From sequence record NC_048053.1: 64,000 bases of DNA. One strand, written 5' to 3'. Below the pieces are notes generated by a model. The model made no database searches. It worked only from the letters and a program-made list of their open reading frames with translations, and was not told the origin of the DNA. The position numbers were made by a program, and so were the translations under genes. Shown here piece after piece: positions 1 through 64,000 of the stretch (position 1 is the first letter of the stretch; the number at the start of each line of letters is the position of its first letter).

Positions 1-3
1 CAT

Positions 4-1467
4 ATGGAACTTTATTCACTGCCGTTAGAAATAAAGGCACTTAGAACAGTGACGAATCCGGATATTAAAAAGGCGCACCGTGTAAGTATGCTCGGACGCC
101 TTTCACCGGATCTGTTTAGTTCTGAGGTAACAAAGAAAGCGTATAAACGTATTTCGAAGTTGCTCGAATCACGCTCGATGATTCTTGATTGGGAGGATCT
201 GTTAGAAGATCCAAACTTGAACGTTGATTATCGCGACGAACTGCGCAGCGCCGAAGAAGCGCCAGCGAAGGGCATGAAAGGATTCGAGCGAATTCTTGAT
301 CCGCTTTTAAAATATCGCAAACGTCGAACCATTATGAATGTGGGGCGCAGCATTGCGAAAGATCTGGAAGGTGATGAAGACGATTTCGATGAAGACGATT
401 ATCTTCTCAAGCTCGCCGATCATCTTAATCAGGCGAAAGGTGGATCGGTTAACGAACGTGTTCATTCTTTTGGAGGAAAGAAATCGAACGCGTTGAAACT
501 CGCGAAGAAAGTTCTTAACTCGCCGTCAGAGGTTCTGTATAAAACAGGCTACGTTGAATACGATAGTCGAAATGCAGGTTTACCTACGACTGGTGTTTTT
601 ATTCTCGGTGCAAGTACATCCGGCGGTAAATCTGTTTTCAGTATGAACCTTGCGGATCGAATGGCGCGTGCAAACGGTATCCACTGTCTCAAGATAACTC
701 TTGAAATGACAGAAGAACAGGAAATGAACCGTATGCTCGCCATGATCAGTGGCGTTGATTTCTGGAAAATCAAACAGAACAAACTGACGAAGAAAGAGAA
801 GAAAGCTGTTCTGAAAGCAGCGAAGATTTACGATAACCAACTGCGTAAATCTGGCGCACGTAACAGTTTCGTTTCTCCTGATCGCGGCATGAGTATTGAT
901 GACGTGCTTTATATGGCAACGGCATACAATGCAGAAGTGACCGTGCTCGATTACGTTGGTCTTCTCGAAGGTGTTGATGATGGCGACCAGTGGAAAAATC
1001 TCGGTAGCGTTGTGCGTCGTGCGAAAGTTCATGCGCAGCAAAGCGGGAAGTTGATTATCATTCTGGTTCAGATTGATAGCGACACTGGTAAAATCCGTTA
1101 CTCACAAGCAATGAAGGAACACGCCGACGTTGTTTGGACGTGGAACTATTCTGATCCGGAAGTTCGTGAAACTCACGTTCTGCCGATTCAAGTAATCAAA
1201 GCGCGTGATGGTGAGCTATTCGATCTTCCTCTGCGTGAGGCGTTTGAGAAAATGCAGGTGCTTGATGGTGAAGGTGCGACCGCAACTTATTCAACTTCGG
1301 ACGATAACAAATCGCAATTCCGAAAAGGCGGTAGCAAGAAAAAACCTCTCGAACTTGCAGACCTGAAACCTAATCGACGTGCCGGAATGTTGGTTAACGC
1401 TGCGTATGATGACGATGGCGATAGCGGCAAGTCGAAGAAGAAGAAACGGAAATCTGCGCTTGAGTAA
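4..1467 (+). CDS. dnaB: Replicative DNA helicase, DnaB/SF4 family
   Basis: Walker A GASTSGGKS, LEM motif, Walker B VLDYVGLL, LVQ motif, Arg finger KARDG; 487 aa with basic C-tail. Confidence 0.92.
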   Translation: MELYSLPLEIKALRTVTNPDIKKAHRVSMLGRLSPDLFSSEVTKKAYKRISKLLESRSMILDWEDLLEDPNLNVDYRDELRSAEEAPAKGMKGFERILDPLLKYRKRRTIMNVGRSIAKDLEGDEDDFDEDDYLLKLADHLNQAKGGSVNERVHSFGGKKSNALKLAKKVLNSPSEVLYKTGYVEYDSRNAGLPTTGVFILGASTSGGKSVFSMNLADRMARANGIHCLKITLEMTEEQEMNRMLAMISGVDFWKIKQNKLTKKEKKAVLKAAKIYDNQLRKSGARNSFVSPDRGMSIDDVLYMATAYNAEVTVLDYVGLLEGVDDGDQWKNLGSVVRRAKVHAQQSGKLIIILVQIDSDTGKIRYSQAMKEHADVVWTWNYSDPEVRETHVLPIQVIKARDGELFDLPLREAFEKMQVLDGEGATATYSTSDDNKSQFRKGGSKKKPLELADLKPNRRAGMLVNAAYDDDGDSGKSKKKKRKSALE

Positions 1468-2239
1468 ATACGAATCTCCCTACGGCGTATTAGAATCAGA
1501 TGAACTGGTTCCACGCTGGACATTCCCTTGTGATGGAAGAATATCACCAGTGGAAGAAAATTGGATGTTGGGCGATATGAGCAACACGGTATCGCCCGTG
1601 CGGTTGACACGCGGAATTCACAAAATTCACAATCAGGATTTTGATTATGACGGAACTGATGAAATCGATCTCGACGAAACCGCAGATGCAATTCAAAAAA
1701 CAGAATCGCGTCTCCTTATCAGACCTGAACTTCGCGGAATCCGCAACCGCTCCAAAAAGAATGGTATTGGTGCGGAAAATGTTATCGAAGTCTCTGACGA
1801 TCAAGTAAGCGATATTATCGATCATGTAGAAGAAAAGGCAGATTCGTTTCGCAGCATGTTGTTGCGCCGAACTGTTCCGTTACTTCTTGGTTATGATATT
1901 GCGGCAGGTGAGTCCGAAGCAATTGTGCGCGACATTCTGAAAACCGATATTGAAATTGACGATGAGTTAGTTGGATATATCGGTCGTGTTACTCTCGCAG
2001 ATATGATCGGCGAGTCGATGAAATCGTGCGACAACCTACCTGAATCAGTGCGTGCTGACGTGCTTAAAGATTGGTTGATCAAAGCGTTTGATGGAGTGCG
2101 TGCTGACCATAGCCGTGCCAATAAAAGCAGTCTTGTGCGTCGTCTGAAAAACGAATACGAAGGCATGATTGCAAATGGCAAGGTTCCGTTGATTGGAACA
2201 TCAAGAGGATTGTCGCAGCGTCATGGCAAAGAAACCTAA
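1460..2239 (+). CDS. Hypothetical protein immediately upstream of terL (possible small terminase)
   Basis: Open frame; TTG start at 1460 overlapping the helicase stop; function from position only. Confidence 0.7.
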   Translation: MSKYESPYGVLESDELVPRWTFPCDGRISPVEENWMLGDMSNTVSPVRLTRGIHKIHNQDFDYDGTDEIDLDETADAIQKTESRLLIRPELRGIRNRSKKNGIGAENVIEVSDDQVSDIIDHVEEKADSFRSMLLRRTVPLLLGYDIAAGESEAIVRDILKTDIEIDDELVGYIGRVTLADMIGESMKSCDNLPESVRADVLKDWLIKAFDGVRADHSRANKSSLVRRLKNEYEGMIANGKVPLIGTSRGLSQRHGKET

Positions 2240-5036
2240 AGTAGCGGCGGTTCAATTAAAACCGAAGCGTATTTTAGCCTTTGAAACTTTGCTGAACGAT
2301 GGCGAAGATGAAGGTGAGGATCTAACTTTCGTAGAAGAGAAAAAAGGTACGGACGTTTCTTTTCTACAGGAAGGTGAAGTAAATATTGTGGATCTCGTTG
2401 ACCTAGCGTTGAAAGATAAATCGCTGGTTCCGCGAGATCTTAAATTTGATGACAGTGCTTGTCCTCAAGCGAAAAACTTTTTGGAGTGGGTTACTTCTCC
2501 CCATTTTCTAAAGCAGACGCCTTATCTGGAACAGGCACTTATCGGCCTGCGTTTATTCGGTGAGATCTGTCCTCGTTGTTCTGATCTGGATTGGTTGCCT
2601 ACCGAAGCGCACGAACCGCAAGAAGGTTTGGCGGGAATTCGAAAACACCTTACCTTACTTGAACATGGCGAGTGTCCGAAATGCGGCGCTCGTCGCAGTG
2701 AGTTGATGCACTCAAAAGAACTTAACTTCTACAACGAACTTGCGGTGAACGCAGGGCAGCGTTGCGTGGGTGCTTCAACTCCAGTTATTACTGAACGTGG
2801 TTTGTTGCCGATTAGTCATATGTTTATCGGACACGATTCGCCGGGATTTCATCTGCCTCGCATGAACATGTGCGCAAATACCGGAAACAAACTGGATCGT
2901 GTTAAGCAACTTTATGTGAGTACCGAAGGCACAACTAAACGCGTTGTGTTGCAAAACGGTATGCACATTGATGCGACGCCTGATCATCCTCTTAGAACTG
3001 AAACAGGTTTTAAGCGCGTTAAGAAATTGACCACGGAAGATCATGTTCAAATTTGTTTGGGAACAAACGTGTGGGGCAAAAAAGTTACTTTGCCTATCAC
3101 GATTGAAGAGGCTGGCCTTGCTACTCGCGATGCCGCGCTGGAATTTCTCAGACGCAACTCACTACCGATAGAAAATGATAAACTTATTTACACGTCCACT
3201 GCGCCAAAAGCGCAAATGGCTTGGTGTATTTTGCTTAACGCTGGTTTTCTCCCTGTTGTCCGAAATGTTGGCAATGAGTATTCTGTTGTATTTGATCTTA
3301 ATTCTCAACCTATCTCAAAATCTCTCTTCATAAAGATTGATAGCATTGAGGATACTGATGATCAGATAACTTATGATTTGGTGATGGATGGAATGCCTCA
3401 GTTTATTGCTGGCGGCCTTCTGAATCATAACAGCGGTAAGAGTATCGTTGTTGCGATGTGTTCCACGTATCTTACACATATCATCTTAAAGTCTCAGTCT
3501 CCCACTGGTATTCTTGGAATCAGTAACACGACAATTCTTCACGGAACTTTCGTAGCGCTGACGCAATCACAAGCGAAAGATACTTTGTGGACACCGTACT
3601 TCAACATGATATCTGATAGTCCGTGGTTCCAAAAATATCACGAAGTTATCAGGCGACAAGAAAGAAAATACGGTATCGAAGTAATGAAGATCCGTGACAC
3701 GTTTGTGTTATACGGACACCGTAACTTGATTGTCTATCCGGCTGGCCCTGATGGTCGTATTCTCCGTGGACGCACACGAATTTTTGGCGCTCTCGATGAA
3801 ATCGCGTACTTCGATAACGATGCGGATAGTAAGAAAGTAAAAGTTAGTGCCGGGATGGTTTACGGCGCACTTGATCGATCTCTTGCAACCGTGCGTGCGG
3901 CAGAGGATAAACTGATTGCCGCAGGCTATGATCGCGCATTTACTGGATACATGTTTAACGTAAGTAGTCCGGTTCATGCGCGAGATAAAATCAATGAACT
4001 GATGCGAAGCAGTGTTGGCAGTACAAAACTATTAGGCATTCACGCGCCTACATGGAAAATGAACCCAACAATGCCGCGCAATAGTCAGTTTTTGGAAGAA
4101 GCGTTTCGTCGCGATCCAATTGGTGCTGCGCGAGATTACGGCGCGGAAGCTCCGTTGTCTGCGAATCCATTTATCACTCAGCCTGTTTTTATCACGAAAG
4201 CAATTCGCGAGAAAGGCAGAAACATGTGCGTGTACAGTCATAAGATTGTTCGCCACAAAGATGGTTCGCGGCAGCGTTACGGAACTCTGGTAAAAGCTGC
4301 ATCAACAACTCAACCTAGTATCATGGCGCTCGATGCTGGTTATAGTAATAACAGTTTCGCTATGGTAGTTGGAAGTCGAAATGCAGCGGGAATTATTAGC
4401 GTTGATTGTATCGCAGAAATAATTCCTTTGCCCGGTATTCCCCTTAACTATACGTTAATCTTCGATGAATTGTTGCTGCCTTTGTGTCAGAAACGAAACG
4501 TAAAAGTTTTGCTGGCTGACCAATGGAACAGTATTAAGCTGTTGCAGGATGCCAAACTAAAAGGCGGGATTGATGAAGCAGATAAATACAGTCTCAAGTA
4601 TCAAGATTTGTGGACGGTAAAAACTTTGCTGGAGTCAGAAATTCCTCGCTTGAGTTTGCCTCGTATGCAGCACGCGGAAACAATCTCAGATACGTTGCTT
4701 TATGATGGTGAAAACTATCCGTACTGTTTTGAAAATAAACCTACCGAACACCTTATCATGCAAATTCAAACGGTGCAGGACACCGGGAGAAGTGTAATTA
4801 AAAACATGGGCGCAACGGATGATAGTTGGCGTGCTATGGCGTTAATGGTTTGGGGATTCGAAAGCGGAAACTACGAAGAAGCATTAACCATTAGAGAAGA
4901 AGTTCGCGTTAATCGTGATCCGTCTCGACTTGGTGTTTCTAAAGGCCGTAGGAATACGGGAAGCGCCTCAAGTACCGCGCTGTCTAGTGGTAGTCCGTTA
5001 GGTTCTGTCAGGACGCGAAGAATAGGACAAAAATAA
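2223..5036 (+). CDS. terL: Terminase large subunit, intein-containing precursor
   Basis: Walker A GQR|SGKS split by intein, Walker B IFGALDE, RNase H-like nuclease IMALDAG; N-terminal CPRC/CPKC. Confidence 0.9.
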   Translation: MAKKPKVAAVQLKPKRILAFETLLNDGEDEGEDLTFVEEKKGTDVSFLQEGEVNIVDLVDLALKDKSLVPRDLKFDDSACPQAKNFLEWVTSPHFLKQTPYLEQALIGLRLFGEICPRCSDLDWLPTEAHEPQEGLAGIRKHLTLLEHGECPKCGARRSELMHSKELNFYNELAVNAGQRCVGASTPVITERGLLPISHMFIGHDSPGFHLPRMNMCANTGNKLDRVKQLYVSTEGTTKRVVLQNGMHIDATPDHPLRTETGFKRVKKLTTEDHVQICLGTNVWGKKVTLPITIEEAGLATRDAALEFLRRNSLPIENDKLIYTSTAPKAQMAWCILLNAGFLPVVRNVGNEYSVVFDLNSQPISKSLFIKIDSIEDTDDQITYDLVMDGMPQFIAGGLLNHNSGKSIVVAMCSTYLTHIILKSQSPTGILGISNTTILHGTFVALTQSQAKDTLWTPYFNMISDSPWFQKYHEVIRRQERKYGIEVMKIRDTFVLYGHRNLIVYPAGPDGRILRGRTRIFGALDEIAYFDNDADSKKVKVSAGMVYGALDRSLATVRAAEDKLIAAGYDRAFTGYMFNVSSPVHARDKINELMRSSVGSTKLLGIHAPTWKMNPTMPRNSQFLEEAFRRDPIGAARDYGAEAPLSANPFITQPVFITKAIREKGRNMCVYSHKIVRHKDGSRQRYGTLVKAASTTQPSIMALDAGYSNNSFAMVVGSRNAAGIISVDCIAEIIPLPGIPLNYTLIFDELLLPLCQKRNVKVLLADQWNSIKLLQDAKLKGGIDEADKYSLKYQDLWTVKTLLESEIPRLSLPRMQHAETISDTLLYDGENYPYCFENKPTEHLIMQIQTVQDTGRSVIKNMGATDDSWRAMALMVWGFESGNYEEALTIREEVRVNRDPSRLGVSKGRRNTGSASSTALSSGSPLGSVRTRRIGQK
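2763..3431 (+). mobile_element. Intein (223 aa) in the TerL P-loop, endonuclease domain apparently degenerate
   Basis: Cys1 (CVGAST), block B DATPDH, block F TYDL, terminal HN followed by Ser+1. Confidence 0.93.
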
Positions 5037-5099
5037 AGTAATTTGGAGATATACAGCGGGAATACTATTCCCGCTTGTCCTATTCAAAAGGGGAATAAA

Positions 5100-5315
5100 A
5101 TGAGTAAAAGATATTTCAATCCGTTGACCGCTAACGTCGCTTCTTCTACATCTTCTGTAAAGAAAGATGAGGTGGCTTCAACTTCTGCATTCAACATTAC
5201 CGATCCTTCGGTCTGTCCGAAATGCGATAGCTCCACTGTTGAAACAAAACTTTTATCTAGTGAGCCTGTTCGCTTTTGCACAAATTGCAGAGTAGTTATG
5301 GCGCTTCCAGAATAA
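5100..5315 (+). CDS. Small zinc-ribbon protein
   Basis: CPKC...CTNC; ATG 5100 after GGGA. Confidence 0.75.
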   Translation: MSKRYFNPLTANVASSTSSVKKDEVASTSAFNITDPSVCPKCDSSTVETKLLSSEPVRFCTNCRVVMALPE

Positions 5316-5327
5316 CGGGGAAATCTA

Positions 5328-7271
5328 ATGGGTATCAAACTCGGTCGTGAAGTTCGCGAGCCTCAAATATCAAAGAGCAGCGAAAGCGCGAAGAAAGCAA
5401 AGACTCGCCCGTTAGGATCGAAATCACAAGAGCGTGCTCAGGCAAATATCCAATCAATGTCAAAAGTTGCGAAACCTTTTCGCTCAACTTCGAGTGGCGC
5501 GGGAATGAGCGGCGGCAATATGCAAGTCGGCAGTGTTCCGCTTGATATTGATTTGGGGCCAATGTTGGAAGGCATGGATTATGATGCCGATGACCGACAA
5601 CTTTTTAATCTCTATCGTGATATTTATTTCTTCGATCCTATCGGCGGCAGTTACGTCGATCTATTCAGTACCCTTCCGTTCTCGGATGTAAGTTTCAGCG
5701 GCGCAAAAGATAGTGTGCTTGAAGCGTACTATGAAGTGAACGAACGTTTGTCGCTTTCCTCCAGTATGCCGAACATCACAACTGATCTTCTGGTCACTGG
5801 TGCATTCTGTGGAAGCATGTTGTATAACAAGGAACGTAAAAAATTCATCGACCTGATGACGCACCGCTACGATAACATCGAAGCAACGCCGTTCCCGTTA
5901 ATGTCGCAAGATCCAATTTTCGAATTGCGCGTGCCTCAAGATGTTAAGCGTGCTTTTTCAAAAGAAAGTCGCCGCGTCGATGCTCTGCGTAAAGAACTCG
6001 GTGCAGGTTTCGTTGATAAGATGCTCAACGAAAATATGGTTGAACTCGATCCGATTGGTACGATTTATATTCCGCGCAAAACTTTTACCTTCGGTGAAGG
6101 CGTAAGTGCGTTTCGTCGTATGCTTCCGATCTGGCTGATTGAGAAAAACTTGTATCGTGGCACACTTATCGAATCCGGTCGCCGTCAGCGTGGTATTCTT
6201 CACGCTCAGTTAGGCGATGGCGATCAGTGGGAACCGTCGCAAGAAGAAATGGACTTCATCACTGACTTACTTCTGAATGCGGATAGTGACCCAATCGGTT
6301 CTATCATCACAACGCGTTTGGGTGTGAACATTAGTGAATTCCGTCAGGGCGGTGATTTCTGGAAGATTACCGATATTTGGGATCAGACTGCATCATTCAA
6401 GATGCGCTTGCTTGGAATTTCCGAAGCATTACTTTCCGGCGAAGCAAACTATGATAGTGCCGCAACTGGTCTAACTGTATTTATCGAATCACTCCGCGCC
6501 TATCGCGATTTTGTAACGCGCAAAGTTTATTATGAAAAAGTTTTCCCGCTTATCAGTATGATGAACGGTTACGCTATCGGTAAGAATGGCAAGATTATGA
6601 AAAAATCTGGCCTGATGGATGGCAGCTTGAATGAAATCATGTATCGTTTGAATGACGGTAGCAAACTGTTTATTCCTAACGTGCATTGGTCTAAGCAACT
6701 GCGTCCTGATATTGACAGCGCAATGATGGAAAACTTGCGTGCGATGACTGAACTTGGTGTTCCGGTTCCGTTGCGTAGTATTGCTGCGGCTGGCGGTTTT
6801 AACTTTGATCAGTTATTGATGGATCAGGATGAAGATCTCGCGCTCCGTCATAAACTTCTGGCGTACAAAAAACGTCAGCAAGAAATTGATAAGCAATACT
6901 CTATCGAAGATTCTGCTGGCGGTGACGGCGATAGCTATTCTTCTGTATCGTCTACCGGACGCGGTATGCAGAGTGTTCTCGGTGTGCCTAATGTTCTCGG
7001 AAGTCAGTCTGCTGTTCTTGGTGGCGTGCGCCGTCCGGGATTGAAAGGTCGTGATTTCGGCGAGCAATCCGAAATCTTCGAAATCGGTAAAACTGGCAAG
7101 AAGAAACATGTGTTCCGTCAGGCACGCGCGAATCAAAAAGCAAACGACGCGATCTACAAGACCATTCAGAATTACGAGCGTAATAAAACTATGCCTCTGG
7201 ATTCTGGCCTTGTGACTCGCGAGCCTACTGCTTACGAAACGCGTGCTATGCGTCGTGCAGGATTGTTCTGA
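5328..7271 (+). CDS. Probable portal protein
   Basis: 647 aa, directly downstream of terL; portal-like segment LLGISEALLSGEANYDSA. Confidence 0.72.
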   Translation: MGIKLGREVREPQISKSSESAKKAKTRPLGSKSQERAQANIQSMSKVAKPFRSTSSGAGMSGGNMQVGSVPLDIDLGPMLEGMDYDADDRQLFNLYRDIYFFDPIGGSYVDLFSTLPFSDVSFSGAKDSVLEAYYEVNERLSLSSSMPNITTDLLVTGAFCGSMLYNKERKKFIDLMTHRYDNIEATPFPLMSQDPIFELRVPQDVKRAFSKESRRVDALRKELGAGFVDKMLNENMVELDPIGTIYIPRKTFTFGEGVSAFRRMLPIWLIEKNLYRGTLIESGRRQRGILHAQLGDGDQWEPSQEEMDFITDLLLNADSDPIGSIITTRLGVNISEFRQGGDFWKITDIWDQTASFKMRLLGISEALLSGEANYDSAATGLTVFIESLRAYRDFVTRKVYYEKVFPLISMMNGYAIGKNGKIMKKSGLMDGSLNEIMYRLNDGSKLFIPNVHWSKQLRPDIDSAMMENLRAMTELGVPVPLRSIAAAGGFNFDQLLMDQDEDLALRHKLLAYKKRQQEIDKQYSIEDSAGGDGDSYSSVSSTGRGMQSVLGVPNVLGSQSAVLGGVRRPGLKGRDFGEQSEIFEIGKTGKKKHVFRQARANQKANDAIYKTIQNYERNKTMPLDSGLVTREPTAYETRAMRRAGLF

Positions 7272-7579
7272 TGAAATTTAATTTCAATGTTCCGTGCTCC
7301 GGTACGGAACGTCGCATATGCTACCAACATCCGGTTTTTCCAAACTACGGTTTGGCCTTGTCTGTAAATGAAAATCGTACTGCGCTTACTTGCTGTATTG
7401 TTTTCGGTGATATTAGTGATTACCGGGATTTGGAAATAATCTCGGATCTCACTGCGCCAATTGATGTTTTTGTTTGGGCTTTTACCATAATGCAGAAAAT
7501 TCAAAATACTGTAAATGGTATAAGTGTAGACGTGGAGAATCTTCTCTCCACAAGTAAATACTTCTATCAGGAGAAATAA
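7271..7579 (+). CDS. Hypothetical protein
   Basis: 102 aa ORF, TGATG coupling with portal stop. Confidence 0.65.
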   Translation: MKFNFNVPCSGTERRICYQHPVFPNYGLALSVNENRTALTCCIVFGDISDYRDLEIISDLTAPIDVFVWAFTIMQKIQNTVNGISVDVENLLSTSKYFYQEK

Positions 7580-7580
7580 A

Positions 7581-7955
7581 GTGAGTGAACTGTTTCCGCA
7601 TCGCGTTCTTCCCGCAAAAACGAAAGGCTTTGTTTTCGTAGTTGTTGCCGAAGACGAAGACGTTCAGGATCTGGTCGAAGGTGCTATTCAGGCCGAAAAA
7701 ATCCTCAACGAAAAGTTTGAAACGGATGCTAACTCTGGTCTGACTCCGGAAGACGCTCGTAATCCGGAAGAAGTTGATATGGTTTACGCCGACGCGGTTT
7801 CGCTGCTGGAAGACAATAACTTCCCGCTGGCTGAATGCTTCATCGTTACCAGTGTAACGGTTGTCGGCGATCTGGTAGTTGTTGTTGCGTCACTTGGCGA
7901 CGTTGACGACGAGGACGAAGACGACGAAGAACTCTCAGAAGAAGATTTCGAATAA
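7581..7955 (+). CDS. Acidic hypothetical protein
   Basis: GTG start after AGGAG; D/E-rich C-tail. Confidence 0.75.
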   Translation: MSELFPHRVLPAKTKGFVFVVVAEDEDVQDLVEGAIQAEKILNEKFETDANSGLTPEDARNPEEVDMVYADAVSLLEDNNFPLAECFIVTSVTVVGDLVVVVASLGDVDDEDEDDEELSEEDFE

Positions 7956-7974
7956 AAAGTTTCGGGAGGCAGCA

Positions 7975-8463
7975 ATGCCTCCTGTTCTTTCGGGGAATTC
8001 TATGACAGATTCAAATAATGAAAGGCATCGACTGATTTGCAGCGTGCCAGAAAGTTTGCCGCCTTTCGATAGTGCTTTAATCGATCTCGATAAAAAGGGA
8101 ATGTTAAAGTTGCTTCTGTCTGCCGCTCCGGACGTATGCCAAATCGTTACTCTGTCTAGTCCGAAAACGCCTCTCGCAAAATACTTCCCAATGCTTTTCA
8201 GAAAGAAATTTCGTTGCGTAAGTTTCTCGTTGGAATTTCCGAACGATCTGCTTTTGTCCGGTCGTGTCGTACATTTATTTGTGCGCAATAAACCGTTTAC
8301 TACTCTGTCTCCGTTGTTCTATCGAGGTTCGAGTTGTTTGCATGAACTCAGTCAGTGCTCAGGGCGCGTAATCGATTTGTATGTTGGCGGCCTGAAATTT
8401 CACGAAGCGCTGAAAGAACGTTACGGGATAAAAGAGTCGATTGTTTTTATGGAGGAACAGTGA
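7975..8463 (+). CDS. Hypothetical protein
   Basis: ATG 7975 after GGGAGG; fills the gap between neighbours. Confidence 0.7.
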   Translation: MPPVLSGNSMTDSNNERHRLICSVPESLPPFDSALIDLDKKGMLKLLLSAAPDVCQIVTLSSPKTPLAKYFPMLFRKKFRCVSFSLEFPNDLLLSGRVVHLFVRNKPFTTLSPLFYRGSSCLHELSQCSGRVIDLYVGGLKFHEALKERYGIKESIVFMEEQ

Positions 8464-9497
8464 GTAGATCATTTGGTTCCATTTCCGAAGAAAGCGAACC
8501 AAAATCAAAAGTAACGCAACTCACACCGAAAGTTGTTTTTCGCAAGAAGCCTACGCTTCATGTTTTTGATGCAAGCAACTGGTTGTGCCGCGCCTACTTT
8601 GTGTCGCAGAATCAAAATCGGAAATTGACCGCACCTGATGGAACACCTACAGGCGCAGTTTATATCTTCATGACGATGGTTGACGCAATGCTTACGCAGA
8701 TTCGTCGCGATCCTCGCGGGGCATACGTTGCGTTTTGTTTTGACGGTCGTTCCAATAGTACGTGGCGATATCGTGCCATTCGTAATTGGAGTGCGGAACA
8801 AACGAAAGACACAATCGAAAAAGTCTTTCCGAAAAGCAGTGATTACAAAGGCAATCGTGACAGAACAAAAACTGCCGACTTGCCTATTCAAATGGATTTG
8901 GCGCAAGAAATATTAGAAGCGTATGGTGTATGGGCGCGTCGTAAAACTCCCTACGAAGCTGATGACATTATCGGTACGCTCTCTCATCGTTTTAGTTCGA
9001 AGTGTTTTGTTGATATCTATTCGCGCGACAAAGATACGTTACAACTTGTAGACAATCCGCGTGTTCAAGTTATAATGGCAGCGCAGTCAAACGCTATCGA
9101 AAAACGATACACATTAAAAAATGTTCATTCGCATTTCGGCGTATCTCATGAACGCATCGTAGATTTTCTTGCGATGTGCGGAGACACTGCTGATAACGTG
9201 CCGGGATTGCCGGGCGTTGCGGAAGGAACAGCAATAAAACTCTTAGAGGAATATGGAAGCCTCGAAAATTTAATTAAAGCTGCGCCTACGATCAAATCAA
9301 ATGCTCGCTGGCGAAATGCTATTATAGGAAAGTACCCGCTGATGGATCTGGATCTACAGCGTGAGTTGGTTACGATTGATCGCAATGTTCCGATGTTGCC
9401 TAAGAAACTTTCTGATTTCGAAATCAGAGAGCCAGATTTGAAAGCAATAAAGGACTTAAAGAAGCGACTCAAATTTAAACGTATATTTGAAATCTAA
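8460..9497 (+). CDS. 5'-3' exonuclease / flap endonuclease (PolI N-terminal, T5 D15 / T4 RNase H-like)
   Basis: HVFDASNWLCRAYF, YEADDIIGTL, SRDKD, GDTADNVPGLPGVAEGTA; GTG start after GGAGG. Confidence 0.93.
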   Translation: MSRSFGSISEESEPKSKVTQLTPKVVFRKKPTLHVFDASNWLCRAYFVSQNQNRKLTAPDGTPTGAVYIFMTMVDAMLTQIRRDPRGAYVAFCFDGRSNSTWRYRAIRNWSAEQTKDTIEKVFPKSSDYKGNRDRTKTADLPIQMDLAQEILEAYGVWARRKTPYEADDIIGTLSHRFSSKCFVDIYSRDKDTLQLVDNPRVQVIMAAQSNAIEKRYTLKNVHSHFGVSHERIVDFLAMCGDTADNVPGLPGVAEGTAIKLLEEYGSLENLIKAAPTIKSNARWRNAIIGKYPLMDLDLQRELVTIDRNVPMLPKKLSDFEIREPDLKAIKDLKKRLKFKRIFEI

Positions 9498-9508
9498 GGG
9501 TATTATCT

Positions 9509-9958
9509 ATGGACGTTCAAACTCGCTTGGCAAATTTTATAGAATCTTACCACTCTGCGTTTCAATCTGATGATTGCGAAGCTGTTGATATTCGCCTCGT
9601 CAATGTTGTGCGCACTGTTCAAGGAAAAGATCCTGAAATTATTCCGAAAGACTTGTTCAACTCCTTCTTGTTCCAGATTGCGTACAAACGTTTTTACGAA
9701 CACGCACAAACTAAACTCGATCTGTCGTTGATTGTACTGGCGGCCTGTATTAGCAGCCTGCCGGGTGAAGTAGTAATGCTTTGTTCTTATTGCTACCTCA
9801 AAGGCATTTCAAACTTCGATGAGTTTGCTCTTGATGTTGGGTTCGATTCCTGTCCTTCCGATTTCAGCGCGGCATGGGATGCGCAAAAAGTTGAAGGCGC
9901 TAATGCGCTGGATATGTTATCGGAAGTTGAAGCCTACCGTACAAAACAGTTAGGGTAA
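9509..9958 (+). CDS. Hypothetical protein
   Basis: 149 aa ORF in gene-dense tandem array. Confidence 0.7.
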   Translation: MDVQTRLANFIESYHSAFQSDDCEAVDIRLVNVVRTVQGKDPEIIPKDLFNSFLFQIAYKRFYEHAQTKLDLSLIVLAACISSLPGEVVMLCSYCYLKGISNFDEFALDVGFDSCPSDFSAAWDAQKVEGANALDMLSEVEAYRTKQLG

Positions 9959-9963
9959 GTGCT

Positions 9964-10548
9964 ATGGATCTATCTGCAATTGGTTATGCAGCAAAAGATT
10001 TTCGTGTGATTCCGGTACATGATAAATCTTTCGTGCGCGATTTCCTTCATGGGGAATTTAAAGTGATGGGCATAGAGTGTAATGCTCGCGCATCATATAA
10101 TAGTCCAATTCAGACTAGACTAAAATCCATCTTCCCAAATTTGGCAGAGCAAATGAAATCTGTTCAGCCAAATAATAAGTTGTTGGGTACGACAATTCTT
10201 TCTGCTGTTAACACGCATTCGCACATACAATGCGGCTTGATTGCGAACATGTTTATCTCAACTGGATTTGGTTTAGACCGAACTGGAAAAAATAAAAGTC
10301 ATACTCCTGTAAATCGTTTTAGTGAAAAATTTCTGATCGAATCATTTCGAAATCTTGTGGCGCAACTCAGGCGACGCAATATTAACCCTGACCGCCAGAT
10401 TGCGGTACAGCGTTTCTATGGTGGCCCTGGGGGCGTTGAGTGGAAGAAAGTACAGGACGTGCTTGATTTGATTTGCGAAGAACATCGCATAAACATTCTG
10501 GCATATCTCCCGAAAGACTATGACACGCAGTTTGTGTCCGGTACTTAA
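9964..10548 (+). CDS. Divergent macrodomain protein (Poa1p/DarG/TARG1-like)
   Basis: IANMFISTGFG and IAVQRFYGGPGGVEWKKVQDVL resemble the IAxPxIGxGxGGLxWxxV macrodomain motif. Confidence 0.65.
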   Translation: MDLSAIGYAAKDFRVIPVHDKSFVRDFLHGEFKVMGIECNARASYNSPIQTRLKSIFPNLAEQMKSVQPNNKLLGTTILSAVNTHSHIQCGLIANMFISTGFGLDRTGKNKSHTPVNRFSEKFLIESFRNLVAQLRRRNINPDRQIAVQRFYGGPGGVEWKKVQDVLDLICEEHRINILAYLPKDYDTQFVSGT

Positions 10549-10563
10549 CCACTAAGGTGCGTT

Positions 10564-10878
10564 ATGATTCGACAAATTGTACACATCGCATTCGGAGACG
10601 ATACCGATACAGATCAGGAATTGATTGAGTGTATTGATTGGGACAAAGAACTCGGTTCCGTTACGTTGAGTTTCGCACGCGGCGCAACGGAAGTTATTAA
10701 AGCACTCCAAAACAACGAAAGCCTTTATGCGCAATCGTCGGAAGGAATCTATCGTGTTCAGTATTATTGTCCTTTCCGGTTTCTGGTTCCCGAAGCGAGC
10801 GCGGAGATATCGCGCATTACTTTGGGGTTGCGGTTAGTCACTTTCCATCCGGGGCAGTTTCTCGTGATGGCGGAATAA
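10564..10878 (+). CDS. Hypothetical protein
   Basis: 104 aa ORF with AAGGT SD. Confidence 0.7.
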   Translation: MIRQIVHIAFGDDTDTDQELIECIDWDKELGSVTLSFARGATEVIKALQNNESLYAQSSEGIYRVQYYCPFRFLVPEASAEISRITLGLRLVTFHPGQFLVMAE

Positions 10879-10883
10879 CAAAT

Positions 10884-11528
10884 ATGTTCGATAAAAATGA
10901 GATTGATAAACTTGTTCTGGAAATGGACTTAGGCAATGTGCTGCGTCCTACTGATGAGCTTGTTTCAGAGGTTCTCTCCCACGGGAAAACTCGCGTTCTT
11001 TCAAACTCCGGGGAAAATCTTGATCCATTCACTAAGCAATTTTTCGCTTTCTGCTGGACTCAAGTTGGGCGTTTTGGATTCAACAATCTTAATGCTGTTG
11101 AGATTGGATTCCTTACGCACATCCAGCCTTTCTATATCGCCTGCGCAATCAGTCGCTACGGTATGGATTGGGCCACTAAGTTTCTGCATATGAAAAGAAT
11201 CACGGCAATTCACCGAAGCAAATTCAGTGTGATTAAATTTCGTGATAATTATTTTTCAGTGCTGTACTTAGAACGTAATCTAAATTCAGGCCATTCCCTT
11301 AACAACATAACTCGCGAGTATCGCGGTTATATCAAGGCCGATGATGTTTCGGGATTGCGCGAAGCGGTTGCTAATTCTGGTTCATCTATCTGCGCGGTAT
11401 TCGCAGAGAAACCGATTTTCCGACTTCCGACTGACGACGAACGTAAGGCAGACGCAAAGCCTAAGCGCAAACGCACACCGAAAGGAGATTACAATCCTCG
11501 GTATAGCGGCGTCGATGCTGACTTATAA
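10884..11528 (+). CDS. Hypothetical protein
   Basis: ATG 10884 just after upstream stop; ends before a terminator. Confidence 0.7.
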   Translation: MFDKNEIDKLVLEMDLGNVLRPTDELVSEVLSHGKTRVLSNSGENLDPFTKQFFAFCWTQVGRFGFNNLNAVEIGFLTHIQPFYIACAISRYGMDWATKFLHMKRITAIHRSKFSVIKFRDNYFSVLYLERNLNSGHSLNNITREYRGYIKADDVSGLREAVANSGSSICAVFAEKPIFRLPTDDERKADAKPKRKRTPKGDYNPRYSGVDADL

Positions 11529-11531
11529 TTG

Positions 11532-11557
11532 AATGGGCGGCGCTTGCTGCCCATTTT
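11532..11557 (+). terminator. Intrinsic terminator
   Basis: TGGGCGGC-GCTT-GCTGCCCA hairpin followed by TTTT. Confidence 0.7.
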
Positions 11558-11571
11558 CATAAGGCGCAAAT

Positions 11572-11892
11572 ATGATTAGCGACATTACAGAGAATTTTAT
11601 TTATTGTTCACCTAGCGGAATTCCATTTCGCGTAAAAGAGATTGCTGCACACGGACAAGATTGTTCTCTGGCTATGGTTGTCTATGAGAATTTGGAACCT
11701 ACGAAAGATTATCCGGCATTTAAAACGTGGGTTCTTCCTGAATCTTTGTTTGTGAAACAGTTCTCTGAATATTCAGAAGGAAAGTTTTATGAACGAAACA
11801 ACATTGTTGCATCATCTAAAATCGCGCCATTGGAATGCGGAGAAGCATTTCGGTTGGCTGTCTCCAAATCAACTGACTGTTCCTTTGTATAG
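11572..11892 (+). CDS. DUF1653-like small SH3-fold protein
   Basis: FRVKEIAAHGQD..MVVYENL..WVLPESLFVKQF pattern. Confidence 0.6.
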   Translation: MISDITENFIYCSPSGIPFRVKEIAAHGQDCSLAMVVYENLEPTKDYPAFKTWVLPESLFVKQFSEYSEGKFYERNNIVASSKIAPLECGEAFRLAVSKSTDCSFV

Positions 11893-12299
11893 TTTTGATC
11901 GCGCATTGCGCGGGGTTCAGGTATACACTCCGGAAGCGCCGAAGAAAGATCCTAATCCGAAAGCGTGTCGTTATTTTACGCGAGTATTTGGTGGCAAACA
12001 GTTGGTGTGGGGAACGGAAATTATACCTGAACGGGACGACCGTATTTTTAACTGAATCAGTTTTCAAAGCGTGCGCTCTCCATAGCGTTGGAGCTAACGC
12101 GTGGTCTGTTCTTGGAAGCAAAGTGAATGTGCAATTGAAACAACAATTGAGTTTGCTTGGTCTACGCTTTGTTTGTGTTGGAGATAACGATAAGGCAGGA
12201 GAAGAATTTGCAGAAACTTTTCTGCATGGATGCACGTCTAACGATCTTGATGAGCTATCTCAAGATAAGCTGCGTGAATTGGTTAACAAATTCAGGTGA
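11789..12299 (+). pseudogene. Primase-like TOPRIM protein split by a +1 frameshift near 12030-12050
   Basis: 5' frame 11789-12055 joins TOPRIM motifs VFLTES and VGDNDKAG in frame 11895-12299; joined length ~169 aa. Confidence 0.7.
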
Positions 12300-12303
12300 A
12301 GAA

Positions 12304-12483
12304 ATGAATAAAGAACAAAAAGAATTACTTGCCGCTGTTGAGACTGCTTACGGTGGAAAGCCGAAAGTTATTTGTGATGAAACAAATAACACGGTCGAGG
12401 ATATTGAGAATAATAATCTGAATCTCACTATCGTTCTTCCTCTGCCTGCAAAGTTTATTAAGTTTGAAGCAGTAGTTCAATAG
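12304..12483 (+). CDS. Small hypothetical protein
   Basis: ATG 12304 after AGGTG; 59 aa. Confidence 0.6.
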   Translation: MNKEQKELLAAVETAYGGKPKVICDETNNTVEDIENNNLNLTIVLPLPAKFIKFEAVVQ

Positions 12484-12491
12484 GAAAACGT

Positions 12492-13334
12492 ATGATTCAC
12501 GCGAGTCCAATTAAGTTTCAAGGGAACAAGCGCCAGCTAATGCCTGTTATTACTAGCCTTCTCCCTACTGGCTGCACACGGATGATTGATGCTTTTGGTG
12601 GTAGCGGTGTTGTTACTGCCAACGTGCAATTTAAATCGCGTCTGTATATTGAAAAACATCCTCAAGTTTTCGAAATCGTTAAGCATATTTCGCAGAGCGA
12701 TCCGAAAGCAACTGTTCGCCGTATTAAAAACATGGTGAAGAAATTCGCGCTTACTAATAGCAACGAAAGACAGTTTGAGGATTTCAAAAAGTACGCGAAT
12801 TCTAAAAACGATCCGCTGTTGTTTTATATCCTGCATCGTCACGCACATAGTAACCTTCTGCGTTTCAATCTCTCTGGCGAATTCAACACGCCATTTGGTG
12901 ATCGTGGTCTGCTTGGTCGAATGGATGAAGTCGAACAGGAGATCACTAAGTTCTGTGAGCTTATGGAAGGCGTGCAATTCTACTGCGGCAGTTACACGCG
13001 CGTAGTAGAAGAACTCAATCGCAGAAAGCAACTCAATGCGAAAACGTTTTTCTATTTCGATCCTCCTTATCTGGCCTCTGGCGCGAACACATACGCCAAA
13101 TGGACAGAAGACGACGAACAACGCTTGCTGAACAATCTGGCAGGGCTTTCAAAACGTAACGTTCGTTGGATGTTGAGTAACGTTACTGAACATCGGCATT
13201 TCAAAAACCAGTTCCTGATTAAATGGTTGAAGAAAAATGATGTAAAGGTACATAAGATCGACAAGCATTATTGTTTGGCGAACTCTCATCGCGATTCTCA
13301 TGGAACAAAAGAGATTATCGTGACCAACTATTAG
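12492..13334 (+). CDS. dam: DNA adenine methyltransferase (T4 Dam/D12 class)
   Basis: SPIKFQGNK, DAFGGSG SAM motif, RFNLSGEFNTPFG, catalytic DPPY. Confidence 0.93.
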   Translation: MIHASPIKFQGNKRQLMPVITSLLPTGCTRMIDAFGGSGVVTANVQFKSRLYIEKHPQVFEIVKHISQSDPKATVRRIKNMVKKFALTNSNERQFEDFKKYANSKNDPLLFYILHRHAHSNLLRFNLSGEFNTPFGDRGLLGRMDEVEQEITKFCELMEGVQFYCGSYTRVVEELNRRKQLNAKTFFYFDPPYLASGANTYAKWTEDDEQRLLNNLAGLSKRNVRWMLSNVTEHRHFKNQFLIKWLKKNDVKVHKIDKHYCLANSHRDSHGTKEIIVTNY

Positions 13335-13347
13335 TGTGGGGTTAATC

Positions 13348-13491
13348 ATGCTTAGTTTTATCAAACACTGCGATAAAGACTTCATCGAAACAGTTCAGCG
13401 TAGCATTCTGTTGCGTGTGATTGTCTATGTAAGTTTGGCGGTCAACGCTCTCCTGCTGACCAATCTCGCCGTAAAACTTTTTATCAAGTAA
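13348..13491 (+). CDS. Small single-pass membrane protein (47 aa; absent from ORF track)
   Basis: MLSFIKHCDKDFIETVQRSILLRVIVYVSLAVNALLLTNLAVKLFIK; exactly fills the dam-13499 gap. Confidence 0.65.
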   Translation: MLSFIKHCDKDFIETVQRSILLRVIVYVSLAVNALLLTNLAVKLFIK

Positions 13492-13498
13492 GGATTGT

Positions 13499-14218
13499 AT
13501 GGAAAACTTCGCTGCTATCTCTGCCAAAAGTTTAGGTAGATTCGAGGCATACGCAAAGTGGGAATCGAAATTTGATCACGGTTCTAGTTTTGATCTCTTT
13601 GTGAAACAGTCCGAAGCTGTGCGCAAGGCTCTTTATCTCAAAGAGGAAGATCTCGATCTGCTTGGCGACGTTTGGCGAACTTATCACGTTGGTATTCCGT
13701 CTGCGAATCATCAAGTCAACATTTTGATCGCAGCGTTGAATCTCGATCCTATTCAGGAAGTTTTGCTTCGCTACAAAAACATTTACGATCAGAAAACGAT
13801 TGTTGCTACCTACGAATTAGGTGTAAACATCTACGAAGAGACTGTTCTTATTCAGACTGCTCGCCGACTGATTGATAGTAATATCGCCATGTACTGCGCA
13901 GAAGTGTTGACAAAAGATTACGATGACCGCGATTCAAATCGCTGTCTTGCTTTTCCCGGTATGCCAAATCTGCATCCACTTCTGGAAATCGCTTTCGAAT
14001 ATACAGCAAAATATTTGCTTGACGGCGATACGTTGGTCGGCAGCATGATGACTCGTTTTAACGATCAGCCTATTATTTATCGCTACCCGATGGATATGTC
14101 AGAAGACGGTAACGTTGTTATTCTGACAGGCAGTGGATCTATTTATTTGTTAGGCAAACCGCCGCGTACAGATACTGCGGCAAATCATTTGAAAGTTGTA
14201 AGGAACAACGATGACTGA
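13499..14218 (+). CDS. Hypothetical protein
   Basis: 239 aa ORF, AAGGA SD. Confidence 0.75.
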   Translation: MENFAAISAKSLGRFEAYAKWESKFDHGSSFDLFVKQSEAVRKALYLKEEDLDLLGDVWRTYHVGIPSANHQVNILIAALNLDPIQEVLLRYKNIYDQKTIVATYELGVNIYEETVLIQTARRLIDSNIAMYCAEVLTKDYDDRDSNRCLAFPGMPNLHPLLEIAFEYTAKYLLDGDTLVGSMMTRFNDQPIIYRYPMDMSEDGNVVILTGSGSIYLLGKPPRTDTAANHLKVVRNNDD

Positions 14219-14444
14219 TGTACTGAACGAGAAAGGCGAAGTATTAGGCCACGCCGACGATCCGGGCTTGCCGGGAACTCCCGGCGTTGCAGGCATTCCT
14301 GATAAACAGGAAGACCCGTTCGCCGATGAAAACTTTTTTGACAATCTGGAAATCGACGAAGATCGTATTCTGGAAATGCAGAAAGGTGGCGGTGAAATTC
14401 TGGAACCGTCCAATAAATGCGAAAGCGGTGCATGTGAAATCTAA
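14211..14444 (+). CDS. Small acidic protein ending in an NrdA-type redox tail CESGACEI
   Basis: 77 aa, AAGGA SD, overlap with upstream stop; C-terminal CxxxxC. Confidence 0.8.
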   Translation: MTDVLNEKGEVLGHADDPGLPGTPGVAGIPDKQEDPFADENFFDNLEIDEDRILEMQKGGGEILEPSNKCESGACEI

Positions 14445-14445
14445 T

Positions 14446-14478
14446 CTGTAAATAAGGGGTAAGGAAACTTACCCTTTT
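14446..14478 (+). promoter_or_regulatory. CTGTAAATA motif (candidate phage promoter) fused to hairpin/terminator
   Basis: CTGTAAATA then GGGTAAG-GAAA-CTTACCC-TTTT. Confidence 0.65.
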
Positions 14479-14517
14479 CTATTTGTGGTAGCTTTTTAAC
14501 TTTAATGGGGAAACCAT

Positions 14518-15096
14518 ATGACTTTCGAACCTGAGCACTTTCATTTCAGCCTTGCGCATGAGAAAAACTTCCTCGCATATTCCAGTATGCGTTTGATCGG
14601 TGCAACACTGACGAAAGAAAACTTCTTCGAGAAAGTTTTTCGTCCGGCAGGTGAAAAGCTGGATAGCGAGATCATGCAAATCTTCACCGATCTTCCCGGC
14701 ACGGAAGAAATGCACGCCAATATTGGGTTCGATGCCAATCGCGACTACGAAAAGGTGTTGCATGAAATTCAATTGGCGTATGAATATCATTACGACCTCT
14801 GGCGTCAAACGCACGAAGCATTAGAAAAAGTTGTTCTGAATGTGCTTTGCGCAGTGAGTGATAACAATGCTCATATGCGTTCGCCTCACTGGAAAATTCC
14901 GGACGATGTTGATTCTCGCATTTGTGTTTACGGCTGTCATTGTGGTTTCCTTGTACGACTTGCAGATCAATTCTTTGTGCGCCCTCGCCTACGCAAAGAG
15001 CTGCTCTCAAAAGATTATCCGCCAGCGATTCGTGTTCAGATTGCGGTATCTCCGAATCGCGATTTTAACTTTGCAACTCTACGCCGTGCATTCTAA
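14518..15096 (+). CDS. Hypothetical protein
   Basis: 192 aa ORF with GGGG SD. Confidence 0.75.
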   Translation: MTFEPEHFHFSLAHEKNFLAYSSMRLIGATLTKENFFEKVFRPAGEKLDSEIMQIFTDLPGTEEMHANIGFDANRDYEKVLHEIQLAYEYHYDLWRQTHEALEKVVLNVLCAVSDNNAHMRSPHWKIPDDVDSRICVYGCHCGFLVRLADQFFVRPRLRKELLSKDYPPAIRVQIAVSPNRDFNFATLRRAF

Positions 15097-15461
15097 TGAA
15101 AGAAATTCTTATCTCTCGCGAAAGAAGATCTGAAATGTTCAAACAACTTCTGGCACTTCAAACGCAATACTTCCTTGCGCGTAAATGGAAGTGGCGCGAA
15201 GGTTGGTGCGCTGGAGAGGAATGTGATGAATGGACGGATGAATCAGGCTCTATTATGTGGGCGTCTGTTCAGGATTATATTTTCTCACCAGCGAACATTA
15301 TAAACTTCATGGAGAAGCATGAAATCTCTATTGAGCATAACGGAAAAGAAAGTTACACGGCAATAACTAATACCGGGATTGTCGGTCACGGCATTTGTCA
15401 CCGTAGCGCCGTATTGACTGCAATGATAAATCACTACAGGAAAGAAAATGGAATCAATTAA
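15096..15461 (+). CDS. Hypothetical protein (weak NinX/DUF2591-like C-half)
   Basis: TAATG coupling; IINFMEKHEISI..SAVLTAMI pattern. Confidence 0.65.
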   Translation: MKEILISRERRSEMFKQLLALQTQYFLARKWKWREGWCAGEECDEWTDESGSIMWASVQDYIFSPANIINFMEKHEISIEHNGKESYTAITNTGIVGHGICHRSAVLTAMINHYRKENGIN

Positions 15462-15942
15462 TCTTCCGATCAAAGATCGTGTTCAGCATTATCCGTTCCT
15501 CGCGGCAGCGTTTAATTTGGCGAACATTTCTAAAGCGCGTCGTCGAGCGTGTGGCGCTGTTCTAGTGCGCAACATTAACGGCATTCCCACAATCATTAGC
15601 AGTGGCGTTAATGGCACTGAACCGAAAGAAGAAAATCTTTGTGAGACTCATGATCTCACTTTATCTTTACCGGGTACGGTTCACGCAGAAATTAATTGTG
15701 TGTCTGTTTTACGTCCTTCTTTGTTGGATACGGACATTCTCTATATCACGGATTCGCCGTGTGAATTCTGTCTGGAGTTTCTGAAAACAACAAATATCCG
15801 CACGGTTGTTTTCGCTCGTTGTTATCGCATTACAGAGCATATGGAAAAAGCGGAAGGCTTTCGCTTCATTCACATTCCGGAACAGGCAGTAATTGATTAT
15901 ATGACCAGTTCCGTGAACCGTATGGCGCAGGTTATTTCGTAA
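15448..15942 (+). CDS. cd: dCMP deaminase
   Basis: RRACGAVLV, SGVNG, HAE and SPCEFC zinc motifs. Confidence 0.92.
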   Translation: MESINLPIKDRVQHYPFLAAAFNLANISKARRRACGAVLVRNINGIPTIISSGVNGTEPKEENLCETHDLTLSLPGTVHAEINCVSVLRPSLLDTDILYITDSPCEFCLEFLKTTNIRTVVFARCYRITEHMEKAEGFRFIHIPEQAVIDYMTSSVNRMAQVIS

Positions 15943-15951
15943 GGCGATAAA

Positions 15952-16404
15952 ATGGAACAAGTCTACAAATGTCGAAACTGCAATCACATATATGATGGAA
16001 TTGTTAGTAGCTGTGATTGCAATAACGAACCGTTCAAATACACAACGTATTTGGCGATCCCAAAACCAACTTTGCGTAATCCAAAACTGATCGATCAATC
16101 GCTTATTTCTCCGGGCGTGTGGGTACGCAAAGGAACAACAATTTTTGCAGTGAATCCCAATAAGAAATTTATTGTAGGAACTAGTTCTTCTGAATGTGAC
16201 GATCCGGCGCAGGAAGCAGAAGCTGCAATTGCTAATGCGCGCGTAATGGGTGCAAGCAAATTAATGCTCGAAACTTTAATGGTTCTCCAATCGCATTTTC
16301 GTACACGCATTGCAGTTAATCCTGCTGCTGATGCGCCGCGTTCAATGCTGGAGTTGATCAATAACGCAATTCAGTACGCAACCGTTGATTCAGAACAGGA
16401 ATAA
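15952..16404 (+). CDS. Hypothetical protein with N-terminal Zn ribbon
   Basis: CRNC..CDC. Confidence 0.7.
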   Translation: MEQVYKCRNCNHIYDGIVSSCDCNNEPFKYTTYLAIPKPTLRNPKLIDQSLISPGVWVRKGTTIFAVNPNKKFIVGTSSSECDDPAQEAEAAIANARVMGASKLMLETLMVLQSHFRTRIAVNPAADAPRSMLELINNAIQYATVDSEQE

Positions 16405-16406
16405 AA

Positions 16407-17282
16407 ATGGACTATTATTTTTCACTCGAAGAACTAAGAACGTGGGCGCGAATCTGTCTGATCGTGATTGTGTTTGGCTCTCTCTTTTACTCAGCTTACA
16501 GCAACTATATCCGCAATAAGTATGAGAAGATCGCGCGTCGTATGTTTAATGTCGGCGAACTTGCGGCAGGGCAAGTGTGGCAGCACTACCGCAACAAACG
16601 TTTCTACACAATTCAAGTTGTGAGTAATGTAATTGCCAATGGCAAAGAGTGGCCTCTCACTATCGTATATATGACAGCGAAAGGTTATGCTGTTTATAGT
16701 CGTCCGGCACATGAATTTATTCGCAAGTTTAAATTGGTGGATGAAGAATCTAACGCACGCGAAACTCCGACGCAGAATCTTCTGGCGTTAATGTCATATG
16801 TGACTGGAAGAGTATCGTTGCCTGAACCGGGATCGGAGTGGATTCGCGAATACGGAGTGCCCACAGGAAAAATTAACGCATTAGGCCATCTGGAAATGCG
16901 TTTAATGAAAGAAAAGATTGTGGTCGATACCGTAACTAACCTCAATCAACCGTGTCCGTATGTGAACTATACAGATCAAAACGGTTCGAAGAAAACCATT
17001 ACTCTGCATCACTTCCGGCAAAGTTATGTAAAAGAACAAGTGATTACTGATCGTGTATCACATTGCATTCTAAGCAATCAAAATGTGGAAGCGTTGAAAG
17101 AAGCCACGCTTCGCGATGGTGATCGTGTAACTGTAAATCAGGTAGTAGATGACGAATTTATTGTTGTTGACTACTGCGGTATCTCTGCGAAACTCGAATT
17201 TAATTCCACTAAAGGTTTTTACGTGGGCGCAGAATATGTTATTAACGAAGGCTGTCTGACGATAGGGAAAAATGATGAGTAA
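16407..17282 (+). CDS. Membrane-anchored protein with DUF1653-like domain(s)
   Basis: N-terminal TM ICLIVIVFGSLFYSAY; GQVWQHYRNKRFY..IVY..YSRPAHEF. Confidence 0.7.
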   Translation: MDYYFSLEELRTWARICLIVIVFGSLFYSAYSNYIRNKYEKIARRMFNVGELAAGQVWQHYRNKRFYTIQVVSNVIANGKEWPLTIVYMTAKGYAVYSRPAHEFIRKFKLVDEESNARETPTQNLLALMSYVTGRVSLPEPGSEWIREYGVPTGKINALGHLEMRLMKEKIVVDTVTNLNQPCPYVNYTDQNGSKKTITLHHFRQSYVKEQVITDRVSHCILSNQNVEALKEATLRDGDRVTVNQVVDDEFIVVDYCGISAKLEFNSTKGFYVGAEYVINEGCLTIGKNDE

Positions 17283-18027
17283 TTATCCGCAACTGGATCT
17301 CACCAAAGAGCGTGATTTCGAAATGTATGCCTATGACAATTACGATTGTCTTTATATGGGGCGCGTCGATGCAATAAAAGAAGAAGGGCGTCCTGTAAGC
17401 GATCCTAAGCGTACAGAAGATCAATGGCGTACAATTCCCGGTTGCGTTATTCAACTCGCAAATACAGCAATGGCTTTTCCTGCGCCGCTTTCGAAAAAAG
17501 CAAATTGGGTTGCTGCGGTAGATGAAAGCTGCTGGTTCATGCGTGGTGAGACAAACATCAATACGCTCAATTCCAAAATTTGGGATGAGTGGGCTGATGA
17601 GTCTGGTGAGTGTGGCCCGATTTATGGTGAAATGTGGCGGCGTTGGCCTGACCTCAAAGCATTCTTCGATTACACGCAACCTACTGGCGTGTGTCCGTCC
17701 CCTGATGTTCTTCGCATACGCAAAGAAATTCTGCGTATGCGTGCTGCTGGATACAAAGAAACTTTAATGAACGATGGTCGCATTCTGTTCGAAGGTGAAA
17801 TCGATCAGTTGTTGGAAGCATTAATTGCAATCAAAGAGCGTTCACGCTCGCGTCGTATTCGTGTTCAGGCGTTCAATCCTTCTTATTTGCATATGCAGGG
17901 ATTACCGCCGTGCCATACTGGTTTTGAATTTAACGTGTTGCCTTCGACTCTGTATGAGCAAACGATCATGCGTGCGGCACACGGCGAAGCATTCGAAGAA
18001 ACTTTGCACGTCAGCGTGTTCCTGCGT
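17272..18027 (+). CDS. thyA: Thymidylate synthase, exon 1
   Basis: IWDEW, GPIYG, SRRI, catalytic PPCH, ends ...FLR. Confidence 0.92.
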
Positions 18028-19153
18028 TCACTACATTGAGCGCCATTGGGTAGTAATGCCCTTTGCAAACTCCATTAAAACGGGAACCTCTCGAAAGAGA
18101 CAATCCGTTGCTAAATTTCCAAAGAATGATAATTTCAAACGGTAGACCTAGAAACCTATCGGAGAAAATATCATGACTGCGTATGTGTACAGGCTTGTCC
18201 ATAGACCTACTGGAAAGTTTTATTTGGGATCGACTGACGATATAGATTACAGGAAATACCAACACCTGAACAATCTTGAGAAAGGCCGTCATCCTAATTG
18301 CAGACTTCAAAAACTATTCGATAAAAAGAATGGCAAGAATTTTGAGTGGGAAGTGTTCCCTGTCAAAAACAGAAAGGCAGCATTTGAGCACGAACAAAAG
18401 CTGTTGGCAAAATACCACGACAACAAACTTATGTTGAATATTGGAATGCACACTGTTGGCGGAGATAACCTTACTCGAAATCCACGTAGGAAAGAAATCA
18501 TTGAGAAGATCGGACGCGGTGCAAAAGGCGTTTGGGATAATCTTAGTGATGAACAATATCAGGAACGTGTCGCCTTAGTTCAAGGTGAAAACAATCCGAT
18601 GTATGGAAAGACTCACACGAAAAAGGTTAAGAAAAAACTTAGCGAATTCCACAAAGGGAATACTTATGCTCTAGGATGCAAGCGCTCCGAAGAGACTAAG
18701 AAAAAGTTAAGTGAGAGTGCATCGAAACGAACCGGAAAGAAAAATGCTTTCTACGGCAAGAATCATTCCGAAGAGGCCAAAGCGAGAATGCGCGAGGCAG
18801 CACTAGCGCGAGATCCTTTAGATAAAGCTCAAAGAAAAGATATCAGTGTGGATGGAAAAGTTTTTATTTCTCTTAACGAGGCTTCGCGTCAGTTAGGAAT
18901 TCCAGCACCAACTTTGAGTTACCGATGCAAAAGTAAAAACCCTAAATACGCAAATGTTTTCTATTTGGAATAAATGCCCAACGACTATCGAAAGCACGAT
19001 TAATTTCGGAAGCGAGTAGAGTAGGATGCAAGCTAATGGCATTCGAAATGTGGAGAGTCCTCGAAAGAGGATTGTGATATAGTCTGATCTGCATAGTGAT
19101 ATGCAGCGGTCGAAAGACGGCGAGGAAAGTTGCGCTTCCTTGTGAACATAATG
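18028..19153 (+). mobile_element. Group I self-splicing intron (1126 nt, IA2-like)
   Basis: P1 GCGU|UCA-cuacau-UGAGCGC with U.G at the splice site; Q CAATCCGTTGC; P7 GACTA/TAGTC; P3 CTCCA/TGGAG; terminal G 19153; splicing restores LRSSDTLLGLPFN. Confidence 0.93.
18173..18973 (+). CDS. Intron-encoded GIY-YIG homing endonuclease, I-BmoI/I-TevI-like
   Basis: YVYRL..FYLGST, conserved R/E/N, NUMOD3-type repeats (GENNPMYGKTH, KRSEETKKKLS, FYGKNHSEE), C-terminal EASRQL HTH. Confidence 0.93.
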   Translation: MTAYVYRLVHRPTGKFYLGSTDDIDYRKYQHLNNLEKGRHPNCRLQKLFDKKNGKNFEWEVFPVKNRKAAFEHEQKLLAKYHDNKLMLNIGMHTVGGDNLTRNPRRKEIIEKIGRGAKGVWDNLSDEQYQERVALVQGENNPMYGKTHTKKVKKKLSEFHKGNTYALGCKRSEETKKKLSESASKRTGKKNAFYGKNHSEEAKARMREAALARDPLDKAQRKDISVDGKVFISLNEASRQLGIPAPTLSYRCKSKNPKYANVFYLE

Positions 19154-19504
19154 TCAAGTGACACCCTATTAGGCTTGCCGTTTAATGTTATCGGCTACTG
19201 TTCTATCTTCCATTTGTTCGCAAAATATTGCGGCCTGAATATCGGTAGCTTTACGATTGACAGCACCAATACGCATGTTTATGAACATCACTGGACGGCG
19301 CTTGATAAGCAACGTGAACAATTCGAAGAACTGGTGGCAGAAGTTCGTAGCACTGGTAATCCGATGCAGTATCCGATCATGCGAATCGATCCGAAAATTT
19401 TTGCACTGGAACCGAAAGAACTTCTCGATTCAATCAGCGTAGAAATGTTCAATCTGGAAGGTTACAATCCGAAAGGTAAGATTACCGGGCGCGTAACCAA
19501 ATAA
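19154..19504 (+). CDS. thyA: Thymidylate synthase, exon 2
   Basis: SSDTLLGLPFN, THVYEHH; spliced CDS 368 aa. Confidence 0.92.
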   Translation, partial: SSDTLLGLPFNVIGYCSIFHLFAKYCGLNIGSFTIDSTNTHVYEHHWTALDKQREQFEELVAEVRSTGNPMQYPIMRIDPKIFALEPKELLDSISVEMFNLEGYNPKGKITGRVTK

Positions 19505-19509
19505 GATAT

Positions 19510-19531
19510 GGCGGCCTTGTGCCGCCTTTTT
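19510..19531 (+). terminator. Intrinsic terminator
   Basis: GGCGGC-CTTGT-GCCGCC-TTTTT. Confidence 0.8.
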
Positions 19532-19544
19532 CGTAGGAATCGCC

Positions 19545-20270
19545 ATGCCTATCATGCGTAATTGGTTTCACTTCGCGGCAGTACATCGTGATAATATTCG
19601 CGACGTGCGCATTCAGTTTGAATCACAAGAGGATGTAGATCACAACGAAATGTATCAACACAAAATCGGATCTCCGGTTGTGCTCGGTATAAGTCAAGGT
19701 GATAAAAATATTTCACATTTCATTGATGCGACTGTTCTCGCTGTGCGTTTCAGTGAAAGAGTTTGTTACGATATCGCTGTGCCTGTCGGTAACTCTGGCG
19801 TAATGGCAGTGATGAAAATGATTTCAGGAAGCAATTTACGCTCACCTGATGCTGTGTACGAACCGGAACCGGAACCAATTGTAGAAAAAATTTCTCCGCT
19901 TTCCCTCGTACCGAAAGAATCGGTAGAAACAAATGAAGCAGAAGAATTGAGTCCGATTGGGTGCGTGCGTTTTCCCGAAACTTATTTCGGCGAGCAAGTT
20001 TCTGATATGCCTCCACGGGCGCATTACGTGAAGGTGAAGAGTTTAAAAATTTCTGGCGCAATGCAGTCAGAAGAAAACCATTTTCAAATCGGAGACGAAG
20101 TTATTATTCCTAACTCTCCTAATCCCATGCGTGGATTAATCTACGCTATCAACGTTAGTCAGCATTTCTCATATGACATTGCAGTGCCTACGCGTGACGG
20201 CTACTATGCGATCCATCGTGATATTGATGCTGAATATATTGAAGCTGCAAACCCGACTGAGGAAGAGTAA
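19545..20270 (+). CDS. Hypothetical protein with two SH3-like repeats
   Basis: HKIGSPVVL..YDIAVP and FQIGDEVII..YDIAVP. Confidence 0.75.
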   Translation: MPIMRNWFHFAAVHRDNIRDVRIQFESQEDVDHNEMYQHKIGSPVVLGISQGDKNISHFIDATVLAVRFSERVCYDIAVPVGNSGVMAVMKMISGSNLRSPDAVYEPEPEPIVEKISPLSLVPKESVETNEAEELSPIGCVRFPETYFGEQVSDMPPRAHYVKVKSLKISGAMQSEENHFQIGDEVIIPNSPNPMRGLIYAINVSQHFSYDIAVPTRDGYYAIHRDIDAEYIEAANPTEEE

Positions 20271-20917
20271 TGTTTAAATATCCGTTCAAAGTGTTAGGCG
20301 TTGAGGCTGTTGGCAAACAAGGCCGTGCAGAAATCTATATCGAAAGTTTTGTTCCCGCAATAGGCTCAATCGTTCCTATCGATCTGCATCCTTTTGCTGA
20401 ACATGGTCTTTGGGTAGTTTCCGGTTTTGAAAACGGCGCTGTTCAAATTTCAACTGATCGCATTATGATTGTTGATCCGTTTGGTCTGGTGAAATATATC
20501 AATGCGGGTGTTTTCCAGAACGAAGATTCAGATTTGCGCAGCAATCTCGTCAGTAAATTTGTGAATGAATTCGTAAATGAACTGGCGCGTGCTGAAAAGA
20601 AATTTCCCAACTGGAACAAAGATGCTGTCTATGCCGCAAGCATTATGGGCGAGGAAAGCGGAGAAACTCTGCAAGCTGCTTTGGACTACCAACAAGCACC
20701 TGAGCATAGCGACGAACTGAAAGCGAATATTCTCGCCGAAGCTGTTCAAACTGGCGCAATGGCACTTCGACTTCTGATCAACGGTGATAGCTTTGAGCAT
20801 GATAGTAAATCACTCTCCGTTGCCGATGTTGATTCAATCCGAAAAATGTTGGAACTTGAAATATCTCCTACAGAGATCGTCGAGTTCCTCAAAGAACTGA
20901 TTCGAGAAAAAGGATGA
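20270..20917 (+). CDS. Protein with C-terminal MazG-like NTP pyrophosphatase domain
   Basis: ELARAEKKFP, MGEESGETLQA, EAVQTGAMALR. Confidence 0.65.
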   Translation: MFKYPFKVLGVEAVGKQGRAEIYIESFVPAIGSIVPIDLHPFAEHGLWVVSGFENGAVQISTDRIMIVDPFGLVKYINAGVFQNEDSDLRSNLVSKFVNEFVNELARAEKKFPNWNKDAVYAASIMGEESGETLQAALDYQQAPEHSDELKANILAEAVQTGAMALRLLINGDSFEHDSKSLSVADVDSIRKMLELEISPTEIVEFLKELIREKG

Positions 20918-20926
20918 TTCCGTATA

Positions 20927-21157
20927 ATGAAACTGCGGCGCAGATTTCTTTCTATCTTATTTTTTTATTGCCTACTTGTGTCTCTTGGCGCTGCTGTATC
21001 GTGGTGCGTATGTCGAGTATATAAAGTGATGCACGTTCACTTAAAAACGTTTGCGGGATGTAACGACAAAGAGGCACACATTGTTTTGGTCTTAACACTG
21101 GCGGCAATAGCTAATCTGCCTGTTCAGCTTTTGCATTTCGTACTCACGCTAATTTGA
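20927..21157 (+). CDS. Small membrane protein
   Basis: Two hydrophobic segments. Confidence 0.6.
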   Translation: MKLRRRFLSILFFYCLLVSLGAAVSWCVCRVYKVMHVHLKTFAGCNDKEAHIVLVLTLAAIANLPVQLLHFVLTLI

Positions 21158-21186
21158 AAGGGAAAGAATATTAGCGCGAGGTAAGC

Positions 21187-21498
21187 ATGTTCAAACCATT
21201 TAGATTTTTCGGACAGGAGAGAGCGCCGTCTAATGGATTTTATCACATACGAAATTTCGTGCGAGATATTCCATTAGATGCCGGATATGAGGAAATTGAA
21301 ATCGAGTTTACTCCGGCAGAAATGAAAGCAATGTATCGACCGTCACTCGGTATTGAGGTTTACGACATTGACGATCAGATTGAAATAACTTCTGTTGGAG
21401 TTCTCGGAAGCAAATTGATTGTTCGTTTACAGAGACGCACTGGAAAATTTGCGCACATCAAAGCGGTATGGGAAGAGAGGTATCTTTATGCTTCTTGA
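21187..21498 (+). CDS. Hypothetical protein
   Basis: GAGGT SD, 103 aa. Confidence 0.7.
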   Translation: MFKPFRFFGQERAPSNGFYHIRNFVRDIPLDAGYEEIEIEFTPAEMKAMYRPSLGIEVYDIDDQIEITSVGVLGSKLIVRLQRRTGKFAHIKAVWEERYLYAS

Positions 21499-21892
21499 TT
21501 CCGGAATGGTTGTAGAAGATTATACTGGAACGTATCTGGTGCTGCGCGGCATTCCTCCGCGTGATGGTTATGTTGTAGAAACAGAGGACGTTCCTTATAT
21601 AAAGTTGTCTTCATCTGGTCGTGGTCATATTTTGGAATATATTTATGTTCCCGAAAGAATGAGAGGGCACAAACTTTCATTGTCCTTACTGGAAGTTCTG
21701 TTTGAATATCAGGAGAAGAATAAAATCGACTTTCTGAAATTTGAATGTATTTGCAAACCCTTCTGGCGAAAAGTTTCGGCGAAATTTCCGAAGCGTGTTT
21801 TCTTCCCTCCAACTGTGCTGCAAAAAACCAACGTCGCTGTTGTGCGCCTGCCACACATAAGACCCTCCGCAATCAAGATTGGAAAACTGTAA
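21488..21892 (+). CDS. GNAT-fold acetyltransferase-like protein
   Basis: LEYIYVPERMRGHKLS motif A; ATG 21488 after GAGG. Confidence 0.6.
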   Translation: MLLDSGMVVEDYTGTYLVLRGIPPRDGYVVETEDVPYIKLSSSGRGHILEYIYVPERMRGHKLSLSLLEVLFEYQEKNKIDFLKFECICKPFWRKVSAKFPKRVFFPPTVLQKTNVAVVRLPHIRPSAIKIGKL

Positions 21893-21918
21893 ATATAAGG
21901 GGAAAGGATATCCCCTTA
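21887..21918 (+). promoter_or_regulatory. CTGTAAATA motif plus hairpin
   Basis: CTGTAAATA then TAAGGGGA-AAGGATA-TCCCCTTA. Confidence 0.6.
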
Positions 21919-21937
21919 ACTTACTGAGAGGCCAATC

Positions 21938-22642
21938 ATGAAAACACTCACTCCCGTCATTTCCTGCCACTGGTTCCATAACGGTGATTTTCCCGGCGAG
22001 AATCCTGATTATGAAGGAACCGTTGTGCGCTACTTCCGCCACCCCGATCATTCCGGCGATTCTATTTGTCCTCACTGCAATAATAAATTTCATGATCACG
22101 GTTTCGTAGATCGTTCCGATTCTATGATCGTCTGTCCGGGCGACGTGCTTTTCAGTTTCTATGCCAACGATGTGATTGAAAATCTCGGAAAGATCAGCGC
22201 CAAATCCTACAAAGAAATTTTCGGCGCGGAAGCCCTGCTCAAAGCACAACAAAACAATCGTTCGTTTTCCTCCGGCGATACTCGCGAAGAAATTTTTCGT
22301 CGCAAATTCTCGCAAGAGTTCGCACCTAAAATTCGTTCGTATCTGAATGCGAAATTGGCGGCACATTGCGAACAGTCGGTTGAATTAAATTTTGCACCGC
22401 CTTACCCGCCAAAGAATCTGAATACTTTGGACTGGCATGTTAATCGCCTCAACGAAACAGTGGTTGAATACTGGACGCGCATTGCGACTGATTATCCTGA
22501 AAGCAAAAAACGTCTCCCTAGTGTTGTGAACGTTTGGGATTCTCCGCTGTTCAAAGAAGTACAGGAACAACTCAAACCTTTTGATCTCAAACTTTTCGCA
22601 GAGGAAGAATTTAATGAGCGATTCCCCAATTGGCAAAATTGA
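21938..22642 (+). CDS. Hypothetical protein with Cys/His metal-binding N-domain
   Basis: VVRYFRHP..CPHC..HDHG..VCPGD. Confidence 0.75.
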   Translation: MKTLTPVISCHWFHNGDFPGENPDYEGTVVRYFRHPDHSGDSICPHCNNKFHDHGFVDRSDSMIVCPGDVLFSFYANDVIENLGKISAKSYKEIFGAEALLKAQQNNRSFSSGDTREEIFRRKFSQEFAPKIRSYLNAKLAAHCEQSVELNFAPPYPPKNLNTLDWHVNRLNETVVEYWTRIATDYPESKKRLPSVVNVWDSPLFKEVQEQLKPFDLKLFAEEEFNERFPNWQN

Positions 22643-23084
22643 TTTCGATTCCAATCCGTCCGTACTGGAAGTAGAGGCTTTCTTAGAGCACTACAACTGG
22701 ATCAGCTACAACGGTATTATGCGCGTTAAGAATAACGGCAAGTTGCTGGTCTATTCTGTTGATATTCGCAATCTGTACAATATTGTTGCTCGTCGTGTTG
22801 AAGCCTACAACAAAGACGGCAAACGGGTAGATGCGATGCGTCTTGTTTTGCATTTTGAATATCGTGAAATGCAGACAGCTATTTATCCGACGGACGATCT
22901 CCTGTGGCAAAATATTCTGTGCGCATTTATCTTTCTGCGCGATCATTATCAGAACATTCAGACCACTGTTGAATACTCGCCTTCGATTTTCCGCATCGAA
23001 CCGAAAGCAAGCTATGACGACAATGTGTATAACAATGTTGACGTTAACTCACCGTATAACTGGAGCGTGATTGAAAATGAGTGA
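22614..23084 (+). CDS. Hypothetical protein
   Basis: ATG 22614 after GAGG. Confidence 0.7.
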   Translation: MSDSPIGKIDFDSNPSVLEVEAFLEHYNWISYNGIMRVKNNGKLLVYSVDIRNLYNIVARRVEAYNKDGKRVDAMRLVLHFEYREMQTAIYPTDDLLWQNILCAFIFLRDHYQNIQTTVEYSPSIFRIEPKASYDDNVYNNVDVNSPYNWSVIENE

Positions 23085-24042
23085 CGATTTAAACTCTCGC
23101 GGAATGATTGACCTTCCGGAAATTTATTTTTCTCCGGAATGGCGTGAAGCGAATCCTGACACTAATCCTATGGACGCTATTCCAAAACAGTATCGCGACG
23201 TACTGCTAGAGAAACAGGATCGCCATGTCACAATCATTCGCCCTATCGACGAAGACACCGAAAGCAATAACATGTTTACCTGTGCGATTGATCTTCCGGT
23301 GCCGTCCAATGTTCTGCGGAGCATTATCGAAGGGCATATGTCGCTGGAAGTTTTTTGCACTGAAAAACAGTTGGTGTTGGTAGGCAACAAGCATTTCGAC
23401 ACAATCGATCTTTTTCGTTTTTATGGGTGGCGAGATAAAGCGAAGGAAATTCTTGCGCCGCTCTATGTCGATCTTTGGCAGCAACTTAAAAAGATTCCGA
23501 ATATGGAATTTTACGTTGATGATCAGGAAGGCATTCTGGTACGCAAAGGCGGCGTAGATCTGAGAGGGTTCTACACTCCGTTTGAATTGGTTTCTCGCGC
23601 TATTGCTGCTCATGCCATTCACGAAAAAGTAGTGATGAATATCACCACGGTAAACAGCGCAGAAGGTGAAACGGAAATTGTTGTTCCGGAAATCACTGGA
23701 AACATAACCTACGAAGATATGGCTACGGAATTCAATAAACGTTTGAAACCGTTGCAGCCTCTTTTCGAAAAGAACGGAATTTTCACTGCGTTCTTTGCGC
23801 GTAGCAGTACGCATGACGGGATTGATATTGTTTCGGTTCTGCCTAATGGCATGGGCGGTTATGTCAATCTGTCTCTTACTCTGAGTCTGTATCTGTACGG
23901 CAACAATCTCATGCAGCCTAAGTTGAAGCAGGAAGGCGATATGTTTATGGTTAGCTGCGAAGATACTGATGCCTTCGTTGCTGCGGATTGTGCAGCGTGG
24001 ATTAACTTTAAGGAAATGGCAAGTGAATATAATCTCTGCTGA
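23077..24042 (+). CDS. Hypothetical protein
   Basis: ~321 aa ORF, GGAG SD. Confidence 0.75.
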   Translation: MSDDLNSRGMIDLPEIYFSPEWREANPDTNPMDAIPKQYRDVLLEKQDRHVTIIRPIDEDTESNNMFTCAIDLPVPSNVLRSIIEGHMSLEVFCTEKQLVLVGNKHFDTIDLFRFYGWRDKAKEILAPLYVDLWQQLKKIPNMEFYVDDQEGILVRKGGVDLRGFYTPFELVSRAIAAHAIHEKVVMNITTVNSAEGETEIVVPEITGNITYEDMATEFNKRLKPLQPLFEKNGIFTAFFARSSTHDGIDIVSVLPNGMGGYVNLSLTLSLYLYGNNLMQPKLKQEGDMFMVSCEDTDAFVAADCAAWINFKEMASEYNLC

Positions 24043-24886
24043 TAGCAGTGCGAAACTCGGTCTTTGGATCGTCGTTGAGCCAGAAGAAAACGAAGTGATC
24101 ATGGAAGGAACTTTCGAGCATACCTATGTCGGAAAAATTCTTCTGGAAAACACAACGATCAAAAAAGTCGGCGAACAGTATCATATCACGTATGAAGATG
24201 TGAGTCTGCCCGGTCATACGGAAGTGTATGATCATGTGGCGATGTTCCATGCGCACGCGCTTTCTCCTTATTTCGAAAACATCAACGCAGTTGAGCACGG
24301 TTGTCTGCCGTCTGATTTTCCTGCGCCGATGATCAAGAAGATGCAGGAAGCGATCAAAGATAAAGGCCAGACACTGACCGCTAACGAACTGTTCGGAAAA
24401 CTTACGATCAACATCTTCGAAAAAGAAGAATTGGTTGCTACGTTTGAAGCGCCAACGGCTGAGGCGTATCTGGATTATCTCGTTAGCGGATTGCCTCGCG
24501 CAAAGAATTTCTACGATCACCGTGCGAAAACGTTCGGGCATTACGGCAATGACAAAACCGAAGCCTATGTGGAACAGCTTAACGATAAACTGAGCGCTGC
24601 GGCAAATGCGGTCGGTGTTCCTGTTTCCTATGCGTTCTTTGATGCCAACGCGCTGCATTTCGTTGTTGGTTTCCGTAACGGACGTTCTACGGTTCAGAGT
24701 TATCCGGGCTGCATTCTGAATTTTCTCGAAGAGAATCAGATCGAAGTTCCGTTTGAAGTGATTACCGAAGAAAACACTTTTGCGTTTGGTAGTGGTATTG
24801 AGAAAGTTCTTCCGAAACATATTCTTCATACCATGAACAATCTGAACAAATGGCCTATTTTGCAATTGATCGGTAAAGTGCGGTAA
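24023..24886 (+). CDS. Hypothetical protein
   Basis: GTG 24023 after AAGGA. Confidence 0.75.
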   Translation: MNIISADSSAKLGLWIVVEPEENEVIMEGTFEHTYVGKILLENTTIKKVGEQYHITYEDVSLPGHTEVYDHVAMFHAHALSPYFENINAVEHGCLPSDFPAPMIKKMQEAIKDKGQTLTANELFGKLTINIFEKEELVATFEAPTAEAYLDYLVSGLPRAKNFYDHRAKTFGHYGNDKTEAYVEQLNDKLSAAANAVGVPVSYAFFDANALHFVVGFRNGRSTVQSYPGCILNFLEENQIEVPFEVITEENTFAFGSGIEKVLPKHILHTMNNLNKWPILQLIGKVR

Positions 24887-24887
24887 T

Positions 24888-24920
24888 CTGTAAATAAGGG
24901 ATGTGTAGCGCATCCCTTTT
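24888..24920 (+). promoter_or_regulatory. CTGTAAATA motif fused to terminator hairpin
   Basis: CTGTAAATA then AGGGATGTG-TAG-CGCATCCCT-TTTGTTTT. Confidence 0.65.
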
Positions 24921-24935
24921 GTTTTGGAGGAAAGA

Positions 24936-25271
24936 ATGTTAGTGATTGATAAGCGCACGCCTGCAAATATCGAATACCGGGAGCTTTCAATAAGTGGGCT
25001 TGTCGGTACGCGGCTTGTTTCTTTGCTTGGGACAAGTATTTTTGCGGAACTGGCGCACGGAAACATTCAAGCAGAACTGGAATTCTATTTGAATGCTTGG
25101 GACATTCCTAATCAGGCAGAACTGCATCAATTTACTGGCGAAACTTCTGACGCTGCGTTGGAGCTAACGAAGTTCTGCGAAGGTAAAAAGCGTGTTGCTG
25201 TTTGCCGCGATTGGATGAATCTTACTATTCATATGTCGGATATCTCTAATGTTGAACAAACGTCTAACTGA
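24936..25271 (+). CDS. Hypothetical protein
   Basis: ATG 24936 after GGAGG. Confidence 0.7.
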   Translation: MLVIDKRTPANIEYRELSISGLVGTRLVSLLGTSIFAELAHGNIQAELEFYLNAWDIPNQAELHQFTGETSDAALELTKFCEGKKRVAVCRDWMNLTIHMSDISNVEQTSN

Positions 25272-25536
25272 ATTGGAAGCAATTCTTAAAACTATTAAAA
25301 CAGACGACGCGGCAGTTAGTGGCGCATTGGATAAAATCAAACAGATTCGTGAAGAAGAAAATGAAGTACCAAAAGTATTCACGGTGAAACATTACGTGTC
25401 TGATGATCATCCATCACTGCGGGGAATAGGAGTAGATATTTTTGTTGCGGAGGATCGCGATGAAGTTGAAGAATTTGCTGCTGACCTTAACCGCTTACTG
25501 GCGAGAATTCCTCCTCACAAAAATTCGCAGGGTTGA
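25249..25536 (+). CDS. Hypothetical protein
   Basis: 95 aa ORF. Confidence 0.65.
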   Translation: MLNKRLTELEAILKTIKTDDAAVSGALDKIKQIREEENEVPKVFTVKHYVSDDHPSLRGIGVDIFVAEDRDEVEEFAADLNRLLARIPPHKNSQG

Positions 25537-25888
25537 GTTTCGCCGTGCGAAGTTTCGCGAAGTCGCTGACGCTTTCTTGCTGTATGAGTCGTTAAGAAAT
25601 TTCGATGATCTGTATAGCGTGTGGGATTACGGCACGGTGTATGCTGCATTCCACAAAAGTATTCTGATTGGCTACATGTCCATTTCTGACGATGAGCTGA
25701 TCAGTTTTTATGTTTGCCCTGAGTGGCGAAATAAAGGCTTGGGAAATGCCTTATTGGAGAGATACTCTCCGCTTGTATCACATGTTATGGTGTGGCGTGA
25801 TAATAAAAAAGCATTCCACCTATACAATAAATATGGTTTTCGAAAAGAAATCCACTCCACTGAAACAGTTGTTGTGTTAGGAAAATAA
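25460..25888 (+). CDS. GNAT family N-acetyltransferase
   Basis: FYVCPEWRNKGLGNALL and NKKAFHLYNKYGF motifs; start uncertain (GGAGG before ATG 25460). Confidence 0.8.
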   Translation: MKLKNLLLTLTAYWREFLLTKIRRVEFRRAKFREVADAFLLYESLRNFDDLYSVWDYGTVYAAFHKSILIGYMSISDDELISFYVCPEWRNKGLGNALLERYSPLVSHVMVWRDNKKAFHLYNKYGFRKEIHSTETVVVLGK

Positions 25889-25890
25889 TA

Positions 25891-26046
25891 ATGGATATGT
25901 TAACCGCGTTCGTTTTCTTTATCATGATTATCCTTATGCTGATAGTCGGCGCAGTTACAGTGTTGTTGTTCGCAATCAAAAATTTCCCAATTATTTCGGC
26001 TATCGTTGTTGCAGCGGTGGTCGTCTATTTCATCAAACGCAAATGA
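25891..26046 (+). CDS. Small two-TM membrane protein (51 aa; absent from ORF track)
   Basis: MDMLTAFVFFIMIILMLIVGAVTVLLFAIKNFPIISAIVVAAVVVYFIKRK; fills gap, AGGA SD. Confidence 0.7.
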   Translation: MDMLTAFVFFIMIILMLIVGAVTVLLFAIKNFPIISAIVVAAVVVYFIKRK

Positions 26047-26053
26047 GGAAAGA

Positions 26054-26467
26054 ATGACTACAATTTATTACGGCGAACGAATTCAGCAAGCAGTAGATGG
26101 CAATAAAACTGACGTGCCGTTTGTTACTGTCTCGCTTGATACTGAAACTCCTAATCCGGAAGAAGTTGCGATCACTCATCGCCTTCTTATTCTCGGTGCC
26201 ATTGGCGCAATTCTCGTTACGGAAACTTTGGAAGAACTTTATATTCCTATCCAACTGGACGAGATCAATAACGTGTTTCTGGAAGAACAGTGGCACTCTC
26301 TGCGCAGAAGTCATCCGGTTAAAACAGTTAAATTCCGCGATGAGAACGACAACACGGGCTACGGCAAGCTGGCGCAGGAACTTCAAAAATATCGCCGCGC
26401 TGGTTTGATGATCATGAAAACCGATGTAGGCGCAACTGCTGAAATTGTGGAGATTGAATTATTATGA
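26054..26467 (+). CDS. Hypothetical protein
   Basis: ATG 26054 after GAGG. Confidence 0.7.
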   Translation: MTTIYYGERIQQAVDGNKTDVPFVTVSLDTETPNPEEVAITHRLLILGAIGAILVTETLEELYIPIQLDEINNVFLEEQWHSLRRSHPVKTVKFRDENDNTGYGKLAQELQKYRRAGLMIMKTDVGATAEIVEIELL

Positions 26468-27183
26468 CAAGTGAGCAAATCAATGCGGCTGTTGCTAAAA
26501 CATTGGATATGTTTCGCAGTCTAAGCGAACATGCCAAAGAACAAAATCTGTTTCTCGATTTTGAACAAAGCGGTGCAGTTGTACATTACCCGAAGCGCAT
26601 CATCAATTCTCGCCAGACGTATTCTTTGTACGATCTGATAAGCATGGCGATGATCGCTGTAGTCGCTGATAAAAAGTTTTCAGTGTGCATTAACACAACG
26701 GCTGGTGAAAATTTTCTACAACCTTTCGTAGAATTCGAAGGCACTGAGCCTAAGCTGGATGATGTTTTTGTAGCATTGAATGACTCGCTGGATAAATTCA
26801 TCGCTGACAATCCTATCGATGGGCTGAAATGCGGCTGGCGCTACGCACCTGAGCCGGGCATTAACGATGATCGTTCCAGTGCGCCGTTTGCACTTCTTAG
26901 CAATATTTATGCTAATGGTGCGTTTACGGATATCCGATTCACTCGCGATTTTCTTTTCTTCTTTGTTCTGTCGGATGCTATTCGCTATTCCGAAAAACAT
27001 CGTGTGCGCGAAGGCAGTACCGAAAGTTATTCGTACATCGGATTGCCGGATGAATTACATTCCGGATATCACGAAGCAATGAAAGAAATTCTTGAGAAAG
27101 TGCAGAAAGCTATTCTCGAAGATGCTTTCAGAAAGCAGTATTCGGTTCAACCTAAAACAGAGGTTCGCTCCGATGTTCAGTGA
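26464..27183 (+). CDS. Hypothetical protein
   Basis: ATGA overlap, 239 aa. Confidence 0.75.
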   Translation: MTSEQINAAVAKTLDMFRSLSEHAKEQNLFLDFEQSGAVVHYPKRIINSRQTYSLYDLISMAMIAVVADKKFSVCINTTAGENFLQPFVEFEGTEPKLDDVFVALNDSLDKFIADNPIDGLKCGWRYAPEPGINDDRSSAPFALLSNIYANGAFTDIRFTRDFLFFFVLSDAIRYSEKHRVREGSTESYSYIGLPDELHSGYHEAMKEILEKVQKAILEDAFRKQYSVQPKTEVRSDVQ

Positions 27184-27484
27184 AAATAAAGAACTCGAAA
27201 GAATCATGGTTCGCATGGCTGAACGTTTTGATTCTTTTTATCACCGCCTGTACTGTCTGAAACTCGAAAAAGGAATGGAAGCAGAATTACGTGGGCCAAC
27301 TGCCTGCTGTCCAAAATCCGGATCGGATGCGGATATGCTGGAAGAGATTCTGCATTTTCAAAATAAAATCATCACGACGATTGCGGAAATTCGCGCACTG
27401 CAATCTAATGACTCTGCAAAGAGTTACAGCCTTACCGCCAGTGATATTTATTTGGCGGTTCCACAACTGGAATGGATTGAATGA
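27173..27484 (+). CDS. Hypothetical protein
   Basis: ATG 27173 after GAGG. Confidence 0.65.
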   Translation: MFSENKELERIMVRMAERFDSFYHRLYCLKLEKGMEAELRGPTACCPKSGSDADMLEEILHFQNKIITTIAEIRALQSNDSAKSYSLTASDIYLAVPQLEWIE

Positions 27485-27840
27485 AATCTTTAAAACTTAT
27501 GTTCTGCCTTTTGTTTGTTTCCTGTTTCAGCTTCGGAAGCACTATCGTAACTTCTGTCGGAAACAGTACATTTGTTTCGGATAGTAACGGAACAACGGTA
27601 TACAACAAGGTGGGAAATCAGATTTACGGAAGCGATGGAACATCTGTAAATAGGTATGGTAACACCACTATTCTGAATGACGGGCAAGGCAATTCCACCA
27701 TCTATAATAAAGTTGGTAACAGCACGTTAGGCAGCGACGGCACGCTGATTCAGAATGTAGGCGGCAGCACTTTTATTACTGACGGCAACGGTAAAACAAC
27801 TGTTTGCTCTCATGTAGGAAACTCAACCTTCTGCAATTAG
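27481..27840 (+). CDS. Secreted beta-hairpin repeat protein
   Basis: Signal peptide; six (V/Y)G(N/G)xT..DG repeats. Confidence 0.8.
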   Translation: MKSLKLMFCLLFVSCFSFGSTIVTSVGNSTFVSDSNGTTVYNKVGNQIYGSDGTSVNRYGNTTILNDGQGNSTIYNKVGNSTLGSDGTLIQNVGGSTFITDGNGKTTVCSHVGNSTFCN

Positions 27841-27848
27841 GAAAACCT

Positions 27849-28601
27849 ATGCGCCCGTTATTTGAATTGCGTCAAATGGAATCTTTGTTTTGGTATGCTG
27901 AAAATATTTTGCGAATCGCGCAGAAACTTCCGCTAATTCCTATGCCAAACTATCAGACGGAACAAAATTCTATTCTGAACGAAGAAGAGATTATTTCTCG
28001 AATTGAACAGATTAAAGGTTCGCTGTCGCGTCTTACGAAACATACAGCGTTCTATACTCGAATTCAAAACGAGTGTTCGTTTCTTGAAATCGAACAGATA
28101 GATCTTAACTTCCAAAAAATTGACGCTATCGTTGCTGTGGTAGATCGTGCGATTGCAGAGAGGGGAAGAATCCTATCGATAAGTTCATCCACGTATCTTC
28201 TCAATCAAGAAGAAGTTATGCCACCGCTAACGATAACTGAATTCACAAGCAGTTATTCAATACAGGCGCATCGCAATATTTACCATCACGCGTTGCAAGC
28301 AGAAGCATTCGAGTGGATGTGTTGCTTGGATGCGTGCCTATCGCATGGAAACTTAGGCGAGCTTTTACCGGAACCTCCGCAACCTGTCGGAGCGCCTAGC
28401 GGCAATCTTTACGATTACAACGATCAAATCTGTGCTTCAATTTCGCAAAGAACCATGCGTGCATTGCACGAACGAACTACTTACATGGTTTCGACTTACG
28501 GATTAGAAGTCCTCTTCCCTTGCCTTGTTGACAACATTCGGATGCTTGACGAAGACGTTCAGGAACGAATGGAGGAACGACGCAGAAGTAAAGGAGACTG
28601 A
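27849..28601 (+). CDS. Hypothetical helical protein
   Basis: ATG 27849 after AGGA. Confidence 0.7.
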   Translation: MRPLFELRQMESLFWYAENILRIAQKLPLIPMPNYQTEQNSILNEEEIISRIEQIKGSLSRLTKHTAFYTRIQNECSFLEIEQIDLNFQKIDAIVAVVDRAIAERGRILSISSSTYLLNQEEVMPPLTITEFTSSYSIQAHRNIYHHALQAEAFEWMCCLDACLSHGNLGELLPEPPQPVGAPSGNLYDYNDQICASISQRTMRALHERTTYMVSTYGLEVLFPCLVDNIRMLDEDVQERMEERRRSKGD

Positions 28602-28602
28602 A

Positions 28603-28863
28603 ATGTTTTCGGGGAAAACTGTTTTTGAATTGAAGGCCACGCACGGATTACCTCTCGATGTATCGGTTGATCGAATCATTGTTCAAAACAATATGGCAAT
28701 CGACTGGCCTGAATTTATTCGCACCGCACGTAAAAATCTTCGTTGGGATTTTCAAACAATTTCAGATATTGAAAATGCTTTGATGGATGCTGACGTGGAT
28801 CGTAACGTAGCAGCGGGAATTATCTCTCGCTGTAAACTATGGGTTATGCAAAACCCGATCTGA
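28603..28863 (+). CDS. Small protein resembling an alanyl-tRNA synthetase helical segment
   Basis: SGKTVFELKATHGLPLD..AIDWPEF vs AlaRS GxxAFxLYDTYGFPLD..VDxxGF; AAGGAG SD. Confidence 0.65.
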   Translation: MFSGKTVFELKATHGLPLDVSVDRIIVQNNMAIDWPEFIRTARKNLRWDFQTISDIENALMDADVDRNVAAGIISRCKLWVMQNPI

Positions 28864-28923
28864 AAAACTAATAGTGCTATAGTTCAAAAGTTCTATAGCC
28901 TACTTCCTAGAAGGAATGAAGTC

Positions 28924-29565
28924 ATGAAAAAAGAAACTCTGGATAAAGTCGAAAACGTTATCGCCGATGCAACTCCGGAAGCAGTTGAATCTCTGGATTT
29001 GAAACCTGTGCGTAAGTACAAACAGCATACGAACTACTCAAGTGCGTTTGCTATTGGTGAACATGCGGAGTTGTGTTTTGATTTGTCCGAGCAAATCCCT
29101 TTTGGTCGAATCGAAGGGGTTGAGTTTGGCGTAAATGGAATTAGCTATACTGTTGCTGTGGCGGTTAATGCAGGTACGCAGGAAAATCCGGAATACGAAT
29201 TCCATAGCGGTCGTCCTCTTGTTGGTGTGGATGAGCGGCTTCTGGCTTCTCACACGTCAACTCTTCCTAATGCTATTGCTGGCAAATATCCCACGCTGGA
29301 AGGTTGTAATTTTCAAGTCGGCGATATTGTGCGATTCAAATTCGAAGATCATATTGCGAAAGTTGGCGCAACGATCCCGGTGCTCATTTGGGGAGTCGAT
29401 TACACCAAAGGTAAGATCATGTATGACGTGAGCGTTGATGCAGATGAGTATCAAAACACTTCTGCGTACAACGATATCTATGAGCGTTATCTGAAACACT
29501 CAATTGATCGCGTCGATTCAATTTTCATTCAACCAATTGGCGGGTGGGAACTTGAAACAAATTGA
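28924..29565 (+). CDS. Hypothetical protein with two SH3-like repeats
   Basis: FAIGEHA..YTVAV and FQVGDIV..YDVSV. Confidence 0.75.
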   Translation: MKKETLDKVENVIADATPEAVESLDLKPVRKYKQHTNYSSAFAIGEHAELCFDLSEQIPFGRIEGVEFGVNGISYTVAVAVNAGTQENPEYEFHSGRPLVGVDERLLASHTSTLPNAIAGKYPTLEGCNFQVGDIVRFKFEDHIAKVGATIPVLIWGVDYTKGKIMYDVSVDADEYQNTSAYNDIYERYLKHSIDRVDSIFIQPIGGWELETN

Positions 29566-29713
29566 ACTGCTGCCTCATCAAAAAGAGGTTATGAAACTCA
29601 TAGGTAATTCCCAAACGTTGACCCTCGCGTTTGATCCGGGAAATACTTTTATGTGCCTTTCTATTCGTCCTAATAAGGAACAGAAAAATGTCAATGCAAA
29701 AGATCGTAATTGA
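29552..29713 (+). CDS. Small hypothetical protein
   Basis: TTG start after GGGTGG; 53 aa bridging two genes. Confidence 0.45.
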   Translation: MKQIELLPHQKEVMKLIGNSQTLTLAFDPGNTFMCLSIRPNKEQKNVNAKDRN

Positions 29714-30053
29714 GAGCGGCCTCGATTTTGGGGATGCGTGGTCGAAGCTATTAAGTAACGTTCACAACGATTCGAAAACCTTGCTGGTTATTGACCGTGA
29801 AGGTTGGAACGGGGCTGATCAGTATGTGCGTATTATTTCTCCGCAGGCACCACATCCGGACGATTCGCCCGACGCATTCCCGCAGAATCCGTATTTCACT
29901 ATGCGCGATAATAACGCCGATGCTGACGGAACTTTTTCGCCATTCGCTGTACTGAAAACCACGCAGAACAAAGTTTTTCCGTGGACTCCTTCGCAGGGCG
30001 ATCTGTTCGGCAAAGATTGGCGCATTTCTTCGGTGACAGTAAATGCAGAATAA
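29688..30053 (+). CDS. Tad2-like (DUF2829) anti-defence nucleotide-sponge protein
   Basis: LDFGDA..REGWNG..PWTPSQGDLFGKDW. Confidence 0.78.
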   Translation: MSMQKIVIESGLDFGDAWSKLLSNVHNDSKTLLVIDREGWNGADQYVRIISPQAPHPDDSPDAFPQNPYFTMRDNNADADGTFSPFAVLKTTQNKVFPWTPSQGDLFGKDWRISSVTVNAE

Positions 30054-30402
30054 AAATCCTGTGATGCTGGCTGTTAAAATGCAGTTTGTTGAACAGATTG
30101 CAAAAGGCTTCGAAGACATTGCAGTTTTTCGTATCGCCTGCACAATTAATCAGGATAAGAAATTCAATCCGGATGTTGTGTTTGAGAAGGCGAAGAATCG
30201 CATGTTCCCGGACGGCATGGAGAAAGCGATTGTATCAGGTTACGATTATTTGGTGCTGAAAGCGCATGTTGACGGCAGCGAAATTCTGATCAAGCCGGGT
30301 ACGATTATTTTTGTTCGTGAGGATTCGCATGTTGGCGTAATCACTACGAGCGACGGCGTTCCGGATGTTTCGATCCGTGATGGAGAATTGATTGTCAACT
30401 AA
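30043..30402 (+). CDS. Hypothetical protein
   Basis: 119 aa ORF. Confidence 0.7.
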   Translation: MQNKNPVMLAVKMQFVEQIAKGFEDIAVFRIACTINQDKKFNPDVVFEKAKNRMFPDGMEKAIVSGYDYLVLKAHVDGSEILIKPGTIIFVREDSHVGVITTSDGVPDVSIRDGELIVN

Positions 30403-30880
30403 GGGGAAGTTCGTGACAGCGATACGTGGGTTCGTAACGCGACTTCTCTGCACGCACGATTGGAAACGTTTTCGAACTATTCATGGTGACGAAGCCAATT
30501 ATGCGCGTAGCGAATGGCGTTGCACAAAATGCAACAAACATCGCTATAGTATTTTCATCAACGAAATGGAACAAGATGTTCCTAAAGAACCGTTGCTAAA
30601 ACGTATTGCGCATTCGATACGCTACATGATCGGAAGCATTGCGTTTCATTGCCTCAACAAAGAAGACCGCGATGCAATTTATCGCGACTATCGAATGGGG
30701 CATGAGTTGCGAACGGTTGAAGCGTGGATGTGCGAATTTCCGCAGGCGGTAGAAACAGCACGTTATCTGCGTGTCCATAGTTACGGATACAAAGACGATT
30801 TGCCTGCTGACCATCCGGATCGCCGCGCAGCGCAGGATATCTCCTGTTGGCGAGAAGACTTTAGGCGTCAATTCAAATAA
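30392..30880 (+). CDS. Hypothetical protein with CxHxW...CxKC Zn-binding N-domain
   Basis: LLCTHDWK..WRCTKC. Confidence 0.7.
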   Translation: MSTKGKFVTAIRGFVTRLLCTHDWKRFRTIHGDEANYARSEWRCTKCNKHRYSIFINEMEQDVPKEPLLKRIAHSIRYMIGSIAFHCLNKEDRDAIYRDYRMGHELRTVEAWMCEFPQAVETARYLRVHSYGYKDDLPADHPDRRAAQDISCWREDFRRQFK

Positions 30881-30881
30881 A

Positions 30882-30922
30882 CTGTAAATAAAGGCTATCA
30901 GCATATTGTTGGTAGCCTTTTT
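30882..30922 (+). promoter_or_regulatory. CTGTAAATA motif fused to terminator hairpin
   Basis: CTGTAAATA overlapping AAAGGCTATCAGC-ATATT-GTTGGTAGCCTTT-TT. Confidence 0.65.
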
Positions 30923-30938
30923 CACTTTCTGGAGCGTA

Positions 30939-31532
30939 ATGATGGAACTTAATGAGATTGATCGTTGGCAACAATGCTTGCAAGAATTTGGCGGCATTCC
31001 GGTAGGCACGCGAGTTGATAGTGTTCCTATCAGCGTTGTAGATAATATCCGTCACTATCTTGAGCCGAAAGGTTCCCGCGTTTTTCTTTTGCCTTACTAC
31101 GGTCTTGAAATTGCGGTGGATGTGCAAGACAATGTTGATTTGAACATGGAGACGATCCCAAATCGTTTCATTACCGAAGGCGCTCGCGAAAAATTAAGCG
31201 TTGTAGATGAGTGTGGCACGCCCGATATTCATTACCTCGGAATAAAAGAAGTTATTCAGGAAATGATTCTGCAAATTCGTGCGTACTATGATTCTGTTCA
31301 GATGCACCGCTTTGATGATTTTCTCATTTATTCTGAAACTGAATTTGGTATGTGGGAATTGTGGTTCCACAAAAGCGGAGACTGCACTGTAACTCACGCG
31401 CCAAAATATATGGACTTCAATGCGTGGGTGGAAGAAAATTCTCAAACGTATATCGGCATTAGTGGCCTGAATGTCCCGAATGCAATCTATGAGATCGAAG
31501 GTACAGATCTCCTGCGTAAATTTGTGTGGTGA
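30939..31532 (+). CDS. Hypothetical protein
   Basis: ATG 30939 after GGAG. Confidence 0.7.
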   Translation: MMELNEIDRWQQCLQEFGGIPVGTRVDSVPISVVDNIRHYLEPKGSRVFLLPYYGLEIAVDVQDNVDLNMETIPNRFITEGAREKLSVVDECGTPDIHYLGIKEVIQEMILQIRAYYDSVQMHRFDDFLIYSETEFGMWELWFHKSGDCTVTHAPKYMDFNAWVEENSQTYIGISGLNVPNAIYEIEGTDLLRKFVW

Positions 31533-31756
31533 ACATGATTCGTTTTATTTTGTTTCTTCTTTACTGCGTGCCTGCGTATTTCTTCTCGTTCGGTTTAGGC
31601 CAGATTGTGATGGACATTTACGGTAACGTGTTCAAAGCAACTGGAGCACTAACTATCTGTTTCGCTTTTCTGATGATTATGTTTTGGGTTGTTACCCGAA
31701 TGATTCGCCGCAGAAAAGTTTATCTCAACGAATTTTTCTATACGGTGCGTGAATGA
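31526..31756 (+). CDS. Small two-TM membrane protein
   Basis: Two hydrophobic helices, basic C-tail. Confidence 0.7.
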   Translation: MVNMIRFILFLLYCVPAYFFSFGLGQIVMDIYGNVFKATGALTICFAFLMIMFWVVTRMIRRRKVYLNEFFYTVRE

Positions 31757-32022
31757 AAAAACTTCTGCTAATAGTTTTTCTTCTGGTTGGATGCAACGAT
31801 CCTAAAGATACGGTCTACACCAGTCAGATGTTAGTCGAACATAATTGCGTTGCTACGGGAGCATATCTCTTTCAGGAAGAATCAACGCAATTTAACGGGC
31901 AAATCACAAGTCAAAGACGAGTTAAGTATTACATCTACTCTTGCGAAGGCGGCAAGAAAATGTCTGAGACTTTGATTGTCGATCCTAACAAACAGATGCC
32001 TGAAATTGGAGAGGCACCATAG
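31753..32022 (+). CDS. Lipoprotein
   Basis: MKKLLLIVFLLVG-C lipobox. Confidence 0.8.
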   Translation: MKKLLLIVFLLVGCNDPKDTVYTSQMLVEHNCVATGAYLFQEESTQFNGQITSQRRVKYYIYSCEGGKKMSETLIVDPNKQMPEIGEAP

Positions 32023-32030
32023 GAATTCTT

Positions 32031-32462
32031 ATGAACGATATTCGTGTTGATCGTCCTATAGTTTTAGATTTAAATCCGTCTCGCAGAATCACTGTACGCA
32101 ATTGCTATCAGGCGTTGCAGCAACTCACTATTATCTATAATGCCGAAGTTGGTTACGATGATCCGCTTGATACTAACAATGATCGCTGCTTCGCGTACCA
32201 CACGGCTTTGGTTCCAGATAAAGATATGCGTCAATGGTGTGCGTTGATGCGTCAGTGGAGTGTTATTAATCCGGATACAAAAGAGCGTGTATGGGTAATG
32301 TATTTCGATATGCCCACCAACGTTACGTTTCAAACGTGCGCCGATCTCTGGAATCAGTATGTCAAACGCGCAACTGAATCTATCCCTTCGGTACGCATGG
32401 AAGAAATGTGTAAAGTCTTTCTTGAAGAGACAGATTTCATGGAAAGCTACAAGGGGGAGTAA
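32031..32462 (+). CDS. Hypothetical protein
   Basis: 143 aa ORF, AGGA SD. Confidence 0.7.
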   Translation: MNDIRVDRPIVLDLNPSRRITVRNCYQALQQLTIIYNAEVGYDDPLDTNNDRCFAYHTALVPDKDMRQWCALMRQWSVINPDTKERVWVMYFDMPTNVTFQTCADLWNQYVKRATESIPSVRMEEMCKVFLEETDFMESYKGE

Positions 32463-32469
32463 GAACTCT

Positions 32470-33309
32470 ATGTTGAAGAAAATAAAGTTTGCTGAATCTC
32501 TGCGTTACTTCAAAGAAGAACGAGAAGAACAACGTGCCGAAAAATTGGTTGGTCGTGAATTCAATTTTGAAAGCGGTCGTATCAATGTTCTGGTTGGTGA
32601 GAACGGCAGCGGCAAAAGCTCTTTACTGGAATCTTTGGCAAAGAAAATTCTGGCGTACAACTACGGACATACGCGCCTTGATGATCGCCTCATTCGTTTT
32701 AATGATGAATACTGGTCGAAGGAAGATCCGGATCGTTGGTACAGCGACGAAATCTATATGCCAGATGTTTCTCTTGAAACTGAATCGCCAATTTACGGCA
32801 TGTATATGTCTCCTGATTGGAAACCGTGCGACGCTCTAAATTGGGCGCACGCTCTTTGCTACGGTTTAGGCAAAGAGGCTACGGATCATTTCAAACGCAC
32901 CGAACAATTTTCTTCTGGTCAGGGCATGAGCAATGTCATAACGCATATTGCAATGGCGCTGAAAGAACGTAGCCCGGAAGTAAGTTTGGAAGAAGTGAAA
33001 TATCATATTCGCCCGGAAGATAATAACCATCTTGCGAAGCGAGCGAAGTTCTTACAAAAACTTCTGCCTGCTGCTGGAAGTAATATCGTTGCGATGTTTG
33101 ACGAACCTGAGCGTACTTTGGATTTAGGTTCGCAACTTGCTTTCTGGCAACTGATGAATGATATTGCTCAACGCGAGCATGTACAAATCGTTATTGCGTC
33201 GCATAGCTGTATTCCATTAATGTCGCCGGATAAATTCAATTTCATTGAAATGAATGAAGGCTACAAAGAAAGGTTGCTAAATACAACTGCAAATCTTTCT
33301 TTCAAATAG
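32470..33309 (+). CDS. ABC-type (SMC/AAA_21-like) ATPase
   Basis: Walker A GENGSGKS, signature SSGQG, Walker B AMFDEPE, H-loop IASHS. Confidence 0.88.
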   Translation: MLKKIKFAESLRYFKEEREEQRAEKLVGREFNFESGRINVLVGENGSGKSSLLESLAKKILAYNYGHTRLDDRLIRFNDEYWSKEDPDRWYSDEIYMPDVSLETESPIYGMYMSPDWKPCDALNWAHALCYGLGKEATDHFKRTEQFSSGQGMSNVITHIAMALKERSPEVSLEEVKYHIRPEDNNHLAKRAKFLQKLLPAAGSNIVAMFDEPERTLDLGSQLAFWQLMNDIAQREHVQIVIASHSCIPLMSPDKFNFIEMNEGYKERLLNTTANLSFK

Positions 33310-33320
33310 GAAGATTATTT

Positions 33321-33722
33321 ATGAAGGCTTTAAGTGTTAAGCAACCTTATGCGTGGTTACTGGCTAATGGTTTTAAAGATATTGAAAACCGTAGCTGGCA
33401 TACAAAGATGCGCGGGGATGTTTTAATTCATGCTTCAAAGGGAATGACTCGTAAAGAATACGCAGAAGCAAAAGAACTGTGTGATCAGTTGTCTGTAAAA
33501 ATTCCTGCGTTTGAAGATCTGGATCGCGGTTGTATTGTAGGCAGCATGGAGATTTTTGATTCAGTTAACGAAAGCGATTCGCCGTGGTATTTCGGGCAAG
33601 TAGGTTTCTGTGTGCGTAAAGCAAGGCCATGTAAACCCATTCCAATGAAAGGTAAATTGAATTTCTTCGAGACTGGAATTGCAAAAGGGGATCTAAAATG
33701 GATTCGCAGAACAACGAAATAA
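33321..33722 (+). CDS. ASCH domain protein
   Basis: ALSVKQPYA..GFKDIENR..LIHAS..GCIVG. Confidence 0.9.
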   Translation: MKALSVKQPYAWLLANGFKDIENRSWHTKMRGDVLIHASKGMTRKEYAEAKELCDQLSVKIPAFEDLDRGCIVGSMEIFDSVNESDSPWYFGQVGFCVRKARPCKPIPMKGKLNFFETGIAKGDLKWIRRTTK

Positions 33723-34531
33723 AAATGTCCGTTGGTACTATGACGGGCATGAAACTGAACTGTAGTCGCTTGCCTCCAGACCTTTGGAATTCTGTGCTTC
33801 GCGAACAACAACGTTTATCCCGTTTGTTGGATATGAATCGATCTCCTTATCGTGTTATATTTAGTGCGCTTCCGTGGAGTTGGAATTTTCCTTCGCATGA
33901 ACAGGCTGAGGGACGATTGAATCGCGGCATGTCTCCGTTTGTTCCTCTACCTGATTGCGAGCATGATCCTTTCTTTCAAGTTTTTGATACTCACGCTAAA
34001 GAACTTTGCAGCGCGATGGGTCTTGATCATAAACTGCTGGAAGAGTTTACTGAAACTACGGATCGTAACATGCTTAAAACAATGGGTGTAGATCCAGAAG
34101 TTCTCGCAGAACATTGCATACATCGTTCGAAAGTTAAAGTAGGGAACGATGACCGTTTATATTCATTAGCTCGCCGTCCGGGAAAAGCGACGCTGGCTAT
34201 GCAGCACCGTTCTGACACGCGAACTATTACAGCAAGCCTTCTTTATTCAGGACTCGATCCGGATAAAATTTTAATTATCGATCCGAAAATCGAACCTCAA
34301 CAAAGTTGGTCAAAAGAGCTTGAAGAGTTTCCGCGTACCTTCGAGGGAACCTTTACGGTTGAAAACAAAGAGGATTTAAAAAACTTTATTGAATCTCTTG
34401 CGCCAAAACTGACCATTCCTCACTATGCAGCGAAGCCGGAAATCAATTTATCTCCGCGTTCGAAACGTAAATCGTTGATTCGTGCATCGCGTAAACTAAA
34501 TAAACATGCGAGAAAAAATGGACGCAAATAA
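33698..34531 (+). CDS. Hypothetical protein with basic C-tail
   Basis: 277 aa ORF. Confidence 0.7.
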   Translation: MDSQNNEIKMSVGTMTGMKLNCSRLPPDLWNSVLREQQRLSRLLDMNRSPYRVIFSALPWSWNFPSHEQAEGRLNRGMSPFVPLPDCEHDPFFQVFDTHAKELCSAMGLDHKLLEEFTETTDRNMLKTMGVDPEVLAEHCIHRSKVKVGNDDRLYSLARRPGKATLAMQHRSDTRTITASLLYSGLDPDKILIIDPKIEPQQSWSKELEEFPRTFEGTFTVENKEDLKNFIESLAPKLTIPHYAAKPEINLSPRSKRKSLIRASRKLNKHARKNGRK

Positions 34532-35048
34532 TCTGATTGCCTTCCTTGCGATGTGGGCTATTTTCGGATCAACTTTCGCACTGCTTGATTTTATTGAAGC
34601 GCTGTATAAGAAGATTCGAAAGAAAAGCCATTTGAGTTGGATTCAAACTTTCGTGTATCCGGCTATGGTTATTATTCTGTGGCCTGTGGTGATAGTTACG
34701 TTAATTTTACAAGTGTGTTTTCCAAAAACGTTTGCGCGATTCCGCAAGTGGTTCGATTTTAAAACTCGCTTCTATCCGGTTCCGATATACAAAACCGAAG
34801 AGTTTGATCCTCGCCTTTTGAAATCAAAATTGTGTGAAGTGTCTGTTCTCGAATGGCAGAAGCCGGGTTATCAGTACGAAACGACTTTGGATCTTTATGT
34901 CTACCGTAACGATAAAACGGGAATGCTTAGAATAGCAGTTAACTATTCTGAATCGAGTGGCAAATTTAAATATGTGTCGCACTGGCAAACATGGATAGGA
35001 AAACACAATCTTTTCAACTCCAGATTAATAGAGGAACAAAATGAGTAA
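34518..35048 (+). CDS. Two-TM membrane protein
   Basis: Two N-terminal hydrophobic helices. Confidence 0.7.
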   Translation: MDANNLIAFLAMWAIFGSTFALLDFIEALYKKIRKKSHLSWIQTFVYPAMVIILWPVVIVTLILQVCFPKTFARFRKWFDFKTRFYPVPIYKTEEFDPRLLKSKLCEVSVLEWQKPGYQYETTLDLYVYRNDKTGMLRIAVNYSESSGKFKYVSHWQTWIGKHNLFNSRLIEEQNE

Positions 35049-35361
35049 ATGTCTTTCTCTCACTCAACTGCTCGATATTCGCAAAAAGATGATCTCGATT
35101 GTTGATGATCGTCGTATTAAACTTTCTGAAAAAGGAATGGAAGATCCTAACCAGACCAATTGGTCGATCAGTAAAGTTCCGACAAAAGTTAGCACTGCGT
35201 ATCAGGATATTGGATTCCTGTGTGACCATGTTTCACGTCTGGAATATCTTATTGAAATGCAGGACACCGACGAAGCTAACGAACTTTCGGAAGAACGTTC
35301 CAAAGAGTTGTTGGATTCTTTACCTCCGGAATTCCATGAGGAAACTGATGATAGCGAGTAA
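35041..35361 (+). CDS. Hypothetical protein
   Basis: GAGG SD. Confidence 0.7.
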   Translation: MSKCLSLTQLLDIRKKMISIVDDRRIKLSEKGMEDPNQTNWSISKVPTKVSTAYQDIGFLCDHVSRLEYLIEMQDTDEANELSEERSKELLDSLPPEFHEETDDSE

Positions 35362-35671
35362 AGGAATTAATCGTGCTCCTGAGCCTGCGAAGTTTGAAGA
35401 ACTGATTTATGGCGATGTTGATAATGCGTTTCGCCGTCTGACCAGTTTACTCGTGCGTGTATCTAAAAGGGAGAAACTGCATAGCATGACAGGCTTCATT
35501 TATTCCCGCGAAACGCTAAAAGGCACTCCTGCTCATTTGGTAACGTCGAAATTTACAGGAGACAATCAGCGTGTGATGCTGGATAAGGACGAGGGAATGT
35601 CTAAACTCCATTTCACAATAACGGCTAAACCAGACGGAACGATTACCTCGCATGTTGATCACTGGATTTAG
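35348..35671 (+). CDS. Hypothetical protein
   Basis: ATG 35348 after GAGG. Confidence 0.65.
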   Translation: MIASKGINRAPEPAKFEELIYGDVDNAFRRLTSLLVRVSKREKLHSMTGFIYSRETLKGTPAHLVTSKFTGDNQRVMLDKDEGMSKLHFTITAKPDGTITSHVDHWI

Positions 35672-36032
35672 ACGAACCGAAGTTGTGAGCATGAGGAACG
35701 GCAATACCAACTTCGATATTCGAATAGATCGTCAAAGTAAGTGGGGGAATCGTCATTACATGAATGACGATTCCCCTGCTGAAAGAGATCGAGTGTGTGA
35801 TGAACACGAAAAGGAATTGTGGGAAAAGATTCACGCCGGGGATATTTCTCTGAGTGAATTAGAAGAACTCTACGGAAAAAGATTAGGCTGTTGGTGTAAA
35901 CCTAAACGCTGTCACGGCGATGCGTTAGCTGAGGCTGCGGAATGGGCGCACCGATTAATGGTTATTCTGAGGCGACTTAGAAGGAAAAAGAATGCCAAAC
36001 GCAAGCGTATTAAAAAACAGAAAGTGTTGTAA
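35652..36032 (+). CDS. DUF4326 family protein
   Basis: IDRQSKWGN..LYGKRLGCWCKPKRCHGDAL; start uncertain. Confidence 0.85.
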   Translation: MLITGFRRTEVVSMRNGNTNFDIRIDRQSKWGNRHYMNDDSPAERDRVCDEHEKELWEKIHAGDISLSELEELYGKRLGCWCKPKRCHGDALAEAAEWAHRLMVILRRLRRKKNAKRKRIKKQKVL

Positions 36033-36207
36033 GTGTGGATGGCCTGTTGTATTTCTTCTATGCAACAAAGAGCTTATGACTACACCACCTTACAGCAATT
36101 TTGATTATTGGGAATACTGCGCCAACAAAACGTGCGAACATCACGAAGGGCAAGGTATTTATAGCGCTACAGGCAACGCTGATTTTGTTGAGGTAGAAAA
36201 TGACTAA
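35992..36207 (+). CDS. Small Zn-binding protein
   Basis: CCKC..YCANKTCEHH. Confidence 0.65.
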   Translation: MPNASVLKNRKCCKCGWPVVFLLCNKELMTTPPYSNFDYWEYCANKTCEHHEGQGIYSATGNADFVEVEND

Positions 36208-36445
36208 GAAGGCTCAACGCGAAATTAAAAGTATTACAGTACGTCCGGATAAAGAAATCACGGACGCATTCAATGAACTTTGCCGCGAAGTTGGTATTCC
36301 TCCTGCAACGTACATTCGCCGCTTCATGGAAAATTGTACGCGTGAAAATCGTCTTCCTATTGAGCACCTGCCTCAAGATATCGTTGACCGTATGCGCCGC
36401 GCCGTAACTGAGCATGACCGACTGAAATTTATCTTGGGAGAATAA
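36200..36445 (+). CDS. RelB/DinJ-like ribbon-helix-helix protein
   Basis: ITVRPDKEI..LCREVGIPPATYIRRFM..ENRLPIE matches RelB/DinJ pattern. Confidence 0.7.
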   Translation: MTKKAQREIKSITVRPDKEITDAFNELCREVGIPPATYIRRFMENCTRENRLPIEHLPQDIVDRMRRAVTEHDRLKFILGE

Positions 36446-36454
36446 CTGTAAACA
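36446..36454 (+). promoter_or_regulatory. Variant motif CTGTAAACA (candidate promoter)
   Basis: Directly after a stop codon, 28 nt upstream of next ATG, one mismatch to CTGTAAATA. Confidence 0.45.
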
Positions 36455-36482
36455 ATAAGTATCTCATAAAAGGAAGCAAAGA

Positions 36483-37067
36483 ATGAATCTGAATCCGGAA
36501 GAAAGCCGTCTGTATAGTGAAGCTGTTATTTTAGCGTGTCGCGCACATCACGGACAGTTTCGCAAATATACAGGCGAACCTTATGTGCTGCATCCAATCG
36601 AAGTAGCAGAAATTCTTCGCCGCCATGACAGAGACATTAAAGTTATTTGCGGCGGAGTGTTACATGATGTTGTTGAGGACACCGAAATCACAAGCGCAGT
36701 TATTCAAACAATGTTCGGAGAGGAAATCTCAAACATCGTTGAAGGCGTTACCAATGTTTCGGAAGATAAAAGTCTTCCTCGCCATGTTCGCTTTTGGCGT
36801 AACGTTAAACATCTTGCGCACGCTAGCGAGCAAAGTCAGGATGTTAAATGCGCCGACATTATCAGCAACTGCCGCAACTTTCGTTTAGGCAATGAAAGTT
36901 TCACTGCGCAGTATATGGCAGAGAAAAGTATTGTTATCGAACATCTTTACGAAGCCGATTCCGGTCTGATTATGGAAGCAAAGGATGCAATTGAAAAGAA
37001 TCTGTTTGGCATTCAGGCAGAATTTCAATCGTGTGTTTCTAAACTCTGGAAAAATAAAACGGAGTAG
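36483..37067 (+). CDS. HD-domain (p)ppGpp hydrolase (SAH/Mesh1-like)
   Basis: HHGQFRKYTGEPYVLHP, LHDVVEDT, VKCADIISN. Confidence 0.88.
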   Translation: MNLNPEESRLYSEAVILACRAHHGQFRKYTGEPYVLHPIEVAEILRRHDRDIKVICGGVLHDVVEDTEITSAVIQTMFGEEISNIVEGVTNVSEDKSLPRHVRFWRNVKHLAHASEQSQDVKCADIISNCRNFRLGNESFTAQYMAEKSIVIEHLYEADSGLIMEAKDAIEKNLFGIQAEFQSCVSKLWKNKTE

Positions 37068-37070
37068 CGT

Positions 37071-37466
37071 ATGTTTCAGCGCTTCGGTATCGATCAGCAC
37101 ACAACGCTGCAAAGAATGAAAAAGCGTGCAAGGCGTAACGCTCTCTTTGTTCTGTCTCAAGGCAAAAAGGAATGCGCTCTTTCCGCTTACATCTATTCCC
37201 ACGAAATCGAAGCGAATACATTCGCGCTCGCTTTTGAGGAAATCAAGCCTCAAACACTAAACTCAATTCTGCTGATTGAAGCAGAAGTTCTTAATTTTGT
37301 GCGTAAGAACGATAGAGTGTTCGAAATCGTGGATGGCGTTGAAATTCAAATGGGAAAATTCAATCCTAAAGTTTCGCGCTTCTTGGGATGTAAAGACTTA
37401 CCGCCAAATAACGTGGTATCTCTGGAGAAAACTAATGGAAGGAAAATTGAAGCGGATATTGGATGA
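37071..37466 (+). CDS. Hypothetical protein
   Basis: GGAG SD. Confidence 0.7.
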   Translation: MFQRFGIDQHTTLQRMKKRARRNALFVLSQGKKECALSAYIYSHEIEANTFALAFEEIKPQTLNSILLIEAEVLNFVRKNDRVFEIVDGVEIQMGKFNPKVSRFLGCKDLPPNNVVSLEKTNGRKIEADIG

Positions 37467-37665
37467 GGTTCGAAAGACTCACAATGTCGTTGAGGTTGAT
37501 TGCTTTACCGAAGTGCGTGTTCCTCCTGCCTGCAAAATCTTTTTCATGTGCGGCGGTATCGGACAAAAACATTTCTATGGGAAGGCGTTTCTGAAACAGA
37601 TCGCCAAATATAAAAATCTCGTCGTACATGTGAACGGCGACAACTGTTCATATATAGCGTACTGA
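37435..37665 (+). CDS. Hypothetical protein
   Basis: ATG 37435 after GGAG. Confidence 0.6.
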   Translation: MEGKLKRILDEVRKTHNVVEVDCFTEVRVPPACKIFFMCGGIGQKHFYGKAFLKQIAKYKNLVVHVNGDNCSYIAY

Positions 37666-37672
37666 GGTTATC

Positions 37673-38134
37673 ATGGAAGCAAGACTCGTTTATAATAAGG
37701 TTCGTTCTGGATCTGAGTATGACGGTGCAAATCTCGTTGTTCGCGCATACATGCAGCAAAGTTCGTTTGGCAATCAAGCGTTGCTTTATGCTGATGTTAT
37801 CTACACCGAAAATTGTCGCCGGGTAGTCAAACAATTCACTAATACCAATCCCATTCGACTTGCGGAAGAGGTTGCAGATTTTGCAAATGACCGTATGCTC
37901 TCAAGCGACGTTATTTATTGCAGTAATGATTTACCGGATCACACACGCAGTCAGGCCGATATTGCCAATCGTTTCAAGCTGGCGTTCTGCGCAGAGATAG
38001 AAGCGATCACGGACGAAGACCGACGCATTCGTGAGGCACGCGAAAAAGATAATGAGCGTCATGAAAAAATTCTCGCTCCGTATCGTGATCGTAAAATTGA
38101 AGAGGCGAAGCAGAAAATCTTCGGAAACAAATGA
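37673..38134 (+). CDS. Hypothetical protein
   Basis: GAGGT SD. Confidence 0.75.
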   Translation: MEARLVYNKVRSGSEYDGANLVVRAYMQQSSFGNQALLYADVIYTENCRRVVKQFTNTNPIRLAEEVADFANDRMLSSDVIYCSNDLPDHTRSQADIANRFKLAFCAEIEAITDEDRRIREAREKDNERHEKILAPYRDRKIEEAKQKIFGNK

Positions 38135-38331
38135 CAGACAAAATTGTAGTTATTGGTTTGGCTGGAATGCCTGTAGGGAAAAAACTTCTTGATAGCTTAT
38201 CTCAAGTTGCAGTTATCCCTGTTGAAACGCCACCTTCTTATTTCGATAACCGCCACAATATTCCTAATCCGAAGCGGAATTTTAAATCTGTAAATAGAGT
38301 TCCACAAAGGATAAAACGGGGTAGACGATGA
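38131..38331 (+). CDS. Small protein with basic C-tail
   Basis: ATGA overlaps at both ends. Confidence 0.65.
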   Translation: MTDKIVVIGLAGMPVGKKLLDSLSQVAVIPVETPPSYFDNRHNIPNPKRNFKSVNRVPQRIKRGRR

Positions 38332-38927
38332 TCGGACTTTCACTGGAACAGCGCGTCAAGGATGGCGTGCTTTCTCAAGAAGAATATTATGTTGCTGGCG
38401 TGATGTTGGGATTGGGATTTTTACGCTACGACGAAAATAAAAAGTTTCGCGTGTTGGATATGCTGACCGATCCTATTACGGATGAAGAGAAAGCTATGCA
38501 GCAACGCTATCACGAAAAGGCTTTCGGCGCTGATTGGAAACCTACCGATATCTTTTGGATTGAGGAAGAGAATTCTCCATTAGGTGCGCAGCAAGTTCGC
38601 CATTTGATTTACGTTGTCCAGTGCGAAATCGCTAAAAAGAATTGGATTGAAGATCCGATTGCGAATAATGAAATTTTTCAGCGTGTGGTAAAAATTGAAA
38701 TCGAGTTCTATTCGATTGAATCAGCACGCGAGGAAATTCGAAAGCTGGCAAAACAAATGGAACAGGGCTACGTGGAATCCGCGTTTTCTTATTTCCATGA
38801 GCCAGAAGCATTCCGACCGACCAAAGGCAATTTTGCTTCGATGGATCGCAAACGCATCTACAGGCAAAACCATAATCCGAAACATACGCGCATGTCGCAG
38901 TATAAAAACTATCGGAGAAAAATGTGA
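38328..38927 (+). CDS. Hypothetical protein with basic C-tail
   Basis: 199 aa ORF. Confidence 0.7.
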   Translation: MIGLSLEQRVKDGVLSQEEYYVAGVMLGLGFLRYDENKKFRVLDMLTDPITDEEKAMQQRYHEKAFGADWKPTDIFWIEEENSPLGAQQVRHLIYVVQCEIAKKNWIEDPIANNEIFQRVVKIEIEFYSIESAREEIRKLAKQMEQGYVESAFSYFHEPEAFRPTKGNFASMDRKRIYRQNHNPKHTRMSQYKNYRRKM

Positions 38928-39289
38928 ATATCAAACGTTTCATACAGAGGCACTTTGCTACGTGGTTTTGCGTTGACTATATGATTGTGTTGTCTCCGAA
39001 TAATGTACAGGCAGAAATCACGCGCCACGTTCGAATCGGAACCAAGATTTTCAGTTTCTCGGACAAGAACATTATCGGTCAAATTACGCGCACCCAAGAA
39101 ACTGTAAATTGGATGCGTAAGGGTTCATTCATTTCCGGCAACTCGACGATGGCGAAAGCGCTTACCAAAGAGTATCAAGAATTCTCGCAGTCTTCGCACA
39201 AGAGTTTTAAATCTTATCGCTCTGCGAAACTAGCTCAATCGTTGCTGGATACTCTCAAAATTTCGAAACCAATTATGGAGTCAAAATGA
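38924..39289 (+). CDS. Hypothetical protein
   Basis: GTGA overlap, GGAG SD. Confidence 0.7.
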   Translation: MNIKRFIQRHFATWFCVDYMIVLSPNNVQAEITRHVRIGTKIFSFSDKNIIGQITRTQETVNWMRKGSFISGNSTMAKALTKEYQEFSQSSHKSFKSYRSAKLAQSLLDTLKISKPIMESK

Positions 39290-39996
39290 GTCTGGCAGAT
39301 AAGATCGGCAGTGGCGAAATGGAAGTTGAATATAAAAATCGCGTCACGCGTTTAGCGCAGGCAATGGCGCGAGGCGAACTTCCTATGCCGCGCAGCATAA
39401 TTGACTACAAAAACTTTGTTCATGTTGAAGTCGATTATCAATCGAAAAATATTATTACTGAGAACATGGTTTCTGCGCGTGCTACGATTCCGTTGGGAAA
39501 TGGGCTTATGTGTATCTGCCCACATAACGAAAATCTGAAATCTATCGAAGGTTTCATTTCGTATAGCGATGCAATCGGAAGAGTAGTTGAAAAAGCCGTC
39601 GCATCTGCGGAAACTCTCATTAAAAGTGCGATCAACGAGGCACGCGAAATTTTACGCAGTAGTCTCTATGTGCCTCCGCTGTTCCTGCTGTCAACCGACA
39701 AAAAATCTGTAAAGAATTTATATAGCTGGTTGACCGAAAACACGCAGATCGATGAAGGAACTATCGCCGGGATTATTTCTGTCACTGAAATGAATCCGCT
39801 TGATGTTAGTTATCTACGCGTGTCCGAAGGTAAAGTAGAGCCTATGGACTCAACCGAATTTGCTTTATCGTTAAGCAGTCATTTCAACTTCACGTCTATT
39901 CTGAATTTTGTTTCGTCGCACAAAACAAAAGATATTCCGTGCATGGATGAAGTGATCCAATACCACAAACATGTTTCTATTGCCAAAAGGTACTAA
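39286..39996 (+). CDS. Hypothetical protein
   Basis: ATGA overlap, GGAG SD. Confidence 0.7.
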   Translation: MSLADKIGSGEMEVEYKNRVTRLAQAMARGELPMPRSIIDYKNFVHVEVDYQSKNIITENMVSARATIPLGNGLMCICPHNENLKSIEGFISYSDAIGRVVEKAVASAETLIKSAINEAREILRSSLYVPPLFLLSTDKKSVKNLYSWLTENTQIDEGTIAGIISVTEMNPLDVSYLRVSEGKVEPMDSTEFALSLSSHFNFTSILNFVSSHKTKDIPCMDEVIQYHKHVSIAKRY

Positions 39997-39997
39997 A

Positions 39998-40702
39998 ATG
40001 AAAGAGAAAGGACAAAAAGCTACTCCGGTGCGCGGTTCCGCAAAATCCGCTCCGATTGCCCCCATCACTCCGGCAACTACCGGTTCCCGAACAACTGCGC
40101 CTGCGCGTGTTGTCACCAACAACGAAAACTCTCCGATCCGCGTGCTGGCAAATCTGTCTGAATCGCTCGCAACTTCCTGTGGTGTATTCCACGAAGCAAT
40201 GGCGAAAGTCGGTATGTATTCTCTCGGCGCAGAAGGCATTGCTGATCGCGTTAACGATCTGCTGTCTGCTCAGAATAGCGATGTGCAAAGCTATCAAAAA
40301 GAAGACAACTCCGCTGCTGCAACTATCGTGTATGCAGGACGTATGCTGGCTTTAACTTCTGCGATGTTCGAAGCGATTGTTTACGGCGTGGAAGACAGCA
40401 AAAAGGCATGTGATGGCGAAGAAGATCGCGAAGCACTGGCAACGGATAAAACGTTTGCAGGTCGCCGCCTGTCCGATGCGTATCTTGACGCGTGCTCTAC
40501 CTCCAATACCGCTCGCGATCAACTGGACAGTATTTCGATTTCTATTTTCGGCACCGAAGTAGAGATCGAACGTGCGGCGTCTGCCTGTTCTGACAGCATG
40601 TGTGTTGGCGTTGCCTTCATGCTGGAAGCGATGGTTCGTCGCATGGACAATATGCTGAATGCAGTCAATACGCTGACGTATCGCGTAAACGAAAGCATGT
40701 AA
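39998..40702 (+). CDS. Hypothetical helical-bundle protein
   Basis: Disordered N-terminus, amphipathic helices. Confidence 0.75.
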   Translation: MKEKGQKATPVRGSAKSAPIAPITPATTGSRTTAPARVVTNNENSPIRVLANLSESLATSCGVFHEAMAKVGMYSLGAEGIADRVNDLLSAQNSDVQSYQKEDNSAAATIVYAGRMLALTSAMFEAIVYGVEDSKKACDGEEDREALATDKTFAGRRLSDAYLDACSTSNTARDQLDSISISIFGTEVEIERAASACSDSMCVGVAFMLEAMVRRMDNMLNAVNTLTYRVNESM

Positions 40703-40736
40703 TTCCTTTTCAACATTTAATCAGGAAATATCTACA

Positions 40737-41492
40737 ATGGCAGAACGTGATAAAAATACCGGGCGTTTCCGGAAAAGTGAAGGCAAGAAAGAAGTGCAAC
40801 CGCAAAAAGAAGATGTGCAAGAAACAGAACTTTTCGAAGCACAAACTGAATCGGAATCCCTACCTGATTCTATTTCTATGCAGTCTTCCGCTGTAGGATC
40901 GTTGGCGCAGGATCTCGAACTGCGTTTCTGCAATCTCGGCCTCACAACCAAAACTCCGGTTTACGAGTATTTCAACTGCGAAGATGATTGCGATGAGGAT
41001 GAAGGGCAAGAACTCTCATCCGATGAAGAAAACTATCACTACGCGTTTGCGAACATCGCAAATCGTTTGTCTTCTTCAAATCGCGCCGCTGGCACCAACC
41101 ACCGCGCATTCAACGTTGTCCGTTTCCCGGCAATCAATAGCCTGCTGGCACTGAACTTTGTTCTGAATAGTGCAATGCGTGCATTCGATAACAACAACGG
41201 CGAAGCGATTCGTTCGTTCAGCGAGCGCACTGGTGATGGTTTCGTTGGTTTCGGTGAGAACGAATGTTTCTTCAACGAACTGGCTTCCAACGCACGTCGT
41301 CTCATGAACGAGTTAAGCATCAATCTGCTCGGTCGCGAAACGGTACACATCGATGGCGAAGAGTCGCTCAACTATGAGCGTGTTGAATCGCAAAACCTTC
41401 TGGATCATTTGTCTGGCGTTTCTGGTGTTATGTCAACCATTCTCGCGCACGGCAAATCATTCGAAAAACAGTTAGGCGAACTGCTGGCGTAA
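40737..41492 (+). CDS. Hypothetical acidic helical-bundle protein
   Basis: AGGA SD; last gene of + arm. Confidence 0.75.
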   Translation: MAERDKNTGRFRKSEGKKEVQPQKEDVQETELFEAQTESESLPDSISMQSSAVGSLAQDLELRFCNLGLTTKTPVYEYFNCEDDCDEDEGQELSSDEENYHYAFANIANRLSSSNRAAGTNHRAFNVVRFPAINSLLALNFVLNSAMRAFDNNNGEAIRSFSERTGDGFVGFGENECFFNELASNARRLMNELSINLLGRETVHIDGEESLNYERVESQNLLDHLSGVSGVMSTILAHGKSFEKQLGELLA

Positions 41493-41495
41493 AAT

Positions 41496-41531
41496 AAAAA
41501 GGGGAAGCCGTTTGGCCTCCCCTTTGTTGTT
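41496..41531. terminator. Bidirectional intrinsic terminator between convergent arms
   Basis: AAAAA-GGGGAAGCC-GTTT-GGCCTCCCC-TTTGTTGTTT. Confidence 0.85.
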
Positions 41532-41998
41532 TATAGCGCGACTCCAATTGCAATTAATGCAACCAATCGCGTAATAGTCAGTTGTAGATCCGCTGCTTTC
41601 TGTTCCCTTATTCGCGCATCACGTTCAGCGCTCAAATCTTTCGCAAGAGCGTTCGATCTCAATTCCTCAGACTTCGCCAAATCTAACAGCTTATTCCTTT
41701 CGTCGATTGTTTTATTAAGCACAACAACAAGAGAGTTTACCTCTTCTGTTCTGTTTTTAGCGCCGGAATATAGCTTGATCAAATCAGCCATTCCTTTGTT
41801 ATCCAGTGTTGCCAGCTTTTTACCTTCGAAAACTTTTACTGTTATTTCCGGCTTAGGTGGAACCTCAACCTTCTCCCACGTTAGATTTTCTACGCGGGGA
41901 ATTTGTTGGATGGATGTTTTTTCCTGCTCTGGAATCTTATTAAGATTGACTCCACACCCAACCAACAAAAAAGCAACGAGAAGGATTAACTTCTTCAT
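41531..41998 (-). CDS. Outer-membrane lipoprotein spanin (o-spanin, with hydrophobic C-end)
   Basis: Lipobox LVG-C, coiled coil, overlaps i-spanin candidate by 4 nt. Confidence 0.72.
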   Translation of the reverse strand: MKKLILLVAFLLVGCGVNLNKIPEQEKTSIQQIPRVENLTWEKVEVPPKPEITVKVFEGKKLATLDNKGMADLIKLYSGAKNRTEEVNSLVVVLNKTIDERNKLLDLAKSEELRSNALAKDLSAERDARIREQKAADLQLTITRLVALIAIGVAL

Positions 41999-42276
41999 AG
42001 CTTTTTATATTCCTCCGCTAGATCATCCATATCTTTGTTCTGATCAGCTTGTGCGTCAGGCTTCCTTTCTTCATTCAGCTTCTTAACATCGGTCGCAACT
42101 TCTTCGGCATCTTGCTTTTGTTGATCGATTGCCTTCTCACGAATTTTGTCTTCCGCTTTCTGGAGTTCCGAAATACCGTTGGATGTTTTACTGCGATTGG
42201 GACGAACCAAAAAGATTCCTACCACAATCGCAAGAAATCCAACGAACGCCAGCCAATATTTTTTCAGCTTTTGCAT
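41995..42276 (-). CDS. Inner-membrane spanin (i-spanin)
   Basis: N-terminal TM followed by charged coiled coil. Confidence 0.7.
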   Translation of the reverse strand: MQKLKKYWLAFVGFLAIVVGIFLVRPNRSKTSNGISELQKAEDKIREKAIDQQKQDAEEVATDVKKLNEERKPDAQADQNKDMDDLAEEYKKL

Positions 42277-42283
42277 ACATCAC

Positions 42284-42613
42284 TCACTGATTGTCAGATT
42301 TTGCGTTTGAGTCGTTCGCGTTGTTACGGTTCGATCCGTTGTTGATAAGGTTTTCAGCCATAAACGCAACAGAGAAGAACGTAATGTGATTAGTTTCGCC
42401 AGAACCGATCAGGTTGATGAAAAGGCCAATACTGACGAACACACTCGCTACAGTAGAGAACGGGTTATTCGTCCAGTATTGACGCCAATCTAAACCTTCA
42501 CGTTTTGTCTTTTGAACATAATTGACAAGAACGCCACCTACCCAAGTGCAAACATAGCCGAACAACTGAAACAGATCATAGTGTTTAATTGCTTCTTGCA
42601 CATCAGGTAACAT
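42284..42613 (-). CDS. Probable holin
   Basis: 109 aa, 2-3 TM segments, polar C-tail, upstream of spanins. Confidence 0.6.
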   Translation of the reverse strand: MLPDVQEAIKHYDLFQLFGYVCTWVGGVLVNYVQKTKREGLDWRQYWTNNPFSTVASVFVSIGLFINLIGSGETNHITFFSVAFMAENLINNGSNRNNANDSNAKSDNQ

Positions 42614-42623
42614 GCTTTACCTC

Positions 42624-42863
42624 TTAAAGTTTACTATCGTCGATTTTGCCTTCTTTGAACAACTCCAGTTTACGAGCTTTCCATTTGGCGCTTACGTCAG
42701 TGAAAAATTCGCTTAACTGGTCATCGTCCAGTTGAGAAGGACTACTCACTTCGCGAGCTTCAAGTTCTGCACGAAACAGATTCTGATATTCTTCTTGCAG
42801 CAAAGAAAGATCAGCGCTCAGTGAAGTAAATTCTTTTGCAGCCAATGCCACTACAGTTTTCAT
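42624..42863 (-). CDS. Small acidic hypothetical protein
   Basis: 79 aa ORF, AAGGT SD. Confidence 0.7.
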   Translation of the reverse strand: MKTVVALAAKEFTSLSADLSLLQEEYQNLFRAELEAREVSSPSQLDDDQLSEFFTDVSAKWKARKLELFKEGKIDDSKL

Positions 42864-42880
42864 AAGTGAATACCTTTGGT

Positions 42881-43513
42881 TTACCGGAGTCGTAACCGTA
42901 AATTAGCAATAATAGGACTTTTGCTAAGATCGACCGGAGTTGTTTGGGTAAGCGCCAGATTACCGCCTACCAGTTTAAGATCCGCTGTGCTATCTTCGTC
43001 ACCGACTGTCCCTAACGCAGCGATATAAATTTGGTTGCCGTTGTTCAGTACAGGAATCGTGTCGCTATTGCAAGCAAGATATCCAGAACCATAAGTTACT
43101 GCAAGAGCAAACCACGTTGGTTTTCCTGCGCGATGAATTCTCGCCTGTCTGGTAGCAATAGGATCTGATTCAAAACCATTTGGCGTAGGTGCAGTCATTC
43201 CCGTATCGCCCTGATAGTTAAGATTCAAATCTATTTCATTAACGTCAGAAGCCAGCGAAGAAATAATTCCATAACGCCACCCAACAAAACCCATATACTG
43301 CGATTGGTGCGGAGAAATAACATTATAGAGATTCGCTTGTCGTGGCGCATTGGTCATGCCTGCGGCAAATCGTTGTCGAATAGTTGCGGTGTCCGGCATT
43401 GTGCCGTCGAAAAACATTAATGCGGCAGGCAACGCAGTCATTGAAGAACTACCGCTTTGCTTCTGCGCCCAACGATAAAAAAGAGCGCGGGGAGTTCCGG
43501 GAACAAAACGCAT
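42881..43513 (-). CDS. Virion fibre-family paralog
   Basis: FFDGTMP, GKPTWF, GTVGDEDSTADLKL. Confidence 0.7.
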   Translation of the reverse strand: MRFVPGTPRALFYRWAQKQSGSSSMTALPAALMFFDGTMPDTATIRQRFAAGMTNAPRQANLYNVISPHQSQYMGFVGWRYGIISSLASDVNEIDLNLNYQGDTGMTAPTPNGFESDPIATRQARIHRAGKPTWFALAVTYGSGYLACNSDTIPVLNNGNQIYIAALGTVGDEDSTADLKLVGGNLALTQTTPVDLSKSPIIANLRLRLR

Positions 43514-44421
43514 TAGCTTGCCTCCATTACGCTTGACGGTAAAGCAATTCGTGCAGAATGTATATTAGGAGAAATGCCGTCGCGTGCAACTGTATCGGAA
43601 ATGGTGATATCCGTTCCAACATCGAGAATCAATCCAATATAGTTATTTTTAACACCGTCAACCATATCGCTCGAATAAGACAGATCGCCAGTAGGACGAA
43701 TCAAAACAATTTTATCAATTGTCTCATTAACGAAAGCGTTATCCTTCGGCAATACTTCCCACAAATAAACAAAACCTTTCGCAGCGTTGCTCAGGCCGGT
43801 ATAGCGAATATAACGCGCTTTGAAATTAACGTAACCTGTACGTGCAGTGACTGGAACGTTAGTCCACGTAACCCCATCCAGACTGTAATCAATTTGAATT
43901 GCAGTGTAGTTGGTTGTGTTGTACGCCATCATTGTGAACTTGCGGAAATCAAAATCTGTTCCGTAGTCTGCAATCATCGCGCCCGGTGTTCCTCCAGTGT
44001 AACCACCAGTAGGATAAAATTCATATTCGCGAGTGTTCTGCGGGAAGTATCCGGAATAGTTACGCAGCAATCCCAAAACGTTCGTTCCGTCATATGTTGC
44101 TTGCGTATCTTGCGGATAAATTCGTACAGGGAATGCTTGCACATAAAGCAGATCGTTTTGCGATCCATCCTGATAGAACTTCGCACCATATCCGGGATAA
44201 CGGGAATTGGAATTTCTGTGAGAGAGTGTGACTGTGCTATTAAAGTTTCCTGTAGCCACAAGAGAAACATCTAAGAAGCAACTTGCACGAACGTGTTTTA
44301 AATCTTCTCTGATATCGCCAGTGGGTTCCTTCCCACTGACCATAAACAGCGCTCCACAAATATTGTTTTGCGCGAGAAAATCCATAATACGGTCGCGAAC
44401 AGTTTTCAATTCGACGAGCAT
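43513..44421 (-). CDS. Virion fibre-family paralog with discoidin (F5/8C)-like insert
   Basis: MVSGKEP; YSLDGVTW..KARYIRY. Confidence 0.7.
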   Translation of the reverse strand: MLVELKTVRDRIMDFLAQNNICGALFMVSGKEPTGDIREDLKHVRASCFLDVSLVATGNFNSTVTLSHRNSNSRYPGYGAKFYQDGSQNDLLYVQAFPVRIYPQDTQATYDGTNVLGLLRNYSGYFPQNTREYEFYPTGGYTGGTPGAMIADYGTDFDFRKFTMMAYNTTNYTAIQIDYSLDGVTWTNVPVTARTGYVNFKARYIRYTGLSNAAKGFVYLWEVLPKDNAFVNETIDKIVLIRPTGDLSYSSDMVDGVKNNYIGLILDVGTDITISDTVARDGISPNIHSARIALPSSVMEAS

Positions 44422-44431
44422 ATTATTTTCC

Positions 44432-44986
44432 TTAGTATTGGATATTAAGATCCGTCATGCGATAGCCTTGACCGAGGACGATATTGCTACCAACGATTTT
44501 TAATTCCGCGTCGCTGTCTTCATTGCCGCACGTACCGATAATGATATCGTCAACACTAGTGCCTCCTGTGAATGCTGCCCACGTACTAGCATCCGTAGTT
44601 GACGCACTGGAGCGCATTGCAACAAAGAATGTTGGAGTTCCGTTTGCAGCGCCAATCAGATCGGTTGTAACAGCGGTAAAGTTCACATTGATCTTTCTGT
44701 TACGCGAACCATCTGCATTTTTTCCAATCGTTACTGTAGGACGACGCCCTACGGTGAGGGAATAATGCTGACAGCCTAAGAACTGAGTTTGCGCGATTCC
44801 CAAAGCCGCCAGAAAAGTAGCTGGCGCAATAGTCATATTCTGCGCAATTGCAGCAGGCAAAACAAGATCAGGCATCGTGCCATTAAATAAACCCACTCGA
44901 CACTGAACGCTCGATGAAGTAGGGGTAAAAATTTCCATCAACGCAGTGAGTGCTTTTGATGCAACCATATCCTTATTAGAAATCAT
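44432..44986 (-). CDS. Virion fibre-family paralog
   Basis: LFNGTMP, GTPTFF, GTCGNEDSDAELKI. Confidence 0.7.
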   Translation of the reverse strand: MISNKDMVASKALTALMEIFTPTSSSVQCRVGLFNGTMPDLVLPAAIAQNMTIAPATFLAALGIAQTQFLGCQHYSLTVGRRPTVTIGKNADGSRNRKINVNFTAVTTDLIGAANGTPTFFVAMRSSASTTDASTWAAFTGGTSVDDIIIGTCGNEDSDAELKIVGSNIVLGQGYRMTDLNIQY

Positions 44987-46065
44987 AATGCCCCCAATTC
45001 AGTAATAGGAAGAACAGTCGTAAAGAACGGAGGATACAAATTCGATCCTTGTTCGAACGTTAGACCCGTCGGAATGAAAAGATCCGTTGTTGGGATTTTC
45101 TTAGGATCGTCTGTTACAGTGTACGCGGATAGAGCGACATTTCGATCATCCATCAACGCTTTTTCATTAGCGAGCATGATATTGCAACTGGCGGTTGTAC
45201 CCAATAAGCCTGAATCGTATGTTGCCTGAGACATATTAAATGGCATCAAAATAACATGACCGATTTTTCCAAAGGTGCGAGGAGAACCGTTCACATACTT
45301 TCCAAAGAAACGCAAGCCGCTAGGATACAGCCATTGCTGTACTCGAAGAATTCGAGTACGGAAATAACGAGCGGTAACTTTTCCGTTTAAAATCGGAACC
45401 ATTGTTGCATCGTTTGCAGTAGGCTGAACGTTCATTGTGGCAGTAACATCTGTCCACACTCCATTAATCTGAGCTTGAAGAACAGAGTTAAACATGGAGT
45501 TAGTTGCTTCACCCGTCTGTCCAGAAATTCGCATCACGCCTGTAATTTCAACATCAGCGCCAAAATCATATTCAGCCACAATTGTTTTGGTAGGATCTGC
45601 CGGATCAAGTTGCGCCCAAAAACCGCCAGTCGATGTAGCGAGAACATTTACGGAAGCAGCAGAACCAACAAGGCGAGGCATCTGGTCCATTGCAAACATA
45701 TTGATGATTTGCTGATTTGGCGTACTTGCCATGTTTGCGTTTGACGTGTCATTGAGATCACGATAGCGATTGATTTTTGTTTTTGGTAAAACTTGCTTGC
45801 CATAAACAGTATCAACTTCTTGCCACGCACTGTGCAGCGCCCAAAGGCGTGATTGTTCTGCGCGGTTCAGAGGCTGCATGATCATTTTGCCGCCAGTTGA
45901 ATACTGACCATTCATGTAAGGAACAGCAACCAAACAATCGTTAATGATTTTTTGAATATCCGGCGCATCGAGTTGAGCTTGCGTTGGAATAGTTCCTTCC
46001 ATGAAGAAAGCCATATACAAAGAAGACGCTACCACGCGTTTTTCTTGAAGATCTAAAAGTTTCAT
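44983..46065 (-). CDS. Virion fibre-family paralog with discoidin-like insert
   Basis: FMEGTIP; YDFGADVEITG..NGVWT..TARYFRTRI. Confidence 0.7.
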   Translation of the reverse strand: MKLLDLQEKRVVASSLYMAFFMEGTIPTQAQLDAPDIQKIINDCLVAVPYMNGQYSTGGKMIMQPLNRAEQSRLWALHSAWQEVDTVYGKQVLPKTKINRYRDLNDTSNANMASTPNQQIINMFAMDQMPRLVGSAASVNVLATSTGGFWAQLDPADPTKTIVAEYDFGADVEITGVMRISGQTGEATNSMFNSVLQAQINGVWTDVTATMNVQPTANDATMVPILNGKVTARYFRTRILRVQQWLYPSGLRFFGKYVNGSPRTFGKIGHVILMPFNMSQATYDSGLLGTTASCNIMLANEKALMDDRNVALSAYTVTDDPKKIPTTDLFIPTGLTFEQGSNLYPPFFTTVLPITELGAL

Positions 46066-46661
46066 ACATCCTCGCTGATTTTCATTCGCAGACGTTCAAC
46101 TGCGAAATTGATTTTGTAAGTTCCATCGCCGTTGTTCACCAACGGCACGCCCATAGTCAGGAAGTCAGTGAAACTTAGTTCAAAGAAATTATAACAAGCC
46201 TGAGACGCGTTAACCGTACCGGATGAACTATTCTGCATACAGGCAATCAATGTTGTGAAATTAGTTGATGCAAGCGCAGTGCCTAGCGTGAAATCCATTG
46301 CCATATAGCGACCGTCATTCATCATTTCAATTCGACAACAAGCACCAACGCTTGTATGTAGAACAGAAGTAATATCCGTTCTGTTTGCTGTTAACCATGT
46401 ACGAATTTGAGTAACGGTCGGGCCATCACCATAGGTAGCGAAAATATTATGCCAATCGCTATCCGTCATCGAACCGCCAGTTAATGCAAGAAAGTTTGTA
46501 TCTGAATTTATTGTGCTGTCATAATCCAAACGTTCATCGCGTGCCTCTGCTGCACTAGACCCCTGATAGTTCCAAATACCAACGGCAGTGTTCACGCTAT
46601 TAGCGGCAGTCCAATCAATTTTCTGGCGAATGTTTCGAAGTGCTTTTGAAACAATCATCAA
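46062..46661 (-). CDS. Virion fibre-family paralog (divergent)
   Basis: WNYQGSSA; coupled in the array. Confidence 0.55.
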   Translation of the reverse strand: MMIVSKALRNIRQKIDWTAANSVNTAVGIWNYQGSSAAEARDERLDYDSTINSDTNFLALTGGSMTDSDWHNIFATYGDGPTVTQIRTWLTANRTDITSVLHTSVGACCRIEMMNDGRYMAMDFTLGTALASTNFTTLIACMQNSSSGTVNASQACYNFFELSFTDFLTMGVPLVNNGDGTYKINFAVERLRMKISEDV

Positions 46662-47581
46662 AGACTCCTGTTATTAAAACGAATCTTCGGACAGTAGAGA
46701 ATATTTTCTCCATCGCTCACAAGAGTTCGAAGAGTAAACGGTTTTGGAGTTCCATCGCCGTGACCAACTTCTTCCGCGAAATATGGAATCAACGGACTCT
46801 TTTGAAAATCTCCGCAAACTCGCGTGTTAGTGTGCGCAACCACAACCCAATCGGGAAGAGTAGTTGGCGGCGTTGTGTATGGCTGCGAATCACTAAGCAG
46901 AGTAATTGCGCCCATAGTAGTGAACGTGCCTGTAGCATAAATGCGAAAACGTTTTGCTGTTTGCGGATTCGATGCTGCATACATTGTTGTGTCACCAGTC
47001 ATAGGCGACCACGTTCCCAAACTTGTTTCAGTACCGTCATCAGCAACTGCATTCACGTTAAAAATGAGCGCGGTTCCTTCACGCACAAGATGCGTAAGTT
47101 TTACAGGCGAATCAAACTCAACAATAAGATTACCATCGCCTACAGTTTCCGGACGATAATCAGCACCAATCAAAGGAGAAGCGCCTGCAAACAAATGGGA
47201 GATAGTTCTTTTTGAAGCGCTTGTTTCCAGAATGCGATTCGGAATCAATGCACGAAAATTAATTCCCCAAATATTTCTGTAGAAGCTAACACCTTTATAG
47301 AAATAGCGAGCCTGTGGAATCAAATGCACAATGTTTGTTTTACTGATAAAAGAAACTACTCCTTTAGAAACTCCTGCGCATTTGTTGTAGAGATCCGCAA
47401 GAGAATCTTGTTTGAAAATCTGTGCAACAGCCGCTTCATTTGCAGGCAGAGCACCGGGCATTAAAAATGCTGTCCATGCAGCACCTGTAAACATGTGGCG
47501 CGTAACAGTATTCTCTGCGGTGTTTCCCGCACGCGCTCCGAACATACTCTGTGCGCGAACATGCGAATCAATTATTTTCAT
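46658..47581 (-). CDS. Virion fibre-family paralog with discoidin-like insert
   Basis: FLMPGALP; VEFDSPVKL..AKRFRIY. Confidence 0.68.
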   Translation of the reverse strand: MKIIDSHVRAQSMFGARAGNTAENTVTRHMFTGAAWTAFLMPGALPANEAAVAQIFKQDSLADLYNKCAGVSKGVVSFISKTNIVHLIPQARYFYKGVSFYRNIWGINFRALIPNRILETSASKRTISHLFAGASPLIGADYRPETVGDGNLIVEFDSPVKLTHLVREGTALIFNVNAVADDGTETSLGTWSPMTGDTTMYAASNPQTAKRFRIYATGTFTTMGAITLLSDSQPYTTPPTTLPDWVVVAHTNTRVCGDFQKSPLIPYFAEEVGHGDGTPKPFTLRTLVSDGENILYCPKIRFNNRSL

Positions 47582-48048
47582 TATCCTACATGGCCTCCGA
47601 CCGGAATAAATACATAGTCAGGTTCCTTCACACTGATTGCACTAACAAGGAAATCAACAATCGGGTTATCCTGAGCAACGTACTCGATGCCATTTGCTTT
47701 CGGCGTAAACGGCGCAGAACTTACATATGTGTTGTCCAAATCTTTCGCTTCGGTGTTCTGCGTATTCATTTGCGGAAACACAAAGTTTTTCTGCCACTGC
47801 GTTCTGAGATACTGAGAACTTTCTGGATACACTAAAGAACTTCTCACCATCCACGGACGCATGAGAATGTACCCTGAGAATTGATCGGCAGTTAAAATCA
47901 GAGCGTTTTTACTGACAGCACTGAAACCGATAACGTAACTTGTATCGAAAACAATTTGAACGGATTTCAATTGCCCTCGAAATGCGCCCCAAACTAAACC
48001 GTTCTGAATAAAATAGTTCTTATCATACGCAGGAACGTTAACAATCAT
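47581..48048 (-). CDS. Virion fibre-family paralog (short, divergent)
   Basis: GAFRGQL; coupled in the array. Confidence 0.5.
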   Translation of the reverse strand: MIVNVPAYDKNYFIQNGLVWGAFRGQLKSVQIVFDTSYVIGFSAVSKNALILTADQFSGYILMRPWMVRSSLVYPESSQYLRTQWQKNFVFPQMNTQNTEAKDLDNTYVSSAPFTPKANGIEYVAQDNPIVDFLVSAISVKEPDYVFIPVGGHVG

Positions 48049-48061
48049 TTCTTTCTCCTGC

Positions 48062-49081
48062 TTACAGTTTGTTTATTGTTGATTGAGCCAATCCATACCC
48101 CGCACCATTCGCGGAAGATAGATAGAATTGCCCGATACGGAAGATGCTCAATTTAGACAAATCGAACGCAAGCGAATAATCAACAGGAGTTGAAAAACTT
48201 GTGTCGCTTTGTTTGTACAGTTTCAACTGCACGCCGTTCACATACAAACGAACAATACCGCCAACACGCCGCAAAGTGAGAGTCGATCCGTACTGAACGT
48301 TTTCAGAAACATAGATTTCATCTGCGTTGGTCTGTGTGCGTGTGACAATATAGCGAATCATCTGCGGAGAATTCGACATGTACTCAAAATACAAAGTAAG
48401 GCCGTCAACAGGTTTATTGTTTGACCCAATTTCACTGGTAAAAGAGAACATCGGAAAAACGGAAAAACCTGCATTGAAATAGTTGATTGCTCCAATAAAT
48501 TCGAAATCACCTGTTCCAATCTGGCGCATCAGACCTGTTTGAATATCGTCGAACTGATAGTACGGCGGATCTGCGTATCCAGAACGAAACCAGATTTGAG
48601 GAAAAGTTGCAGACGAAACAGGGATGGTATCGATGTTCTGCAAGCGCAATGCAAACGCATTAACAGTTACAACACTTCCTTCGCCCGTTGAGTCTACAGA
48701 AGAACCAGAATCAACATGTAATAAATTTACGTCTTTTCCGATCTCAAAAGAGAATGGAACTATACCGCCTAAAACAAGATGCGTAGGTTTTCCGATTGCG
48801 CTGCATGTGATATTGCATTTCGAAAAGTTAAGCTGATTTCCTACCAGCGTGCGCGTACAATCATTTCCTGTTCCGAGCAGTACGCCTATATCACTTGTCA
48901 GTTTTGTAACGTCAAAATAATAGCCTGCGCCATTTGGCCTGAAATTCAAGCAAGTCAAAAGATCCTTTTCTGTCTTGCCTGTATTCAGTGAAATAACGTA
49001 AGCGGCTTTATCGTCTGAGGCAGACGCAAATAAACGCGTTAGCTGCGGAATCAGACTCAAATCAAACACTTTGTATTCCAC
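48062..49081 (-). CDS. Virion fibre-family paralog with C-terminal beta-sandwich
   Basis: GKPTHLV, EIGKDVNL; RRVGGIVRLYVNG. Confidence 0.65.
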   Translation of the reverse strand: MEYKVFDLSLIPQLTRLFASASDDKAAYVISLNTGKTEKDLLTCLNFRPNGAGYYFDVTKLTSDIGVLLGTGNDCTRTLVGNQLNFSKCNITCSAIGKPTHLVLGGIVPFSFEIGKDVNLLHVDSGSSVDSTGEGSVVTVNAFALRLQNIDTIPVSSATFPQIWFRSGYADPPYYQFDDIQTGLMRQIGTGDFEFIGAINYFNAGFSVFPMFSFTSEIGSNNKPVDGLTLYFEYMSNSPQMIRYIVTRTQTNADEIYVSENVQYGSTLTLRRVGGIVRLYVNGVQLKLYKQSDTSFSTPVDYSLAFDLSKLSIFRIGQFYLSSANGAGYGLAQSTINKL

Positions 49082-49107
49082 GATTTCACCTTATAAATTC
49101 AATCAAG

Positions 49108-50682
49108 TTAAATTTTCTTTCCCTGAACTATTTGGAAGTTCTTAATGTAGGCCGTCGGCAAACTCGCCGCACCGTAGACACCCAACATTTGAATAGGTTG
49201 CAGTGTGTACGGAAGGATTGTGTATTGGAACGAATCAACTACGGTGCCATCCACGCTGAATTTATGTGTTCCTGTGTCTGAATCGTACTGATACACAACA
49301 CGAACAAAATCAGTTGTAAGCAATGCTGTATAGTTAGCAAAAGAACGAGCAACTTTAGTTCCTTGTTGGTTGTTCCAGATACAGAATCCAGTTTCGTTGC
49401 TTCTATCCAAAGATAAAATAAAACGATCTGTGTACGAAGTTTGTACCACAATTAAATCCATCTCCGCATTCGAGGCAGTTGTATCTTGCCGATAATCAAA
49501 CGAGAGATAGAAAGATTTAGTAAAATCAATATCAACGGTGGCGGGAAACGACAATCGCGATCCAGATGTGCCTCTAATGCTACCGTCGCTTTGTTTAGGC
49601 CATCCGGTAAACGTCAAATCGTTTCCTAGATAGTCTTTTGACGGACTGCTATTAAAATTCTCTGCCGAGATTGCGATACGTGCATTAGGTTCAATCCACG
49701 AAGGCAAAGTATTTGCAGCGCTTAAAGTTTTCGCCGTGCGTACTTGCAACACTTCCGGGAATTCACCTGTAGAAATTGCGAGTGATTCGAGTTCGATGAG
49801 TTCACCACTTCCTTTTGCGCCAACCTTAACAGCAATCATGCGAATGTCTGCGGTTCCTGCGGCAAGCGCACCGTTATTGCTATCAGCGATCAACAGAATT
49901 GCGTAACCGATATTTTTTGTTACTTTCGTAGTTGATTTGTCGCCAATGCTAACAGGAAGACAACGACGCACCGAAGAGTTTCCTACAGCGCGTAAAATAT
50001 CAGTTGTTATTGCGCTAGGTGCAGCGTTGGTTGCTACGTTTACAGGAACAGATAAGTTAACCGATGTTCCGGAAGCAGTAGCGCCAGCAGTTGTTGATGC
50101 CGCGATGATCTGCAAACTAGCCGCCGCGTTTTTGTTTGGCGAATCAGACAGAGCAGCGTCAAAAGTTATCAAACTATCAAACACCAGATCCGCAACGGTT
50201 GCTGTTTGCGCTGTCATATTTCCAACGTAATCTGTAAGCTGCATCGGAGCAGAAACAGGGAAGCCGGGAAACAGCCCAATGGACGGATGCAATTTCATTT
50301 TCTTATTGCCTGTCAGCAAATCAGTCGCATACGCCGTGTCAATATCAAACGTGGATGCGCTCGCTGTAGTGCGACGAGGAATAATATTTTTCGGATAGTG
50401 AATCGTTACGCCGAGTTTTGGATCGTACACACTGCCGGGAACTGCTTTAATTCCGTGTGTGTACGGCTGCGACATTAGCAACCCTTCCGATGTAGGTTGC
50501 AAAACGATTCGACTCGCACCAACACAATCAGCAATAAGTTTACGATGATCTAAAAAGTATTGCGAAAGATCCGAAGGAATTGTTCCTTCGAAAAAATACG
50601 CTTCTACTTCAATTCCGGTACTCCACGTTCCGGGAAGTTGCGCCACGGAAAACGGAAGTAAGTTAGAACCTAAAAGCCTCAT
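49108..50682 (-). CDS. Virion fibre-family paralog with C-terminal LamG/ConA-like domain
   Basis: FFEGTIP, KVGAKGSGELI; FYLSFDY..HKFSVDG..IKNFQI. Confidence 0.72.
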   Translation of the reverse strand: MRLLGSNLLPFSVAQLPGTWSTGIEVEAYFFEGTIPSDLSQYFLDHRKLIADCVGASRIVLQPTSEGLLMSQPYTHGIKAVPGSVYDPKLGVTIHYPKNIIPRRTTASASTFDIDTAYATDLLTGNKKMKLHPSIGLFPGFPVSAPMQLTDYVGNMTAQTATVADLVFDSLITFDAALSDSPNKNAAASLQIIAASTTAGATASGTSVNLSVPVNVATNAAPSAITTDILRAVGNSSVRRCLPVSIGDKSTTKVTKNIGYAILLIADSNNGALAAGTADIRMIAVKVGAKGSGELIELESLAISTGEFPEVLQVRTAKTLSAANTLPSWIEPNARIAISAENFNSSPSKDYLGNDLTFTGWPKQSDGSIRGTSGSRLSFPATVDIDFTKSFYLSFDYRQDTTASNAEMDLIVVQTSYTDRFILSLDRSNETGFCIWNNQQGTKVARSFANYTALLTTDFVRVVYQYDSDTGTHKFSVDGTVVDSFQYTILPYTLQPIQMLGVYGAASLPTAYIKNFQIVQGKKI

Positions 50683-51180
50683 TTAGAATTCCCCTGATAC
50701 GCGATTGACACTCGCATAGAATTTCCCGTTAAGAAAATTCGCGTCCGACAAAATTAAATCCGCACCGCTTCCTTCTTTGCCAATCGTGAGCACTAAGAAA
50801 CCACCGTAAGGAGTTGATCCGATGTTAGTGTTAATCACGATGCAGTTATACAGACTGAGAAACGAATCAACGGTTCCAATAAAACTTGCAGACAAAAGAG
50901 CCTTCACGCGAAACTTTAATTTATTCGTTCCCGTATTCAACCACGAAATAGGATAGCAGTTGTTGAAAGTTGTCAGATTGAATTGCGCAGTAGCACCGAT
51001 TGCAGTCAGCGTTGTTCCTTCACTTACAACGATGTTTTGAGGATCGGGAATATTCGCAGCGGCAACCGTGTGAACGATATTTTCAAGACCGTACTTAACA
51101 GGCGGTTCGTCGGATGGACGCTTACCTTCTGCCGGAATAGGCACGTTAGACGTGTAAATGGGAAGACGAATTATTTCCAC
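50683..51180 (-). CDS. Virion fibre-family paralog
   Basis: TIGKEGSGADLIL; GTG start after AAGGAG. Confidence 0.68.
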   Translation of the reverse strand: MEIIRLPIYTSNVPIPAEGKRPSDEPPVKYGLENIVHTVAAANIPDPQNIVVSEGTTLTAIGATAQFNLTTFNNCYPISWLNTGTNKLKFRVKALLSASFIGTVDSFLSLYNCIVINTNIGSTPYGGFLVLTIGKEGSGADLILSDANFLNGKFYASVNRVSGEF

Positions 51181-51219
51181 GATTTTCTCCTTTGTTTAAT
51201 TCAAATTAGATGAATCGGA

Positions 51220-51228
51220 TACTTACAG
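51220..51228 (-). promoter_or_regulatory. Variant motif CTGTAAGTA (candidate promoter of fibre array)
   Basis: Minus-strand AATCTGTAAGTA in AT-rich spacer ~40 nt before the 51180 start. Confidence 0.4.
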
Positions 51229-51262
51229 ATTAATAATAGGAGAGTAATCAGTAAGAATGAAT

Positions 51263-52315
51263 TTAAAGATCAAGAACCGCCTCGAATTCAAAATTTTCAA
51301 CTTCTTTGGCGGTAACAGTTGGCACTGTATTTGGAAGATCCGAACCAGATTGCAGTAAGTCTGAAATGAAATCTCTCACAACTAAACGTATTTCATCTTT
51401 CCTGCGCGTCGCACTTATGCCAAAACCTAACGAGACATTCTCATCAGGTTCACTCGATGCCACGAATGGAAGTGCAGTCAGATTCTTAGCAACGGCGTTT
51501 GCCGAAGTATATTCAGGCAAGCGATACGAATAAGAAGATCCGTAGGCCGTATAATAGTATTCCTGATAGCTGGAGCGTAACAAATAAATACCGGGCGCGG
51601 ATTCTGTAGTGCGACTAAAATTTGTTGTCCCTACAACGCTGGGAGAAATAGCTGTGGCTGTGGCTTTGCAGTTTCCATCCATTGAAACTTTCAATTGATT
51701 CAAATAGGAAGTGTATACTCGCGTATATTCCCAACGACCATAATAGCTATATGATGAATAGGAGTACGTGTAGTCCTGAGCAACACTTAAATCTACAGGC
51801 TGAGTCGCTTTCAAATTGTTTTGAGTTAAACGTGTTGGCATTAAAATCATTTGAGTTGCCAGCACACTGCCATCGCCCACATAATAACGATACGGAGTGT
51901 TTTTAATTCCTCCGTATCCAATATCTCCTTTCTTCAAAATACCTTGAGTGCTTGTGGAAAAATTGCTTCCGGATTCCCACAAACTAGGTGCGAGACAAAA
52001 CAACTTAAACAGATCAAGAGTTGTTCGAGAAAAAGTTGTTGGGAATGTTAAAGTTGATTGTGTCTCAAGAGGCAAATCTTTTATGTTCATGTATGTGAGA
52101 TAAAGCCGCGCACCATGCACGCCAGCAAGAGGTGAACAATTGAGATTTTTATCGGAATCAATATCGAAAGTAATCGATCTGGCATTTGGAAGTATGTTTA
52201 TAACACTGGCAATGTCAGAAGGCTTCGGTGTGTCTGCATCGAAAAGATATTGTATAGCCTCCGATTCTTTTAGTTCTCTTTGGGTGATAACTGTTCCTAC
52301 ACTGCAAAATTTCAT
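51263..52315 (-). CDS. Probable virion protein, distant member of fibre family
   Basis: YLFDADTP N-motif; Tyr/Ser/Thr-rich. Confidence 0.6.
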   Translation of the reverse strand: MKFCSVGTVITQRELKESEAIQYLFDADTPKPSDIASVINILPNARSITFDIDSDKNLNCSPLAGVHGARLYLTYMNIKDLPLETQSTLTFPTTFSRTTLDLFKLFCLAPSLWESGSNFSTSTQGILKKGDIGYGGIKNTPYRYYVGDGSVLATQMILMPTRLTQNNLKATQPVDLSVAQDYTYSYSSYSYYGRWEYTRVYTSYLNQLKVSMDGNCKATATAISPSVVGTTNFSRTTESAPGIYLLRSSYQEYYYTAYGSSYSYRLPEYTSANAVAKNLTALPFVASSEPDENVSLGFGISATRRKDEIRLVVRDFISDLLQSGSDLPNTVPTVTAKEVENFEFEAVLDL

Positions 52316-52362
52316 CTGATACTTTCCTATAGATCAAGAATCAATTTTAGAAAAAGGCCGCA

Positions 52363-52431
52363 CTGTGAAAGCTGAATACCATTCGCGAGGGATACAGGGC
52401 GCAAACCTGATCCGAGAGAATTTTTCACCAG
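52363..52431. ncRNA. Candidate structured RNA / long intergenic hairpin
   Basis: Nested stems GTGAAAG/TTTTCAC, ATTC/GAAT, GGAT/ATCC, CAGG/CCTG with loop GCGCAAA. Confidence 0.35.
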
Positions 52432-52462
52432 AAAATAAAAAAGGGAAGGCCGAAGCCCTCCC
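52432..52462 (-). terminator. Intrinsic terminator with UUCG tetraloop
   Basis: Minus strand GGGAGGGC-TTCG-GCCTTCCC-TTTTTTATTTT. Confidence 0.9.
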
Positions 52463-52477
52463 CATTAAATTACTGAA

Positions 52478-53854
52478 TTACGGAGTAACAACAAACTGGT
52501 TAGCACCTGCAACAAACACGATGTAAACTTTCATCGCCTGTGCAAGAGTTACAGTTAGGCTGTTAGCATCAACCAGAGTGATTTCGTCCGGAATGATTTG
52601 TTTACCCGTTGAATCCAGAACAACAACAGTACCGAAACGCTGACCAGCATTGTGCGTAAAGGTGTAAGAGGTTGAACCCTCACCAGTGCCGCCAGTGTTA
52701 TCCTGAACGTAAGTTTTTGCGCTAGTTGCAACGCTATCAACAACAAACTTACGAGTAGCTGCCGCGCCGTCAACTTCCTGCATTTCGCCGGAGAAGATCA
52801 AATGATCAATAGTGCCGCCGTCTGCATCAATGAAGCCAGCAGATTTAACAGCGGTAATATCCAGATCGATAGTTGACGTTTCAGTATTGCGCGTTAAACC
52901 GGAACCAACAATGTTGTTTGCCAGTTGCGCAAAACCAACACCGCCGTTAGCAACGCGAACACCGTTAGCGCTTTTAGAAAGGCTTGCGCCATCCAGCTTA
53001 ACGTTCAGGCCATCGCTATCAACAGAAACACCGCCAGCAGCGTTAACTTTTACAGACAGTTCATTGCCATTCAGATTCAAACCGAGGCCAGCAGTTACGC
53101 TTGCCATACCGCCGAAGTTCGCCCACGCGTTACCATCAAAACGAACGTATTGATTGGTATCGGAGTTCCACGCAATTGCACCTTCCGCGCGATCTTGAGT
53201 AGGAGTAAAGACAATTTCAAAAGCGTCAGTGTGATATTCAACAATCACATCATCAACAACGCCATCGATAGTTCCGAAATCTGCGTGCAGGTTCGCAACA
53301 TCAGTCAGAACATAACGCTTGCCTTCGACTTTTTGCGGTTGAAGGACACCATCAACTTGCATCCCGTCAACGTCTTGCTGCCAGTTCAAACCAGCAAGAG
53401 CATTTTCGATATCAATCTTACGAGCTGCATCGGTGCCATTAACAGGCGCAGCAAGATCGCTAATACCGAAACCGCCAGCAGAAAGATTTGCCGCAAGCGT
53501 ACCTTCTGCGCTAACAGAAAGTTTGCGTGCGAGCAAACCGCCAACGTAACCTTTACTTACAGCCGCAACATCAGCCGCAGCGGATTGATCAGCAGAACTT
53601 AATTCAAGTACGCCAGTCATTGCTGTGGTGCCGTCTGCTTTCACGTAGCCAGACAGATCCGGAGAACTACCTTCACCAAACGTTTTGATCGCAGTGCCAT
53701 CAAAATATTTGTATACCTTATCGGTAGTGTTGTACCAGATCCATGCTTCCTGATTTGCAACCAGCGAACCGAGCGTTGGGTCAGTTGCACGTTTTTCACC
53801 ACGAAGGTTAAAAATCTGAGCACCCGCCATCAACGTCATATTGCCTAGTTTCAT
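52478..53854 (-). CDS. Fibre/whisker-like virion protein
   Basis: DLAAPVNGTDAARK fibre motif, GLGLNLNGNELSV beta repeats, C-terminal FTHNAG domain. Confidence 0.7.
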   Translation of the reverse strand: MKLGNMTLMAGAQIFNLRGEKRATDPTLGSLVANQEAWIWYNTTDKVYKYFDGTAIKTFGEGSSPDLSGYVKADGTTAMTGVLELSSADQSAAADVAAVSKGYVGGLLARKLSVSAEGTLAANLSAGGFGISDLAAPVNGTDAARKIDIENALAGLNWQQDVDGMQVDGVLQPQKVEGKRYVLTDVANLHADFGTIDGVVDDVIVEYHTDAFEIVFTPTQDRAEGAIAWNSDTNQYVRFDGNAWANFGGMASVTAGLGLNLNGNELSVKVNAAGGVSVDSDGLNVKLDGASLSKSANGVRVANGGVGFAQLANNIVGSGLTRNTETSTIDLDITAVKSAGFIDADGGTIDHLIFSGEMQEVDGAAATRKFVVDSVATSAKTYVQDNTGGTGEGSTSYTFTHNAGQRFGTVVVLDSTGKQIIPDEITLVDANSLTVTLAQAMKVYIVFVAGANQFVVTP

Positions 53855-53872
53855 GGATAATCTCCAGTTGCC

Positions 53873-54622
53873 TTAGTAAAAATTCTCATCACATTGATCT
53901 AAAGAACAACGTAACTTTTCATACGCGTTTTTTCTCATGTCGTATGAGGACACGTATTTGTCATCGAGCATATATTTCGCTCGCGCAGTTACCGTCGGAA
54001 GATACGAAAGCAAACCGTGACCACGATAAGTTTCCCAACGAGTAACCGGATAAGAGACTTGATCAATCTCCATAGCCGTGAGATCGATCTTATCAACATA
54101 CACGAATGGACGTTCACGCTCCACAATAAGATAATCTATTTCATGCAGATTAAACATTGTGTGTTGCATATATCCAATGACGTAATCGGTGATAAGACGG
54201 AAAGTTTCTTCTTTATCGAGACTGAGGCGAAGCGAAAACGCATTCACTACACCCGGCAAACATTTATGCCGCATTTCAATCCAAGCATTACTGAATCGAA
54301 CATCGAAATCATCAGGATTATCACGCATCAATTCATGAACGTAAGTTTCCATTCCGATAAAAGATTCGATGATCTGCTTTCCGTTTTCATCAGTAGGAGT
54401 AGCGCCTACTCCAGAACGAATAAAGCGCTTCTCCACTTCTTGTAACCAATCAGTTGCTGACGCGAAATACTGCAAAAGTGTTTCTCGCGCCTGTGCAGTA
54501 AATTGGTGACGATTGGTTTCAAGAATTTCCGAAAGCATGAACGCCTTAGCTTTATAAAAATCTGCATATCGTTCCGCAGTATATCTCCGAAACTCAATGT
54601 TGTTTTTCAAAAAGCCTTTCAT
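53873..54622 (-). CDS. Hypothetical protein
   Basis: GGAG SD, ATGA overlap. Confidence 0.75.
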   Translation of the reverse strand: MKGFLKNNIEFRRYTAERYADFYKAKAFMLSEILETNRHQFTAQARETLLQYFASATDWLQEVEKRFIRSGVGATPTDENGKQIIESFIGMETYVHELMRDNPDDFDVRFSNAWIEMRHKCLPGVVNAFSLRLSLDKEETFRLITDYVIGYMQHTMFNLHEIDYLIVERERPFVYVDKIDLTAMEIDQVSYPVTRWETYRGHGLLSYLPTVTARAKYMLDDKYVSSYDMRKNAYEKLRCSLDQCDENFY

Positions 54623-55110
54623 CGCAAACTCCTGAGATCGCCTAGACGGTCATCGTCGTGCGCTCCTGTGGTTGTTGAGTAAATAGCGCCTGAGATACTA
54701 TGCAATTTCTGCCGCACCAAAGACACTTCCGTATGCAGGTCGTTCATCGATTGCATCAAATCGCGAACAACACCGTTTGTAAATTGAGTATCGCGACCAA
54801 GTGCGTTTAAAGAGCGCTCCAATTCATGCGTTGCTCGCAGAACATCGGATAGCATCTTTACCGAACCTGCATCTTGATTCTCTTCTTTCAGTTTAGAAAT
54901 TAAAGTTTTGATTGCTTCCAAACCTTCGGAAACTTCCGAAGTATCTAAACCACCTTCGGCCTCTTTCCTTTTATATTCTTTCAGTTCTTCCAGAGAAGGA
55001 ATCACCTTAAAATAATAAAATGCGCCGCCCGCAATCAAGGCAACGCACGCAAGGATAGTAGGCGTATTAGATCCCAAAAGCTGACCGATTAAATCCAGCA
55101 ATGCGCCCAT
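54619..55110 (-). CDS. Membrane protein with long coiled coil
   Basis: TM TILACVALIAGGAFYYF then heptads. Confidence 0.75.
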   Translation of the reverse strand: MGALLDLIGQLLGSNTPTILACVALIAGGAFYYFKVIPSLEELKEYKRKEAEGGLDTSEVSEGLEAIKTLISKLKEENQDAGSVKMLSDVLRATHELERSLNALGRDTQFTNGVVRDLMQSMNDLHTEVSLVRQKLHSISGAIYSTTTGAHDDDRLGDLRSLR

Positions 55111-55111
55111 T

Positions 55112-55387
55112 TTATTTTCCTTTGCAAGTATTATTCAGACTCACAATTAATCGAACCGCCCCGGAATTTACGTCGGTCGTCTGAACCACTCGCGCAACTC
55201 TAGGAGGGAACTCAATGCAGTTCCCTAGAGTGCTATCCGAAACGCATACGGCAGTAACACAACTCACAATTTCGTCGCCAAGAATATTGGAAGGCGTATA
55301 AGATTTTCTGCTAGATGCGAATGCAAGAATCAGAACGAATCCTACGAACAAAACAATGAGTAGCTTTGCCTTTTTTGCACCAGTCAT
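55112..55387 (-). CDS. Membrane-anchored small Cys-containing protein
   Basis: ATG 55387 after AGGAG; N-terminal TM, 4 Cys. Confidence 0.7.
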   Translation of the reverse strand: MTGAKKAKLLIVLFVGFVLILAFASSRKSYTPSNILGDEIVSCVTAVCVSDSTLGNCIEFPPRVARVVQTTDVNSGAVRLIVSLNNTCKGK

Positions 55388-55423
55388 TAAAGCCACTCCT
55401 TCCCGAAACTTTCTAGAAATAAA

Positions 55424-56287
55424 TTATCGAGAAAGTGTTCCATCAAGGGAGGGCAGAATATTTTTCATCAAGATTTGTTCGTCTTCTGATTTGAGGTTTT
55501 CTGGACGCACTAAAAGCTCAACAGAGAGTTTTGAATCTTGATAAACAGGACGCAAGGCAATATCTAAATTGATATAAGAGAATCTGCCAATAGTGGTATG
55601 CACGCGATTGATTGCGTTAATGTAGTGGTTGACTTGACCTCGATCTATTACCGTGGAAAACTCATCATCCACCACGTAATTCAATCCGCTGACAATGAAG
55701 CCTTTTTCTTTGCCTTGCAGTTCCATCAATGTCTTTTTCAATTGCTGCAAAGTTTGGATATAAAAAACTTCATGTTCAGCTTTAATGCAGGACGAAACAA
55801 CATCATCGCTGTCTCGTGAAATTGATTGCGTTCCAAGAAGAATATATAAAGGAACATTTTTTCTATCAGCAGATTCAACAAGGAAATTTATTTTTTCGCA
55901 CATAGGTTGAAACGTCTGAATGAAAAGATACGCGTTTTTATACTTCTCTTGAATATCAGTGGGAAGGTAGCTTAGAAAGTCTTTGTCTATGCTGACTAAT
56001 CTCTTCGGATGATAAAATTCAATTTTTTGAGACACTGCATCCATGTACTCATCGAATTCAGGACGAGACAAATTTTTAATGATAGGAACATAAAGCACAA
56101 CGGTAGGTTGTTGCAGCATCCTTGCCGCAACAGTTGTGCCGTAGAAAGATCCTGCATAGCTCTGAACCATTACTACGGAGTCGATATCGGCACGTAAACC
56201 ATTAGACCAAAACCAGAGACAGGCTCCAAAAACTCCGCTAATAATGTTTCTGGCGCTGAGGGATCTGTATAGACTTTTTCCGGCCAC
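55424..56287 (-). CDS. Probable secreted protein, periplasmic-binding-protein-like
   Basis: GTG 56287 after GGAG, signal-peptide-like N-end; VVMVQSY..YHPKRLVSID pattern; alternative start ATG ~56170. Confidence 0.55.
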   Translation of the reverse strand: MAGKSLYRSLSARNIISGVFGACLWFWSNGLRADIDSVVMVQSYAGSFYGTTVAARMLQQPTVVLYVPIIKNLSRPEFDEYMDAVSQKIEFYHPKRLVSIDKDFLSYLPTDIQEKYKNAYLFIQTFQPMCEKINFLVESADRKNVPLYILLGTQSISRDSDDVVSSCIKAEHEVFYIQTLQQLKKTLMELQGKEKGFIVSGLNYVVDDEFSTVIDRGQVNHYINAINRVHTTIGRFSYINLDIALRPVYQDSKLSVELLVRPENLKSEDEQILMKNILPSLDGTLSR

Positions 56288-56973
56288 ACAATTTCTCCAC
56301 TCAAATCTGTACAGAAACAAAAACCTTTTCCTTCTCCGAACTCATGAGTAAACGCCCAAAGCGGAGAAGGTTCTTCCTGAATTGTAACCATGCCGCGAAC
56401 AGCACTGGAATTAATTGCATCATCAACTTTCGCACTTAACAAACGAACAGTTTCATTCAGAGTGTTAACGCGCCCGGTGTTTGCTGTAGTGCGAGCATTG
56501 AGATTACTTAGCATCACACTGAAACCGGAAGATAGCTGAGATTTAATTGCATCAGCATACGAACGCGGAATAACTTCGTTGGCTACAAACGCGCTGACAG
56601 TGCGCGGCAACAAAGGCGCTTCAAGCTGACCGCCTTTAGCAGAAAGAATGACAGGTTCAGGCAAGTCACTTTGATCCCATTGCTGAACAGCAACGAAATC
56701 ATCGTACTCTGAAATCAGTTCCCACGTAAATTGTTTGCCGTTAGATGCAACCTTATTCACGCGTTTATAAACTGATTTGTAATCCTGCGCATCGATATCA
56801 GTTACAACCCAAACTCCATCAAGAGGGAAAACATGATCTGTGGGTTCGTTGTCTGAAAGAATCACAACAACTTCTGGCGCAAGTCGATAAACAATATCAT
56901 TGGTCGAACTCAATCCTTGTTGTCGCGCCAAATCAACAAGAGTATCAACGTAGTTGCTCAACTTACTCATCAT
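56173..56973 (-). CDS. Virion/fibre-associated protein
   Basis: ATG 56973 after GGAGG; coiled coil and C-terminal FTHEFG domain. Confidence 0.7.
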   Translation of the reverse strand: MMSKLSNYVDTLVDLARQQGLSSTNDIVYRLAPEVVVILSDNEPTDHVFPLDGVWVVTDIDAQDYKSVYKRVNKVASNGKQFTWELISEYDDFVAVQQWDQSDLPEPVILSAKGGQLEAPLLPRTVSAFVANEVIPRSYADAIKSQLSSGFSVMLSNLNARTTANTGRVNTLNETVRLLSAKVDDAINSSAVRGMVTIQEEPSPLWAFTHEFGEGKGFCFCTDLSGEIVWPEKVYTDPSAPETLLAEFLEPVSGFGLMVYVPISTP

Positions 56974-57421
56974 GCGCCTCCAAAATATCGGCAAAATGTT
57001 TAGAGTACGCTTCGGCAAAGAACGGCAGATTTGAAAGATCAATTTCAATCACGCTGTAAGCACCGTTATCATAAACTAAAACTTTTTGCGGTTTATATGG
57101 CGCAAGCGTTAACGCAGCGAGAAACGCACGACCAAACGCGCCTGAGATATTCACATGCACATTAAGTTCAGGCACATAAATTTCTTCTTGCAGTCGCGTT
57201 TGATAGTTTTCCAAAACATCCGTTGGCAGAGACAAAAGTTTCGGCGCTTCGTAGTCAGGACGCACATCAATTGTTTTGCGATCCGGATAATAAATAAAAG
57301 CAGATGGATCGCCAAGATATCGCCCGAATAGTTCCGAATCAACTTCGATGGAGGTAGGCGTTTCTTCGCGCACACGCCCGTAAATTTCTCCTGTCTCCGC
57401 ATTCACGCTAAGATAAATCAT
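56963..57421 (-). CDS. Tail fibre assembly chaperone-like protein
   Basis: Directly downstream of fibre gene; acidic 152 aa. Confidence 0.5.
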   Translation of the reverse strand: MIYLSVNAETGEIYGRVREETPTSIEVDSELFGRYLGDPSAFIYYPDRKTIDVRPDYEAPKLLSLPTDVLENYQTRLQEEIYVPELNVHVNISGAFGRAFLAALTLAPYKPQKVLVYDNGAYSVIEIDLSNLPFFAEAYSKHFADILEAHDE

Positions 57422-57422
57422 T

Positions 57423-58241
57423 TTAATCCCCTATTGCGGAATAGTAGAAATCCCAACCTACAGTATTCGCACCAGTGGACTTGAGCATGAAGCCACCAAG
57501 CAGAACGTTCTCTTTAACTGCCGTGCCATCAGTGTTGTAGATGGAATAAGTTTTTGCCTGATTCGTTGCGTTATTCAAGAACGTAATCGTAAGCGATGCA
57601 CAACGGTTCAAGAAAGGTTTGTTGAATGCAACGTTAATCGCACTCTGAGAAGCAGGCGCAATTGCACGACCGAAGTTTGTTGTGCGTCCAGTGTTAGGAT
57701 CGTAATCACTTCCAACAAACGCACCAACAATTTCTTTTCCGGTTAACGGATCTAAAACTGGAGAAACTTCGTATTCATTTATAATTGCATCACGACCAGC
57801 AGGGCCAGTCGGGCCAATTGCACCAGTCGGGCCAACCGGGCCAGTTTCACCAGTCGGGCCAATCGGGCCAGTATTTCCAGTTGGCCCTTGTCGTCCTCTT
57901 GTTCCACGAATTCCCGGACAACCCGGTTCACCGTCGCGCCCGTCTTTGCCGTCTTTGCCGTTATTTCCCTGAATGCCTTGCTTACCTTGTTTCCCTTCTT
58001 TACCTGCTTTCATTTGATCCGCAGTAGGTAAACCAGAAACAGATTTTTGCGTGCCGTCCTGAAAAATAATCGTTAACGTTCCTGTTTGACTATCAAAGGA
58101 AACGCTCGACAAATCCGCGCTAGGATCATCTTTGTTCTCATCACGAAAGCCAACCTGATTTTCTGAAACTTTCGCAAGAACTTGATTGACTGTTCCGCCC
58201 TTCGGATCAATTAGAGCGGGATCTACTTGTACCAATCCCAT
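57423..58241 (-). CDS. Collagen-like tail fibre protein
   Basis: 24 Gly-X-Y triplets; C-terminal FG..VAFNKPF..C..AIG fibre-tip domain. Confidence 0.82.
   Translation of the reverse strand: MGLVQVDPALIDPKGGTVNQVLAKVSENQVGFRDENKDDPSADLSSVSFDSQTGTLTIIFQDGTQKSVSGLPTADQMKAGKEGKQGKQGIQGNNGKDGKDGRDGEPGCPGIRGTRGRQGPTGNTGPIGPTGETGPVGPTGAIGPTGPAGRDAIINEYEVSPVLDPLTGKEIVGAFVGSDYDPNTGRTTNFGRAIAPASQSAINVAFNKPFLNRCASLTITFLNNATNQAKTYSIYNTDGTAVKENVLLGGFMLKSTGANTVGWDFYYSAIGD
57789..58004 (-). repeat. Collagen (Gly-X-Y)24 coding repeat
   Basis: GKEGKQ...GPTGPAGRD; DNA repeats of CCAGTCGGGCC on + strand. Confidence 0.95.
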
Positions 58242-58252
58242 ATTTAAATTCC

Positions 58253-58453
58253 TCAAACAAGGCTGATAAATTCAGGCTCGTTAGGTTGACCATAGTTCGG
58301 ATTTTTCAGTTTCGTATTGTTCGGAGTCATACGAACCCAAACAGTTACGCCGTCTGGACGAGTCCAGCGAACCTTCATCCCACCTTTGGTTAAATTAGAG
58401 ATCCATGCACCAGTAGACGGATTTTTTATTGCTAATCTTCCAATTGCAGGCAT
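58253..58453 (-). CDS. Small hypothetical virion-module protein
   Basis: GGAG SD; W..MTPNNTKLKNP motif. Confidence 0.65.
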   Translation of the reverse strand: MPAIGRLAIKNPSTGAWISNLTKGGMKVRWTRPDGVTVWVRMTPNNTKLKNPNYGQPNEPEFISLV

Positions 58454-58463
58454 GTTTCTTTCT

Positions 58464-58493
58464 CCAAAAGAATTGGCGGCATTACACCGCCAA
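58464..58493 (-). terminator. Intrinsic terminator
   Basis: Minus strand TTGGCGG-TGTAATG-CCGCCAA-TTCTTTT. Confidence 0.7.
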
Positions 58494-58497
58494 CGTA

Positions 58498-61400
58498 TTA
58501 CAGGTCAACAATCGAAATTGAGTAAGTGCAGTTTGAACCAGTAAAGAAGACTTCAATGTATTTGAAATCTCGCGTTGTATCGTGATCCATAAAATATGTG
58601 CCACGCGCTGTAGCTCGAACCGCAGTTACACCAACACGACGCAAGTGCATTTCACCGCTGCCGCCTGTCCAATCAACTCGAATGCGGAATGCGCCTCGAC
58701 GTGCCTGAGACTCAACGTTGTGAATGAAAACGCGACTGACATATTTTCCAGAGTTATAGCTTCCGGACATTCCTTTCACACTATCATCACGCGTGTTGTA
58801 ATCCCAAGCTGTACCGTCACCAGTACCCTGCATTCGTACATCGTAATAAGGCGTGTAATCCAACTCCGCATAGTGAGCAATATAAATTTCATGTTGCCCG
58901 CCAGAGTTAGGAAGGTTTCGATAAATCGGACCAGACGGATAATCGTAAGGCGCTTGTCCACCTTTCGGAGAAGAATCAAGCCACAAACCATCACGGAAAA
59001 TATCTACACGGTCAGGAACAGTATAGTGTTCAGACCACAAAATAAATACGCCCGTGTTGTTTCGATAAAGTTGTCGTCTCCATTCAACACCTTGACCGCC
59101 GGAACTCGCAGCACTACCAAACGGAGTACCATCATCATCCAAGATCGTACATGCGCCGACGCTACGAGTAAATTCAGAACGAGAAAGATCAGAAAGAACG
59201 AGATAAAAATATTCATCACCTTCTGTCAATTTATCCTGATACACTTGCACCGAAACTTGAACTGTCTGCACGCCAACCGGGAATAAAAGTTGGCGAGGTT
59301 CAATTGGAATGTAGTCTTGAGGATCGCCAACGTTTCCGTTTGTTCTCACATCAGAATACCCACCGAGGCCGCCCCACAATCCGGTCATGCCGCTAATCAG
59401 TTGATGACTTCCAATCTGATTACGCACGCTATCCATATCCAAGTTTTCACCGCTGTATGCGCCGGAATAGTTCACGTAAAAACGGTTAGCCAACATGTTC
59501 GCGCTATGGAATACGTTTGATTGTCCAGTAAGAACCATCATACCTGTACCACGACGAACAGAGTTTTCTAGTGCTTTCGTAAATGCAATTCCGATTTTTG
59601 CAGCAGGATTTGGATTCGCAGAAATAAAGATAACGATAACGTATTGGTCGAAGATAAGAGCAGATGGAGCGCCGCCGTAAAGCTGTGTCCATCCTGCAAC
59701 GTCAACCGTGAACTGCATACTTCTTAAATGGTTTACTAACGTTGAACCGAAATCATTTGCGCCACCTTCATTAATTCGATAGGCACCAGTTGGATAAGGA
59801 CTGCCAGTGAATGAATCGCCGACAATTAAAATCTTATCGTTTCGGTGTCCGTGTCCTAACCAATCAATTGCGTTAGTAAGGAACTGACGAGTCTGCGCAT
59901 TGTTTGCCAGATTGTTATTGGTGAATGCGTCGAGGCTGCCGCCCCACACAACACGCGTAGTCTGATAGTCAATATACGAGAACGGAGAAACGCCGCCCGG
60001 TGTAATCATTCGCCGAGCAGTAGTTTCATTACTTACGCAGCGTGCAGTACCGTCGCGAGTTTGCACCGTCATTGTAATCGCACGACCCATAACTACTTCA
60101 CTCGCAGTAACAGTAAATGTCACCGTTGAGTATCCGAGATTGCTTCCTTCGACAACTGAAACATCATTGACGGAGAATGTCGGATAGTTACCGAGATCCA
60201 TACACGGATGTTCGACGCTTACTACAAAATCTTTTGCTTCATACATCGGCAATTTATGGAAACGAACATCGCGCAATTCTGCGTTATGTTTTACTCCATA
60301 GTATTTACTTCCATCCGGATCATCCAACACTTTATAGTAGTTGGAATGTTGGCTCGCCTGATCATTAAAAAGACCTTTGTTTGTTACCGCAGGCTTTGAA
60401 AAGAGTTGAGTACCAGTGACATAAGGCCAGCCATTCGGATCAAAGGAGTAGCCAACGTCGAAAGTAGAATTCGGATCGCTGGACATTGAACCTTTGTACA
60501 TTTCATTTATTGCATTTCCTTCACCTACGCCGGGACTACCAAAACAATTGTATGCCCCGCGATACTGGAAGTTTGTATCTTCCCATACACGGCGACTTGC
60601 ACCGATGCGATACATTGCAGCAGGCAACCCGCCAGTAAGACGGTTGTAAGAACACTCATCAAACATTGTGACAAGTACCCAATAGTTTCCGTCAATGCTA
60701 TTCAGATATGCAGCCATAGCCGCAGCATTTGCAATGCCGTCTGCGCTTCCTTCTCCGGCTGATCCGTGAATGTCAAAACTTCTACGTTCAACAAGTTCGC
60801 GCGTTGCTTTACTGATTTTATAAACGTTCAGCGAACGAACATCGTCGTAACGTGTTCCATTAATAACTGTGAAACCGGGATTGCTGCCGGAAGCATTAGG
60901 AACACCATAGCCAACAACGTGGCAAAAATATTGGGAACGCGCAGCGAGAGATTGAGCGCTATCATTCTGCCAAGTTATTTTATGGTAGCCTGCTTGAATT
61001 CCATTGCGCCAGTCATCGGGCTTATATGGATACACGCTAATATCGTAATCCACACTAAAGCCATCTTCCGGATCAGCGCAACAATAATCTTTGTAGAAAA
61101 ACGGGGAATTCAAACGCACGTCATCGTTGATATCAACGTCAGCGCACATGAATGGAATCCACGTTCCCGGTTGTCCACTCATTGAAGATTGCCGCGCTTC
61201 TCCTGTATCGGTAAACCAATATCCCTGCGCAGAACGATAACCTAGTTTATAGTGAAGCTGTTCAACACCATTCCATGCAACGTGATTATTGTATGCGTTA
61301 ATATTCGCATCATGAGCGCGTTTGGTGCAAACAATATTCGTATCGCGATTGGCATAAATACCAATTGGATTAAAAATTGCGTTGAAGTTAGCTACACCTT

Positions 61401-62031
61401 CACCTGGCCCTTTTTGCAACACAACAAAAGAAATTCCTTCTTTGATTGCATTGCGAATCGCTGCCGCCATCGTATCGTTAATGGTTCGGCCTGTGCTTGA
61501 AAGCAGGAAAATTGTCAGGGCAAATTGTTTGAAATAATGAGGCTGTCCGTCATAGCCGTATGCACCGGAAGCAATTTCATTAACGTGATGCGGAAGAACA
61601 TCGTAACGTTTCTTCTGCAAGAAATAACAGAACTGACCCCACTGACCAAAGTTAGTGCGATCAGTAACTGACGCGCTATCACTCATAATCAGAATACTTT
61701 TTCCGTGAGTGAAGTTTGCGCCCATATCCATCATAATGCGAAGTTGGCGCAGCATTCCCGTAATGCTGTTTACGTTTTCTTTAGAGTAGTCGCCGACCCA
61801 ACCGCCGCTAGGATTAACTTCAAAGGAATACGGAGTGAGAAACGCGCCATTCATAAACGCGCCACCGTAACCGCAAATAAATCCGGAAGCGTGACCGTCA
61901 ATTGCAATTCCGGTCATCGTTCCGCGATCTTCTGCCATGTTTGCGTCAGCCCAACTTTGGGTATTCGAACCACCACCGCCCGAATACCCGAAAGTAAGAC
62001 CTCGCAGATATAAACAACTCCGCTTGATCAT
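58498..62031 (-). CDS. Large mosaic tail/fibre protein (ILEI, Calx-beta, two flavodoxin/GATase-like domains)
   Basis: ILEI: RSLNVYKI..RRSFD..LVTMFDE..YRGAY; Calx-beta: FSVNDVSVVEG..DGTA / DY..LLFPVG..EGDEYFYLVLS..ILDDD. Confidence 0.78.
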   Translation of the reverse strand: MIKRSCLYLRGLTFGYSGGGGSNTQSWADANMAEDRGTMTGIAIDGHASGFICGYGGAFMNGAFLTPYSFEVNPSGGWVGDYSKENVNSITGMLRQLRIMMDMGANFTHGKSILIMSDSASVTDRTNFGQWGQFCYFLQKKRYDVLPHHVNEIASGAYGYDGQPHYFKQFALTIFLLSSTGRTINDTMAAAIRNAIKEGISFVVLQKGPGEGVANFNAIFNPIGIYANRDTNIVCTKRAHDANINAYNNHVAWNGVEQLHYKLGYRSAQGYWFTDTGEARQSSMSGQPGTWIPFMCADVDINDDVRLNSPFFYKDYCCADPEDGFSVDYDISVYPYKPDDWRNGIQAGYHKITWQNDSAQSLAARSQYFCHVVGYGVPNASGSNPGFTVINGTRYDDVRSLNVYKISKATRELVERRSFDIHGSAGEGSADGIANAAAMAAYLNSIDGNYWVLVTMFDECSYNRLTGGLPAAMYRIGASRRVWEDTNFQYRGAYNCFGSPGVGEGNAINEMYKGSMSSDPNSTFDVGYSFDPNGWPYVTGTQLFSKPAVTNKGLFNDQASQHSNYYKVLDDPDGSKYYGVKHNAELRDVRFHKLPMYEAKDFVVSVEHPCMDLGNYPTFSVNDVSVVEGSNLGYSTVTFTVTASEVVMGRAITMTVQTRDGTARCVSNETTARRMITPGGVSPFSYIDYQTTRVVWGGSLDAFTNNNLANNAQTRQFLTNAIDWLGHGHRNDKILIVGDSFTGSPYPTGAYRINEGGANDFGSTLVNHLRSMQFTVDVAGWTQLYGGAPSALIFDQYVIVIFISANPNPAAKIGIAFTKALENSVRRGTGMMVLTGQSNVFHSANMLANRFYVNYSGAYSGENLDMDSVRNQIGSHQLISGMTGLWGGLGGYSDVRTNGNVGDPQDYIPIEPRQLLFPVGVQTVQVSVQVYQDKLTEGDEYFYLVLSDLSRSEFTRSVGACTILDDDGTPFGSAASSGGQGVEWRRQLYRNNTGVFILWSEHYTVPDRVDIFRDGLWLDSSPKGGQAPYDYPSGPIYRNLPNSGGQHEIYIAHYAELDYTPYYDVRMQGTGDGTAWDYNTRDDSVKGMSGSYNSGKYVSRVFIHNVESQARRGAFRIRVDWTGGSGEMHLRRVGVTAVRATARGTYFMDHDTTRDFKYIEVFFTGSNCTYSISIVDL

Positions 62032-62039
62032 TTTTATTT

Positions 62040-63998
62040 TTACCCGTAAGTGACTGTTACGTTAACTCGCAAATCAACGTATTGCTCATCATCCTGTGGA
62101 GTATAAACAGTAACAACGCCGACCCAACCATTAGCTGCGCTAGGCAACTGCGCAAGACTTGCAGTGTAGATCGTACCAGTCCATGTAAAACTTGTTGAAA
62201 CAGCAACGATACTTCTGTTACCGATTGTTAAAGGCCACGGTTCATATTCCAAGTTGCCCCACAAGTCACCATGTTTTGTTTCGTTTGTTTTCTGGAAATA
62301 TCCACCAGTTGACGCAACAGCAGGAGTTAATGCGCTTCCTCTTCCTGCGCCTGTCCAACGGTTTCCATCAACAGTTGCAATTCTGAAATTCAGATTCACT
62401 GTATGGTCAACGTTACCCCAATAACGCAGAACGCCTTTGCTCATCGTCCAGATAGAGTTATTAGGATTGTTTGGATCATCAACAGAGAGACAGTTATAAG
62501 GAACAGAAAAATCTTGCACATTAAGTTTAGGAGGCTGAATTGGGCACCAGACAAAATAACTCCAATCACATCCGATACCACTCGTTACGCGCACCGTGAT
62601 ATTGCTACGGAGAACGTGTTCCGGATACTTCCAGAATTCGAGTGTTCCTGATTGTCCTGCCAAAAGATTTTCAGTATCGAGCAGATTCATTTCCTGATCG
62701 AAAACTTCAAACTTCGTATCGAAACTTCCGGCACGCACATCAACTAAGCCTGCGCGAATATCCGTTTGTGTTCCTAATGCAAAGTTATCTTCTGTAGTTG
62801 GATGCCCTGCGCTCACTACCCAATCATACTGACAAGGGAAGCGATATTCGCGTGCGCCTCTTTCGTTCGGACAATACAGAGAATAGTAGAAGCTATTAAT
62901 AGAATTATTTTTTCCAAAATCTTTCGCCACAACTCTAACCATAAGATCAAAGTTTTGTGTGCCTGTAGGATCGTAGTAAAAATAAAGATAGCCGCGACCA
63001 GTTTGTGCTTCTTGTGTTGACGCAATTCTTCGGCCTGCATGATAAACTTCGATGTAATCTAAGTTATCCCATGACGTATAGTTAAGATAAGTCCAACCAA
63101 CGTTGTTGCCGATGTAGTGATAGTATTCGAATGCGCTGCTATCAACAATACGATCTGCAATAGGCCAAACAGTTGCGTGACACGGCGCAGGAAAAATTGG
63201 TGTGCCAATGTATTCAGGAACAATAACATCCGGATAAGTTAAAACGTCATATGCCGCCTGACTATCCAGCGCTAAGTTTGCGCGGTCAGTAGTTGCATTG
63301 AGTTTTGGCGGTATGACTTGTAAACTCCAGTTCGCACCTTGAGAAGTACGAACACGGATCATGATACGCATATCTTCTGCATCAGGATCGTTAAGGAATT
63401 TAATTCGACCACGACCGCCAACTTTTCCGCACGTAGATGCAACGCGAATTCCTTCGGCGTAAACATCCACACTTAAACCGTCTGCGTGATACGACGCAAA
63501 AGTTATTTCAACGTAACCTTCTTGTCGAGGAATTGCGAAAATAGTTTCAGTGATTTGTGCGCCGCGAGAATGAACACTCGCCCACGGAACATTTGGATTC
63601 GTCCACGTTCCTAAACCTGCTTGCGATGCAAGACCAGTCGGATCGTAACTTTCAATTGTTCTTATTCCCGGTCGAGTAATATAACGCGACGTAGGAGGAA
63701 CGTTTCCAATTCCAACACCGAAACCGGTTCGCGCAGCATCCGGTAAATCATATCCAGCAGGATAACCTTTTAACGGATCATATTTAGGGCCACGCGAACC
63801 GTCGCCAGTACCGGAACCTTTTGTTGTGGAAGTTGGAGCGCCACCACAATTCCCGATTTCCTGATTGATACAAGGATCGTCATAGTTAGGATCAAACTCT
63901 GCATCAATATCGTACCAGCGTTTTCCATGCAGACCGCGAACAGAAAAAGTATCGACTGTTAATGGTTGCCACGTATTTTCTTTTGTTCGGATGAACAT
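62040..63998 (-). CDS. Virion protein with three tandem beta-sandwich repeats (may extend beyond window)
   Basis: Three repeats of G.V.....D..EV....R.AST....G.G.L.F.......VRV......W.....CP. Confidence 0.72.
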   Translation of the reverse strand: MFIRTKENTWQPLTVDTFSVRGLHGKRWYDIDAEFDPNYDDPCINQEIGNCGGAPTSTTKGSGTGDGSRGPKYDPLKGYPAGYDLPDAARTGFGVGIGNVPPTSRYITRPGIRTIESYDPTGLASQAGLGTWTNPNVPWASVHSRGAQITETIFAIPRQEGYVEITFASYHADGLSVDVYAEGIRVASTCGKVGGRGRIKFLNDPDAEDMRIMIRVRTSQGANWSLQVIPPKLNATTDRANLALDSQAAYDVLTYPDVIVPEYIGTPIFPAPCHATVWPIADRIVDSSAFEYYHYIGNNVGWTYLNYTSWDNLDYIEVYHAGRRIASTQEAQTGRGYLYFYYDPTGTQNFDLMVRVVAKDFGKNNSINSFYYSLYCPNERGAREYRFPCQYDWVVSAGHPTTEDNFALGTQTDIRAGLVDVRAGSFDTKFEVFDQEMNLLDTENLLAGQSGTLEFWKYPEHVLRSNITVRVTSGIGCDWSYFVWCPIQPPKLNVQDFSVPYNCLSVDDPNNPNNSIWTMSKGVLRYWGNVDHTVNLNFRIATVDGNRWTGAGRGSALTPAVASTGGYFQKTNETKHGDLWGNLEYEPWPLTIGNRSIVAVSTSFTWTGTIYTASLAQLPSAANGWVGVVTVYTPQDDEQYVDLRVNVTVTYG

Positions 63999-64000
63999 CG

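Follow-up and report, generated by a model that had tools for sequence, protein, structure and literature searches.

A Tandem Array of Phage Genes Built on a Garland-like β-Sandwich Core, Candidates for the Tail Appendages of Dickeya Phage JA29

At least seven of eleven consecutive minus-strand genes of a jumbo myovirus (JA29_075 to JA29_085, positions 42881–52315, with products of 155–524 aa) are built on one small β-sandwich core. These genes are paralogous and have a core-plus-insert architecture, the folds of JA29_077 and of the C-terminal domain of JA29_083 are described below, and the array is conserved across genera while changing in copy number. The favoured reading, to which we give an even chance, is that the genes encode accessory proteins of the tail or baseplate, a family with a garland-related fold that has expanded in tandem and forms an adhesin network on the virion. 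Since the garland-like core is combined in several members with domains resembling sugar-binding ones, the array proteins are promising, though unproven, candidates for the unexplained tail appendages of this phage.

Source and Genomic Context of the Array

The window, a stretch of 64,000 nucleotides from record NC_048053.1, belongs to Dickeya phage vB_DsoM_JA29 and is 100% identical to MH460461.1, with identical coordinates. This giant myovirus infects a plant pathogen and, in agreement with the initial annotation, is a published member of the “hairy Myoviridae” (PMC6143709). The coordinates also bear out the eleven genes, their sizes, and their overlaps, which are located at 43513 (1 nt), 44983–44986 (4 nt), 46062–46065 (4 nt), 46658 (1 nt), and 47581 (1 nt). 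The proteins are assigned here to families A′ (075), C (076), A (077), B (078), D (079), E (080), F (081), G (082), H (083), I (084), and J (085). No transmembrane segments are predicted in any of them.

Upstream of the array, JA29 carries gene 086 and a collagen-repeat tail fibre gene (093); homologues of 086 in PaBG and AR9 are annotated as virion proteins. In the syntenic phage Y3, the array is found at the 3′ end of an unbroken same-strand block that begins with the prohead protease and continues with capsid, sheath, tube, baseplate, and tail fibre genes. The array stands at the end of the morphogenesis block, in a context of late structural genes. The Y3 record describes the array genes as hypothetical and the neighbouring homologue of 086 as a virion protein.

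Two strong hairpins resembling intrinsic terminators flank the region on the minus strand. The first one, between 086 and 085 (52442..52463), has nine pairs, six of them G-C, and the second one, 3′ of JA29_071 (41498..41525), has twelve pairs, seven of them G-C; each is followed by a T-run. They mark the upstream and downstream boundaries, respectively, of a single terminator-bounded transcription unit, which starts with JA29_085 and comprises the array together with the lysis-like genes that are co-transcribed with it. The array is closed in all arrays examined by a small conserved gene, here JA29_074 (42624..42863, minus strand, 79 aa), which retains 43–58% identity in all genera and keeps its position in L010, L012, L036, L041, and L038. 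Further downstream, JA29_071 to JA29_073 (41531..42613, minus strand) are annotated as lysis-like small membrane or lipoprotein genes. The N terminus of JA29_071 reads like a lipoprotein signal, with a hydrophobic stretch ending in Cys, and the corresponding block of the metagenomic relative L038 includes a Holin_2-3 (PF13272) gene.

Short Proteins and the Core Fold

The minimal core is represented by JA29_077 (44432..44986, minus strand, 184 aa), whose AF2 model (pLDDT 87.7, pTM 0.84) consists of an N-terminal helix followed by a β-sandwich of about eight strands. A Foldseek search of the PDB with this model gave a single significant match, 9rkv_A (E 6e-4, prob 1.0, TMt 0.61); with TMq 0.49 and 13% identity, and with a predicted model as the query, the similarity is moderate. 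Entry 9RKV, from phage 7-7-1, comprises two fibres, one long and one short, and gp014, the small garland protein, and by elimination the matched chain of 139 residues is gp014.

JA29_075 (42881..43513, minus strand, 210 aa) is related to JA29_077 by BLASTP (3e-8) and hhalign (99.5%), and both belong to phrog_17152. The best conserved member of the array, JA29_084 (50683..51180, minus strand, 165 aa), is 53–56% identical to its orthologues in other genera. Its similarity to family A is limited to the C-terminal 70 columns in hhalign (48–58%) and reaches 78% when the C-terminal 90 aa are compared. The short family consists of 075, 077, and, with a weak but probable link, 084; these short proteins (about 165–210 aa) are the core alone. 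The GenBank label of 084 as a membrane protein is rejected, since a maximum 19-residue hydropathy of 1.45 indicates no transmembrane segment.

Long Proteins and Their Inserts

Four further members, 076, 078, 080, and 083, form a long family, which alternates with the short form along the array. In these proteins of about 300–360 aa, both terminal parts of the short core are retained and enclose an insert of ~200 residues. Within this set, hhalign links 076 to 078 (C vs B, 96.6%), 080 to 083 (E vs H, 95%, 230 columns), and the N termini of B and H (78–93%). Family A matches the N and C termini of each long family in collinear order, including both terminal segments of 080, and metagenomic bridging sequences agree with such a core-at-both-ends architecture. 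When only the N-terminal 90 aa were compared, the pairs A–E, A–H, B–E, B–H, E–H, B–J, and H–J scored above all 66 reversed-profile controls; for the C-terminal 90 aa, these pairs were A–I, A–E, B–C, C–J, E–H, and H–I.

The initial annotation placed discoidin-like inserts in three of the long proteins, and for two of them the signal is weak. JA29_076 (43513..44421, minus strand, 302 aa) has a discoidin/CBM32-like region at residues ~152–218 (nt 43768–43968) and JA29_078 (44983..46065, minus strand, 360 aa) a comparable insert at residues ~146–241 (nt 45343–45630). Both matches to Pfam F5_F8_type_C are below threshold (E 2e-4 and 1e-4, respectively, at 22–23 bits vs the cut-off of 28.2), only two of the 16 B-family members match this profile, and the best match of the C-family profile among PDB sequences, to a CBM32 domain, is found at E 0.2 only. 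In the third, JA29_080 (46658..47581, minus strand, 307 aa), F5_F8_type_C has no match.

Evidence for the ConA/LamG-like C-terminal domains, also part of the initial annotation, is stronger; the one in 083 is confirmed by a structure model and the one in 082 by homology to 083. JA29_083 consists of a core (residues 1–320; 49723..50682, minus strand) and of an appended ConA/LamG-like β-sandwich (residues ~330–524; 49108..49695, minus strand), assigned by AF2, Foldseek, and BLAST. The core, modelled with moderate confidence (pLDDT 60–87, residues 104–161 disordered), comprises an N-terminal strand–loop–helix, an inserted β domain, and C-terminal strands. The C-terminal domain (pLDDT 85–96) matches many ConA-like lectin/glucanase and LamG proteins in BFVD (Foldseek, E 1e-9 to 1e-7), and its Pfam match to Laminin_G_3 (E 1.2e-3) is below the cut-off. 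Residues 324–521 match the C-terminal halves of the G proteins of 351–364 aa in relatives (BLAST, E down to 1e-30), so that in other genera the LamG-like domain of 083 is placed on the next gene. Structural neighbours of the 083 model include a LamG-like “structural protein” of 244 aa from the hairy phage CBB.

Members with Weak or No Links to the Core

The initial annotation described eleven paralogues with a common core and, in several of them, lectin-like domains inserted into it or added to its end. Seven genes are linked through the core, and most genes follow this pattern; 079, 081, and the N-terminal domain of 082 are not linked to it, and the links of 085 are too weak to tie it to the core. 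All-vs-all profile comparison likewise connects proteins within the long and short sets, with nothing above controls for 079, 081, and the N-terminal domain of 082.

JA29_079 (46062..46658, minus strand, 198 aa) is a short protein whose family profile gave a borderline hmmsearch match to the insert region of H (1e-4 in a set of 350 sequences), which hhalign did not reproduce. JA29_081 (47581..48048, minus strand, 155 aa) keeps its position in all arrays and has no profile link above controls in hhalign, in the 90 aa tests, or in comparisons with the NCTB long family and family A. JA29_082 (48062..49081, minus strand, 339 aa) combines a G-type N-terminal domain (residues 1–150) with a second LamG-like C-terminal domain (residues 151–339). 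The former is 43–50% identical to the N termini of G proteins in relatives, which in distant arrays are only 141–150 aa long, and has no profile link to the core families above controls. The latter is closely related to that of 083 (hhalign 99.5%) and is all that ties 082 to the array; the string GKPTHL is located in the unlinked domain.

The fastest-evolving member, JA29_085 (51263..52315, minus strand, 350 aa), is weakly similar in profile comparisons to B/H at the N terminus and to C at the C terminus (scores of 24 vs 19.6 and 17 for the best controls) and has no hhalign link to the NCTB long family. It is 30–45% identical to its counterparts in metagenomic JA29-like phages, compared with 60–70% for 080 and 083, and is present in 0 to 5 copies among relatives.

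Arrays in Other Phages

Copy number differs among related phages. In addition to 085, the adjacent long–short (B–A) pair varies; it is present once in JA29 and twice in Y3 and Alexandravirus, which have two copies of B, and fHe-Yen9-02 carries an extra B–A pair beyond gene 074. The array itself is conserved across genera.

A separate array in NCTB (BN7874_183–198, 16 genes) includes five short and nine long paralogues and links the short and long families of JA29. Matches of the JA29-type A profile to the NCTB long proteins are split into two collinear segments, such as residues 11–79 and 281–351 of a protein of 356 aa, with E of 1e-5 vs 0.26 for the best reversed decoy. The NCTB long family is in turn aligned by hhalign, along its full length, to B (97.4%, 304 columns), E (97.1%, 243 columns), H (97.3%, 280 columns), and C (94.3%), so that 076, 078, 080, and 083 are full-length or half-length homologues of it (94–97%). 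In Foldseek searches of BFVD, the 077 model matched both short and long NCTB proteins, and the 083 model matched the same long ones (seven in all), together with the Y3 orthologue of H and the Yoloswag orthologue of E; the match of the 077 model to the JA11 orthologue of 083 had a probability of 0.21 only. As in JA29, the NCTB array is tandem and contains two forms with the same N-terminal motif, their homology being supported by HMM, hhalign, and Foldseek. Unlike the JA29 array, it occupies a different locus, where it does not follow a homologue of 086 but adjoins a “phage tail assembly” gene; its long and short genes do not alternate strictly, and all its members are annotated as hypothetical.

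These data bear on the view that the genes are unrelated orphans that share short motifs by chance. BLASTP within JA29 links only two pairs, each gene except 075/077 has a separate PHROG, and the A profile, searched with HMMER against 1.8 billion sequences at E ≤ 0.001, found 45 clusters, all of 62–211 aa, and not one long protein. Against this stand profile–profile probabilities of 94–99%, split HMM matches far better than decoys, the Foldseek cross-matches of two models to the same NCTB proteins, and the motif statistics. All 13 motif strings quoted in the initial annotation are found in the proteins named there. A strict form of the N-terminal motif matches four of 154 six-frame ORFs in the window, each of the four an array gene, while shuffling the eleven proteins 2,000 times at constant composition gave no match in 97% of cases and at most two in any. 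The N-terminal motif, which is kept among A, B, E, and H orthologues of other genera, is not due to chance. The chance reading, hardly tenable overall, is regarded as refuted for seven genes, a refutation that does not extend to 079, 081, and the N-terminal domain of 082.

Possible Function of the Array Proteins

According to the favoured reading, the proteins would be synthesised late and incorporated into the virion at the outer parts of the baseplate or tail fibres. They might assemble through the common core as homo- or heterodimers, with the products of adjacent long and short genes as likely partners. In the resulting multi-copy network, the domains resembling carbohydrate-binding ones would face the host surface, and the network would contribute low-affinity adhesion or make the fibres more stable. 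Among solved structures, the nearest relative of the core builds a multi-copy garland of dimers around the tips of tail fibres, in line with a common assembling core that displays different heads. A survey of the literature other than the Y3 paper found no proteomic or structural placement of any array member in the virion; the Y3 paper may hold mass spectrometry data.

The initial annotation proposed instead a heteropolymeric fibre or decoration lattice, plausibly the hair-like appendages of hairy jumbo myoviruses; in this reading, the hairs along the tail sheath would be beads-on-a-string filaments assembled from the common core. JA29, AD1, and Y3 are all described as hairy and all carry the array, a long heteropolymer would suit many different paralogues, and even in phAPEC6 the hair proteins are still unidentified, with only the fibre bases visible. 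Lu11 and CBB are, however, also reported as hairy (PMC6143709), and tblastn searches of all phage records, in which 078, 084, and a long protein of NCTB served as queries, found no homologue in Pseudomonas or RaK2-like phages. In addition, an HMM profile search found every array family absent from the syntenic locus of PaBG, the solved relative is located at fibre tips around the baseplate and not on the sheath, and the fibre genes upstream, the collagen-repeat one among them, are just as plausible as sources of the hairs. We consider this proposal unlikely, with a small but real chance of being right.

It is also conceivable, if quite improbable, that the array proteins serve in morphogenesis only, for example as chaperones, scaffolds, or adaptors of the tail fibres encoded upstream, being made late and missing from the finished particle. 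The array directly follows tail-fibre genes, its genes are small and translationally coupled, and none has a virion label in Y3, though a neighbour has one. Nevertheless, chaperones would not usually come as eleven to sixteen diverged paralogues, some of them bearing lectin-like domains, the one solved structure with a significant match is that of a virion component, and swapping of C-terminal domains is typical of surface-exposed binding proteins.

Comparison with Known Systems

At 300–360 aa, the long proteins of the array have about the size of T4 gp8, which is compatible with a role as baseplate-proximal connectors that join the N termini of fibres to the wedge. T4 gp8 and A511 gp105, the BW3TFN connectors, have the garland fold and form dimers arranged as beads-on-a-string chains on an extended peptide (PMC10811340). 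Neither protein is among the best 50 PDB matches of the 077 model in Foldseek, and the Pfam gp8 family is unmatched at E up to 1. The genes for T4 gp8 and A511 gp105 lie together with those of the baseplate wedge, whereas the JA29 array follows fibre genes, with the wedge genes far upstream. Rapidly diverging proteins with lectin-like heads would also be expected at an exposed site more readily than at one buried in the wedge. Such a connector role is highly doubtful.

Under the favoured reading, the closest parallel is the garland of the Agrobacterium phages 7-7-1 (gp014, 9RKV) and Milano, a small β-sandwich like the JA29 core and its only significant fold neighbour in the PDB. Garland proteins are encoded as paralogous copies beside receptor-binding genes and form many-copy dimers around fibres; the Milano paralogues gp125 and gp127, from a receptor-binding gene cluster, make homo- or heterodimers (PMC10811340). 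The two systems differ in that there is no sequence similarity (13% identity), the JA29 profiles finding nothing among PDB sequences, and in that the JA29 core is larger (165–210 aa vs about 139) and has an N-terminal helix. Unlike the garland, the JA29-type family is expanded to 7–16 members, half of them carrying either an insert of ~200 residues or appended LamG-like domains. The garland proteins have an observed place on the virion, whereas that of the JA29 proteins is a predicted one. With respect to their heads, the proteins resemble the lectin-type modules of other phages, given the ConA/LamG-like C-terminal domain of 083 and the weak F5/8 type C similarity of 076 and 078; in JA29, the putative lectin-like domains are located on or within a garland-like core, whereas in other phages they are carried by a trimeric fibre shaft.

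Organization and distribution of the array

The window corresponds to bases 1–64000 of MH460461.1 (Dickeya phage vB_DsoM_JA29, genus Salmondvirus), a phage whose morphology is described by its authors as "hairy Myoviridae" (PMC6143709). The array at 42881–52315 comprises 11 minus-strand genes, JA29_075 to JA29_085 (075–085 for brevity), each of them annotated as hypothetical and belonging to PHROGs without an assigned function. The overlaps of 1–4 nt between genes that were reported in the initial annotation are borne out by the gene coordinates, and the motif strings quoted there are all present in the window's own proteins. The label "membrane protein" attached to 084 is rejected, since the protein has no hydrophobic segment.

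The array is found in the same order in Erwinia phages Y3, Alexandra, Yoloswag, and several pEa_SNUABM phages, as well as in Dickeya phage AD1, Yersinia phage fHe-Yen9-02, and several metagenomic contigs. In the direction of transcription it starts with family J (085 in JA29; ~350 aa, 0–5 copies), followed by families I (084; 165 aa), H (083; ~318 aa), G (082; 141–364 aa), F (081; ~150 aa), E (080; ~300 aa), and D (079; ~190 aa). Family D leads to one or two B–A pairs (078 and 077; ~355 and ~175 aa), after which come family C (076; ~300 aa), family A′ (075; ~200 aa), a gene of 79 aa, and then small membrane or lipoprotein genes. The A-type genes are each located directly 3′ of a long gene in every JA29-type array examined, and across the arrays the B–A pair behaves as a duplicating unit. 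The identity of the array genes to those of JA29-like metagenomic phages is 30–70%, and that of neighbors such as 087 and 073 is 82–92%. Word-indexed protein searches retrieved close relatives only, and a scan of IMG/VR with family E mostly recovered the known genera again.

Some annotations in the related phages deviate from this arrangement. The family D gene of Alexandra (9730–10274 in its record) is annotated as two ORFs of 66 and 112 aa (Alexandra_86 and Alexandra_85) separated by one break, with the family profile matching the second ORF only. The start codons of Y3_082 and Y3_086 (12004–12996 and 8872–9675 in the Y3 record) were probably called too far downstream, because the annotated starts exclude the N-terminal part in which all orthologues have the conserved motif.

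Genomic context

The array lies at the end of a long block of morphogenesis genes on the minus strand. In Y3, this block runs from the prohead protease through the capsid, sheath, tube, VgrG, baseplate, and fibers to an ILEI/Calx-beta protein, a collagen-repeat fiber, the homologue of JA29_086, and finally the array. Two strong terminator-like hairpins, at 52442–52463 and 41498–41525, bracket a single unit in which the array is joined by gene 074 and three lysis-like genes. The latter, JA29_071 to JA29_073 (41531–42613), follow on the 3′ side of the array and resemble a lysis cassette, with no endolysin gene adjoining them. The start of 071, annotated as a membrane protein (spanin-like), resembles a lipoprotein signal, a hydrophobic stretch is present at the N-terminus of 072, and 073 encodes a small membrane protein.

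On the opposite side, JA29_086 (52478–53854) is labeled "T1SS secreted agglutinin RTX", and its homologues in PaBG, Bacillus phage AR9, and relatives are annotated as virion proteins. Its C-terminal region of ~60 aa recurs in JA29_091 and in small neighboring genes of related phages (families of 73 and 198 aa). The fiber genes include JA29_095 (58498–62031), which encodes a protein of 1177 aa with Calx-beta and ILEI domains. JA29_093 (57423–58241) is a tail fiber protein in which collagen triple-helix repeats (Pfam E 4e-14) are combined with a gp53-like domain at the C-terminus, and it could alternatively account for thin, flexible appendages.

Short and long forms of a common core

Within JA29, BLASTP gives just two links, one between 075 and 077 and one between the N-terminal ends of 078 and 083. 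Comparison of the first family profiles with hhalign joined 075 with 077 (probability 99.5%), 076 with 078 (96.6%), 080 with 083 (95%), 078 with the N-terminus of 083 (78%), and family A with 084 (58%). Many pairs were unlinked in these first alignments, and the links emerged once distant arrays, both metagenomic and that of phage NCTB, were added. The N-terminal motif, conserved among the orthologues of families A, B, E, and H, consists of a hydrophobic strand followed by Gly-Thr-x-Pro and then by a helix; in the window it is confined to the array genes, and shuffled sequences essentially never produce it. Looser motif patterns were either too permissive or too strict and were excluded from the results.

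When the 90-residue termini of the families were compared against reversed-profile controls, the N-terminal pairs A–E, A–H, B–E, B–H, E–H, B–J, and H–J exceeded all controls, as did the C-terminal pairs A–I, A–E, B–C, C–J, E–H, and H–I. Bridging sequences from metagenomes matched two families simultaneously. In each long family, the N- and C-terminal segments are matched collinearly by the short family, and unrelated neighboring families show no such match. In a HMMER search of the whole library, the profile of family A retrieved 45 clusters, all of them short, and by itself gives no link between the short and long forms. Searches of PDB sequences with the profiles of families A, H, B, and C found nothing meaningful.

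A separate tandem array of 16 genes is present in phage NCTB (BN7874_183–198, 33236–46907 in its record), with five short, nine long, and two unassigned members. It adjoins a gene annotated as "phage tail assembly", at a locus different from that of the JA29-type array, and no array is present in NCTB at the locus 3′ of the 086 homologue. The array was recognized elsewhere in the genome by its gene sizes, which match the Foldseek hits in BFVD one to one. The JA29-type short-family profile matches the five short NCTB proteins, and on the long ones it aligns as two collinear pieces ~200 residues apart, with E as low as 4e-6; reversed decoys for this profile on NCTB reached 0.01–0.4 at best. The NCTB long family aligns with families B, E, and H at an hhalign probability of 97% over 243–304 columns, and with family C at 94%.

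From the profile, terminus, and distant-array comparisons, 076, 078, 080, and 083 are assigned to one long family, and 075 and 077, as well as, less surely, 084, to its short form. As judged from these alignments, the long form is built of the termini of the short core placed around an inserted domain. The initial annotation considered all 11 genes to be paralogues, and this view is retained for the members just listed, with the same reservation for 084. It does not extend to 079 and 081 or to the N-terminal domain of 082, for which profile comparisons gave no link to the core families, and 085 is linked to the other families only weakly.

Predicted core fold and its similarity to garland proteins

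The AlphaFold2 model of 077 (pLDDT 87.7, pTM 0.84) consists of an N-terminal helix and a β-sandwich of about eight strands. In the model of 083, the confidence of the core is moderate and the C-terminal domain has pLDDT of 85–96; the core elements follow in the order of a strand, helices, several strands, a helix, and four C-terminal strands. In our reading of the two models, made without superposition, the core of 083 would parallel 077, with an insert of ~120 residues located before the C-terminal strands.

A Foldseek search of the PDB with the model of 077 gave one significant match, 9rkv_A (E 6.2e-4, prob 1.00, TMt 0.61, TMq 0.49), with the second-best match at E 0.19. Entry 9RKV, "phage 7-7-1 tail fibers", contains a long fiber, a short fiber, and the small "garland" protein gp014, 36 homodimers of which are arranged around the distal fiber domains. 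We infer that chain A is gp014, because it comprises 139 aa compared to ~298 and >587 aa for the fibers. The predicted fold of 077 is thus similar to that of a solved garland protein. In phage Milano, two paralogues from the receptor-binding cluster, gp125 and gp127, assemble into homo- or heterodimers and form the garland, the fold of which was described as resembling T4 gp8 and A511 gp105, proteins whose dimers form beads-on-a-string chains (PMC10811340). Neither T4 gp8 nor A511 gp105 is present among the 50 best PDB matches of the 077 model, and a Pfam search of the array proteins gave no gp8-type match. In BFVD, the model of 077 matches family A orthologues, short and long NCTB proteins, and many proteins of 110–140 aa from uncultured phages, and the model of 083 matches its own orthologues, families G and E, the same long NCTB proteins, and many ConA/LamG-like proteins.

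Lectin-like domains and their exchange

Residues 330–524 of 083 (pLDDT 85–96) match many annotated ConA-like/LamG proteins in Foldseek, with E between 1e-9 and 1e-7, including a "structural protein" of 244 aa from the hairy phage CBB; the score against Pfam Laminin_G_3 is 19.4 bits, below the threshold of 27.6. The model places this domain in the ConA-like lectin/glucanase (LamG) superfamily, and the C-domain of 082 is homologous to it (hhalign 99.5%). The ConA/LamG-like domains initially proposed for both proteins are therefore upheld, for 083 by the model and Foldseek and for 082 by homology. The proposal of discoidin-like inserts fared less well. The resemblance of 076 and 078 to discoidin/CBM32 domains is plausible, although their scores against PF00754 (F5/8 type C; 21.8 and 22.9 bits, respectively) fall below the gathering cut-off of 28.2. 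Matches to PF00754 occur in 2 of the 16 members of family B (E<0.01), and the family C profile matches a CBM32 among PDB sequences at E 0.2.

Domains have been shuffled at the boundary between families H and G (49108–50682 and 48062–49081). In JA29, 083 corresponds to the H protein of the relatives joined to a LamG-like C-terminal half that is carried on G in those phages, and 082 to the N-domain of G with a second LamG-like domain. In some metagenomic relatives, the homologues of 083 reach 670–737 aa with further C-terminal material.

Possible role in the virion

The comparisons described here establish the family itself with its architecture and folds, as well as its late structural context and the dynamics of its evolution. 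Beyond these, a role at the tail can be proposed. The array proteins would join the particle at the periphery of the tail and assemble via their common core, with the products of adjacent long and short genes as the probable partners, and the lectin-like domains would be presented to the host envelope.

One possible form of such an assembly is that the array encodes the hair-like appendages of this lineage. Heteropolymeric filaments would arise from core dimers threaded like beads on a string, and the inserted and appended lectin-like domains would make such a filament a long, multivalent, glycan-binding "hair", with copy number and heads reshuffled between genera by duplication of long–short gene pairs and by domain transfer. 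We regard this form as rather unlikely, because the solved relative is located at the baseplate, other fiber genes are also candidates, and BLAST-level searches do not find it in further phages that were reported to be hairy. The array is carried by the JA phages, AD1, and Y3. No tblastn match was obtained in Pseudomonas phages (Lu11, PaBG) or RaK2-like phages, a search that remote homologues could escape, and HMMs did not find the array at the syntenic PaBG locus 3′ of the 086 homologue. By these searches, the array does not appear to be common to all phages reported as hairy. The PaBG locus retains the 086 homologue, followed downstream by three small genes, after which unrelated large adhesin-like genes replace the array; the product of one of them, gp215, has been observed in PaBG virions. 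The region gp225–gp215 (23078–41656 in the PaBG record) encodes large, paralogous-looking proteins of 587–635 aa together with a fibrinogen-like protein and others that resemble adhesins. The N-terminal stretch of gp218 recalls the N-terminal motif of the array, with a weak HMM match (E 0.07).

Comparison with known systems

Biocontrol is one use considered for the hairy jumbo phages that infect plant pathogens, which have conspicuous appendages and a complex adsorption apparatus. Eleven "hypothetical proteins" are now replaced by a defined family, for which there is a confident model of the core, a structural relative that has been solved, a map of the insertion points, and a set of lectin-like heads. 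The family is conserved and expanding in at least six genera, with the NCTB array being independent. Its members are concrete candidates for the interpretation of virion proteomes and cryo-EM maps, and the array exemplifies the growth of giant phage genomes by tandem duplication of, and domain grafting onto, a small structural module. We found no description of an expansion to 7–16 members, of a β domain inserted in the core, of appended LamG-like heads, or of the pairing of long and short genes. Garland and tail-fiber-network proteins as such are already known; the garland genes are paralogues located within or beside the receptor-binding cluster, and the JA29 array likewise lies directly after the tail fiber and 086 genes.
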